From assembly GCA_030141605.1 (NCBI GenBank), contig JAQGDQ010002376.1, positions 106,422-170,421 of the forward strand: a stretch of 64,000 nt of DNA. The letters run 5' to 3'. Positions 1-64,000 of this stretch are shown here, piece by piece. Every line of letters begins with the position of its first letter. Position 1 is the stretch's first letter. The position numbers and the translations under genes were made by a program. The DNA is from Tubiluchus corallicola. Lineage: Eukaryota > Animalia > Priapulida. Below the pieces are notes generated by a model. It had not been told where the DNA came from, did not search any database, and was given only the letters and a program-made list of their open reading frames with translations.

Positions 1-599
1 TCCCAGCACTAATTACTAGATTCAGTAATTTTAATGATTAAGTGCCTCCTAATGTATTGAAAAGGGTTGTATAATTAGTACACTGGTTTTACAAAAAGTA
101 GGTGAAGAACTAATTAAAGTACAAATTGCTAGCTTCCTGAAAATAAATTACATTACTTCATTACAACGAAATTTTAATAATAATTATTTTTCTGAACTAT
201 TATGCAGGCTGGAGTCTATGAAGTCTTGATAAGTTTTTGACCATTGGTGTGACTTATTTAATTTCTACTAACACCCGCTTTTTGAACTAATTCGAGCTCT
301 TTTAACTTGCAAAGATTTATTTTGCTTTTTTTTTTCAAATTTACTGACTTCACTCAACTTTTCCATCAGTTGTATGATGTAATATCTCATTTTGGTAATT
401 GTAAAGCATGTTATAAGCATTTACAATATTTATTTTATATTTCTGTTCCAGCAAGTACTTTATTTGTTTTACAGTTTAACAATGGTGTTTTGTTTACTAT
501 ATTGTTACAAAATTTTAGCTTTTAAAATGCACCTCTACCAACTAAAACCAACTGTAGTAAATGAAATAACATTTTATTCCTGTAAGCTACTTTTTACAG

Positions 600-2672
600 A
601 TACTATCAAGAATGAGAAGTACTATTATGCTACATTCCAGCTACTACGGGAAATGTCGGATGATGAGCGTGCTCGGTTATCCAGTAAATTTCCTAATTTA
701 CGCGTCTCAGAAGAGTCAGGTACCAATCAGTAACATATTATAATCATTATCACCGCAATTTCCACAAGGCATTTGTAAGAAATTTGCCATAGATCCCTTC
801 ACATGACACACAGACATTGCCTGTTTGGCAGTTTCTGAAAATAGCTTCACATTTTTTACAATTACATCTTACAGTCTACCAGTGCTACTAATAGAAAAAG
901 TAGTCAAGAAAGTATACATTGTTTTTTTTCTTAATCTAGTGTTTCATTTATGTTTTGAACTACATCATATTCATTCCTCGTCAGAAATGGTACTGACAAA
1001 CCACTGACAAAGCAGTGTCTAGTTTTTTTGCTGATTTACTGCTTTGTTCACCTGTCTTGAATGCAGATTTCTTTTTTTACAATTCTACCTGCCCGTGTTT
1101 ACAATAGATGTAATGGGCATAACATGCTGATGATATATTCTCTGCAATATAGAATAGATAATCTGGAATTTAGATCATTTCTATAAAAGAAACACATCCC
1201 ATTAATATTAACAGTAATATTTCATTCGTTGGCCCAATTTCAAATTGTGGTCAAATTTCACCCCATTCAGTAGTATTTGTATGTATAGTGTTGGTTGGAT
1301 GAGGGTTAACTGTTAGCTCTTTATGAAAAATTTATCATGTTTGTGTCACAACATCAAATAAATAATCACCTTTGATATTCGAATAATTTTAAACTTTGAC
1401 TTTTAATAACGGGAACTTCAGTAACAAACCTAACCTGCTGTGAGTCAAATTACAAATCAAATCTGAATTTTAACTTTGATTTAGTTAACTTTGATTTCCA
1501 TGTAATCTGTGAAACTATGGATTTTGTTATACACGTTAATTGCACGAAAAGCTGTGAAACTTTAATTACTGCTTCTATGTATAGAATATGGAGCTGTCAG
1601 AATGGAAATTCGAGATCCTTTTGATGAAGAGGTTCAATCACTGCACATGAATAAGATGCGGATCCTGGGGATTTCAACTGAACCGCTTATTGTTCTTGTA
1701 CAATCCTTCGTTCACACGGATTATGTTTACTATAGCAAAGCAAAGGTAGGAATTTGTACGTATGTACTATATGTACATGTAAAATGCACACAAGTATGGC
1801 AAGTTAGTAAAACTGATAAGTTATTCGAATCACAGAATTTTAAAAGCTGCTGCCAATTTAAAACTTTAGCTAATTATGTGTTTTAATATTTTCTGTGTGT
1901 GTACTTGTGACTTGACACAGTGATTTTTAAATATATGCCACGGTTTACAACTTTATACAGTAAACTACGAGTAACTTGAATTCTTGCGTATCTCAAACAG
2001 ATCTCATGGAACAGATTCTCTCTTTTGTTTTTCCCTTTAACAAAACATCATGTAACTCGAAAACAGTAACTCAATTTATCATGTAACTCGAACCAATTTC
2101 CCGGTACACTTCTTAGGATTTGATTGAAATTACCTTGCCTACCTTGAACAGGCTCCCAAATAAGAAGCCCTACATGAAAGCACCGCACCAGATTTTAACT
2201 GCTAGTTTCAGCAAAAATGCTAAGATTTTTTGTATTGCCTTAGCAGAACACTGCACACAACATGGCTTAACGAACATGATTTAATGTAAATCACAATGTT
2301 ATTGTTGCCAAATTTAACTAGCCATGCTACTCACACCAAAACAGAGGTCGACCAGTCATTTTATTTTTTTATTATTCTTAAAAATTATTGTTTGCAAACT
2401 ATGTGTTATAGCTTATCAGCTTTTGAACATAATTCAACCTGATTCATTTCTGTGTATCTGTCATATTAGGCTGTTCGTAATGTAATTATTCTGGTTTCAG
2501 TTATTTGGGTTAAAACCCTATGTACCTCAACATAATTTTTAATCAAATTAATTTTTACCAATTGTTCAGCTAATGAGCAGAGAACTCTTATGTTCTTTCT
2601 TTCTTTCAGGAATTATACATCTACAATTTGGAGTTGCCAATGAATACAGATTTCGTTGTACAATGGCTATGA
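600..2672 (+). CDS. 3' end (last 3 coding exons: 600-719, 1585-1745, 2610-2672) of a probable glycoside hydrolase family 31 alpha-glucosidase (lysosomal GAA / sucrase-isomaltase / maltase-glucoamylase-like)
   Basis: GT-AG junctions with matching phases (1, 0). Translation DTIKNEKYYYATFQL...EYGAVRMEIRDPF...YVYYSKAK|ELYIYNLELPMNTDFVVQWL* resembles the GH31 distal C-terminal domain (DDGESxDTxExxxY...F and terminal LxLxMxxxFxVxW). The catalytic domain lies upstream of the window, so the family call is inference. Confidence 0.55.
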
Positions 2673-3981
2673 TAGTTACCAAGTTTGTATTGCAATCTAA
2701 AATTAGCTGTGTCGTCCAAAGATTTTGAATACCATTGATATTATTTCAGCCAGCTAAATGCATAATTGAGTACATTTTAGAAGAATTTGTATAAAATTTT
2801 AATGAAGCCTTTGTTGAATGTATAGCAATTTCAGTAAAGCCAATGCAAATTTATCATCAAATAACTAACACGTGAAAATTTCAGATTTTGAAATCAAAGT
2901 TGACAATTACTTAAAGCTGTGCAAGGGTTCTTCAGAGTAACTCATAGTATAGCATTCAACTACAATAGGCCTTTAAAAGGACATGTATCTGTTGCTGTTT
3001 GCATTAGATATATTCATAAAGACACCAAAGACACTGAAGTTGCTTTAAAATTTTATCTTGAAACATGATCATTTTGAACTTGTTTTTTAGAAACTGATGT
3101 GATAGTTGAACTAGTTTTATTTTTTTAAGTGTAAGTAGTGTTTAATATTAATTGCTTATTAAGTATGGACAGCTGATTCAGGTGCTCAGTGCATTGTCTG
3201 TAAGGTGTCTGAAATTTGTCTTTTTAAATGGAAACTGCATTTTAAAGTAAGTTTCAAAATACTCTTACCATAAATGCACTCATACATCCGTATTTCATTT
3301 TTAATTGCTCATGTTTAATGCAAATGGTATTAAATGCTAACATAATGAGGTTTTAGTTCTGAAACAGAATACACACTGCACAAAAAATTCCATTTTGTAG
3401 TAACAAGATTGCATATAATCAGTAAGTCAGTTTTGAAAGCTTTCATTTTCATCATTAATGCATCAAATTTATCACCAATCAATCGTGTAAAAATATTATT
3501 TTAATGTTTGTTGTCTTCCTTGGCTAGTGAAAGTAAGCCATTCGCATTTTTTTTCACTGAGTTTATTGCATTAAATTTTTAGCCTGATTGTTATATATTG
3601 CTGTGTACCTGTTACGTAAAACATGATTGGGTATGTGTTTAATTGCAAATTTTGTTATTGCTGAATTTTAAAGCAAAATCTACAGTTGTTGTTTTTAGTG
3701 CTGAGAGGAAGATGCACGCACAGTAGGGGCCTACTAGTTCAATGTTAATTAACTGAAAAAATGAAACTTGTATATTGTTAGTTTGTTATACATCATTATA
3801 GAGAAATTTGATTTTAAATGATAGTAATTTGGAATAAATTCAGAAATATTAATCGCACTAGCTATTTGTATTCGTGTTTTATTTCAACTTGTGTGCTGTA
3901 CTTTAGTGATGTGGCAACTTATCACTAAAGTATGCATTATGACAACCCAATATCTGTGGAAGACAGAATGTTACGTGTCAA

Positions 3982-3991
3982 AATAAATAAA
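3982..3991 (+). terminator. candidate polyadenylation signal (AATAAA, doubled) of the GH31-like gene
   Basis: aataaataaa about 1.3 kb after the stop codon; the motif is common in AT-rich DNA. Confidence 0.25.
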
Positions 3992-4098
3992 AACTGTATG
4001 CAATTAAGACACAGTTTGCAGAGGGAAGGTATCACATGACTATCATTTTTTACTGCTTGCTTTAAGTAGTTATTGCATATCTCTAGTATTTAATGCTG

Positions 4099-4269
4099 AT
4101 CCAAAGGTGTATAAAAAATCTGCAATTTGTAATTCATATTTTGCACACCAAAAATCACTTTTCCACGAATGCATCTAGTAAGATTCATTTCTAAACATAC
4201 AGACACCGAGTTAAGTGAAGCAGCAAAGAGCTCTAAAATCTACAAAGACAAATGCCAATAGGAGGTGAA
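4099..4269 (+). repeat. diverged direct repeat, copy 1 (about 170 bp)
   Basis: Aligns with 5589-5759, sharing ctagtaagattcatttctaaacatacagaca and agagctctaaaatctac. Confidence 0.85.
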
Positions 4270-4802
4270 GCCCGAAGCAAAAATCGAAAAGGACATAAAG
4301 ACAAGGTTTAAAAAGTTATTAGTTTTTTTAACTTAAACATGTGATAATTAAGTTTATAATAAAGGCATAGGTAGCACAAAACATTAATTATAATATTCAA
4401 TTACGAGATTTTTTTATTGGCATTTCGTAGTGCCAGATTCCATATTCACAGTACATTTTCCATAAGATAACTGAACAACTACTTTGCATTCTATATACCT
4501 CCACCTTAAAGTGGAAGGACATAATAAATATTATTTTATTATTAAGTCATTTGGAATGTGAGAATGTTTTGAATAGGTTACTCCAAAATTTCCATAAATG
4601 CACTGATAAATTGTACACTACATTGTTAACTAAGCACAGTAAAATAACACTAATATTTATGTTTCAATGACTTTTTCAAAAAATGTGTGTGCGTGTGTGG
4701 GCATGCATGCATGTGTAGGTCAGCGCACATAATATTATAATATTAAGTAATTAATTTGCAGTGGCATGCTGTCCACACATGCTTCATACATACATACATA
4801 CA

Positions 4803-5585
4803 CTTTCATTCTTCCAATTTCAACTATTGTCCATTAGTTTCATATTTTTGCGGTACAACAAACACACACACATTTGAAAAATGACAAGAACGTGCCTTTG
4901 CATTTTGTCTTTAATGATTATGACACATTGTTGAAAAAAGTTAAAATGAAAAAAACCTTGTGGAAATAGGCAAAGATTAGTAGCAATAGAGGTATTTCAA
5001 ATTTTACATAAACTCTGTCCAGAAAGCTTATAAAACATGGTTAATCTGAGAAATTTTTTCTATCAAATGCAATATGATAGCATCTTAAATATTCCCAGGG
5101 TATGCACAAAATTATTATGGAAAAAAAGTTTTCGATATTCGGCTTCTAAAATCTGGAATGAATTGCTCAATCATTTACGCATAGTCACTAACTATAATGT
5201 TTTCTTGAGACAAATTAACAAATGGAGCGTGGACATTTGTAGATGCTCAGCTTGTGCTACCTAATTTGTGTCAATTATTTTCAAGTACTTTGTACCTTTA
5301 TTGTTTTAGTGAATCAGTTTTAGTGTTTTCTGATCATTTTATCTCCACAATTCTTTCCATGTGCTTAGAATTAAGTAATGTTCACCTTTTTAAAAATTTC
5401 TATTATTCATTTTTGTTACTTTCACATTTTGATTTTATTTCCAATTTGAATAAGATTTTTTTCTATTTTAGTAAAAATTTTAGCATTGCGTATTTTAGTC
5501 GATATAGCCTATTTGGCTAATGTTCTTCCGTTGTACACCCGACTTTAAATAAAGATTTAGTATGTATGCATGTATGTCTATATGC
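4803..5585 (+). mobile_element. 5'-truncated non-LTR retrotransposon (CR1/L2-group) 3' end, decayed
   Basis: Broken frames read SNFNYCPL, QERA, KKSFRYSASKIWNEL and CRCSAC*, followed by aataaa and a (gtat)n tail. Confidence 0.7.
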
Positions 5586-5588
5586 AAG

Positions 5589-5759
5589 ATCCAAGGTGTA
5601 TAAACAAATCTGTAATTCCTAATTAGCATTTTGCAGGCAAAGAAATCAGTGTTCCACGAATCCACCTAGTAAGATTCATTTCTAAACATACAGACATTTA
5701 GTTAAGAGAAGCAGCACAGAGCTCTAAAATCTACGCAGAAAATGCCCGAAGGAGGTGAC
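5589..5759 (+). repeat. diverged direct repeat, copy 2
   Basis: Aligns with 4099-4269. Confidence 0.85.
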
Positions 5760-5829
5760 GAAAGTTTTCTCTTGTGCAAATTTCTATGGTTGGACCTTCT
5801 TGCTCATCGTACACCTGATGTTGACGAAA

Positions 5830-5843
5830 ATCACCGTGGCAAC
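5830..5843 (+). promoter_or_regulatory. candidate RFX X-box in the putative dynein promoter
   Basis: ATCACCGTGGCAAC fits the RYYNYY-NN-RRNRAC pattern with a perfect GGCAAC half-site. It lies in a locally CpG-rich patch about 90 bp upstream of the putative ATG at 5932. Ciliary genes are known RFX targets. Confidence 0.45.
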
Positions 5844-5931
5844 GCAAACGTGACGAGCAGACTTCGTCAAAATTACGAGTTTTTTCAGAAACGCGCGATT
5901 ATACTTTCTGAAGCTTTTCTGTTTAGTAGCA

Positions 5932-5946
5932 ATGGATCCGAAAAAG
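5932..5946 (+). CDS. DNAH3: dynein exon 1 (putative start, MDPKK)
   Basis: gcaATGG Kozak context, AAG|GTTTCT donor, phase 0 fits exon 2, X-box-like motif upstream. Confidence 0.4.
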
Positions 5947-8900
5947 GTTTCTATTTCTATTTACTGCTTTAGTTTCTACTAGTCGTTATAATTCCTGTTT
6001 TTTTGTAAAATAAATTGGAAGTGATCAGGGTGTAATTTCATATACACGGTTTGATAAGTTTATAATAATCATTAGTTTTTACTACTGTTTTCGATGCATT
6101 TATTTTTTATGATAATGGTGCATGATAATTAATCTGGACACTCATTTATAGCATAAAAATAAATGCATGATATAGTTACAGTGACTATAGATATTTCACA
6201 AGTTTGGAAGTAGTTAATATAGATTATAGGGAATGCAGCAGTAAAAATTTTATTACTAAAATTCAAGATTGGATATTTTCCGACAGATTAAAAAGAATAA
6301 AACAAACGAAAAATTCTAAAACAATGCACACAATATATTAGGAATTCAGGTTTGAAGTAGACTGTATGCGGTGTGTGTATATTATGGGCACTGAATAGCA
6401 TACAGCCCAGTCTCGGATGTGCCTAGAGTTGAAAAAGCATTAAATAACTTGAATGGTAGTAAAGTTCATGATAATGTTTCTGCAATTAAAGCTGTTAAAG
6501 GAAATGTCTGTACAGCGGGTCGTGGAACAACGCATGCACCCAGCTAGGGGGTTTGGGGCCATTAACCACCAATGCATTTTCCCGTATTTAAGAATATTTT
6601 GGAGGCCTCAAATGAGATCTAAATTCTGGTACACAGAATGTCTCATACGTGAAAATGTACTTATAATAAGTCAAGTAGCTATTGGCTGATCAACTTTGTA
6701 GTTATTGATTGATTGTTGTTGAAATTTTGAAATACAATGTAATACAACCAAACTATAAGCTCTAAACTTGGAAAAAATTAGGAAAACCTTTATGGCTTTT
6801 TGTTCTACTGTGAAAAATAAGTTAGCAAAGAAGGAAGACTGCTGTAAACCTTTCAGTCAAAATTTTACTTATGATTCATAACATATTTAAGACTGATTGG
6901 ATATAAATGTATTAAAACTCAATTGTCGTTTGTCAAATTGCCAGGGGCTTGCCACATTGCTAATTAACTTGGAGTCATATCCTGGGTGAAATTTCCTAAA
7001 TTTAGCGGCTTCATAAGTCAAAACCCTTGTGTGAATCACAAAATATTGTCTCTAATCTGTGATGTTTCATTAGAGCAGCTAAGTTCAGTGGTGCACCACA
7101 CGTTCCAGAGTGCTACCTGCTGTATTCCCAGACAATTTTTTGCATTGTCTAGCAGTTCTATTTCATTGTGATCACATTTTACGCTATGTTTACACTGAAG
7201 CAGCAATTCTTGGCAAATCAGGAGAAAGATTATCACTAAAATCTCGATTAAAATTCCAAATTGGGAGAGTTGTAATGTCTGGCAATTATTGTAACTAATG
7301 CGGCTCTACGCTATAGTTAGGTAGTGTTGTAACGTCTTGGCAACATTTGTAACTTTGTTAGAAACTTTATAGAACATTTAACATAAGTGTTTCTTGCTTA
7401 TTAATCTGTTTATTCACAAAGACTGCTGCCATGATAAGTCTAGAGAATGTAACGGTTCGTGGCTTGCCCGCTGAAAACAGTGAGGGGAAACCTTAGTGAG
7501 CACAAACATAAAAAAACCATAGATAAGAACATGTCACATCCTCTTCCTTTTAAAAGTAAGTAACATAGACCAACTAAACTGAAAAACATCAATCTAAGCA
7601 GATATCAAGGTCACAAAATTAAAGGTCAACATCAAGGTTATCAATACTCAAACTAGGTAACATAATCATTAAGAAACTTAGGTCTCTGAATGCGCCTACC
7701 AGAACGTGTTCTAATCTCGTTATCATTCCTCTGTCTGTTATCATTAAGTGTGTCTGGTATCACGTCTTGTTTCTGTCTCATGTTGTCGTATGGGCAGTAT
7801 ACAGATTCATTTATATAAGTCTCAGACGTCTTGCACAGATGAACTCTGTTTCTTCTGTACACCAACATTAAGGTTACAAGGTAAGACCTTTCACCAATCT
7901 TCCGTATCACTATAGCTTTCTCCCACATCTTCCCTTTTTGTAGAGGGTCCATACGTACAACATCCCCAACCATTAATTGAATCAAAGGTTTCGCCTATTG
8001 GTTGTAATATGTAGCTTGGCGATCCTTCTGAGCAATGATTTTCTCTCTAGTATTTGGCACAAATTTCGGCTCTAGCAAGGAAGATGGCATTGGTAGTGTA
8101 GTCCGTGTCCGTCTTCCAAACAATCGTTGAGCTGGTGATGCATTAAGAACTTCCGCTGGTGTATTTCTATAAGCCAATAGAGACAAGTATGGGTCTTCTT
8201 TTGCAACTAGCGCTTTCTTCATCAAACGCTTAGCAGTGTTGACAGCATTCTCAACTTTGCCATTCGATTTTGGATACCTCGGTGAAGAACTTTCATGCTG
8301 GAAGCCATAAATTTTAGCAAAAGTTTTAAACTCTTGAGAATCAAATGGCACATTATCAGAACGGAGCATTTCTGGTATTCCATGCCGAGAAAAATGTGCT
8401 TTCAACTTTGTTATGACTGTTCTAGGTTCTTTTGATTCAAGCTTGTCTATTTCAAAGAAGTTGGAATAATAGTCAGCAGTTATGAGATAATCAGTATTAT
8501 TTACCTCACACAGATCACTTCCTACAATCTGCCATGGTCGAGTTGCAATTTGTGGAATCAATTCCTCCTTTTGCTGTGACCGTGGATATGCATTACAGAT
8601 TTCACACTTTTGAATGTAAGATTCAAAATCAGCGTTCATCCGGGGCCAGAATACAACTTCACCTGCTCTTCGCAAGCAGCCTTGTATTCCCATGTGGCAA
8701 GCATGAACCAGTCTAATGAAAGACAGCCTTTCGCTCGATGGGTATACAATTCTCTCACCTTTAAATATCAAACCTTCGTTTATTGCCAGTTCGTCTCTAT
8801 TATTAAAGTATTGCCGTAGATCCGGTTGCACCTCAGACACTTTGCAAGGCCAGCCAGACCTAATCATAGATTGCAAAGCTTTCACTGTAGCCACTTTGAG

Positions 8901-11900
8901 CAATTCAAGTTTCTCATCTTTAAAAGTAGCAGGTACGTATTCCAAAGCACGTACAGTTTCAAATTCTAAAGCAATGTCATCAGTCTCGGGGAGAGAAGCA
9001 CGAGACAAGGTGTCAGCCATCAGCATGGTTGCTCCTTTCCTATATACTACTTCAACATCATAGTTTTGCAGCACCAACATCATGCACTGTATTCTCTTAG
9101 GAGCACTAAGTATGCTCTTCTTGAGTATGGATTCTAGAGGCTTGTGATCAGTTTCCAGTTTTACTTTACGAGCGTAGCAGCAGTGGTCAAACTTTTGAAT
9201 ACCAAAAATTAGACTCAGCATTTCCTTTTCAAGTTGCGCATAGTTCTGTTCGGTTGCAGTCAAAGTTCGAGAGGCGAATGCAATTGGTTGACCATTCTGC
9301 ATTAGACATGCACCTAAGCCTGACTGACTGCTGTCACATTGCAGAGTAAGTTTTTCATCTGGGTTGTAATATCTGAGCACGGGAGACGTAGTTATGAGCT
9401 TTTTAACCTGTGCAAATACCTCTTGTTGTTCAAAGTTCCATCTGAATTCTGTTTTGTCAGACATTACGTTACTAATAGGTTTAAAGACTTCAGAAAGCAT
9501 AGGCAAAAACTTTGCCAAGTAATTGACAAAACCACACAGTCTTCTTACTCCCGTCTTATCGATTGGAGCCGGCATATTTTGCACCGCTGCGACCTTGTCG
9601 GGGTCAGCTTTAATACCATTAGCACTCAGAATATGCCCGTGGTATCGCACTTCACTACGTTGAATCTGACTTTTATCTGGATTCAGTTTTATATTTCTTT
9701 CACGACATCGTTCAAAGAATGCTCTCAGTTTGTTGTTATGGTCAACACCGGCTTCTGTAATGGTAGCACCACAACCATAAATTAGTACGTCATCATGGAA
9801 GTCTTCTTTTCCTTTTAAGCCTTGTATTTGCTCATCCATTTTCTTCTGAAAAATCTCAGGCCAAGCTGAAATCCCAAACGGAGCTCTAGTATAACGATAT
9901 CTACCGAACGGAGTATCAAATGTTGTTAGATCTTTGGTCTTTTCTTCTAGCTTCATGTGATGAAACCCACTTGTCACTTTGAAAGTAGAAAAGAGCTTCG
10001 CATTGCACAGTCTAGGAGTAAGCTCCTCCATTGTAGGAATATGGTAGATTTCTCGTCTGATAGCATTATTCAGTGGTTTAGGATCCAAGCAGATTCTGAT
10101 ACTCCCCGAACGTTTAGTAGCAGTTGTGTAAGCGTTAACCCAGTCAGTAGGGTGGTCTGCACGTTCAGTGATGTTGTTTTGTTCGAGTCTGTCAAGTTCA
10201 GCTTTAAATTTATCTCGCATGTTATAAGGAAATCGCCTACATGGTTGTACAACTGGCGGTACAGTAGGATCAATTTTCAAACTTACACATCCAGGGAATT
10301 CTCCTGGTACCTCACTGAAAATATCAGAAAATTCAGTTAGTAAAGCATTACAATCAGCAACACTACAAACATCTGAAACATGTGCTGTAGGCCTAGTACT
10401 GCTATCACTACACAACATATTAGCAACATTGGCTGATTCAACCCTTTTGAAGTTATTTTCATTTACAGTAATAAGCTTCATTTGTTGTGAAGCACGAGAA
10501 CCTAACAATGGTACATAATTTTCGTTTACGACCAAAAAGTTCACAGAGTAACTTTTCTTATTCACTGGATTTACAATTGGCAATCTGACTTGCCCAATGG
10601 GACTTATTTTAGTTATGTTCCACATTTCTAACACAGTCTTTACAGTAGAAGTTTATCACACAAGTGATGCGGCACAAGTCTTTCAGGTATAATGTTTATA
10701 CTGGCCCCACAATCGATCTGAAAAATCGTAGGTGTACCCGCCATAAGCCATTCACTGTAAATCTGAGGCTGTTGCGTGGTACACTGTTCAGCATCATGAA
10801 CAGTATGAGTTACAGTTCCAATCGCATGCTCATTCGACTGTTCCTCACAGTTTGCCATGTCAAAGACAATTTGGCTTCTTCTCGACGGAAATGATTTTGC
10901 ACGAGTGTCAGTTCTACCTCTAGATTTGCACATAGACTGAAAATGATTTTTTCCATGGCAAATGTTACATGTTTTGCCATAAGCAGGACATTTATTTTTG
11001 TCCCATTCATGCTTACGCCCACAGAAGTGACAGTCAATCACCTTTTTCTTAGTACCCGTGGCTTTACTAGCACTACCTTTATTAGTTTTGGGTTTGACAG
11101 CTTGCACTTGTTCAGAGTAGGAAGCTTGTTCAGCCTTTATATTTTTAAGTTGACTTGCAGACTCAGCAAACGAGCGACAAATAGTTATGCAGCTACTCAA
11201 TGTTAGTTTTGACTCTTGCAGTAGTCGCTTACGAGTAATATTGTCAGTTATGCCTAGAACTATCCGATCCCGTATCAGACTATCAGTTAGATTGCCGTAA
11301 TTACACCTTTTGGCTAGTGTGCGCAAAGATGAGACATAGGCGTCGATTGTTTCACGAGGATTTTGATCGCGTTTATTAAAACAATATCTTTTGTAAGTTT
11401 CATTAGTTTCTCCAACACAAAATGCTTCAAATTTTTGTAGAACCATTGCAACATTTGTTTTATCTGCCTCATTTTCAAATTCTAGTCCATCAAAAATTTC
11501 CACACACTCAGGACCCAAAACGGTCAATAATGTGGCTGTTCTAACAGCATAATTTGCTTCATTGAGCTTCAAAGCCACCTCATAATTGTCCCACATGCGA
11601 CGAAATTTTCGCCATTTCACAGCTAAATTTCCATGCAGGTCTAGTCTAGGTGGTGCAGGTAGAACACTATACGGGGAAGTAACTTGAATATGACCTTCGC
11701 CATCAGCCATTTTATCCTACCACAGTCTTCCCGAGAGAAATTTTGGCGTTACTCAAAGAAGTGATGTTATCAGCGTATCCGTAGTTAAGCACTCGCTGAT
11801 AACTTCCATCCGTACTACCATGTAACGTCTTGGCAACATTTGTAACTTTGTTAGAAACTTTATAGAACATTTAACATAAATGTTTCTTGCTTATTAATCT

Positions 11901-14900
11901 GTTTATTCACAAAGACTGCTGCCATGATAAGTCTAGAGAATGTAACGCCTAGTGGCTTGCCCGCTGAAAACAGTGAGGGGAAACCTTAGTGAGCACAAAC
12001 ATTAAAATATAAACCATAGATAAGAACACGTCACAAGTGTAAGTCAATTTTAATGATGCAGTCTGCCGCTTGAACCAAATCTGTACATTGTTGTAAAGCC
12101 AACCCTTACGTCCTAGCTAATTAAAAATAAATTAATTTAGGAACGATGTAAAGGAAATGCTTACCACACATGCGCATCTTGCATACTGAAGTCCAACTAT
12201 TCCATTAACTCTACGCTAAAGTCCTATGATGGGATAGCTATACTAAAACAATAAAAATACTGGCATGTTGAAAACTAAAATTAACACAATGAAACATTTA
12301 AACAGTACAGTAATTAGTAAAACACTTAAACTATAAATCATGATTTAGCACTCTGGAACATCTATAGAAATCGACTACAGTACATGTTAAATAATGGCTT
12401 AGACAAACCACATGATGCACATAGACATTCATGTATAGCTGGGCCAGCATTAACCCAAGTTGAATACACGGCAGCATTTCTCTCGCGGATAGGCCTAGGT
12501 CTAGGAAAAAACAATGCTGTCGCTAATTGTGATTGGACAATTTCCGATTAAGCCACGTCTTCATGCGCCCCGTCCGAAATTGTATTGAGTCTGATTTCAG
12601 ACGTTGAGTTGGAAAATGCCGTGAATGCTTACAGCTGCTTTGCTGCGTAATGTAATGGTTTCGCAAAACCTATAGCCTACCGACGTTATAATACAATATG
12701 GGTGCAAAATATTATTATGATAAATATTAGCAATAATAGTTAATTATTATAAATATTTACAAGTGCTTTTTACATCGTAATAATTTTTGGAAATTAGAAG
12801 GCATGCAGTGCTTGCATGGCATGTATGGACTGCACGCCACTGCTGTGCAGAGTGCTCATAATATTAGCTCAAAATTTTCAAAACTAATTTTAGATTCTGG
12901 AATTATTAATGGAAACATGCTTTAATAATCTTCACATGTCAAAGATCAGAGGGAGAGAACAAAAGTGGAACAGGGAGAGAGATAGAGAGAGAGAGAGAGA
13001 GAGGGGTGGGTAGAGGACTGGTAGAGAAATAGCAAAATGAATATATATATATATGAAGCGTATATGTACTGTGCATTTGAAAATCTGAAATTTATAGTTG
13101 CAGTTTGTCAATATGCCACCAGTCGGAAAAGCACGTATGCCAAGGCCTAACACGCAGTTGACAGGCATTCCAAATCTTCCACCTATCCCCAAACCAAGTA
13201 TTTGTGTTTACGAAGCTTCACCATTATACAAGGTAGACTTAGACTAGAAAATTAATATTTACTATGTGGTTTAAACTTGTTTTGACTTTTGAGTGAGCTG
13301 TATGTACTTTTGTTGAAACTTTTTAAATTCAATGTCTCTTTGATTATACTTATTCACAAAGTTTCATTTCAAAAATTTACTAATTTTGGATGTAATCATT
13401 GTTAATAATCTCAATTAACATTATAAATATCTAAGGAATAATCAATGCTTGACATTTTACTTATTTGTGATCATAATATCAATAGTTCAAGACTATTGTA
13501 AATGACGGCATAAACACACAATTGATTGAAGTTTGAAATTTGTAAAGCCGGAAATGTGGTTTCAAAATCTGGAACACCGTCTAGTTTTGAACTATGAACT
13601 CTTTGCTAACAAGGCAAGTGCCATAAACCACTAAACTGTCTTATTCCCCAGCAATTGTGACAGTCCAAAGTACATCCCTTGTAACTTGCTGACCGGTTCA
13701 GCATTTCCAATGTCAGATCACTCCAACTAGAGTGATTCTGGCTAATTAGATTAATTTTGATTTTGATTTTGAGCCTGAAATTCCCATGGGCAACTAATTA
13801 ATTATTTATAATCTTAATAGTTAATATGCATTGGGTGTAAGAGTCACGCATTTTAGGCTTTGTTGTTTTCTCGAGCCCGAAAACCAATAAATCGCGACAC
13901 TCGCATATTTTAGATCAAGCACAGATCTTATCCTTGTTGCCTCCGTCTTCTTCTGAAACTCATCTTAGAATGTAAATTATTTGTTTACTAAATTTAGTTA
14001 CTAAAGCTTCCACTTTTCATTCATCTCCATTTTCTTTTGTTGAGCAAGTTAGTGCAAATGTTTCATATTTTCCTCGATCAGTTAGCAACAGTTGAAAGAA
14101 ATTAAGTACCAGTAGGTAATTATGCATTGTTATTTATTTTATTCTAATACGTTCTAGTCAGAAATTTATGTTCCTTTTATTATTTGCCTCATACATGTAA
14201 TAACTTGTGGTAAGTTATTAGGCTTAATCTGTTTTTAGGCTGCAGCTCTTGGATTGAGACAAAAGTAAGTTGAGAAAATGAGATACTGCAAATTGTAATC
14301 ACAATATTTAATTAGATTATGTTACATCTGAAACCTAAACTTGAAGAAGCTCATCAGTATTTAAGTAGGCTTAATATAGTGTATTCGGGAACACTTAAAT
14401 TTAGCTTGCATTTAAACCTTCCAACATGCACTCAAAAGAGTATTATAAAATACACTGGCTCTGCCCGTACTCCTATCGTGAGGTCATTTACCCCTACACC
14501 CTGTAACTGAATTGTAACGTCTCACTCAGTTGGTTCTCTACTCTTGGCAGCTCTGCATCAATGTTATTGCTAATGATGGTACAAACCCATTGTCCAAAAG
14601 CATTGTAAATAATTAAGTAATTGCTCTTTAGAATTTCAGGTTCAGCTATCAGAACTAATAAAAACAAAATTTTAGAATCTAAATAGCTAGAATTACCTGG
14701 CATGAGTAATATAAATCAGAAATCCTGAAATGTTTGGCTAGCGTTGACTTTGAAATGTCATAATCACCGGGGTAGCATTACTTATTCCCATACTTATTAG
14801 CATTACTTAATCAATAATAATTATCTACACTATAATATACTATAATGCTATACTATAAGATATTATAATAATCAATCTTTGATGACATTTTACAGACAAT

Positions 14901-17900
14901 TGAGGCGAAGATGACACATCCACCTATTTTAGCTAGAGCTCCATACACACTGGCAGCTCCATGGAAAGAGCAGAGGTACTGCCGGACTCCTAGTGAGTCT
15001 ATAGGAAACAATTTTACCCCCGCAGCTGCAAAATATCAGCTAAAGTCACTAGCGGGTCAGCGAAGAAAGGGGGCAGAGTTGCGAAAACGGACGAGTTTGG
15101 TCAGAAGTGTAAAAATACCGTCTCTTCAAGCTGCAAAGCGAAAAAAGAAGAAAATGGCTGCAGAAAGGCATGTAGTAAATTTGTTGTTTCTTAGTTTGGC
15201 ATGAATTATATGCAAAATAAGTTAGAGGTTTATTCATTGGCCTCAAAATTTTGAGTATGAGTTGTATTTATTATGTTCAGTTATTCTCTATACAGTGCCA
15301 TGAGACCTTATAATTCGCTAAATTTTACAATTCCTCACACACACGAAATTAATTCGTGAAGATTATTAGGACAAGGGTGAGCGTTAGGGTTGGGGTTAGG
15401 ATTAGGTTAGCGGTTATGGTTAGGTGAGTGTAAAGATTAAGGCTATGGTTAAGTTGGATTAGGGTTAGGGTTGGGGTATTTAAATTGTTTGGGGAATTGT
15501 AAACTCCTTCCTTTTAACTCATAAATATATAGCCTATTTGTGGTTCTTAATTTGTGGAAATTAATATTATCATTTATTTTATGTGGAATTTGTCAAATCT
15601 AAATAATTCTTATAATAACAAAAGGTAAAAACCGTTTCAGATACCAATGAACAATGGCAATTTACATGTTATCAGAGGCGCTCAATTTCATAGAATGTTT
15701 ATGTTTGAATTTACTAAGCAGCTTATTCTTTGCTAGGACTGTGGTTTCTATTGCACTCTTTCAGTAAAAAATCATTTGAAAGTCACATTCAACTTATATA
15801 AAAAAATTGGCTATATGCATTGTGCACCAAATAAATGGTGATTTGCATACATTATTGTTTCAGATAGTTGTTTACAGAATTTACAATATCTTGTTTGTCA
15901 CCTCACCAAATGGTCAATCAAATGTCACCAAATGTCTTATTGAAAGCCTGAGTATGTTTTATTAACGAATGAAAAGTGGTGGTGTTCCTATCTTTGCAGG
16001 GCTGCTAAGAAGCAGGCTATTGAAGCAGTTAGTCGTCCAATGTCACCTGTGTTGCAGCGGGATATTATTCTTACGAAGTGTCAGGATGCAATTGTCGATC
16101 AAACTTTGACAGACTTTGAGGTTTGTATCTTTCATTTTTACTTTTGCCTCTAGAGCACTGCTTGATAAAATTCTATTGTCATTATGTGGAATGATATTAG
16201 TGAAGAAAGAGATGAAAACTGCATATGTAGACGAAAGGCAGGTGTGCTTAGTTAGCATGTTTTCATTGTTACAACATACACTTTCCCATAACATGCAGCG
16301 TATATATATATATATATATATATAAGCCTTTAATATCAATATGTATAAAACTTTTCAAGGTCATTTGGTAAACCACATTTGTGAAATGTAGGGTTTTCGC
16401 TTATCATGACTTTTTGTGTTTTTAGCGGTATTGTTACTATATTAATGAAGGTGTGCGTGACAGTGATCTAGCAGTTCAGCCACTGGAACTGATGCAGAAT
16501 GCATTGTTGCGCTTAGGAAACAGTGTGCCTCCTGTGGGCAAACAGAAGAAGCTTCATGCAAAACTTGCTGCTGAACTGAACGATCGATACAAATTTAGTG
16601 TGAAAAAAGCCATAGGTAATCTCCACATTGCATTGGGTAACAATGTTGATTTTGTGCGTTATTCTTTTATGAGAAAAGAAGCTTACCAATTGGTGTATAT
16701 ACACATTAGTTAACTGATACCAGAATATTCACATATTTGTCAATTAATTCATTTACGAAGATCAGCAAAGGCAGCTTCCTGGCAAAATGCTTTTTTACTC
16801 GCAAAATATAACTGTTTTGTACAAATGAAAAACGTTAACTTTTTAAATGGAAAAGTGGTTGTTATTTTATAATCAGTTAAACACATTTTTAATTGAATAG
16901 TTGTTAATTTGAACTTTTTTACTTTTTCATCTTGGCTTGAAATTGCAGTGGAAAGCAAATATGTTCACTGATATGCCTATTGTTTTTACAGCAGATGTGC
17001 CGAATATTTTATTTTAGTTCTTTTTATTTGAATTAGTGGATTATATTTTGATGGATGAGATAGAACGAATTAGACTGCAGATATACGAACTGCCAATTCC
17101 GTTCCCAGACAGGTATTACTTCCTCACCTTCATTCTTCATTAGTTTTGTTGAGTGACATTGTTTGTGACTGACTGGATGGGTGCTTTCATGCAAATGGCG
17201 TGTGTTGAAAACTAGCTCACTTTGGGCAGTACCATTCATAAACTACTGGCTGTTTACCTCATAGAAGGAGGATATATTGCGAACGTAGCTGTGACACATC
17301 TGCCAGTTAAATGGCTCAAAACAACATAGAAGGACTTCCTTGATAATGAGGCAGGCTCCAATCTCACTACAAATATCTCGTTGAGTAGATCCTGCTGTTA
17401 AACACTGGGTTCCAGCTTGCAGTGCATGAAATTGTATAAAAAAAGTACAAAAAATTTGCATTTTCTTCTCGAAAAACATATTTATAAACTGCTGAAGAAG
17501 CAAATGTTGAAATTTTGGTTGGTATTACTTTGGTTGCTGTCATTGCTCTCACTTTGGCAGCATCTACATTTTGTGAATGTGGGTTCTTCTTACATTACAA
17601 TAGAGTATGTACAACATTTATAATAGTTTTCCTGACGCTAGGCCGCTACTGACAATTAATATATAGTGCTAGTTACCTTGAGGCATTGTGAACCATACAA
17701 TAAGTAATTCACAGTGCAATTTGAAAAAAACTATTGTGAATTTTAATTGTAAAAATTATAGCAACATAATTAATGCCTCTTATCGCCAACTCAGAATATA
17801 ACTTGGATGATGACAGGAAATCCTATCATATTCAATTATATGCATTTGATGATGTGGAACTAGCTTACTCCTAAATAAACTTTTTTCAATATTATCAATT

Positions 17901-20900
17901 TGCCTCTGCTGGAATTTATATTAGATTTAAAATAGTGTGTTAGTAGCTGTTGTTTATCCTCGTGGAATGCAAAATGCTAACTTAACAAGACGAAATTCAA
18001 ATTAAACAAATAATCATAAAGTCCAACTGGGTTTTAATTGAATGTGTTTTTTATTATTCAGTGACTGTATGAGAAAGTGGTAATTATTCTAGCATTATGG
18101 CTGGACAGGGAATGCTCATTGGTTGCGACCACATACTTCATTTGTTACACTAGTAGTTATACCATTTCAGGGTGATTCGTGCACCTGTGCCATGGCATGA
18201 ATCATATCACGAGTCAAAGCTCTTAATGGAGATACATTTATTTGCTTCTAATGTAGTTATGCAAGAGTTACAGCGTTTATTTAATGAAAAGTAAGTAAAA
18301 TAGTTTTAAGTATTGATTTTTCTTTATTATATAACAGCTTTAAATATTGTTGCCTGCAGCCTAAACTGTTGTAATTTTAACCAAATATTGGAAACATGGT
18401 GACGAAATAGGTACCTTCTTATTTACTGTTTCATTCTTTAACGCAGTTGCTTATAATTACAGTCTAGTATCATTGAAATAAGCTATCTGACATATCTCTT
18501 GGTTTTTATGCAATTTCACAGTCAGATTTCACTAAATTTGACCATAGAGCATTTCAATCTTCTTAGCAGGTTGGGAAAATTATCAGTTTGCCATAACTAG
18601 TATTGATAACAGCATAGTTATTTTATTATTACTTGCAAACTAGAAAAGAAAGTAGAAGATTTTGCATACAAGTCCCGGTGAACTTAATTTAATGCTTTCA
18701 TACTTTTGTGTGATTGAATAGTAATTAATAAACTGTACTTCTTGCTATTGCTGGTGCCATCCTCACTCCTCAGCACTAAACTGTGAGGCTTGATTAATAC
18801 AGCTGATAAAAATATACAAAAGACGATTAACAACCATATTAATAAACAAATGATTTATTATCTGCATTATTTTTATTTAGGCTTTACAAGTTTTTGCTGA
18901 TGCCAGCAATGTTGTTTTATATTGGTTTATTGTCAATCAAGTTTTTTGCAAGCTGTCAATAAAATAACCATGATGTACTGTTTGTCCATATGGCAATCTT
19001 ATTTCTTCTAAACTTAAAGACTGCAAATGACGGATGTTTAATAATGTTACTATTTCATAGAGAAAGTGTGATAGTGTCATCTTACCAGAAAAATGCCATA
19101 AACTGATTTTGCATAATGATTACAATACAAGTTATTGTGATTTAAATGCATTTGCATTTAAAATAAAGTAAACAATAGGTTTTGCAATTGTAGGTATATA
19201 AAATTGAGGTTCGTTAGTTGCAAACAACTAGAGGAGTCAGAATTACCACTCCAACCAAGCAATTTTCAGAAGCTAATCGAATCCTATTGCAATGAAACTC
19301 GAACAAGGCTTCTAACGGAGTATGAGCTGTTATTTACGATAATCACAGATATTTAAATAACAAATATTATTTAGGATATGTACAAAAGTTTTTTGTGTGT
19401 GGAATAATGCAGAATATGAGCTTTCTATCTCAAAGTTTAGCTTAATTTGAGAATACTGTTGATGCCATAAATATCCCCCTACTGTCATGAGTACAGCTGG
19501 TGCTGTTGGATTGTGAGCTACAAGGGGGAAATCTCAGGCTGAATCAGTCATATTGACTGGTAGCATTGGTGCCAAGCTGTAAGACTGTCAACATTTGAGC
19601 AATTGAGCACTCATTGACCGATCACTAAACAGCTTATGAATTTAAGCACCTGAAATTGAGCGCTAGTTTACCAATCACTAAGTAGTATTATCTGAAATTG
19701 AGCACTCCGCTAGCCAGTGAAGTGTGGCGACACAAACTGCACTTTATTTACGCTGTTGCTATAGGTACCTCTTTCCTTCCTCGTGTCTTTCTGACATAAT
19801 AGGAGCATTTTTATAGTGTGTGAAAACAGTCGTAATTTTGACAAACTTCGAAATTACTTTGAATTTTTTTGTGTCAAAAAGTATATCAGAGTTTTGTACA
19901 GTATGCACTCGGGTTTCTGCTTAGCATTACGGTAAGCCAGTGAACATGTGACCAGAAGAAGACGCTAGTAGTTATACTACTATACAGAGTAAGATTACTA
20001 CTCTATTTAAAATTCAAGTCTTAATTTAAGCATTTCAACTAACTGACATTCCATTTAACTAGTCTAACTGAAAACTGATAACACAGCATACAAGAAGTTA
20101 AAAATGACAACATAAAAAGACACTATATTAAGACCAAAATCATGGCAAATTACACCCCCAACCCTGACACCTATCAGCATCAAATACAGTTAACAAATTC
20201 CCAAGCATTTTTTAAGGGTGTTCATATTATTTAAAATGTTAATGACTACAAAAGTCTGGTATGTATCATGTAATGAAAAGTGTAATCATAATAACAGCAC
20301 AATGAAAGTTAGTTAAAATTTCAAGTAAATAATAACACGAATGTTTAGTGAAAATAATAAATAAATGTTAATGTTACGACTTCACAAAAAATTGTTGCTT
20401 TGGTTTCTTTAAAAAACATTTTGTACTTAATACAATTGGCTTTAAGGTACAATACTTCAAGTTATAACACTTAAAGGTACAGTTCCATCCTGAAGTGCTT
20501 TGCGTAATGCAACAGTGGAGGCACCATGCTTAGTTAAGCAATCAGCTAGTAATCCTTTTCTGTGGAGGCACCATGCTTAGTTAAGCAATCAGCTAGTAAT
20601 CCTTTTCTGTAAGCTGTCAGTTTAACTGTCTTGATTAAGGTATATGTTACTACTGCCATCAGATGAAAGACTAATGCCACAGTACTTAAAGGCATCACTA
20701 TCCTCTTTGCCTACTTTGAATGCTGCATGGATCTTACTAATGATCATGGATTCAAAATTTGTGGTTCCACCGCAAATAAAGCACAAGCTACTATGCCAGT
20801 CACCGTTTCAGCATTATTAGTCCAATTAAATACTGTAGGATTCATCTTTGACATAACTCCATTATACTTGTTCATAACAGCTTGGACTCTGCGATACCAT

Positions 20901-23900
20901 TGTAATGATGAATTTGTGATACCATAAACACATTTATTGAGTTGTCGTAAAGTTCATTCACGGCTAGCTTCTTTTGGAGGTTTTATGTAGACATCCCTAT
21001 CAATCATTTCTCATTGTAGAAAGCAGTTTTGATATCCACTGAAAAGCAGTTTTGATATCCATTGAGTTCATCTTCCATCTACAGAGTGCAAAAATTGCAA
21101 TTATTACTCTCAGTGATTCATAAGCACAAGTAGAAGAGTCTCTTTGTATGTCTACATTAAACTCTTTAAATCCTCTCACTACTATTCTAGCTTTTGGCAC
21201 TATTCCATCAGGTGTGGATTTTAACGTGCATTAACGTGGATCTTCAGTTGCTTTAACTTTAGTTTTTTCTTGTTTACTTATATCATATGTCACCACATAT
21301 GTATTGGTTCTTGAAACATCACTGCTAAATCTAGTACAGTTCCAGCTTTCTTTAAAGAAGATTTGCTAAGTAACAGAGGAATGTCAGCTTTTACTACTTC
21401 GGCTGCAATCCTACAGCTCGTATTTCCAATTTTTGCCGATAAGTTCACTGTTTTGTATGAGTGCATCATACCATCAAAGTTTTTATATGCGTCATAAGTA
21501 CTATCCTTGCTCTCTTTTAAAAACACTCCATCCAATGTACTAAGAAGTGTCGTCATACCATCCACCTTATTTAAATTTTCAACTCTGATGCTTAAAGCCG
21601 CTTCTCTGGCCTTGCCAGTTAAGGTTAATGTCACCACTTAATGCTTGTTTCTTCGCCTCAAGTTCAGTTACTAACCGCCATATTTCCAATTTATTTTTTT
21701 GTGTGTGTCATATGCGTCCTTACTAAACTTCGTCAGATTTTTGTAGTTTCCTGCCTTCTTAAAAATTTATCAGTTATTTTTGGCAGCACTTATGTTGTCA
21801 GCTGAACTACTCTCTGCTGCCATGAAAACTGATAACACAGCATACAAAAAGTTAAAAATGACAACATAAAAAGACACTTTATTAAGACCAAAATCAGCCC
21901 CAACCAAGTGCTGACACCTATCGGCATCAAATACAATTAACATAACTAACCTTCAAAAGAGCTCATGCAATAATTTGTTAATTATTGCAAGAACGGTTAA
22001 CCCACTATTACTGTTGTTATCATTTTGTCCTACATTTCTGTTAGTACTAGGCATTCTTAACTGGTTCCCAGCATGATTCTATGCTATATATTTGTGAATG
22101 AAGGAATCTGACAAAATGTCCATCGCCCAAAAACCACTAATACTATTTTTTCTAACACCAACATTAATGTCACCATTTGTATCAGTATCAATATGCTTAG
22201 GAGCTGTCAAAACATGGACAACTCCTTTAGAATTGATTTTCCGTGTGTCTTATGCATCCTCACTAATCTTCAGTGGATTTTTGTAGTTTCCCGCCGCCTT
22301 AAAAATTTATTTAAGCGCTTTCGTAGTGATTTATTTAATCGAATCCATATGCAACATCAGAATTAAAAATCGTTGATTTAAAAAAATGTGTAAACAATTG
22401 CAAACTGTTATATCTAAAACATGCGACCTGCTTTTAAAAAGGTAGTACTTTGTGGTGTTTTTAGAGTCGCAAACTACCTCTACAACCTTGACTAAACTTC
22501 CATGCTACTAGTGTTGCACGATCCCATGAAAAGAAGTGCAGGCAACAGCCACTCACAACATCAACACCAGACTCTGACATGTGGCAGAAGTTCTTGCTAA
22601 AAAGCAAATTCTAAAGGAAGGTGGTGATCCTGCCAACAGAGAGTGGGTGTTGAGCTGCATGAGAATTCATTTTGGCAAATATGAAGGCCACACATTCTTA
22701 TGGCTTCTGCAGAATGATGCACTTTATGCTGTGTACGTGGTGAGCTAGCTCACAATTGATAGGTATACTAGGTAATGTGAATATAGGTTTTTATTTTAAA
22801 TTAGCTATTCTACACTGTATTGATTTTGTAATTGCAATTATGTCAATGCAGAATGATTGATTGTGTGCAGGTAAGTTTTGCAGTTCAAAAATTAATAAAA
22901 TTTGGGATTTAGTATTTTTTGTTTTCATTACTACTATTTCATTAAACTGGTGTGTTTCTTAACTTTTTCAAAGTGAGATGGCTTTTTATTTATTTTAGTT
23001 GTTAATAGAGAGATTTTTTGGAATATCAGGAATGACCAGTCTATTTCTCTTAGGTCGAAATGAAATCACGTAGGCCCAAGGAACCTGATGAACTTACAGC
23101 AAACAAAAATTGCTTGGAGGAATTCCTCAGACACTTTCCACTTGTGATGGATGAAGTAGCAAAAAGTATAGGTAGATGGGGAGAAGAAGAAAGAAGTGAG
23201 TGACTAGTATTGACCTCATCCTTAGCTAGTGCTGTTTTTATAAGTGCTGGAATTTTTCCTCAGCTTCTTGTAACTTAGCACTGAAAAATACATCTTTATA
23301 TAGGCAGTCACACATCATGAGGCTACAATAACCAAGGGTGTTGCATTTGAGCCTGTGGTATGCAGGCCGTTTTCTGCTATTGGTGCTTCACTGCAGCCTG
23401 CAAATGAAACTTTTTCTTGACCTTAGAAGAAGTAGAAGCTCAAATTGGTAAATATAAAATTTATTATTATTACTATTGTCTGTTTAGTTTAAAGACCTGC
23501 ATAAATTTTGGCAGCTAATTGCTATGTTGCTAACTCAACTAGCAAATAACGTAACCAAAAATAGAGTAACCCAACTTCTAATTGGTAAGTTGCTATGTTA
23601 TCTAAATTGCTAAGATACCAGCAACAAGGAGTTTACCTATTCCGGAAACCGCTGTTTCTTCAGTCAAGTGTGTTAACTGTTAAATTTTATGTTTCTGAGA
23701 GTATGAATTCTAAGAATCTGATTTCTGTCGTTTGAGTTAAATTTCCAAGGTTATTCAGAAACACAGCTAGTTAGCAAAAAATCACAACACTACATCCTCC
23801 AAAATTTGCTTTTTGTAGCATAACTGATGTAATAAACTTTTGTTGTGTATTAGTAATAACACCAGCATTATAAGCAAATTACATGATTAACTAGTAGCAT

Positions 23901-26900
23901 ACTGCCAAACTCATCAAATTATGTAAATTAATAATAGGTGGAACATGTTACTGCATGTATAAACTTTGGCTTTTTTATCCCTGCTCTCTATAGACTTTTG
24001 CTTTTTGCAAGGTAGCAAATGAAATAAGTTTTATTAGGTGCTTTAATTTCCATCCATTAAAATCGGTTATTTTCATGATCCAGTGATGCAAAGGCAACAG
24101 AGCTGATATTGCCAGAAGCTTGGGCCAATTATTTACCAGAATATAACCACTAGTGGCTGCCCAAGGCTCTGTTTGAAGGTAACCTTTGAAAGACTTGTGA
24201 AGCTGTTTTAAAGAAGCAGCAGAATAGCCTTTGGTTCTACCTACCTCATCCAAACTAAGTTGGCAAGTGTTGGACATCCACGTCTATTGGACATTGGCAC
24301 AGAGTGTCTTTGCTGCCAGGTAAACTAAGTTGTTTTATAATCCATTTGTAGGAACGATGGCCACAATTAATTTTGCAGCTTTACGGTAGCACTGATGTGA
24401 AATCATTTAAATCTACCATTCATCATAGCAAGCACTGACTAGGTTAAAATTTTGTCAACAACATAAAGAAAATGGGGCATTCGAATTTTTTTGGAGATGA
24501 CAAAATTGATCTCACAACAAATTCTTTAGCCTGCGAACATTTTTAAGTGACATTTGCTACTCACAGTTTCAAGTGACAACTTACTGTGAATTGTTCTGGT
24601 GGGACTTGGAGGCTTATGGTGGAACTTATTAAGGTTAATGCCCTAAAATGAGGTGTATTGACTATGTTTAGCTACAGAGACAGCATCTCTGAATAAGGCT
24701 AACAACCAGAATGAGTAAAGTGAATAAAGCTGCTCAGAGCTAGTATTTAACTCAATAGTCGCCCATCCATATACTGTCAAACCTGAGTATTGCTTAACTA
24801 CTGCTGCCAAATGCACATTGCTGCTTTAAATGGTGTACAATTTATGTATACCTTGCTATTGATTATAGACTTCATGACTGTGATTCTTTGCAGGTTACTC
24901 ACAAGCTAGCTGGTGCGGCTGCAGGTACGTCAGTGAGGTCGACTAATGTTGGCAATGAGCATGGTGAGATCTTGATGTCAGTCCTGACAGGTGGAAAAAG
25001 GCTCATACTAGAAACAGTGTGTCAAGCGTTGTGGCTTGGTCAAGCGTTGTGAAGTTGCGCAAGCATTGCCACCATGCTTGCTATACGTTAATCGGGACTG
25101 CTTTTGGCTTGTAGCAGGCCTTCGTCATTCAAGAAACATTTTGCTGAATGGAAAGATCTTGAAATTAGACTCCACATTTGCCACTTAATGTGTCGCATTG
25201 CTTTGGCATGTAGTACAGAAAGCCACCTTTTATACAAGCTGTCTATGAGCAAGTTTGCAACTTGTATATTTGAATGGGATAAGGAGGATGTTAACAACTT
25301 GAGAGAGGCTAAGCATTCAGAATTGAGGGCTGAAAAAGTTTTTGAGCTGTCAGATGAAGATATTTTCCATAAAATCACACCTAGTGGGTTACAACACCAT
25401 TGTAGAAGGCAAACTAGATCTCCAGAATCATCAAGACTAACATCGACAGCCTGATTACCGTGTTCGACTCGGAACACTAGGGAATACTTTTTGTAAACTC
25501 ATTGAAAAATTATATTTGTCAATTAGTTATGTTCTTAGATTGACATGTATACTTTAACCGTATTTTCCTTGAATAAATTTACAAATAACTGTGTGAGATT
25601 CACTGGTTTATTTTATCAGACTTAGACATTTTGCTGGTTAATGCAATTTTCTGATGACTTTCAAGTCTAATTTGGGAGCATAACTCCTACAAGCAACATT
25701 ACTAATTACTAATTTAATTTAGTATTGTTGTCCAAAATAAAGAATATACATGTACTATAAATCAGTGGGCAACAAATAGAGTCAATCTTGTATAAACTAT
25801 AAATAGCACTTTGATTTTATGTGAAAAACAAGTCAAAATTGTTATGTAATGATAAAAACACTTTGGGTTAATAATGCAATTAATCAACAACAAGAGTTAA
25901 ATACATTTTGATTTGAGTTCAACTTTTTGTAATTTGTGAACTATCATTGTATTCTTATATTTTTATATATATTTTTTGTTACTTTTTTACTAGTCCATGT
26001 TGTCTGCTGTGTGTTGTTGTAGCTTTTCGTAAAAATGTCTTGTTAAGAAAATTCGTATTGTTCTGGTACAGCATTCAAAAAAAAGTCAACAGCTGCTCAA
26101 TTGCGCCAGGTGCGTCACATGGATGACATCCTTAGCGCACCTGGCAGACCACGCGAGTACTAATCCCAGGTCTCTGGTTCAAATCCCGACTGGTCCACAA
26201 TTTTTCATCTCCTTTCTGCAACTCATTACTCACTATCAGTAATAATTGGTAAAGTAAACTGCAGTTGTTTATAAACATGCTGACAATTACAAACATAATG
26301 TAATTTATCCGTTGAACATCTCTTATTCTTTTCTGTGAGTTAGTTTTGTGTGCAGTCATCAGGTGTAGTCCATCCACATGTTTTTTCATCTCAATAAACA
26401 CTTATTTTTACTTTTACATTAACATTGGGATGACATATGAGAAAAAGTTAGAATACTGATAAATCAAAGTCTCACCCAAGAACAAATATTGTCCGTTGTC
26501 TTTTTAAGAAAATGTTTTATGAAGCATTAGCTGTCAGCCTATGATATTTATGTGATGGGTTCAATGGCTCAGTGGATAGTAGTCGTACATTCTTGTCGTA
26601 GTAATCGTAGTCGTAGATAGTAGGAGGTGAGCATTCTCTACCAGAAAGCGAACTTCAATCAAATCAAATTTATGACTTTTGAATTCGAATCAAACAGTAT
26701 TTCGAGATTTCCAGTCTGCACCGAATTCAAATTCAGCAATAAAGATTTTAAAATAAATTTTCAAATCATTAATAAAAAGTGGTCTCAGAAAGAACATGCA
26801 TGTTAGTTGTTTTTTACTCTACGGTAAAAACACTAATAATCTGTTTAAAAATTGGACACAGGGGTTTACAATTCCCCACACAAAAAAAATTAGTTCATGA

Positions 26901-29900
26901 AGTGGATCAGGGTTAGAGCTAGGGTTAGGGTTAGGGTTGGCTTAGCATTAGGGACAGTGTTAGGGTATTTAAATTGTGTGGGGAATTTTAAACTCCTTCC
27001 ATGCACAGAAATCACAGCTAAATTATACTGAATGTGTGCTGTTTCAAATGTTTTAAATGTAAACAACATATGTAGTTGAAGTGCTATTCAAATCCATAAT
27101 TTTAGGTTCAAATTGAATTCGAACTAATTCAAATTCAATGCTCATCTCTACCATACGCAGCACATCTGGGTGGTATGTGGCAGTGTTAGGTTTACCTTAG
27201 CTGCATACCTCTTAGAAGGAGGTGTAGCTAAATCTCTTTATACTCTCTACTTTGGAACTGAAAAAATTGGCATTATAAGTTGTTTAGCATTATAACAAGG
27301 TGCATTAATACCTACATGTCTATGCAAATGCAGATGTTTTGTTTTGCTAATAATTTGGACATTAAGCAAGGTTGGCATTATAAAGGGGGTGTTATAAGGA
27401 GGTTTTACTGTATGTACAGTCTTAGAGTAGTTCGTCTTAGAGAGGATATGCTTGCAAGTGAACTCAGTGATAGTCATGCTATAAACATCTCGTTGAGTAA
27501 GCCATGCCTTTGAATGCCGAATCCCAACTTGCACTGTGCCGAAGTATTTAAACAAAGCATAACTGAGCGTCGTAAGCGATTCGTGACTAAACCTTTCTTA
27601 TACATCATTTCAGGTGGATTCCTGACTGTGCAGAAATGTTTCGCAAACTTGCTGATCGGTGGAGTGATTTGATTCCGCGTCGCAGAGGTGGATGCAGAGA
27701 GCTAGTTGAGGAGTTCTTCAGATGTGCAGATTCTCTCATGTCAATCCAACTAAGGTTTCTTTTGAACTGGTCATTGGAGGAATTTGTCCAGTTTCTTGAC
27801 ATGTATCAAGTAATGTTTGTTTTAATTAGTTAGTCAGTTAATTGGTGCAGTATGCTTTTTTGCTTGTATTCTATGGCAGATTATTACATTTTGAGCACAA
27901 TATGATCTTATATTGTTCCTTAAGTTGTAACTTTGAGGTACTGGAAACAGTCGTTTATAAAACAGAAACACTTAAATTATGTGATAACTGTCAACAACAA
28001 ATATTTGCTTAAAAACACTTCAGTTTACAATTAACTTGCCTTCTTGCTTGTTTAATATTATGACAATTTACGAAAAGTGTCAAATAATGAGTCAAAATAA
28101 TGCATTTTTTAAAGCATTTAATTTTCGGCGTTATAATATTGTGGATTAGTGAAAGTAAGCAAGTAGTGAAAAATGTGTCCAGTCAGTGTACATCTACTTT
28201 GTATGCATCTACTTCACCTAATCTTAATTAGAGATCAGAAATTCAAGGCACACTTGCTATACATTTCCCATCAAACACAGAAATTCCATCAAACTCATTT
28301 AAATTTTTTTATTATATTAACATTCTTTGAGTTCCTAATGCACAGTATGAGCATGCATAATGTTAATGTTGGTGAATATAGTTAGTTGTAAATACTGAAC
28401 AATTTATGCTCACTATATTTTGTTTCGTTTTTTCCCTATCATCTTTTACTTTTTTAATTGCATGCTGTATTTTCTTACGTGACATACTGAATAAGTTTGC
28501 CTGGGAAACTGTGATATTTACAAAGCCTACTAAAGTTACATATTTATATATATTTCTTATCCTGACATAATGTTCCACTCCATATTTCAATGCAGGGTGG
28601 GAATGATTTTGGGACAGAGTTTGATGAGTATGCATTCTTAGAGCGTTCACCACTAGAAGTAGATTTGGAGATCAAAGAGAGTGACATCTGCTTCATCCCT
28701 TCACTAGATGTTTGTCAAGAGTACATCAGAAGTTGCTTTCTGACTATTATAAAAAGCGGCGAACACCTGCCAAGAGTAAGAGTTAGACTGTTAATAGCAG
28801 TGAGATTCTTCTTTTACCATAAAGTATTCACCAAACTTTTATTTCTCCTTAAAAGTGTTATTTGCTTAAAAGTGTTTGTTGACAATCACATTTAATGTAT
28901 ATTTATAGTAACTATTCCTCGGTTCTTATAGAAGGTACATGATATAATTACAACTTTAACTAAGTTCTGATGGTGCATTTGGATTTGGTCAATAATTAGA
29001 GGCATTTCTAGGTAGAGCGACAATTATTTCCCGAAGTGAAGGATGATGATACCTTGTGCTTAAAGCCAGTGACAATTAACGAGCTTGCTGTGCAAAATTT
29101 AATGGATCATGCACTGGAAGTTTTTGACAGAAATCGTCATGGACCAAAAAAGTATGTTCGTGGCTAGTAGGTTCGAGTTCAAATGTTCGAATCGAATTCC
29201 AACTTTCAAATTCGATTCGAACGAGTTTTTTGTCCGTTTGAATTCATTTCGAACCTAAAATTGTAGATTCTAATAATTCAGTGCTTCAACCACATACGAC
29301 ATTTATCATTAAAAGGCTTGAAACATCATGTAATTAGTACAATTTAGCTGCAATTTCTGTGCATATTTTTTAAACAAATTGTTTGTGTTTTTACTGCAGA
29401 TAAATCAAGCAATACGCATGATCTTTGCAAGACCGCTTTTTACTTGTTGTTCGAAAACTTGATCGTAAATCTTTGAAACTCAATTCAAGTTCGATTCGAA
29501 TTCGAATGTCACAAGTTTGATTCGATTCACCTTCTGGTAGAGAATGCTCACCCTTTGTTACTAGCAGTTCAATAACTCACCTATTGTTACAGGTGTTAAG
29601 CGAACTCATGCTTTTATTTGGCAAGCTGTTTCTTGGTTTGTTTGATGCTTAAAGTAGCAGTTGTTCAGCTTTGTTTGTTACAAAGATGATTTTTAGCTGA
29701 AACAATGCAAAGAATTTCTTCATATGCTCTCTAAATACAGATGATCAGAATTGCTCGTGTAACTTAATATTTTTGTTTGGTTTTACATGTCATTTTTGGC
29801 AGTAGTCCTAGTTCACTGCAGAAATATGCTTCCCTTCTTGTAAAACTGAACTACTAACTTTCCTTTGATGTAAAAAGCAACTATTACATGCTGAAAAATC

Positions 29901-32900
29901 TACTTATTTTGTTCTGCTATAGAAGCTATGATTTTTTTCTTTAATCAAATTTTACTATTTACATTTACATTGCATAAACATAGTTAGTGAAAGTATGGAA
30001 GAGGAATGAAGACTTACGGTGTAAATATAAAAATTAGCAAGCAAAAATTACGAAAATGATGAAGAAATGTTTTCAATCAAGGAAAGTAAAAAGAAGAAAA
30101 ATGAAACTAGAGAAATTAATAAATTATTAAAAAGGAAAGGCGATGATAAGAAAAGAGAGGAAGGTAAGTGATCATTTAAGTAAAGTTCTGATAGTAAGAG
30201 AATAATTAATCGATGAAATAATATATAATAAAAAACAAGAAGAATACAGAATACATATTGAAGAAAATTTCCATAAAATAAGAAGTGGAATGGGCATTGG
30301 TGCAAATGCATTCTGAGAATTTATAAAAAAGAGTGGATAAAAGTATAAAAGAGAATATAGTGACAATGAATAATGATCAAGGTGAAACAGTCCAATTACC
30401 AAAAGGTATATTTACAAAGTATCATAAAGATGATTAGGTGCAGAATCTGAAATGGAGAAAGAAATTGAAGCAAGGGTTAATACAGTTATACGCCAATTAC
30501 AAATAGTAGGTAAGGAACTTGAAACACAATTATTAAAAGAACAAGAAATTAAAAAGGAAATAAAAAATTAAAGAATGAAAAAACTGACAGATCAAGGAGG
30601 CTGGAAAAATAAAATGTTGATAATGACGGGTGAGGGACTAATTAGAAGCCTTACGTGCATGTTTAGAAGAATACAAGTGACTAAAGGAATACCAGAGGAT
30701 TGGAAAAAATGAAAATAAAATCAATGTATAAAGCAGGAGGGTTAAAAAAAGATATGGAAAAGAGAAGAGGGATTTTTTACACGTGTGATTGCAAATTATA
30801 ATAAATAGGAATTTTGGAATTTTTCAAAATCAAGTGTGTATATTACAAAATGGAGGAAAAAACGTAAAAGCACATCAGAAAATTTGCTCACATTAAGGGC
30901 AATAATTGATTATAATAGGATGCTGAATAATGATTTATTTTTATGCACTCATTATTGGCGAATGATATGATATGAGCAAATGTAATAACTGAAACCCCGA
31001 TAGGAATAACAGAAGACGTCAAAATATTGGAATCAGTGAGGCAAGGCACTCCAGTTCAATCAAAATTGTGTTCGATTACACTTAATGATATAATAAATAA
31101 TAAAAATTTCCTGCTAAGTACATGTATAAGCCCTAATTTGACTATTGGGGCCATGTTATTCATAGATGATGTGATAGCTGTAGGGTCTAAACAAACATTA
31201 AGGAAAGAAATAGTAGATTCTGAAGTATTGAAAAACATCAAGAAGCTAACTTTCAGCTTGAAGAAAACTAAATTCACTAGGAAAAAATAATGAAGAAATA
31301 GGAGGTAAATTATGGAATAATTCAGAGGACAGAGCAGTATAAAAAGTCAGGTGACTGGTTAAATGCAAAATGTAACTATGAATTATTACTCGAAAAAAGA
31401 ATAGAAAAGGCAAAATATATGATGAGAAATACTGGAGAATTGGCAATGAGGTAATACAGCAATGGATATAAGATTACTTATCCCATCAGTGTTGAACAAT
31501 TGTGAAACATGGACGAATATTAAAACGATGAATGGAAGAGTTTGGAAAAAATAGAAAAAGAGATGTTGAGAAGAACTGTGAATCAAAAAATTAGCACTCC
31601 GTAATGGGGCATGTTAGCAGAAACAGGTTCATGTCCTATGCAAAAACGGATTGACCATAAAAAGGCCATATTTTATTATTCATTGATGAACTCAGATGTT
31701 CAGATGTAAACAGATTAGCAAAACACGTAGTAAGTGAGCAAGAAAAAGAGTATATAAATATGTATTATTGGTATTCAGAAATAAGTGAGCTCACTATTAA
31801 ATATGGAATGAAAGATAGTATCGAGCATATAAAAAATGGAGAAATTAAAAAAATCAACGTGGAAAAGAGAAATGAAAAAGCTATAAACCAAGAAATATTA
31901 AAAGAACACAAAGATAAAGTACAGACAAAATTAAGGTTTTTTGATGGTGAAATATATGAGAAATAACAATATATCAAAAAATGTGGTCTTGTAGATATTG
32001 TAAATATAATGGAAATTAAGTTAAATATGAAGGAATTGAAATTCAATTGCAAAAGAAATAAAATGAAAGATTTATTATGTCCTAAGTGCAAGATTCAGGC
32101 TGGTACAACAAAACATGAAGCAACAGAAGTTGTGAAAAATTGGAAAGAATAATAAATAAGTATAATGTAAGGATAGAGACTATTAAAACAACAGAAATAG
32201 AGAACCTTCAACGATTAGTAAGAGCATTTAGAGAAATTATGGAATCAAGAGAAAGTATGTAGCTGCTACAAGGAAATGTAATAAATAGGAAGGGGGACAC
32301 CTCTATGCAGAACGAGGAATGACCACATAATGATGTCAGAAGAAAATGATCTGCTCTTGCACACTTAGGTTGTGCTCATCTTGCAAAAGGTGAAGAGGAG
32401 CCAGTGAACTGCTGAATATTGATATATGGTCCCTTTATATTGTACAGCAGTAGTATCTCATAATGGCAGGGCTACTTTCTCCATTTTCCTTGATGAGAAA
32501 ATAAAAAACAGGATGTGTCATTTGTAGTATTAACACACGTGTCATTGCATCAGCTGTATGCTAATAAACATGTCACATGGCTTTTATTCAGACACAGTAT
32601 CTGCAATGTTTCGACATAGTTAAGGTCATATTCATGCAACAATCCACCTAAATAAGAATACAGTATAAAATTACAAAAATCAATATTTTGACGAGCAAAA
32701 AACAAGACAAATTCTATATTGCTTACTTGTATATCGTGTGATATAACACCACAATGCAGAAAAATATAAAGTTAGGTTACTCAAAGTAACCTGTAAATAA
32801 TACTGTAAACAAACAGCTACTAGGACCAGTTTGCAATAATTTTAGTACATCGTTGCTGATGTTGTGTCTGAATAAAAGCCACGTCTTTGCTGAAGTGGGT

Positions 32901-35900
32901 ACTGGCTGTCATCTTTATGTTCTTAACCTTAATAACTCCATACAAATAACGAAAATCAGATCATTACGAATAAATGTGTTGAGTATCTTAATGTATTATT
33001 ATTGTTATTATTGTACATTAACACAACACAGACACATAGTACATTGGTAATATAAAAAGTTACATATTTTAATGATACTTACAATAATTGTATTGATGGT
33101 GAGAAATATGGTGAAACATATACATTACACACAGAATAATACAATGGAAATTTAAGAAACAAAGCAATGAAAAGACAGAAATGATTATCATTAACTTTAA
33201 CAATTATAATTAAAAACACCATAAAATTATTTGTATGTAGTTAATCCTTCATGATAAATGTTAAGATTTTATTCAATTCAGTTGCAAAAAGAGAAGTCTC
33301 TTGCTTCTATAGTACTTAAAATATCTACAGGCAAGAGATAGTTTAGAAATTTGGTCCTCAGTAAGTATGCATTCCTTTTTAAATATGTGTAATTGTACAA
33401 GTTTTGGCTTAGATATATTCCGATGCAAAATCTGTATTGTATTGTTGGCATATGTATTTCACATTATTTCCCATACATGATAAAACTGAATAACAACTTT
33501 GTCGAACAAAAAAAGAAACCAGACTCTTATCGCTATGTTAACATGCATAAAAGAAGTTTACATATCTTGCAATTATTTGAATGCCAGGCTTTATCACATT
33601 GAAAATATAGAGCAGAGAATGCTTCAGTGGCTTTCTTGGAAGTTTTTATAGCTGTCTCACACCTATATTCCACATATATATCATATAGGTAATTCAATAT
33701 AGCAATATTTTATTATGTGTTCCCTTTATAGTTTATCACAAATGTATTACCTATACAAGGGACTGATAGCAACTTTTTCAAATTATTTTTCACCTAGTTA
33801 ACATTTTTTAGTATGAAAGTTTTCTAAATTTCACATGTAAATGATATTTTAGATATATAAAGGAATATGAGAAATTCCAACACTTACTTACTGAGGAAGC
33901 AGAAGATGATGTAAACAACTTTCTTGATGCACGACATAATCTCAATGAATTTCGACAGGCGAGTATGAAGATTAGCTGTGATTTAACATTTTGTTCAAAA
34001 AGTACGAGATTTTGCATGAAATGTCCGTCTGCTTAAAGTTTACTCTTTTCTTTTGCTACAATATATCGTTATTACAGTACAGAGGCTTTTACATCTATAA
34101 ATTGATGGAAAAGCATTAGTTGTCTGTTTTGAATTTCAGTGTGTCAAGAGGAGTTTACAATTGCCCACATAATTTAAATACCCTAACCCTAACACTAACC
34201 TTAATCCAATCCTATCCCTAACCCTAACCCAATCCTATCCCTACTCCTAACCCTGATCCTAATCCACTTCACAAACTAGTTTCTGATGTATGGAGACTTG
34301 TAAACTTTAGCCTTACAAATGTCTTGAATTTCAGTGTGTCAAGAGGAGTTTACAATTCCCCACATAATTTAAATACCCTAACCCTAACACTAACCTTAAT
34401 CCAATCCTATCCCTAACCCTAACCCTAACCCAATCCTATCCCTACTCCTAACCCTGATCCTAATCCACTTCACAAACTAGTTTCTGATGTATGGAGACTT
34501 GTAAACTTTAGCCTTACAAATGCCTTACTTACTCTTTTTTGATTATAGAAAATTACTACATATGAAAACTTGAGATATCAGATCATAACTCTGCTAGTTG
34601 ACGTTCCGCTCAGTCTCATTAGTATAAATGCACAAGCTGTAAACCACGAGCTTGCACACCGAGCACAGGAAATGAAAAAAGCACTTATTGCTTTTATAGT
34701 GGAGGAGACCCGAGCACTAAATCGCAAGTACGTTGTGCGTTTATGCATGAATAGACTGTAGGCTATTGAACTGTAGGTCATTTCTTCCAGATCTTTTGAT
34801 ATTAAGAGCAAAAACTTACGCCACTATTTCCTTTAGAATCCACTAGATTGATGTGTTGTAGGAAATGAGTGAAAGGAAACATGGCATCACAGTGAATTTT
34901 GACAGCATCGTGTATGAAATTAAAACTATAAGTAAATTAAAGTTCCACAAATGTGGAGCCAAACGCTATTACAAGAACAATAATATGATTATAGAATGTT
35001 GAATATATGAGTTACTGGAACATCTTTTTTCTGTAAAATGGTGTGATTTTGTTTAGAAATTGGATAACAGTAATTGTATATATACTTTTTAAAATAATTA
35101 TAGAGTTCGCAAAGGTCTATACAGTGTTCGCTTCGTCATTATATTCATTTTGCTTCTTTGTAATTATACAGGAATGCAATTGAAACTTTCAAAATTTGCA
35201 TAGTATTATTACTCCTCAGAACAATCCCTCTGTACTACTAATGAGGTATGAGCGATTGTGTTGTAGTTCTGTTACTTTTGTTTATACTTTCCGATCATAT
35301 TAAAAGAAGTGCCACTTATTACTTTTATTATTGTGGCATTAATTTAGGATCAGCTCAGAGTATGAAAGTATTTCTGAGCATTTAAATGACGTGCCTGATA
35401 CAACAGAAGAACTGGTGCAGCTAGAGGAATTCTTACGTGTGGTATGTAGGTCTTGGCATTTTCTTTGTTTTTTAAGAAAAAATAACTTTTTAAGTAAATA
35501 TTAAGCTTCGTTTATTAAACTTTCCTTGAGGACGAAATAACTTTACAACTATTAAATTTTAAAAAGTTTTGGATTCGGTTGGACTTTGAACCATTAATCT
35601 TACATGTCTAGTGCTATTACTATTAAACCACACAGCCCCTTGTCTGTCAGTCAAATGTGAAATCAATCACAATAACTCACCAAAGCAATGCACCTTTTCT
35701 AAGTCTAAACTTATTGGAATACTTTTTAACTAGTTAGATAATTTTTTGTAAGTGTAAAAATGCCCATAGCTGCCCAATTGCATGAGGAACTAGTACAAAA
35801 CTAATATATTTTCTGAAAGAGAATCTTTCTAGCACTGTAAATAAAATGCTTAGATTTTTTATTTGATTGAACAATTAACGGGATGATATGAAAAGTCTGT

Positions 35901-38900
35901 AAAAAATTTGCAGAATTTTCGTTCCAAAGGCTTCTAGTTTCCAAGTGATGCCGTGTACAGTATCCGTCGTTTACCAGACTCATGGCTAATAGACTCGGTT
36001 GCCCAACTGACTCAAAAACATCTCTTTTCTATTCAAACGTTTATATAAACTGTCGGTAACTGACTCAAACGACTGCGTAATTGACTCAATATTTTCCATT
36101 TCGCGTACTTGAAATAAGTCACGTTTTTTATCATTATGAGAGTTTCATAAACCAATTGCTTCGTGAAGAAATCAAGCAACCGACTTGATGCATGAATATG
36201 AATTTTTATCTTTTTTAGCAATAATAATCTGATTTGTGTGATTTTTTTTATTTTCTTTTTTTATTAATTCACTTATAGGAATTAGCATTTGTAAATAATA
36301 ATTGCACATAGGTTTTTTGGCATTAATTCGTTTCTAAAATTCATTTAAAGCCTGCGCAATGCATACTAAGGTGACGAGTCGTGACTCATACTTCTATTGT
36401 AGTATTAGGCTATACATGTCGGCTAATTGAATCCGTCAGTTAATTGGGCCAAAACGCTGCTATTCCAAAGTGAATCTTTTAAGCGGCACCTACTATATCT
36501 CAAAGTATTCAACATAAAAACTGTAGAGCATTCTTTTTCTGAACAAGATTTTGCAAAAGTGTTGAAATCACTTTAACTTTGTAAACTTGGCAGCTGTTTA
36601 GACGTGCAAAGATATTACAAAATTTGTACAGGAATGTAACACCCAAACACTTTTTATTGGTTAGTCTTGCCTGTTCTGCTGCAGCTAATTATAACGACGG
36701 GCCTGTGTGCTGTTGAAGTGACAGCAAGCATTCCGCATAGTATAAGTAACTATGTATATATAGTGCACATTTATTTGCTTGCTGGTTTATTCAGGCACTG
36801 AATTTCTTTAGGTGCAATGAATGTTGCAGTGGTTGAAAACTAAAGTCTGACAGTGTACTTGTTGTTAGCAAGTAAAAGGTACAGAAATTATCACACTACA
36901 TGCTTCTAACAGGTTGTTGTCTCAATATGCCCAGTGTAACTATAACTGCTAATCTGATCAAAAGTGTGAAATCATTCCAAATTTAAAAAAGGCACAGAAT
37001 GCTAGAAATTTTTTCCACATAATAATATGACACAAATAAATGTCACCATACTAATTACAGTAGAATATACTTTGTTTCTCCAGCCACTGTCAACTGTCAT
37101 CAGTGCCAAATACTGTAGGCGCCGCTTAATAGTCTCACTTTGGGACCGATGTGTTTCGACCCAGTTAGCCAACTGAACCCATTAACCGATGGGTGTAGTA
37201 TTACAGGTATAGAAGTATGAGTCATCAGCTTACTATGCGCTGCAAAGGTCTTTAATGAATTTTAGAAACGAACTAATTCCTAAATTCCTTTGTGCAGTTA
37301 AAAAGTAGAAAAAACATTTCAAAATATTAATTTACATAAGTGAATTAGCAATAAATTAAAAAGTATACTTTTCTAAATCTGTTTATTTCCAAAAATTATA
37401 AAAATTCTTTCAAAGTCGGCTGCTTTATTTTCTCATGATGAAGTCGTCCACAAGGTTCTCATAATTTTAAGAACGTTGAAAATCTGTTTTTGTGTGTGAC
37501 TAAAACAGTTCTGAGTCATCTGCTCACTAACATTGCTCTTATTTGCTGTACGATGTTTAGTCTTGTAAGTCACAAGAAATACCAGCTGATTGCTGTACCT
37601 GCATCTTTGACTATTAACTCATTAAGCCTGAAAGCGTGATTTGCAACGAGAGCATCAAAAGCAGACCGTTTAGCAAGTGATTAAATGTTTAGCTTCCAGA
37701 ACTTCTTTGGGTAACAGTGGGCGAGCCAGTAACAGATTCAAAGCAAAACCGCTACGCTAGCCTCTTAGCGCATGTTAAACATACCTGCTTACAAACAAAA
37801 CGGTACTTAACATGATTGTTTCTGCATACGTAGTACACAAAAGGGAAGTAAAGATGACATACAAGTTCTTTTGAGCACATACAAATATCTTATTTTAAGT
37901 AGGTGAAGGAAAAATATTGAGTCAATTATGCGGAGTTATTTGACTCAATTACCGATAGTTTTTATATATATTTGAATAGAAGCGGCCCGTTCCAAGCGTT
38001 TTTGACTCAATTAAGCGATTGAGTCTATTAACCGTCACTCTATTAAGTGGCATTATGTAAGAGTTTGCATTTCGCTGATAATGTCTTCTGAGTGTGCTTT
38101 AATCCCGCATTACGCAAATGAAACACTAAATCTGCTTACAGTACTGCTTACCACTAGCTGCTGTTACATTCTGTGAATACATGCCCAGGTGCAACAAAAA
38201 TCACGCCAAGGTACGTTACCTAATAACGGCCTGAGCTAGTGAGCGCAGCAGGGCAAATCAACGTTCACTGGTGAGTGACCAGTAGAAGTGTAAGGCAAAA
38301 TTTTTCGTCATCAGTTTCATAAAAACTTATTCATATGCTGAAAATGAAGAAATATTTGTTTTGTTCTTATATGATTTGCTTGTATGTTAGTCATTTTTTT
38401 CCAAAGTTTATTAAATTTGGAGAGTGGATTGATTAATAAGCCTTTTCTTTGACCCGTCACAGATGACAGGTAAATATTTGTACGCATCGAAAGAGTTAGT
38501 GAGCAATTGAACCCACAATTACATAACTCAGTTATGCTTACTTAGTAATATCTCTAGTGTGAATAAACTAACAATTAGAAATGCTGGATTGGGTTGATTA
38601 ACTAGCTATTAAGATTGAATTAAAGCCTGATAATTTGACTGATAATTTGGAAAAAAGATCATAAATAATTAAATACTTATTTATGAATGTGTTGATATGT
38701 ATTCTACACTGTGTTCTCATGTTTAATTTTTTTTCTGAATATGTGTAAAACAGGAAGGGGGATGTTTGTGAAATAATATTTTTTGGATGTAAAGTGATCA
38801 AATAATTTTTGATCATTTGTTTTCTGCATGCTTCTTGATCTTGCAGTGCTAGTTATTTACAATAAACATTTTTTATTAATTAAGTAAAGCCGTTAAGTCT

Positions 38901-40265
38901 AAATCATATGCTTTATGTGTAAAATTTGTTTCTATAATTTAAGTTTGTGGCTTTTAACATAAAATAATTTAGCTGATTTGCTAATTTGGAGTGTGTCAGC
39001 TAAACCTATCTTCTATTTTTTGTGATTATAGACAAAAAGTGTGACAGTGTTTCAGATGAAGGATTCTGTTGAAAAAGCTGCAGAAAAGCTTATGTTTCTG
39101 ATGGATTATGCGATACTATCTGGTAGGCTTGGTTCAATGCAGAACTTCTGAAATGAGAGTTGAAAATTTGTAAATCTTTTTGCAGTTTTTGAGACAATTC
39201 CAGATATTGCAGGAAGCATAATCAGTTGAAAACTTGTCCTCCCATCAACAATGGATCATCAGTTGTACTTGCTGTCTGGACATTTTTTAATTTGTTAACA
39301 GAGACTTGAATATTGGAATTTCTCATGATGAATTAACTTCCGAAAAGCCACTGCATTAAATGTGCTCGTACTGGTACAAATTCATACAAATTCAATATTC
39401 AGTGTTGTACTTTTTTATCCTTAGTCACAGTTTTTTACAATTATGCACTGTAATTTAGCTTTTAATTTATGTGTGTATATATTTAAGTGTGACTAAAGCC
39501 TGAGTGAAACAGATGATTAACAATAAACAAATTCATTCTAATTCTTTTTCATATGTATTACATGTTTAAAAGTGTATTCCGCTAATGTAAGTTTCGTTTA
39601 AACTTTTAGTGGAAGACATTAATTTGAATACTAACGTCATGCTATGGCCGGAACGTATAAAAGCTATATTTGACATCAGCAAAGGCCGGCTTGCACTCCG
39701 TCGTGATCAGGCTGAACAAAACCTTCGCAACAGAGTGGCTGCCTTCGAACAAAAGCTTAATGACCTGGATGCACAAATTGATACGTTCAGAAAAATTGAG
39801 GTTTGTTCAGAATAACGGATGTACAATATGAATTAAGAAACAAGGTTTATCTATTACTTAATGAATAATGAAAACTTACAGAAGCCACAGAACTTAATGG
39901 GTGATTCAAATTTTACGAAAGTTACTAAAGACCTTGTATGATTAAGGGCAGGTTTCCACAATTTGAGGGTTGAATTAAGAAGGAAGAGAGGCATCCCTAG
40001 GGTTCATGCAATCTTTGTCATGTTTTGATAGATGAAAAACATTTTATTTTTGATTGCACTAAAACTAACTGGATTCGTAATGAATGTAATTTTGATTTTA
40101 GTGTGAACGTGTGCACACTTCTAAGTGATGCTGATAAAGTTTCTGAATTTCTAACAATTGTAAATGAGCACAATGCATTTCTTTGTTGTTCGCGTAAGTG
40201 GATATGTTTACCGCTCATATTGTTGTACTGTTCATTTGCTTTGTGATCCAGTTAAGTTGTGATAC

Positions 40266-40303
<38 letters not shown>

Positions 40304-43300
40304 GTATGTATATACATAACTACATATATATATATATATATATACACATATATACATACATATATATCTGTGTATATACGTATAAATATTTACATCACAA
40401 AGCAAATGACCAGTACAACAATATATATAAAATATGAGAATAAACTACTACTACTACTACTATTTTACATGAAGAATATGTATCATAATGCCATTTTAGG
40501 TTAGTTTACCTTTTTATAGTTTGAGTGGCGGTCTCAGAAAAATTCATTATTGACTACAATGCATACAAAAGATATATATTATACGCAAATGTTACAAATA
40601 TGTGTTTAGAAATTAAACCTTGCTTGTATTTAATATGTCCGTTGATCCTATTTATCTTCAAAGAGAATGATATTTTAATATTTTTCTCCCTTTTGTGATT
40701 CATCTTAAGATTTGCATTATCTTGCATCATTGCTAGATGGTGGGACTTGATGAGATGAAAGCTAACGTTGAAAAAATTGATGAAATCACTGAGGAGATAG
40801 AGTCAGCTAAGAAAGAGCTTAACTGGATAAACAATGAGGAGACCTTACTGGACTGGGAGATCACCAAATATCCTCTTCTCAATACAATCATCACATTAAA
40901 GGAACCATATGAACAACTCTGGAAGACGGCTTTACAGTTTCACATTAAGAGTGACACGTGGTTAAATGGTGAGCAGCGTAATCTTGGTGAAAGAAAATCG
41001 TTAAGACAATAAATAGAGAAGTAAATCTTTTGAAACACATTTGCGGACCACTTTACATAATGGCTAATAGTTAGCATTGAGCAGTTGACAGCAAGAAAAT
41101 GTTAATTGGTTTAATTCTGAAAAAGCAGTGTAATTTGAATTTTCTAGTTAATTATTATTTTTTGCCGATCATTTGTTCTATGTCATACTAAATGCATTTT
41201 TTTTTACTTCTTGCTCCATTTTATCATACATTCACTACTTTCCCCCATGCACATCAGTGCATATATTTATCATTATCCCATGTTATTATTTCATTAACTA
41301 ATCCTTTGTTTTTTTACTTCCACATACAGGTTGACCTGTCTAGATATGCATTTAGCTGAAACTTTACGCATCAAAATCACGTGTATATACTAGCTACTAA
41401 AGGCTCTACTTGTATTATCTGGACTGTATTTGTAAATTTGCAGTTTTTATTACTTCACATGCAATTTTGAAGCAATTATTAATTAGCAAAGGATATTATC
41501 CACTATAGCATTTTGCAATTTTGAAGCAATTTCCAACAAAGCTTTGAAAGTTCACTCAAAAGCTCAAAAGTATTGGATAATCAATAATGATGTACAGGTA
41601 GTGCAAACTTTGTCTGAAAAGCAGTTATTTGCAGGTTGTCTAAACGATTTAAATGCTGAAGATATTGAAGAGGAGGTATCTGATATGGTGCGCACATCGT
41701 ACAAGCTGATTAAGTCGTTTCCGGACTACCCAGCACCTCGTCGATTTGCGGAGAATCTCAAAAATAAAGTGGACAAGTTCAAGCTGAATTTACCTCTGAT
41801 CTCCATTGTTTGCAATCCTGGTAATTTATTCTTCTCGTGTTTCTTACCGTTTTCAAAAATGGCTTTGCAATTTTGCAACACAAAGATCTAGAAAGTCAGT
41901 CATGTCACACTTAAAATTAGTTCTAGAATGAGCTACTTAATTGGTGTGCACTTTTTTCCTGAAATGCATCACATGGCACAGAAGTTTAGACTGCAGTAAT
42001 GTTAAATGCAAGTGCTCTACTTTCACAGCTAGATTGGTTTTTGGCTGTGAAAGTTACAAATTTATAGTTTTAGCAATTTTTAAGTTAATACCAAAAAACT
42101 TTTGCATATTAAAAATCTCAATGCCCGAAGAATGCCAGCTAATCACCAATAAATGAGAACAGCCTTACTAATGTAAAAAGCACACTTAACACATGGCAAT
42201 AAAAGAAAAAATTATACAGTTTGCATCATGGTCTTCACCACAGAAAATAAACCACTGATACAGATTTGTTATCAAGAAAAAATGGAACATGGTCCTATGA
42301 ACTACTGCATCTTAAATTCTCAGAGAAAGAATGTGATGGCTGTACAATGCTCTTTGATACTGAGGTACAGAAGGCAAAAATTGTTGACTGCTGAAATCAA
42401 ATACCCCTCAAAGAAGCGAGAAACTGTGACAGCTATTAGAATAAGTGCCTTCATCTTTGCTCACAGTGAAAATGGTGGACACCTAGCACAGTTGCTGTAA
42501 CAATAGTCAAGTGCAAATTTTTTTCCGGCATTTATTTTTGTCTAGTTGTTTTAAGACTTCAGTATCTTTGGAAAAATCTAATGGAGTGACCTGATATTAT
42601 TAGTATGACTATGACTATGACTATGAGATTATACGTAATATCTGTGTAACGTTATTGTGATAATTTTCAAGGGATTCTCATTATTTTCTTTTACCATGAT
42701 TAAAACTTCGGCACGTTGATGTAAGCAGTGTGGGAACTTACCCGCATATGTGTTTATTGACAAATAGGGGGCTTGATTGATTGTATACTGCTAGACTGTG
42801 ATCTCGGATTTGCTTTGCTACTTTAATTGACAGGTAAAATGACAGAAAATGTGACCTGGATAACATAAGTTTCTGGGTTTTAGTCCTGGCTGACTCACAA
42901 TTTTTAATTGCTTCCTTCTTCAGTTCATTATACTTATCTTTGTAAACCTTGTCATTTTCCTGATTTTTTGTTAATGTGTGGATGTTTTTCAGTGCTTCCT
43001 TCTTTAATTAATTAGTCATTCAGCTATTTGTGAATTATACTTTAATTTACCTAACATACAAGGTGTAAGTATATGAAATACAACATATTTTATCCAATCT
43101 TTTTCTAATCTCATGCTGTATTAATGAAAAATTTGTTCAGTAAGAATAACTCGGACTGACAAATGCTTGAATATCATGGGCAGTCAACATGCAAATTTTG
43201 TACGATAATTTCTTTCACAAAACCGAGAATCTTATTTTTAGTTTCGTTGTTTTTGCAGGACTAAAAGCCAGGCACTGGAAAGAGATAAGTCGCATTGTTG

Positions 43301-46300
43301 GCTTTCAGCTGATTATTGAAGCCGATACTTCACTAGCCGACCTAGTAGACTTTGGCCTGACAAAATATATTGATAAGTGAGTAGTTGTATTTAAAACAGG
43401 TTTTTATGAACCCCGGCTTACATTTGGACAGTTACTAAAAGCATTTTGTGCATTGTACATTTTTGCTACAGATTTTAAAACTACTTCAACTCAGTCTATA
43501 CCAGTTTTTTAAATGCATTATTATTAGCCTTTATGTGTAATATTTGTAATACTTATTTCCAGATGTTTTAGTGGTTTTTGCTGATATCTTAGAAAAGGTC
43601 TATGTAAATCACTGTTTGCAAGAATTTTATTGTCTTTACAACGAACAAATGATTTGCTAAGTTTTTGAATTTCAGGCTAGAGGAAATTGGAGTAGCCGCT
43701 ACTAAAGAATATAGCTTGGAGAAAGCTCTGAATAAGATGAAGGCTGATTGGGATGAGATATTGTTTCAGTTTGTTCCATACAGAGATACAGTATGTATAA
43801 TTCTTACTTTTGCTGACAATTTTGAAACAGTACCCTAAATTTACTTCACTTTATTTTATGTTAGCCATGCAATAGGCAGCTTGCACATTTCATAGTTTTC
43901 CTCAAGATGGACATTTAAAACTAAAGAATCACATTCTTTGCTGTACCAGATAAACAGCAGATTATGTGGAATTGATAAAACCGCCACTTTTTGAGCAACA
44001 TATCCGTTATTGTTGCATATTAAAAATTTCAATGCCCGAAGAATGCCAGCTAATCACCAATAAATGGAGAACAGCCATACTAATGTAAAAAGCACACTTA
44101 GCACATGGCAATAAAACAAAAAATTATCCAGTTTGCATCACGGTCTTGCTTTTTTTAGGCTTAATGGGCATTTTGATTTCTTTTATGCTTATAAGAAGTT
44201 TCTTTAGCTAATTTTTTTTCGCAGCTTGTAAAGTATTTCTTTCCTGATTTGAAAGTGTTTAATTTGCAAGTATTTCCTCATAGCAGGTTTTAAGATAAGA
44301 ACGTTAATGTATATTTTCACAAAGTTCATTCAAGTTCTGCCCAAAAAAGACCCTGGTGCTCCCATGTAAATTTAGCAGTTCCTGTCACAAAGCAACTACT
44401 GTACTAGGCCTTTGTTGAAAACCAGGTTTTTTACCCTCTTTTCTCCTCACCCTAACTGGCATGTAAAACAAAGGGATGATGGAGTGCACATCAGCAACAA
44501 ATTCATTTCAAATTGAAAAATATTTTTTGTGTTTTTCAAATTATTTTGAACGATAAAACCAATTCTGAAGTTTGACAGTTTATGTAGCAAAAATTGTCAT
44601 TAATAATTAAGATTATTAACTGCTTTGGTGCATTCAATGCTGTACACTTAAATGACACATGTTTGTTTTTCATTATAATTATAAATAAGTAAACTGCGAC
44701 AGATAAACATTTTACTGCGATAAATATATTTATCTATGCGAGCTGCACATGACAAGGAAATTTAGTGATACTAAAACTACAGTACAGTGTATTTGACATC
44801 TGTACGTCTGTATCAAAGTGTATAAAGGGGTCTGTATACTTCAGTAACAATGATTCAGTGTCTGACTTGCTTATAATTTTAAATAATTCTTTATCCACTT
44901 CTTTGCTTAGTTATTGTAAATAAATAGAAAAGAAATGTGATTTTATAAAGGTAAGCGATAAACAACGATATATCCCAATATCGATACGATAGCAATAACA
45001 ACAAATTTTTCATATCAGTACAATAATCGCTAATTATCAATACATATCATTACCGTTAATATCCCTAATTCAATGGTATTTGATTTCTAATTCTACTCAC
45101 ATCGGTGTTTTTCAAACCATAAACAGGACTTCCATCCTAGGCTTACTCAACCCTAAATGAGTACATGGTCTTAAGAGCGGGGAGAAAATTGGTCGAGCTC
45201 CTTCAGGGGTATAGGTTTCCTCTTCTTCATTTTTCTTGTTCTTTTTCTTCTTCTTCTAGCTTCTTATGTATGAGATGTATGTCAGCTATATTGTTAGAGT
45301 ATTTATAAATTTTTTAGGGCATATCCATCTTAACTGCTGTTGACGACATACAAGCATTGTTGGATGATCATATTTTAAAAGTTCAAACCATGCGTGGCTC
45401 ACCCTACATCAAACCTTTTGAGGATGACATTCATGTATGGGAAAAGAAGCTGGTATATGCCCAAGAAACCATCGAATCATGGCTAATTGTATGTGCATTT
45501 CAAATATCCTGCTAAATTTGTCTGAAAGTACAGTTGCTCATATGTTTCACTAATGTGTTTCTCTTCCGTATTGTTTTATCTATGGAAGAAGTAGTTATTC
45601 TAGGTACTGTGCAGTCTAATGAGGTTTCTGGTTCGAGAAACAGTGAGATAGCCTCTGACATGCTTTGTCAACAACTTATCACTTTATGTAGTGAAACAAC
45701 AGAATGGTATATGAGTCTATTATGCTAACATTCTATTTGAAATTTCTGTCAGTGGTTTGGTGTTGAAGCCTTAGAATAGAGTAATTTGACAGTTATAGCC
45801 ACCGTCTCAGAAGAGAAAGTGTGAAACCAACTAATGGGCGATCATTTTAGTGTTGTTATTGATTCTTGATGGGAGAATGACAATATCATAATAACACATA
45901 AGAGACAGCTCTCTGGATTATTTATTTTTTTAGTTGACGGCACCTACACTAAAGTGCTGTTTACCGGCCTAGCATCCGGAATACACAAAATCAATTTATA
46001 TTATTTTCAATGCACCTGTTTATCAGACGTGTGTTATGCGTTATTTTTTATGCAGCTATTTCCTTTTGACTTTTGTACGCAGCTATTCTGCAGTTGGATA
46101 ATGCATTTTGGATGCCAGGTAAACTCCACTTTAGTGAAACTACAATTTCAATTGCTAATTTTTCCAGAGCAATGTGAATGCAACATTTGACTGAGACAAA
46201 TTGCAAGAATTGTTTTGGCAGTAAATGTGATATTTTAGATGCAATCAGTGACAGAGAGTGAAGCTTTGGTACAGTTTATAGGCTACCTAATTTTAACATT

Positions 46301-49300
46301 TTTTAGTGTCAGGCAACATGGTTGTATTTGGAACCTATCTTTAGTTCTGCCGACATTTTGGCTCAAATGCCGAACGAAGGACGGTTATTTACCAAAGTGG
46401 ATCGCTATTGGAGAGATATCATGACAAAAGCGGTAACTTAATTCAATTAGCATTTTTTCTTTCATATTGAAGATTTTTGCTTGTTATTATGATATTCTGT
46501 GACTTGAATATTTAAGGAGTTTTTCAAGAGCTCGAACATTTGCATTGAAATTAATAAACTTTTCATTTAAGTTTATTTATCTTATTAACCGCTGCCGAAG
46601 CGTAAACACATTATTGGTGCAAATTTGTGTCCATGACCTTCTAATACTATTTTTGGTAAAGTAATACCAATAATGTAAGACAATACTGCGATGACCGAGA
46701 ATGGCTAGAACAAGTAGGATTATTTTACATCACAGTCGACCGACCCTTTCTTCTTCCATTTTTCGTTTCATAACTTTGTCGGTTCATTTTTATCCATAGT
46801 CATCACCAATGTAGGAGAAGCCGTACACTGATTTCTTATTCTTATTTTGTTAGGCATCCAGTTTTAGCCACCTGCATGCACATAGCATTTAATAAAGTCA
46901 TAGAGGCATGAAACTTGCCATGTAGACATCTAAAGTAGGGAATCGGGTCACAGTTTGGTTTAAAAATGCTGGGATTGTTTCTAGGCCTGTAATGATACAT
47001 CGATGCATTGTGATATCTTTTATCACAATATGCGTATCACCAAAATGCGCTCATATCGTGATAACCTAAGTTGATGATATTTGGCTAATTAGCACGTGCT
47101 TGACCATATGCTGATAAAAATGATTTGAAGTGATTTAAGCTGCAGCTATAGAGTGCACTGTAGGTACCTATCAATCAGTGCAGTGAACAGTGTTTTTGCA
47201 CAGGCACTGCTAACAGCCAAAGTGGTTGAAAATGCAAGGTGCTTATTCTGTAATACGCTAGTTTCAATACATGCATATAAACTTGTGAAATGGCAAAGCT
47301 GAACCAGAAGCTGCACGAGCAACTTTTAAAACTAAAGTATTGAAACGTTTTGCTTTTGTGGCAGCTTACTAATAATAGCCTACACCTTACACAAGTAATA
47401 AATGAAAATCAAACAGTTAATTCTGTTATTTTGGCATATATTATCAACAGCTTCATCTAGATTTTTTATAAAGTTTGCAAACATTAACTCAGGCATATCA
47501 TGACATGTATCGCATTGAGAGCTTGATGTATCATTACAGCCCTAATTATGGGTCCAAGATAGCAGGTAAAATGTGAAAATACGTATAATCTATTAGTCAA
47601 TTGATATTTAGTCATAAGCAATTTGCCTTGCACACTGATTAGTCACTCGTGACTAAACCCCACTGAACCAAGCATAATTGAGTAATAAACGCTATCATGC
47701 TTTCAAATTTAGAAATTCATTCAGTTTTGTTTTACGTTAGGTTGACAACACAAATGTGATCAGTTGCACAGGTCAGAAGCACATGAAAGAAAATCTTGAC
47801 AAGTGTAATGAGTTACTTGATCAGATACAGAAAGGATTGAATAGCTATTTGGAGATAAAGCGCTTGTACTTTCCTAGGTAAGTGAAATTAATTCATTCTG
47901 AAATGACAACTCTTGTAGACTCTTAGACTCTTGTACATGCTGCAAGTAGTCTCGTGCTGTTTTTCACATTTTATGTTATTTCATTGTCGCAAATTGACTG
48001 CATGCGCTAATGTAATTAAGAATATACATTCGAAGATAAAATTTTCTGTTTTTATCTCATCTACATGCGTGTGAATTTTTTTCACAAGAACCAAATTGTA
48101 GAAAGAGTTATGTCAATGTGCAATAGCCGAAGTGATTAAAAGATTACATATACAATTAATACAAAATGTCAGACTTTAAAACTCCTTACATTGATTCCCT
48201 TTTATGCAAAATGAGCTCATGATTGGTTAATTTGTTACAACTTGAAGTTCAGATTAAAGTAACACATCTCGAAAATTATTGAAATTTTCATGAATGATTG
48301 ATTGACAGCAGAAGTAGTGGTAACTAGAAATGTCACAACTTTGAATGCTGTTTAAAAACACAATATTCACTTTAATACTAAGAAAACTAAATTTATATTT
48401 TTTTGCCCATGCATATTTCAGAATATTAGTCTGGGTGTGCTTTTTCTATATGGCAATGCAGTTTACTTGAGTACACATGAAAAGTACCTGTGATATGTCT
48501 TGTGCACTGACAAGAATGACAACACTGACATTCAAAACCAGACAATATTATTTTATATTCATTTAGATTTGCTCATTATGGAATTCCGTGTTGCTCGTAT
48601 AATTTGAAAGTTACTTAAATGTTATTGTAAAAATTATTATGGCTTTTCACTTTGGAACAATTTCATAATGATGTGTTAAATACTCTAAGGGTAATAATGG
48701 CATTCGTAAACTATTTTTGCTTGGGTCTGATGGCAGTGCATCTACTTTGTGTGATAACCTTGGTCTGCAAAATTTCTTGCAATTTGAGAAGAAAATGCTA
48801 CTATAGTTTAAGACAACGAATTCTTACTTCCAAAAATAATTTTTTCACTTTATTGTAAATTCAGAAGTATATTTTAGATTGAAATTTTTTTAAATTGTGG
48901 AATACAGTCTTAAATTTATGGTAGATAACATTGTAAATTTTATATCTCATTTTGTCTCATTTAGTCTCATTTTGTATAAATTGACTTTGGTATTTTTAGT
49001 GTAGTTTTCTGTTTATGATTGTATATAAATTTTAATTGTATTTCATTATGGCTTTTGTTGAAATAAATAGTAATCAATCAAACACCCAGAAACAGGTAAC
49101 TTCTGATGCTGCAAACTCTTCTCATTTTTTGGCCATCCGGTTTCTTATCTCTTGAAATGTGAGAAGAATTGCAGTTATCACGATACACAGTACAAGACTG
49201 TGTTCCTACAAAGCCCAATTAATATATATTCTGTTTCAAATTTTTATTATGCTGTCATTTTCCCTATGTAATCCTAAACTGGATGCACACTTTAGATTCT

Positions 49301-52300
49301 TCTTTCTGTCCAATGACGAGCTGTTAGAGATACTGAGTGAAACAAAAGATCCCTTACGAGTGCAACCTCATTTGAAGAAATGTTTTGAGGGTATCAGCAA
49401 GCTTGAATTCAATGAAAATCTAGAGATTGTAGCCATGATATCAGCTGAAGATGAAAGAGTTAGACTCACAAAGAAGATCAATCCAGCTGCTGCTAAGGTA
49501 TTTTGGGTTTATTTGCTATTATTTCCCCTTCACTCAATTCACACAATTCAGTTCCAGAAATGCTATAAAAATTTGCTGGCAAATTCTTAAATAAATTGCT
49601 TGGTATGTAGTAATTTTATCAATATAATGGCAGCAAACAACAGATAATTTTTAAAATTTTGTTTACTATGTTTTGTTTACTAGCAGCACGCTTCTTTTGC
49701 TTTTATCTGCACACTTGGTTAGCTCTTAAATGTGTTTTTGGTGGACATTATTTACAAAATTACAGCAATTTTTTTCATACGGCAAAGTAAATAGCCAAGT
49801 CTGTGTTTTGCATGAATGGTTCAGGTTGTGGCTCTCAGAAGGATGGTATATGCACCCGAACATGGCTAAGACACCTCTGCTAGGACAGTGGATAATCTTA
49901 TAGGGTTATCCTTGATAATAAGCCAGGTTCCAGTCTTGCCACAAACATCTGTGTTGAGTAGTATGTCATTGAGTGCAGGATTTTGGCTTGCAGTGCATTT
50001 AAGTGTATGAAAACTTGCTTCAGTTGACTGCTGGAATTTGCTTATCCTAATATGGTAATTAAATGCTTTTTTCAGGGTATGGTGGAGAAATGGCTTCTCA
50101 AAGTTGAAACCAGAATGATTGCTTGTCTGCAAAAGGTAAACTATACATGTTAAACACTGGGCTCGCAGCACGTGCTGCAGATTTCTCTAAAGGGAACTGA
50201 GAATCGCTGGGAAAGCTAAACATTTCAAAATTCAGCATAAATTAAGTTATTTTAAAAGAGATATAAAGAACAGAACAGTTTGACTCCTGAAATTATAAGG
50301 AGATAATTGAGTTTCGTAGCGGCTGAGAATGCTGTAAATAATTACTCATTCATATTCGTGCATGTCATATCTGTGTCAGTACTATTTTCAATCAAAAAAG
50401 TTTAGCTTCTTATAAAGAAATTCCAATAATATAATTGTGTGGCTTGTGTCGTGTAATCTGAAAACAAATAAGAGAATTTCATGTAATTTTGTTCAATTTT
50501 TACTGAGATGTTTATGCCAAATGGTTCTACTTTACTTTGTGTAAATTACAAAATCTAATTATTGACTAATCACTCTAATTATTCTAATAAACAAAGGTTT
50601 AAGATTTAAGAAACTAATTAATCAACTTACATGGTGATCTTCTATAAGTGTATTTATGAAATTATAACTCACTGAATACCGCTAAACAATGTACAACTGC
50701 ATTGTGGGTGACCTAAATCCACGGGTAGCCATTTACAGGTAAGAGGTTGATCAACCTTAAAGGAAACCAGTTTAAAACAGAGAACAGGGGGGCCAATGTG
50801 AATTCAAGCTTAAATCAACCCAGTTACATTTTTGAAACAGCACTGTGAAGCATTTAATTGGCAAATATATAAACATACAGGTGCTTTGCTGGGCCAAGGA
50901 TTCATATAGGACGACTCCACGCATTAAGTGGGTGTTGGACTGGCCTGGTCAAATAGTTCTCTGTGCTAGCAATATGTTTTGGACTGCTGATGTTACGAAA
51001 GCTTTTGAGACTCGAACAGGTTTAGAGGTAAAGATACCGTTGATAATTAACATTTTTGGTGACCTCATTAATTTATACCTTGGCAGTATAATAGTATTGG
51101 CTGTTGGTGTGCAAAAGTGTCATGCCGATCGAATGCAATGCAATTAAATTTAACTGTATTTAGTGTGATGGATATATTTCTAAAGTCCGATGGGAGGTGG
51201 CGTCGTTAAGTGAGGGCTTACTGTACTGTGTTAGGATTAGGCTGTTACACAAACAATTTTTAGCAGATAATAGATAATAATAAACCTCAAAAAGCTCTTA
51301 TTAAACTAAAAGCAATAGTACAGTGAGATCTTCTCCTTAGAAAATCATGATAACTTCTTTTATCAGGTAATGCTTTGCGTCCTGATTGGAATCTTTCATT
51401 AAATCAAGTTTTGTTCGGTGTTACATTTCAATATTCTTTTGGTGTGAATTTTGCTCTTACTGTCTGGCTGATGCAATAATTCCGAATATCTCTAGGACTA
51501 CCTGAAAATCTGCTGCTCTCAGATAAATGACATTGTCACTCTGGTTCGCGGAAATCTTTCATCTGGTGCAAGAATTACTCTGGGAGCTTTAATCATCATT
51601 GACGTTCACGGTGAGTTTTCAGTTTCTTGACTGTATTACCCCTCCAGTTATTGTAGCATTTTGTAATATTTTTGTGCTATGTCCTTGGTCAGTACTTTTT
51701 CGATGACAAATGTGTAACTGTAGGGATGTTGCGAGCGGTGTTATGTCACCTCCACAGTTGATTATAATTATTGATGTGGTACTTATCTGAAAAATTACTA
51801 CCCACCCCTTTAAATAATGCCCTTTTAACATTAACTTGTCAATTTCTTAATAATTAGTAATTTGAAATATTTTAAACCTAATTAATGTGCTTATAGCAGG
51901 GATTATTTTCTACTTGGGCAGATGAATATAAAATGTGGAGAACAAGAAGCAAGTTGCAATTACTGCTAAGATTAAGCTTTTTGTTTTAATTGTGAAATTT
52001 ATACCTTTACTTTGTTTGTCTATGACAAACTAATGAGAAAGAGAATATAACACGCAACTTCAGGGAGAATATTTATATCGAAATTAAACTAATACAGCTA
52101 GATTTTAACAACATTATTACTTATTTATAGAAATTGTGTTTTTGTTCGTATAGCCCGAGATGTAGTTGCACAGCTTGCAAAGGACAATGTTGCTAGCGCT
52201 ACAGATTTCAAGTGGATTTGCCAGCTGCGGTATTATATGGAAGAAGAAAAGTGCATAGTGCGCATGATCACTACTAGTGTTGCTTATGGTTATGAATATT

Positions 52301-55300
52301 TGGGCAATTCAAGTCGTCTAGTTATTACACCACTTACTGACCGTTGCTATCGGTTAGTCTTTATGATTTTTTACATTTGTTATTTATTATGTTCTAGTTT
52401 GGATCATATGCTATTTTATGTGTTTGGAGATGCAACGTTAGCGTCCAAAAAAACTTTGAAGTGTTTTAGAAGAAGTTTGTGATTTGTCAGTGGGTCTTAA
52501 TTGCTGCAAATTTTTCTCATTAATCTAGATTTTTGGTCTAGATTATCTAGAAAAACAGAATAAAACTCGTAACGGTGTACATTGAAAAGTAGCAGTGCAC
52601 GTTGAAAAGTAGCAGTGTACGTTATAAAGTAGTAGTGCACGTTGAAAAGTAACAGTGTACATTCAAAAGTAGCAGTGTACGCTGAAAAGTAACAGTGTAC
52701 ATTGAAAAGCAGCAGTGCACGTTGAAAAGTAGCAGTGTACGTTGAAAAGTAACAGTGTACATTGAAAAGTAGCAGTGCACGTTGAAAAGTAACAGTGTAC
52801 ATTGAAAAATAAGAGTTAAAGTTGAAAAGTAGCAGTATACTTTTGCAGGACACTAATGGGTGCATTGAGATTGAATCTAGGCGGAGCGCCAGAAGGTCCC
52901 GCCGGAACTGGAAAGACTGAAACTTGCAAAGACTTGGCAAAAGCTGTTGCTAAACAGGTCTGTAGTGAAACAAATTTTTTTGATGGGGCACATCGTTTTT
53001 TTCTCACTTTTTTTGTAGAACTTTTAACAATAATCATGCATTTAATTATCACCAGCACTTTTTTGTTTGCCCAGCTTGACATTTGTGGTGCACTAATGCC
53101 TTTTCTATCACTAGTGTGTGGTTTTTAACTGTTCTGAGGGCTTGGATTACAAAGCCATGGGAAAGTTCTTTAAGGGTTTAGCACAGGCTGGAGCATGGTC
53201 GTGCTTTGATGAGTTCAATCGCATTGAACTGGAAGTGTTATCGGTTATTGCTCAACAGATTTACAGTATTCAGCAAGCTAAGACGTATGAGTGTCGCACG
53301 TTTGTTTTTGAAGGTATTGCACTTGATTCTTTTAGATTTTCTGTTTGTCATCCTTTTTTACTACATTTTGCATAATTATAGCCTGCAATCACCTGCCTCA
53401 TCCCTGGTCAAATATCGCTAGAAACATTTGTATAAACGTATACATAAACAAATCAGAACACTAAAAAATGTGTAAAAACACTTGTGTATGCAATAGAAAA
53501 TAAAATGAACTGCATAACATACTTTGTGTTATAAACAGGCACCGAGATTTCCTTGGATCCTAGCTGCAATGTGTTTATAACAATGAACCCTGGATATGCA
53601 GGAAGACAAGAACTTCCAGATAATCTAAAGGTAGGACATGAAATTTTAGAATGAGCATTCCAGAAAATTATCTTGGATTTGTAATTTGAGAAGCTCTAAC
53701 CTTTCCCGAATGTGCAAGTTGTATCAATATTTTTGTGTGCAGTTTCATTTACACACCTTTAGGCTTTTTGGAATAGGATAAGTTAGTAAAGTAGTCTAAG
53801 ATTTTTGTTTATGATCAGGAATACTTGTTATATGATATATGCAACAAAGTTACCAAAAGTGTGTATCTTTACTTTCTTGTTAGTTCCATGTTTGTGTCAG
53901 ACAAATGTTTATTTTCCCATGTCAGACAAATGTTTATTTTCCCATGTCAGACAAATGTTTATTTTCCCAAACCAAAACTGTTTTTATCTAGGTTTTGTTT
54001 CGCACGGTGGCTATGATGGTACCGGACTATGCACTGATTGGCGAGATTTCACTCTATTCTCTTGGATTTGTTGATTCTTTTAGGTATTACTAGTATTAGA
54101 ATTATATTTGTATACGTTGGATGGATCATATACATTTCTAGTATTTTGGTGCTTTTCGTGTTTTTTAATGTTAAAAAACTTCCGAAAGTTGACGATTTTC
54201 ATTTTTATTTTGAATTTATGTACATGTGCCACTTCTTGCATCTTTCTGCAGGTTTCCTTAACCTTTCCTCTCTACAAATTTTCTTAGTGCTGTTTTTTCC
54301 TGTACAAGACCTGATAACCCCATATTTACTTTCTTCAGTTTGTCAGGTAAAATAGTCGCTACATACAGACTATGCTCAGAGCAGCTGTCCTCTCAGCATC
54401 ACTATGACTACGGGATGCGTGCTGTGAAAGCGGTGCTGACTGCCGCCGGTAATTTGAAGCTAGCTTACCCTGATCAAGATGAAGCCATTCTTGTACTCAG
54501 AGCAATTAATGATGTCAACCTTCCTAAGTTTTTGGCACAGGTTTGAATTTCGAAGCAATTTAACTAACTCTAATTTGCTCTGACATGGCGTGTTTTTTAC
54601 ACAACAGTATCCGACTGTTCCTGAGAGTAAATCCATGAGACTTTACCAAGTATTACGTATAAAGTATTACATATATTTGCAATATATGTGTGTGTATGTG
54701 TGTGTGTGCGTGGGTGGGTGTTTGCCTGCCTGCTGCATGGGTGCGTGCGTGCATGCATGTGTGTAATTTAAAATTTGTGTACAATTGTGCTTAATTAACT
54801 AGTGACATTTTGTTTTTGAGGATGTGCCACTATTCAAAGGAATCATATCAGATTTATTTCCTGGTATCGAACTTCCTGCACCGGATTACGACTTGTTGCT
54901 TAAAGCGATTCATCACAATCTTGCAAAGCTCAACTTGCAAGCTACGCCATGGTTTGTCACCAAAATTATTCAGGTAACTGCTGCTAATCCAAATATATTG
55001 AATGCAGATTATGTATTCAAGAAGAATGAATGGGCAATTTCGAGAATAGATAGATCTTTGATGTTTAATGTCAAGCTCCTGACTACATGTTCTCACAACT
55101 TTTTATGCTTACAACTCTTTTTGTTGTTTCATAGTCTTTTACGAAATTTTTCTTTGGCACAGGTTGTAAATTACAAATTTCTGTTTTATTCAAGTTATCA
55201 TTCAGAATACAGAATAAGTCATTTAGTACAATAGAAAAAAATCACTATTATGTTTGCACCAGAAGGTGCAAATATAGCTGGTGATTTGATAATGAGGATT

Positions 55301-58300
55301 TAGATTGGGGTAAATTTCACATTACTTGTGCAATAAGCATGCATGATATAATTTTCTTTCTTTGACAGATTTATGAGACAATTTCAGTGCGACATGGATT
55401 AATGATAGTCGGGGAAACCATGGGAGGTAAAACCAGCGCGTATAAAATCTTAGCCCTGGCTCTTTCTGACATCGACAGCAAAAGATTGTCGTATGAAACA
55501 CCCCGTAGTTCACTGCGATTTGATGAATGTGATGTTCAGTATAGCATAATCAACCCAAAGGCTATTACTATTGGACAGCTGTATGGATGTTTTGATCCAG
55601 TGTCACATGAATGGACTGATGGTAAGTTGTGAAACACACATGCTTTTCTACTTCAGGCCGACAATAAAATACTTCTATTTTCTACTAATCACATACACGG
55701 TCTGGAATTTTATATTTCTTTTGTACGTTCATACACTTACAAAATGCAATAATTATTATAACATCATTGTTTGGAGAGGCTGCAGCCATGTTTTTCTATG
55801 GCTAACTATGCCAGGGTTGCTGTATTGTATGATGCTGATTATTGTATTGGAGGCTAAAGAGTATAGTATTTTCCACCAAATGAGCATATTAATGGCCGAG
55901 TATATCATATATATATATATATACAGTAGTCACCGCTTAATAGACTCAATCATTTAATTGAATCAAATAACCCCTCATAATTGATTCGATATTTTGCCTT
56001 CACATGCTCAAAAATAAGACACTTTCGTGTGAACTTTAATGACTTTTTATGTCATTAAAGCTTAGAGTCATAAGCTTTTATGACTTTTATATCATCTTAG
56101 TTGGCTTTTTTCCTATAATATACATAGAAACAATCATGTTAAGTACCGTTTTGTTTGTAAGCAGGAACATTTAGCTACTTTAGCATACCCTAATTGTATA
56201 AGCCTAATGGTTTGCTTTGACCTGCTAGTCCGCTGCAATTAACCTCATTACCCAAGAATTCCTAGAAGCTAAACATTTAATCACTTGTTTAGCTGTTTGC
56301 TTTTGAAGCTCTGGCAGTCTTTGCCAGAAAGTTTAATAAGTTAGATGTTGTTATGCTGTTATGCCAGGGATGCAAATACAGTACAGCAAGTACGTCACAA
56401 TAGCAAGCTGGAGCTTAAGCCAAGCTACAGACGAAGGTGCGGAGAAACACAGGCACCGTCAACAGTTTAAGCATGCCAAGCACCAAGTATTTTATGAGCA
56501 TTTGTGCATCATGCAACAACAGACTTTCAACATTTTTATCATTTTGAGAACTTTGTGAGCCAACTTCTTCATGATAAAATAAAGTAGCCGACTTTGAAGG
56601 AATTTTTGTAGTTTTTGAAAATAAGTAGACTTGTATGATTTAAGGTTAAAAAGTACACTTTTTAATTTATTGCTAATTCACTTATATAAATTAATATTTT
56701 AAAACATTTTTTCTAACTTTTAACTGCATGAAGGAATTTAGCCATTACTTCGTTTCTAAAATTCATTAAAAACCTTTGCAGTGCATAGTAAGCTGATGAC
56801 TCACACTTTGTACCTGTAATATACTTTACATCCATCGGTTAATAGGTTCATTCAGTTAATTGGGTCAAAACACGTCGGACCCAAAATGAGTCTATTAAGC
56901 AGCGACTACTGTATATATATATATATATATATATACTACTGTATATATAGTATATATAGTATATATATATATATATATATATACTATAATTATCAGAACA
57001 TACTGTACTTCATATTATACCAAAAAATGATAATTGATAATTATATGGTAATTTAATTGGTAATGCAAAAGAAAAACAAGTGTGAAAGAATCTAGATTGA
57101 AAAATTTTAAACATTTTGCTAATCAGTGAAAAATTAGCAAACGGCTGCCTTGGTGCTTAAAAGAGTAGATGGTAATTGAATGTTAGTTTTTTATCATACT
57201 AAAAACACGCCAAATAATTAAATTAACAATTAATATAATTACTAGGAAAAGTTGGATGTTTTCGGAAGCAAATTCTTGTTCACAAAGTAACTAAAGTGAC
57301 AATACACTGTTACACTTTTTACTTCAATTATGTATTCAGTAATTGTAGTTTAGTGTGACAACACCGTAAATTTATATAGTTTCCAAAGATATTATAGGAT
57401 AAAAAACTGGTAGGGCTGATAATTCAGTGTTGAAATATAGATACTGATAGTTCTTAATAATTAACCTAGGATTGAGAGTCGTGGGCCTATTTTACTATTT
57501 ATAATTATTGTCAGCCAAAATAGGAATTTTCATTAGTTTGATCAGTTGTTTACTTTGACTGTTACTTTGATGAGCTAGTTGTTGTGAGTAATGAATAATC
57601 ACAAACATTAAAACGTTATGAGGGAAATTATAGAATATGTGTGTCTTTAATGCATTCTGACTTTAACAATAGAATTAATATCATACATGCTCCAACAATT
57701 TTTTTTATTTAACTGTTGCACATTATGAAATCGTTATTAATGTAATAGACTGATATAGACGCTATGTTGTTTTTGCAGGAGTATTGGCAAACATTTTCCG
57801 TCAGTATAGCAGCAGCTCATCTGAAAATAGAAAGTGGATTTTATTCGATGGTCCAGTTGACGCTGTGTGGATTGAGAACATGAATACAGTATTGGACGAT
57901 AATAGAAAGGTATTGCATCTATGTTAGTTTATGTGGTATTTAGTCATAGTGTGCAGTCAAGTCAAGAAACTAATGAAGCATTTGTGTACCAGTATCATCA
58001 CTTAGATTACAGCAAAGAGTTGTAGAATGAATCGAGTTTTTTGATTGCTTTTAGCCTTTTTGTATAATTTGAAGCTTGTGTCTTCAATAAGTCTTTTGAC
58101 AGTTTTGGTGATTGATGATGATCATAAAAAGATCAAAGCTTAAGTGAACCTTACAACATTATCTGAACCAAACAACGCATTTGTTTACACTTGACAATGC
58201 CTTGAAGCCCATGCTATTGTAATAGTAACAGTTCTTGGCATTAATTTTCGTTTCATTTATTTCATTTTACATGGATTGCTGCTGCTTGTTAGTTTAGAGT

Positions 58301-61300
58301 TATACAAGCAAGTATAGGAAAAAAATAGCCACATATTTTACCCGTAGTTACGTACGTATGTGACGGTTGTATGTAAGATGCGCTGGGTTCACTTAACCTT
58401 TGACTGTGCGTGCACATAGTGAAATGGTGTGTTGGTTTATTATTTTAAATATGCATGTATATTTATATGCCTGTACTCAGTGTTTTGTTTGTTTTGAACC
58501 TTTTTGTATAATTTGAAGCAAGATCTGCACTGCACATGTGTTGTCAAAGTAATGTTTATTATACTTGTTAAACAAATAAACATCTTAATATACACATATT
58601 ATTATTAAGTATAACACTCTAGAGAATGTGCCAATTCACTATTGCCACATCGTAAACGTAGGTAAACAAAGCTATCAAGTATAAGGAACAAGTTTTGATT
58701 GATTGATTTTTGTAAAACTTGTTATAACAACAACAATTCTGGTTCTCTGAACAGTCTACCTTGTTTGCCCATTGATTTACAGCAAGTATCATGTGAGAGT
58801 CCACAAATCAATTTTAAGCTAAACTGTTGTAAATTGTAAAATCTGCCAAATGCTAATACCTTCTCTTTGTCATACATTCCTTGTAAAAGCAACTCTGCTT
58901 CATATTATTCCCAACCCACACTAGTTTTAAATGCTGAATTTTTACGAGCATCAATTTTTCAAGTTGGCTTTGCATTGACGATTTTCTTGCTTCTAAACTG
59001 TAACAATGTTTTTTTATTTTGGTTTTTACTTTTTTGCTGTAGTTATGTTTAATGAGTGGAGAGATCATTCAAATGAATAACAAGATGAATTTAATATTTG
59101 AACCGGCAGATTTGGAGCAAGCATCACCAGCTACAGTTAGTAGGTGTGGCATGATATACATGGAACCAGCTGAGGTACATGTCAGCCTTTGGATGTTTGT
59201 CTTACTCTATATCCAGTATTACACTTTATAATTCAGAATTGCTGCATTTTTAGCCATTTTATTGATCATTTTGTAAGTATACTAAGAAAGTATATTTGTC
59301 AGACTTATGCTTAAATAAATCAAAGGAAAACCAGACACAATCTTAAAATGTTGGTCAAACAATCTACTCTTTAAAATATTGAAACGTGAAATACTTATTA
59401 CCACTCAAATGCAATTTCACGTTCACACTGCTAGTTCTTTACTGCTAGCTAGGCGAGCACTGGCGCCTGCATTTTGGAAATGTGTTTCACAAAAAAGGTG
59501 CTGAACCTCTCGGTTCAGAGGTGTTTGTTTGTGACATAGTACACACGTTCAACAGCTCATGCGTGAGCACGTCCATAAATTTTAAATTTTGAATTTTTAT
59601 CTTTAAACTTATCGAGTTTTAGTACAACACACTGAATCTTTTACGGTAGCACTATACTTCAATCTTCACTTTCGCAAACAAGTGCAATGCACTCATGGAA
59701 TACTTTGCTGTTGAAAATATGTTCGTTTGTAATGTCATCAATAGTTGGCCTTGCCGACTTTAGTTAAGGTTTTAAAATAATTGTTTAACTATCACAATCA
59801 TGCTTTTCCAGTATTATTGTTGTTAAAATGTATATTTTTTATCGTACTTGAAAATGGGATAGTATGTGAAAAATCATCCTGTCGTTCTTTAAATGAAACT
59901 GTATAGCTTGAATTTTTGCTGCAGTTGGGCTGGCAACCACTTAAGGATTCATTTATATACAAGCTTAAGGAAGCATACAGCATCGAGCAAGCAAAACTTG
60001 TTAATGAGCTATTTGATTGGTTAGTTCCGTCATGTTTTGATTTCGTTCGTCACGAATGCAACCTGTTTCTCCAGACGTCACAACTCCATTTGGCGCAGTC
60101 TTTAATGAGACTGTTTTCTTGTCTGATTGAGAATATCACATATTCTGTAGACATGGGCTCAATGACTAGTGTGACCACTGTCAACCCTGCTCAGGTATGT
60201 GTGTCTGTAAACGCTATTAAGAAAGCTCACGGCACTCTTTCATTACTAACACATGGAAACACTCTTACATGTTTAAATATAAACTGTTGCATACGCATTA
60301 CGGATCACGCATCACGCATTACATACACATGGAGTCATACCTTTGCGGATGTTAAAATGATAATAAGATGCAAGAATGACACTGATCCACCTTTACACAG
60401 GTTATTAGTAGACAAAATGTGTCTGTTTCATTTTATTTTGTGGCTTATTCTGTGCATTCTGCAAGACTTTGGTAAAAATTGTTTTTGTTCATCCTGTGTT
60501 ATGTTATTAAGCTTTGTTATCTTATGGTACTGTCAAATACTTAGATAAGTGGCTGAAATTTTGAGTGGCATGAAGAGTAGGTTGTCCTGTTTTCCTTTCC
60601 TTCCTTTCTTCTCCAGCAAGAAATTTATTATCCAATTTTTTTCATTTGAGGGTTGTCTGTATAATGTTACAAAGATTAACAAACTTCCAAAAATTCTGAA
60701 ATTCTTGCTGCTGTAATCCAGGTGGCACAAAATATGTTATTACAATGTTGTGACAATATTTTTGCAAATATTGGGACAATTTGTAAATGTGGACTTGCCA
60801 AAACATTGTACCAATTTTTGTACAATAATTTTTGACAATATTTTTCCATGTTGTGACAATGTTGTGATCATATTGGTAACAACATTGTCACAATATGGAA
60901 AAAAGTATTGTCAAAAAATATTGGTACAATATTGTTTCAATATTGGTACCAATATCATCACAACACTGTCACAATATTGAAAAAAATATTGTCAAAAAAT
61001 ATAGTTCCAATGTTGTGGAAGTCCACATTTCTGTATTATCTCAATATTTGCATAAAATATTGTGAGAACATTGTGACAGCATTGTCTTACTACTTGAGAA
61101 GTTGTATCGGTCAAGTTCTTCTGCCTGAAGTAGTTTTCATTTGTTATTTAAACACAAATTAAATTGTAAAGAAAGTGCTTTTGTTTTCCAGGTGACACTG
61201 TTTTTGCAGATATTTTTCATATTCTCTGTAGTGTGGACAGTAGCTGGAACATTGGACAATAATAGCAGACATAAATTTGATGAGTTCTTTCGTTCTTTGC

Positions 61301-63798
61301 TCTCTGGAGCTATAGCGGAGAAACCACATTGTTTTAAATTGCCTAAGGTGAAAACAGCTAAAGATTCTAGTTAGTTTAAAGTGCTTCGATGTTTATAAAG
61401 AATTACAGTTATGCGCTGTGTTGATGCACTGTATATAAGTTTAATATGAGATAAAATGAGAATAATGCTAAAAAATAAAAAAAGCGAAAGTGTAGACTTT
61501 TTAGCACACTAAAAACAAACACTGAGCTCTCACTAATTAACAAAAAATGATTATTTTAAATTGCAAACTGTGTAGACTGTTACTGTCTTCCATATAATAA
61601 TGAAAATCAGAAACTTGTAAACAATTTTTATTTATTAAAAAATTAAAAGGGTGAACTCTGCTACCAGGAGAAAAAATGAGTTCACATTGCCTGCTTATAC
61701 AGTGTAAATAAATTATACTGGTTTAAATTGGTATACACACTGTTACTTTATAACGATGTGAAGCAACATCGTCATTTCTCACAGTCATGCATTAACAGTG
61801 TATCGTGAAAAAATTACGCATATTTAATTTTGATGTGATCATGGTATGTACACACTTAGCGTTCATTTACGTCGATGCCCCATTATCACGATGATTTCAT
61901 AAAGTGGCAGTGTGTATGCTGCATAAGGGTGCGAACACAATGAAAGCTTGTAAAATCACACTTATATTATAAGCACTTGTAAACAGCAGAGAAAAAACTA
62001 GTGTGAGAACCCTCAATAGAGGTACAAATCCATGCATTCTCATAAAGTCACCATGGGGAAAATTTATTATTGACCATGTGACCTCGACTTTTGACATTTA
62101 GAGCAAAATATAGTGGGTTTCCAGGTCCTTCCAAGAGCTACACTATATCAAATTTAATGAACAGGCCTATAACTTTGTCCATGTATCCTGTTACACAGAT
62201 AAATAGACACAGGCGAGCAAATGCCTTACTTTTTTAGCCTGCCTATACTTTGATGTTATCCCAGAAACGTGAAATTAGGGAGTACTAGTATTAATTTTTT
62301 TCAGCTAAAGCATGTGGAGAAAAAATAGATGAGAAGCCCTTAGCAATTTCCAGCTGCATAAAATTTTTTCTTTTTGTACCTGCAGACAGAATTTGTTTGA
62401 TATGTTTCTATATATCAGTTGTTCAAAAACCAATTGTTTCTTCAGTATTTGTGTAAAAGGAAGAAAATGGCTGCCAACCGTACGATTATATTATTTACCA
62501 GCATGCTTAAAGTGCGAAAAAATCGTACATTCTTATAATATTATAAGCTCGGGAAGCAAGCTCTCATAGACTAGCATGGGTGTCTGTCATGTGTGGTTGT
62601 ATGTATTGTCATAGAACATTCTGGTAGCTTGCTTGCATTTATCAGTGCAGGTAGTATGAGCACCGAAAACCAGCATTCGTTGTGCCCGTGCCCTAAGTAC
62701 GGAAACAAAGTCACTGAAGTCACTAAGCCTGTGAAACAATTGGACAAAGTCGGGTAGTAGGATTTCTTGCCTCATTTTAAAGTGTGAGCATGGCTAAAAC
62801 ATCACAAGTTTTCCCTTTCAGCTTTGAAAAGTCTGTTCCCTGAATGCCATTATAATTTTTTTATTACAGCTACTACTAATGAGCTGTCCTGGTGCATTGA
62901 TTGCTGAGGTGTGCTGTAATACATCTGAATCTTCGATTACTTTCAGAACTTGATGTTTCCATCAAAAGGCACAGTTTTTGATCACAGGTTTAACACTGCT
63001 AGCGGAAATTGGGTACCATGGACAAACATCCAGGATTTTACAGCCAATAGCATACCTGCCAATGCTAAAGTATGTATTGTTTGGTTTAAACAATGACAGT
63101 TCCATGAACCTTTCGTTCGTTGAAACAAGTGATTTGGATTAACTTTGTTTAATTTAATTTAAGTGAGTCAAAAAGACTGATGCTTTGCTCTGTGTAAAAA
63201 ACAATTTGTTTATGAAACTTTAAAATGCTGAACAGTTAGGAATTACGGAACAGTTATGGATGAATAAATGGACAGATAGAAAGAAGAATTATTGTTTGGC
63301 GTAATGCTATACATATACAACATACATATCAAGTGTAAATAATACAATGTAAAGACCACTCAAAGTAAATGCATAATTCATAAGTCAACTTCAGTGTGAT
63401 TCCTGTGTGTGACACGGGCCTTTTACTGAGTGTTGCAAAAAATAACTGAGTTGTCGACTGTGGTCTATTTGGACGTTTTTGTATTATGCGTGATTAGTGT
63501 GACCTTTTCATATGAGTCCCTGTGAGTGACAGGAAAGTAAGAAGGGCAGCCTAAAGAAGGCTCACCAAGTCAAGTTTGCACCAGCACATTTTGATCATTA
63601 TAGCAGGTGTGAGTTATCAGAGTCTGCTTTTTTACAGGTAAGTGAACTGATTATTCCTACTGATGATACATCACGACAGGTGTTTTTTCTTAACACCTAC
63701 CTACTGAATAGCAATGTGCCTTTGCTATTTCTGGGTCCAACAGGAACTGGTAAATCGGCTACAGTTAACAATTTTCTTGTGACTTTGCCGAAAGAAAA
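5932..63798 (+). CDS. DNAH3: axonemal inner-arm dynein heavy chain, DNAH3-like (42 exons in window, 3' end outside window)
   Basis: Exons join in frame and give DNAH3-type N-terminal motifs ([29 protein letters not shown]), linker [17 protein letters not shown]-loop 1 GPAGTGKT, Walker B CFDEFNR, P-loop 2 GETMGGKT and P-loop 3 GPTGTGKS. Exons 4-42 are well supported; exons 1-3 are tentative. Confidence 0.92.
6230..6515 (+). mobile_element. LINE RT N-terminal fragment, interrupted by the hAT insertion (continues about 12851-12930)
   Basis: [18 protein letters not shown] and LLKEMSVQ continue after the insertion as [19 protein letters not shown], resembling the pre-RT region of APE-type LINEs. 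Confidence 0.45.
7328..7538 (-). repeat. 3' LTR of Gypsy element (211 bp)
   Basis: tgtaacgtcttggc...atgtcaca, near-identical to 11821-12035. The polypurine tract aaaaggaagagga is directly adjacent on the minus strand (7539-7551). Confidence 0.97.
7653..7994 (-). pseudogene. Gypsy pol C-terminal tail, in frame after a premature TAG
   Basis: [19 protein letters not shown]...RRNRVHL...[18 protein letters not shown], the usual integrase C-terminus of this clade. Confidence 0.85.
7995..10634 (-). CDS. pol: Gypsy pol (C-terminal part of protease, RT, RNase H, integrase)
   Basis: 879-aa ORF: [21 protein letters not shown] (RT), [11 protein letters not shown] / YAQLEKEML / TDHKPL (RNase H), HACH...CEIC zinc finger, GSD...SDN...NGKVE (integrase). 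Confidence 0.93.
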   Translation of the reverse strand: MLEMWNITKISPIGQVRLPIVNPVNKKSYSVNFLVVNENYVPLLGSRASQQMKLITVNENNFKRVESANVANMLCSDSSTRPTAHVSDVCSVADCNALLTEFSDIFSEVPGEFPGCVSLKIDPTVPPVVQPCRRFPYNMRDKFKAELDRLEQNNITERADHPTDWVNAYTTATKRSGSIRICLDPKPLNNAIRREIYHIPTMEELTPRLCNAKLFSTFKVTSGFHHMKLEEKTKDLTTFDTPFGRYRYTRAPFGISAWPEIFQKKMDEQIQGLKGKEDFHDDVLIYGCGATITEAGVDHNNKLRAFFERCRERNIKLNPDKSQIQRSEVRYHGHILSANGIKADPDKVAAVQNMPAPIDKTGVRRLCGFVNYLAKFLPMLSEVFKPISNVMSDKTEFRWNFEQQEVFAQVKKLITTSPVLRYYNPDEKLTLQCDSSQSGLGACLMQNGQPIAFASRTLTATEQNYAQLEKEMLSLIFGIQKFDHCCYARKVKLETDHKPLESILKKSILSAPKRIQCMMLVLQNYDVEVVYRKGATMLMADTLSRASLPETDDIALEFETVRALEYVPATFKDEKLELLKVATVKALQSMIRSGWPCKVSEVQPDLRQYFNNRDELAINEGLIFKGERIVYPSSERLSFIRLVHACHMGIQGCLRRAGEVVFWPRMNADFESYIQKCEICNAYPRSQQKEELIPQIATRPWQIVGSDLCEVNNTDYLITADYYSNFFEIDKLESKEPRTVITKLKAHFSRHGIPEMLRSDNVPFDSQEFKTFAKIYGFQHESSSPRYPKSNGKVENAVNTAKRLMKKALVAKEDPYLSLLAYRNTPAEVLNASPAQRLFGRRTRTTLPMPSSLLEPKFVPNTREKIIAQKDRQATYYNQ
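10640..11710 (-). CDS. gag: Gypsy gag plus N-terminal half of protease
   Basis: 356-aa ORF with a double zinc knuckle CHFCGRKH...[30 protein letters not shown] and protease-like FQIDCGAS. Confidence 0.92.
   Translation of the reverse strand: MADGEGHIQVTSPYSVLPAPPRLDLHGNLAVKWRKFRRMWDNYEVALKLNEANYAVRTATLLTVLGPECVEIFDGLEFENEADKTNVAMVLQKFEAFCVGETNETYKRYCFNKRDQNPRETIDAYVSSLRTLAKRCNYGNLTDSLIRDRIVLGITDNITRKRLLQESKLTLSSCITICRSFAESASQLKNIKAEQASYSEQVQAVKPKTNKGSASKATGTKKKVIDCHFCGRKHEWDKNKCPAYGKTCNICHGKNHFQSMCKSRGRTDTRAKSFPSRRSQIVFDMANCEEQSNEHAIGTVTHTVHDAEQCTTQQPQIYSEWLMAGTPTIFQIDCGASINIIPERLVPHHLCDKLLL
11806..11820 (-). other. primer binding site of Gypsy element, tRNA-iMet-like
   Basis: Minus strand TGGTAGTACGGATGG directly after the 5' LTR, compared with the iMet complement TGGTAGCAGAGGATGG. 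Confidence 0.7.
11821..12035 (-). repeat. 5' LTR of Gypsy element (215 bp)
   Basis: Matches 7328-7538 with about 5 substitutions and a short indel region. Confidence 0.97.
12974..13003. repeat. (GA)n microsatellite
   Basis: gagagagatagagagagag... Confidence 0.9.
13098..13197 (+). CDS. DNAH3: dynein exon 2 (putative)
   Basis: [33 protein letters not shown] resembles the PELPPLP segment of the DNAH3 N-terminus; AG/GT bounded. Confidence 0.6.
14239..14264 (+). CDS. DNAH3: dynein exon 3, 26-nt microexon (putative)
   Basis: tttttag|...|gtaagt; converts phase 1 to phase 0 as needed between exons 2 and 4. Confidence 0.5.
14896..15167 (+). CDS. DNAH3: dynein exon 4 (GC donor)
   Basis: [40 protein letters not shown]. 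Confidence 0.85.
15320..15507 (+). mobile_element. TIR-bounded mini-element with TTAGGG-like core, copy 1
   Basis: tttacaattcctcac...ggggaattgtaaactcc termini around degenerate ttaggg repeats. Confidence 0.75.
16000..16120 (+). CDS. DNAH3: dynein exon 5
   Basis: [23 protein letters not shown]...TDFE. Confidence 0.85.
16426..16615 (+). CDS. DNAH3: dynein exon 6
   Basis: [14 protein letters not shown]...YKFSVKKAI. Confidence 0.88.
17037..17112 (+). CDS. DNAH3: dynein exon 7
   Basis: [26 protein letters not shown]. Confidence 0.9.
18171..18290 (+). CDS. DNAH3: dynein exon 8
   Basis: [14 protein letters not shown]...LFNEK. Confidence 0.9.
19194..19319 (+). CDS. DNAH3: dynein exon 9
   Basis: [24 protein letters not shown]. 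Confidence 0.88.
19554..19566 (+). pseudogene. 5' stub (acceptor strand plus start of A box) of a tRNA-like sequence split by the Dada-like insertion
   Basis: TGACTGG-TAGCAT; GACTGG pairs, with two G-U wobbles, with CTGGTC at the 3' end of the 26133-26197 segment. Confidence 0.55.
20069..21942 (-). mobile_element. internally deleted Ty1/Copia element (GalEa-like), nested in the Dada-like element
   Basis: LTRs 20069-20195 and 21823-21942 (TG...CA), 4-bp TSD TAAC, PBS TGGCAGCAGAG (Met-type). Fragments: gag [11 protein letters not shown], protease [24 protein letters not shown] / MDIKTAF, RNase [12 protein letters not shown]. Confidence 0.88.
20515..20608. repeat. perfect 47-bp tandem duplication in the Copia RNase H tail
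   Basis: gtggaggcaccatgcttagttaagcaatcagctagtaatccttttct twice. Confidence 0.92.
22240..22310 (-). mobile_element. second, LTR-less fragment of the same Copia gag start
   Basis: gtgtgtcttatgcatcct...gatttttgtagtttcccgcc...ttaaaaatttat aligns with 21702-21770. Confidence 0.6.
26133..26197 (+). pseudogene. 3' portion (tRNA positions 8-72) of a tRNA-derived sequence or SINE head
   Basis: A box TAGCGCACCTGG, T-loop/B box GGTTCAAATCC and acceptor 3' strand CTGGTCCA, followed by caattttt. The 7 nt upstream (acatcct) cannot form the acceptor stem. The anticodon arm is degenerate. Confidence 0.65.
26621..27150 (+). mobile_element. hAT-like MITE (TAG..TGAGCATT termini, TTCGAA-rich), copy A
   Basis: taggaggtgagcatt...aatgctcatctcta; aligns with the reverse complement of 29166-29555. 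Confidence 0.75.
26861..26996 (+). mobile_element. TTAGGG-core mini-element, copy 2, nested in MITE copy A
   Basis: ggggtttacaattccccaca...tgtggggaattttaaactcc; absent from MITE copy B. Confidence 0.8.
27614..27809 (+). CDS. DNAH3: dynein exon 10
   Basis: [11 protein letters not shown]...LMSIQLR. Confidence 0.92.
28596..28775 (+). CDS. DNAH3: dynein exon 11
   Basis: [12 protein letters not shown]...EHLPR. Confidence 0.92.
29012..29151 (+). CDS. DNAH3: dynein exon 12
   Basis: [10 protein letters not shown]...RNRHGPK. Confidence 0.92.
29166..29555 (-). mobile_element. hAT-like MITE, copy B (inverted relative to copy A)
   Basis: ttctggtagagaatgctcacc (29532-29552) is the exact reverse complement of 26626-26646; internal blocks also align. 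Confidence 0.75.
30000..32300 (+). mobile_element. decayed A-rich non-LTR retrotransposon ORF2 (RT and C-terminal zinc-knuckle region)
   Basis: Fragments [16 protein letters not shown] (YxDD equivalent), [24 protein letters not shown] and LCPKCK, with many stops and frameshifts. Confidence 0.82.
33853..33958 (+). CDS. DNAH3: dynein exon 13 (GC donor)
   Basis: [24 protein letters not shown]...FRQ|gcgagt. Confidence 0.88.
34129..34522. repeat. near-perfect 195-bp tandem duplication, each unit containing a CCCTAA-core mini-element (copies 3 and 4: 34150-34306, 34345-34507)
   Basis: Units start at 34129 and 34324 and differ by one substitution and one extra aaccct. Confidence 0.93.
34549..34727 (+). 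CDS. DNAH3: dynein exon 14
   Basis: [12 protein letters not shown]...[10 protein letters not shown]. Confidence 0.9.
35348..35441 (+). CDS. DNAH3: dynein exon 15
   Basis: [31 protein letters not shown]. Confidence 0.9.
35959..36495 (+). mobile_element. Tc1/pogo-type MITE, diverged copy
   Basis: ta|cagta...aatagactc start and aagcggcacctacta end; shares blocks with 37113-38057 (inverted) and 55924-56911. Confidence 0.6.
37113..38057 (-). mobile_element. Tc1/pogo-type MITE, inverted relative to 55924-56911
   Basis: ctgtaggcgccgcttaatagtctca terminus; 37200-37470 aligns with the reverse complement of 56540-56830. Confidence 0.75.
39032..39122 (+). CDS. DNAH3: dynein exon 16
   Basis: [30 protein letters not shown]. 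Confidence 0.9.
39610..39800 (+). CDS. DNAH3: dynein exon 17
   Basis: [17 protein letters not shown]...RRDQAE. Confidence 0.92.
39830..40262 (+). mobile_element. 3' fragment of a non-LTR retrotransposon
   Basis: [20 protein letters not shown]...DEKHFIFDC resembles a LINE ORF2 C-terminal Cys/His motif; followed by a TA-rich tail. Confidence 0.6.
40263..40385. repeat. compound (TA)n/(TATG)n microsatellite
   Basis: Direct reading. Confidence 0.92.
40737..40968 (+). CDS. DNAH3: dynein exon 18
   Basis: [13 protein letters not shown]...INNEETLL...PYEQLWKTA. Confidence 0.93.
41635..41820 (+). CDS. DNAH3: dynein exon 19
   Basis: [10 protein letters not shown]...[11 protein letters not shown]...CNP. 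Confidence 0.93.
42102..42235 (+). repeat. 134-bp direct repeat, copy 1
   Basis: About 95% identical by eye to 44013-44147. Confidence 0.9.
42826..42938 (+). repeat. diverged uninterrupted copy of the tRNA-derived element targeted at 19554/26133
   Basis: attgacaggta...tttctgggttttagtcctggctgactcacaatttttaattgcttccttcttcagttcattatacttatc aligns with the joined 19552-19560 + 26133-26238. Confidence 0.5.
43259..43376 (+). CDS. DNAH3: dynein exon 20
   Basis: [15 protein letters not shown]. Confidence 0.93.
43676..43790 (+). CDS. DNAH3: dynein exon 21
   Basis: [25 protein letters not shown]...PYRDT. Confidence 0.94.
44013..44147 (+). repeat. 134-bp direct repeat, copy 2
   Basis: Matches 42102-42235. 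Confidence 0.9.
45318..45488 (+). CDS. DNAH3: dynein exon 22
   Basis: [28 protein letters not shown]. Confidence 0.95.
46307..46432 (+). CDS. DNAH3: dynein exon 23
   Basis: [25 protein letters not shown]. Confidence 0.95.
46982..47544. mobile_element. hAT-like MITE
   Basis: TIRs taggcctgtaatgatacatc / gatgtatcattacagcccta; no clean TSD. Confidence 0.7.
47741..47877 (+). CDS. DNAH3: dynein exon 24
   Basis: [18 protein letters not shown]. Confidence 0.95.
49296..49497 (+). CDS. DNAH3: dynein exon 25
   Basis: [33 protein letters not shown]. Confidence 0.96.
50076..50135 (+). CDS. DNAH3: dynein exon 26
   Basis: [20 protein letters not shown]. Confidence 0.93.
50881..51027 (+). CDS. DNAH3: dynein exon 27
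   Basis: [15 protein letters not shown]. Confidence 0.94.
51496..51610 (+). CDS. DNAH3: dynein exon 28
   Basis: [23 protein letters not shown]. Confidence 0.95.
52154..52352 (+). CDS. DNAH3: dynein exon 29
   Basis: ARDVV...[22 protein letters not shown]. Confidence 0.96.
52574..52840. repeat. 20-bp minisatellite, about 13 units
   Basis: (gttgaaaagtagcagtgtac)n with a/g and t/c variants. Confidence 0.95.
52849..52957 (+). CDS. DNAH3: dynein exon 30 (AAA1 Walker A)
   Basis: [26 protein letters not shown]. Confidence 0.97.
53115..53313 (+). CDS. DNAH3: dynein exon 31 (AAA1 Walker B)
   Basis: [11 protein letters not shown]...[10 protein letters not shown]. Confidence 0.97.
53539..53630 (+). 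CDS. DNAH3: dynein exon 32
   Basis: [20 protein letters not shown]. Confidence 0.96.
53895..53969. repeat. perfect 25-bp tandem repeat x3
   Basis: tgtcagacaaatgtttattttccca three times. Confidence 0.95.
53992..54083 (+). CDS. DNAH3: dynein exon 33
   Basis: [26 protein letters not shown]. Confidence 0.96.
54339..54540 (+). CDS. DNAH3: dynein exon 34
   Basis: [27 protein letters not shown]. Confidence 0.96.
54821..54973 (+). CDS. DNAH3: dynein exon 35
   Basis: [15 protein letters not shown]...WFVTKIIQ. Confidence 0.94.
55369..55621 (+). CDS. DNAH3: dynein exon 36 (AAA2 P-loop)
   Basis: [16 protein letters not shown]...[13 protein letters not shown]. Confidence 0.96.
55924..56911 (+). mobile_element. 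complete Tc1/pogo-type MITE (988 bp) inserted in a (TA)n run
   Basis: 25-bp TIRs cagtagtcaccgcttaatagactca / tgagtctattaagcagcgactactg, TA on both flanks, no transposase ORF. Confidence 0.88.
57779..57909 (+). CDS. DNAH3: dynein exon 37
   Basis: [26 protein letters not shown]. Confidence 0.96.
59043..59174 (+). CDS. DNAH3: dynein exon 38
   Basis: LCLMSGEII...[20 protein letters not shown]. Confidence 0.96.
59925..60194 (+). CDS. DNAH3: dynein exon 39
   Basis: [10 protein letters not shown]...[10 protein letters not shown]. Confidence 0.93.
60717..61098. mobile_element. foldback/palindromic non-autonomous DNA element
   Basis: Left arm (ccaggtggca...aatgttgtgacaatattt...aaatgtggactt) mirrors the right arm (aagtccacattt...aaatattgtgagaacatt...tactacttg); built from ACAATATT/TTGTCACAA units. 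Confidence 0.75.
61192..61347 (+). CDS. DNAH3: dynein exon 40
   Basis: [26 protein letters not shown]. Confidence 0.93.
62947..63069 (+). CDS. DNAH3: dynein exon 41
   Basis: [13 protein letters not shown]...WVPW...IPANAK. Confidence 0.92.
63638..63798 (+). CDS. DNAH3: dynein exon 42 (AAA3 P-loop)
   Basis: VSELIIPT...[13 protein letters not shown]. Confidence 0.95.
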
Positions 63799-64000
63799 GT
63801 AAGTAGCATTTTAGTTACATCAAATGCTTTTACTAACTTCGCAGACAAGAGCAATTTTTATGTTCATACTGAATAAAGTCCATGCCGGATTAAGGCATAG
63901 GCTTTATGGGCTGCAGCCCATGGGCCTCCAGACATTAAGTGAAATTAATTTACAGTGAAAAGTTATTTAGTACTATTCGTAGTATATTTTATCATATAGG

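What the first reader, a model, noticed from the sequence alone, without database searches (positions are those of the whole stretch)
19554..26197. Dada-like transposon inserted in the A box of a tRNA-derived element; removing it re-forms a 72-nt tRNA layout
Seen in sequence: joining 19554-19560 to 26133-26197 gives TGACTGG TA GCGC ACCTGGCA GACC A CGCGA GTACTAA TCCCA GGTC TCTGG TTCAAAT CCCGA CTGGTCC A. That is 72 nt with tRNA spacing, A and B boxes, and an acceptor stem whose halves now lie 6.6 kb apart. The insert is flanked by TAGCAT / TAGCGC (an imperfect 6-bp duplication starting at tRNA position 8) and carries a decayed transposase. Established knowledge: Dada DDE transposons target Pol III/small RNA genes (U6, U1, tRNA A boxes) and make 6-7 bp TSDs. 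Inference: the protein motifs ([28 protein letters not shown], LYVxRDC, RLxxxH) match my recollection of Dada/DUF6729 proteins. The target here looks like a degenerate tRNA-derived repeat rather than a functional tRNA, which suggests a Dada family using a SINE-type repeat as its landing site. I do not know of a description of this family.
Basis: partly seen in the sequence, partly recalled or inferred. Interest (0 to 1): 0.85.

Follow-up and report, generated by a model that had tools for sequence, protein, structure and literature searches.

The report
Dada transposon splitting a tRNA-like repeat
A dead copy of a known tRNA-targeting jumping gene (Dada) sits at the usual spot, tRNA positions 8-13, but inside a high-copy tRNA-like repeat of an animal genome that is likely not a working tRNA gene, and other copies of the same jumping gene likely sit at the same spot of that repeat.

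Summary
Window 19567-26132 is a decayed, internally deleted Dada transposon. Its protein remnants match relatives (best E 5e-30) that carry DUF6729 and Dada's published motif spacing. The remnant has lost its catalytic residues and carries a nested Copia-like LTR remnant.

From the window alone the re-formed tRNA is weak (6 of 500 random flanks score as well). Contigs of public runs settle it: uninterrupted repeat copies carry the window's left flank directly against 26133 (24 of 30 letters in one contig). About three other, diverged element copies show the same junctions, with only short overlaps on one side.

Insertion at tRNA nt 8-13 with a 6-bp duplication is published for Dada. New is the target: a high-copy, non-canonical tRNA-like cassette (ACT anticodon, short variable arm) with a shared 5' palindrome and a T5 terminator, which argues against a plain SINE. 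Dedicated targeting, by-catch from real tRNA genes and co-amplification of one insertion are not yet separated. The scan noted Dada tails on broken tRNA-Lys genes in another genome, but not this target.

The parts
19464..19540 (+). 5' palindromic part of the target repeat (long hairpin)
   Evidence: Fold z -3.2 (+) and -4.4 (-) for 19464-19560 against 200 shuffles; summed contig depth 44,242 at 19497 against about 181-192 in the flank in X1; contigs join it to the cloverleaf
19541..19553 (+). Linker of the repeat, upstream of tRNA nt 1
   Evidence: Part of the 24-of-30 match to an uninterrupted X5 copy (table 7)
19554..19560 (+). tRNA-like nt 1-7 (acceptor 5' strand)
   Evidence: 6 of 7 pairs with 26190-26196; same stub in loose ends of uninterrupted copies
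19561..19566 (+). Left target-site 6-mer TAGCAT (tRNA nt 8-13)
   Evidence: Sequence; position matches Dada-tY/tK/tN/tR/tS sites
19567..26132 (+). Decayed, internally deleted Dada transposon, 6,566 bp including nested insertions; no terminal inverted repeat
19601..19706 (+). Subterminal direct repeats with CC(A/G)ATCA motifs
   Evidence: Families D13 and D8; motif twice in 19567-19760 and never in 19760-26132; CCAATCA repeats open fish Dada-tY, tR and 5S sequences (by eye)
20069..21942 (-). Nested, heavily deleted Copia-like LTR retroelement; LTRs 20069-20195 and 21823-21942; 4-bp TAAC duplication
   Evidence: LTRs 85% identical; TG..CA ends on the minus strand and flanks; RVT_2 E 1.4e-4 and 2.9e-5, below the Pfam cut-off; an X1 contig skips 20070 to 21974 (table 5c)
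22569..22763 (+). Transposase remnant, N-terminal part
   Evidence: tblastn to P0080 residues 48-97, 42%, E 2e-9; profile E 1.6e-11
24079..24264 (+). Transposase remnant, start of DUF6729
   Evidence: Pfam E 0.0088, below cut-off; profile of relatives E 5e-5
24891..25439 (+). Transposase remnant from just after the first catalytic D to about 110 residues past the second; frameshifted; second D reads N (25090-25092), D of DxxH reads H (25173-25175)
   Evidence: phmmer best E 5.1e-30; profile E 1.5e-41; alignments
26133..26138 (+). Right target-site 6-mer TAGCGC (tRNA nt 8-13)
   Evidence: Sequence; loose ends of uninterrupted copies read TAGCTC or TAGCTT here (table 7)
26133..26197 (+). tRNA-like nt 8-73: A box, ACT anticodon loop, 4-nt variable loop, B box, acceptor 3' strand
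   Evidence: summed depth up to 48,288 against 187 single-copy in X1
26201..26205 (+). T5 run (Pol III terminator-like) 4 nt after the discriminator base
   Evidence: Sequence; 72 X1, 30 X3 and 48 X5 contigs align through it to 26207 (table 7)
26206..26300 (+). 3' part of the target repeat
   Evidence: Depth above single-copy level up to about 26303; family contigs align to 26253-26282

Best explanation
Window 19567-26132 is a dead, internally deleted Dada DNA transposon lying at tRNA positions 8-13 of a high-copy tRNA-like repeat, where its transposase likely inserted it by recognising the A-box sequence, and several other copies of the family likely sit at the same site of that repeat. Mechanism, inferred from Dada biology (PMC3706591, PMC8869645): the DDE transposase binds the TAGCTC+AG A-box motif and the sequence downstream, makes a 6-nt staggered cut at nt 8-13, and inserts the element with its CCAATCA-repeat end next to tRNA nt 1-7. 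The repeat offered hundreds of dispensable copies of that motif, so the family could land there at little cost. Afterwards this copy lost most of its DUF6729 region and its C-terminal half, its catalytic residues mutated, and a Copia-like element inserted into it. Shown: element limits, protein family, empty sites, nested insertion. Inferred: cut chemistry, independence of the other insertions, and that the repeat is not a functional tRNA.
For: Protein: 535 relatives at E up to 0.001, best 5.1e-30; 21 of 22 scanned (of 150 listed) carry DUF6729. P0032 has CCCC 358/363/396/399, D533, D601, DxxH 624-627, E786 and CCHC 1290/1293/1303/1312, against 389/394/429/432, 567, 635, 811 and 1359/1362/1372/1381 in Dada-U6_DR; D-to-D spacing is 68 in both and the CCHC steps are identical. 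Site: nt 8-13 with a 6-mer, as for Dada-tY/tK/tN/tR/tS and four Perkinsus families; uninterrupted copies read TAGCTC then AG, the tY/tK target. Empty sites: joints and loose ends in X1, X3, X5 and X6. Other copies: three other X1 contigs over 19680-19712; an X1 and an X3 piece aligned from 19549 to 19818 (43 and 42 differences); three X1 contigs listed at 26140 reaching back to about 26108; an X1 piece 26109-26197 with 14 differences. No terminal inverted repeat; length minus the LTR element about 4.7 kb, at the low end of the published 4.7-11 kb. Target not a canonical tRNA: G at 32, ACT anticodon with a short variable arm, and 165 of 287 X1 contigs under 90% alike.
Against: The other copies overlap the flank by only 12-18 letters (left) and the element by about 24 letters (right), below the tool's 31-letter rule for bridging; their far flanks were not seen. 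The two 6-mers agree at only 4 of 6. No row at 26137 suggests that the other element-bearing copies share the G at nt 12, which fits element-side replacement (as for Dada-tY and tA) but equally one founder insertion. Contigs joined to canonical tRNA genes would largely fall below the 80% cut-off, so by-catch cannot be excluded. The tree does not place this copy in any lineage. Depth is no copy number and overlapping contigs inflate it.
Confidence: 0.68

Rival explanations
1. The family's real targets are canonical tRNA genes with TAGCTC (Lys, Tyr, Phe and others), as for fish Dada-tK/tY. The repeat is hit as by-catch because it keeps the same A box and outnumbers the genes.
For: Dada-tY uses two tRNA types, and one Dada-tV copy sits in a hAT element. 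The repeat's D-arm matches the human tRNA-Lys-CTT primer printed in PMC12635633 (by eye). An unchecked scan note reports Dada tails on broken tRNA-Lys genes elsewhere.
Against: In X1 the depth at the element's last bases (about 1,380) continues almost wholly into 26140 (1,264), and the listed bridging piece stays over 80% alike through 26197, which a canonical tRNA would probably not do.
Confidence: 0.15
2. One ancient Dada insertion into one repeat copy was later multiplied passively, together with the repeat, by segmental duplication or by whatever DNA-level process spreads the repeat. The shared site then says nothing about repeated targeting.
For: The other element-bearing contigs appear to share the unusual G at 26137 (no variant row). 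The repeat looks DNA-amplified (shared 5' palindrome, T5 run).
Against: The other copies are about 84% identical at the left end, lack the Copia insertion, carry family-majority letters at 26140, 26149 and 26152, and do not extend into this copy's private letters at 19541-19546. Replacement of the 6-mer by an element-borne one is published for Dada.
Confidence: 0.13
3. The target family is a functional, non-canonical Pol III tRNA-like RNA gene, so this is ordinary Dada behaviour in a multicopy small-RNA gene.
For: Majority letters read by eye restore full pairing of the D, anticodon and T stems and improve the acceptor stem; the T5 run is kept in most contigs.
Against: Copies are dispersed and divergent (165 of 287 under 90% alike to this copy, itself decayed); G32 and an ACT anticodon on a short-arm body fit no standard identity (established knowledge); no Rfam or default ARAGORN call.
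Confidence: 0.04

Closest known systems
A-box-targeting Dada lineages Dada-tK, tY, tN, tR, tS of fish (Kojima 2022, PMC8869645) and Dada-tIA, tIB, tY, tG of Perkinsus marinus (Kojima and Jurka 2013, PMC3706591)
   Same: Insertion at tRNA nt 8-13, 6-mer duplication, target TAGCTC followed by AG (tK, tY), no terminal inverted repeats, CCAATCA repeats at the end next to the 5' tRNA part (seen for tY), imperfect or replaced 6-mers, same transposase landmarks in relatives.
   Different: Target is a non-canonical tRNA-like repeat cassette and not an annotated tRNA gene; host is likely an invertebrate (inferred); this copy is dead, deleted and carries a nested LTR element; lineage placement not resolved.
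Dada-tV_OL copy in the non-autonomous hAT-N16_OL (PMC8869645)
   Same: A Dada element inside another repeat.
   Different: That is one stray copy of five at an anticodon-type site in a non-tRNA element; here several copies appear to share an A-box site in a tRNA-derived repeat.
tRNA-derived SINEs (general knowledge, recalled; tRNA-Lys-related heads are common)
   Same: Dispersed, high-copy, divergent, tRNA-like A and B boxes, a 3' extension.
   Different: About 90 nt of shared sequence upstream of tRNA nt 1, a T5 run right after the cloverleaf, and no tail seen near 26300.
Ty1/Copia LTR retrotransposons (nested passenger)
   Same: TG..CA LTRs, short duplication, weak RVT_2 matches.
   Different: Only 1.9 kb left; 4-bp duplication; no family assignment.

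Membership tests
Dada superfamily | Transposase homologous to Dada, with DDE triad, C/DxxH, N-terminal CCCC and C-terminal CCHC at the published spacing | tested here: met
   Met in the relatives at about 40% identity to the remnant. Named Dada proteins were not aligned directly: the 2013 alignment file cannot be read here.
Dada superfamily | Intact catalytic residues in this copy (autonomous element) | tested here: not met
   First-D exon and CCCC not detected, second D reads N, DxxH reads HxxH, E and CCHC absent. One other X1 contig reads G at 25173, keeping that Asp.
Dada superfamily | 6-7 bp target-site duplication (may be replaced) | tested here: met
   TAGCAT / TAGCGC at nt 8-13, 4 of 6 identical; empty sites carry one copy. 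Imperfect; a 4-bp reading cannot be excluded.
Dada superfamily | No terminal inverted repeats | tested here: met
   None among the 25 longest of 437 inverted pairs joins the two ends; ends compared directly.
Dada superfamily | Site-specific insertion in a multicopy small-RNA gene, repeated across copies | tested here: inconclusive
   About three other contigs per end share the junction but with overlaps under 31 letters on one side.
A-box Dada lineages tK/tY/tN/tR/tS | Phylogenetic placement with these lineages | tested here: inconclusive
   Quick tree of 46 rows (45 of 101 well-covered relatives): long branch 1.62, no supported group; relatives carry no target labels.
Canonical tRNA gene (target) | Standard score, pyrimidine at 32, anticodon consistent with body, near-identical copies | tested here: not met
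   ARAGORN 88.3 at lowered threshold; G32; ACT with a 4-nt variable loop; divergent copies.
tRNA-derived SINE (target) | tRNA-like head, dispersed high copy number | tested here: met
   Depth about 250 times single-copy in X1, many different flanks.
tRNA-derived SINE (target) | Element starts at the tRNA 5' end and has no terminator before its 3' tail | tested here: not met
   Shared palindrome 19464-19540 upstream; T5 at 26201-26205.
tRNA-derived SINE (target) | LINE-like 3' tail and variable-length target duplications around whole repeat copies | not testable with these tools
   No assembly held; contigs cannot be extracted.
Ty1/Copia (nested) | TG..CA LTRs, short duplication, RVT_2 | tested here: met
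   RVT_2 below gathering score; empty site in another copy.

The most novel reading that the evidence does not exclude
A Dada family has specialised on a selfish, DNA-amplified tRNA-mimic cassette (5' palindrome, complete cloverleaf with an ACT anticodon, own terminator) of an undescribed repeat class: a target-specific DNA transposon that parasitises another repeat, which in turn acts as a sink sparing real tRNA genes.
Probability: 0.3. Interest if true: 0.65.

Novelty: new variant of a known kind. Interest (0 to 1): 0.42.

Why it matters
All Dada families with defined targets in the two papers read are tied to functional multicopy RNA genes, explained by copy number and sequence conservation. 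A family living in a decaying tRNA-like repeat would show that A-box sequence and copy number are enough, without a functional gene. It gives a natural test of sequence versus Pol III-factor recognition, since hundreds of variant targets exist in one genome. The repeat itself is an odd, apparently undescribed cassette. The mechanism and the insertion site are already known, and this copy is dead, which limits the surprise.

Tried and rejected
No assembly is held for the window. Word-indexed protein search with the 120-aa frame found nothing among 280 candidates; full HMMER did. A 20-nt repeat pattern had 0 matches in metagenome contigs. The Dada alignment found no locus in viral contigs (45 pattern matches, none confirmed). 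It gave 80 metagenome loci (best 80 of 190), but they shared only coding DNA with the window and showed no credible flanking tRNA half; most are too short to hold element ends, and the two default ARAGORN calls looked spurious (one of them, L073, inspected). Rfam gave no credible family for either flank; I considered a ribozyme for the 5' palindrome and found no support. No RNA holder was listed and X6 is only guessed to be RNA, so expression is untested. X5 and X6 show no cover of the element ends, but they also lack the flanking DNA, so this says nothing on polymorphism. The tree was uninformative. The Atlas search returned MULE-named and DUF6729 clusters, a lead only. A 3-letter likeness of the element's 3' end to Dada-tR ends was too short to use. 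A printed full tRNA-Lys sequence was not found; only a 5'-half primer was compared. Rejected: chance join (empty sites exist), assembly artefact (both junctions in contigs), 127-bp repeats as Dada features (they are LTRs of a passenger).
Full report
Setting. The window is AT-rich eukaryotic DNA. Exons of an axonemal dynein heavy chain most like DNAH3 lie on both sides of the finding: 18172-18288 matches residues 322-357 weakly (E 0.008), 40737-40970 matches 815-889 (E 5e-16) and 52102-52350 matches 1346-1412 (E 9e-22). The feature is therefore inferred to be intronic. No assembly is held.

Observation. The join by coordinate gives 72 nt with the stated 6-mers. On its own it is weak: ARAGORN score 88.3 at a lowered threshold against 77.3 for the interrupted form, 6 of 500 random flanks as good, and 5 of 14,900 upstream positions meeting both the pairing and the 6-mer criteria. 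Six public runs were listed and four were laid. The left flank and the cloverleaf part are both high-copy in X1 (summed depth 44,242 at 19497 and 48,288 at 26184-26195, against about 187 single-copy; depth is not a copy number). Five listed joint rows link 19507-19540 to 26133-26179, and the letters between resemble the window's linker and tRNA start (tables 5 and 5c). An X5 contig aligned from 26133 carries 30 upstream letters that match 19531-19560 at 24 positions without gaps. Uninterrupted copies thus exist and fix the insertion between nt 7 and nt 8, with nt 8-13 present twice.

The element. A single frame 24894-25451 read through its stops finds 535 proteins at E up to 0.001, best 5.1e-30. 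Named cluster members come from molluscs, a crinoid, a hemichordate, amphioxus and fish (10 of 150 looked up), and 21 of 22 scanned carry DUF6729. In 53 relatives of 550 aa or more the conserved residues reproduce the landmarks given for Dada-U6_DR: in P0032 the zinc finger steps are 5, 33, 3 (published 5, 35, 3), last C to first D 134 (135), D to D 68 (68), second D to E 185 (176), CCHC steps 3, 10, 9 (identical), with DxxH after the second D. The window keeps three stretches: 22569-22763, 24079-24264 and 24891-25439. The zinc finger, the first D, the E and the C-terminal half were not detected; the second D reads N and the D of DxxH reads H. The copy is dead. There is no terminal inverted repeat. 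Subterminal direct repeats with CC(A/G)ATCA lie at the left end only, as in fish Dada-tY, tR and 5S sequences (by eye).

Passenger. 20069-21942 is a separate Copia-like remnant on the minus strand: 85% identical TG..CA LTRs, a TAAC duplication, weak RVT_2 matches. An X1 contig carrying another element copy skips 20070 to 21974 with letters matching 21951-21973, so it lacks this insertion. Without it the Dada remnant is about 4.7 kb.

Other copies. At 19680-19712 three other X1 contigs carry shared differences (611 of 792 depth). One X1 and one X3 piece align from 19549, twelve letters into the flank, to 19818 at about 84%. At the right end three X1 contigs listed at 26140 reach back to about 26108, and one piece spans 26109-26197 with 14 differences. 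Another X1 contig covers 24412-24989 with 72 differences, and one reads Asp at the DxxH position. The best reading is about four copies in X1, all at this site, but each overlap is shorter than the tool's 31-letter rule on one side and both outputs were cut to their best rows. Uninterrupted copies read T at nt 12, whereas no variant row appears at 26137, so element-bearing copies likely share G there. Replacement of the 6-mer is published for Dada-tA and tY, but site preference or one founder insertion would give the same picture.

The target. Majority letters read by eye (G at 26149, T at 26152, G at 26175, A at 26192, and G at 26153-26154 in loose ends) restore the D, anticodon and T stems and improve the acceptor stem. 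The loop has G at 32 and anticodon ACT on a 4-nt variable loop, which fits no standard tRNA identity (established knowledge). The D-arm and the next letters match the human tRNA-Lys-CTT primers printed in PMC12635633, but that D-arm is shared by several tRNAs, so a Lys origin is a lead only. Copies are divergent: of 287 X1 contigs 10, 28, 84 and 165 fall in the bands 99+, 95-99, 90-95 and under 90%. Two features argue against a plain SINE: a shared palindrome upstream of nt 1 (z -3.2 and -4.4) and a T5 run at 26201-26205 through which most contigs align. A transcript ending there could not carry either extension, so amplification as DNA is inferred; its mechanism is unknown.

Comparison and novelty. 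Kojima and Jurka 2013 (parts 1-3 of 4 read, plus Figure S4) and Kojima 2022 (parts 1-3 of 5, passages, supplement parts 1, 107, 108 and search passages) describe insertion at nt 8-13 with 6-bp duplications for five fish lineages and four Perkinsus families. The 2022 main text never uses the word SINE and reports one stray copy in a hAT element. Searches (listings only for other papers) showed no report of Dada in a tRNA-derived repeat. Figures, the 2013 alignment file, most of the 2022 dataset and Repbase were not seen and may hold such a family. Earlier scan notes hold nothing near this place or like this repeat; one unchecked note reports Dada tails on broken tRNA-Lys genes in another genome.

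Verdict. A real, dead Dada element at the known A-box site (about 0.95), in a non-canonical high-copy tRNA-like cassette that the family likely uses repeatedly (about 0.68). New variant of a known kind; interest 0.42.

Noticed in passing
window 19464-19540: X3 loose ends (before 19474, 3 contigs; behind 19534, 6 contigs) suggest that the 5' palindrome unit is sometimes iterated head to tail, with the junction a few letters into the tRNA-like start.
   Followed up: no
window 25773-25861: A very high-copy segment of about 90 nt (depth 49,778 at 25831 in X1) lies inside the element's right part; probably another nested repeat.
   Followed up: no
window 22237-22310: 82% identical to 21697-21770 inside the Copia remnant but outside the LTR pair; likely a second fragment of a related retroelement.
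   Followed up: no
window 20515-20608: Perfect 47-bp tandem duplication inside the Copia remnant.
   Followed up: no
window 7653-11716: Nearly intact Gypsy-like LTR retrotransposon frames on the minus strand (885 aa and 358 aa), with 215-bp direct repeats at 7328-7538 and 11821-12035, 95% identical; family judged by eye.
   Followed up: no
window 26626-27500: Cluster of further high-copy repeats right of the target, one with degenerate TTAGGG-like units at 26900-26960 and copies at 15317-15508 and 34149-34512.
   Followed up: no
window 16426-63802: Exons of a DNAH3-like axonemal dynein heavy chain on the plus strand host these insertions.
   Followed up: partly
window 26161-26207: Loose ends in X5 and X6 show a second repeat subfamily with a different D-arm and anticodon-stem start joined to the same 3' half.
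   Followed up: no
L001-L080: Dada-like coding regions are common in eukaryotic contigs of metagenomes (190 confirmed stretches); their ends were mostly not captured.
   Followed up: partly
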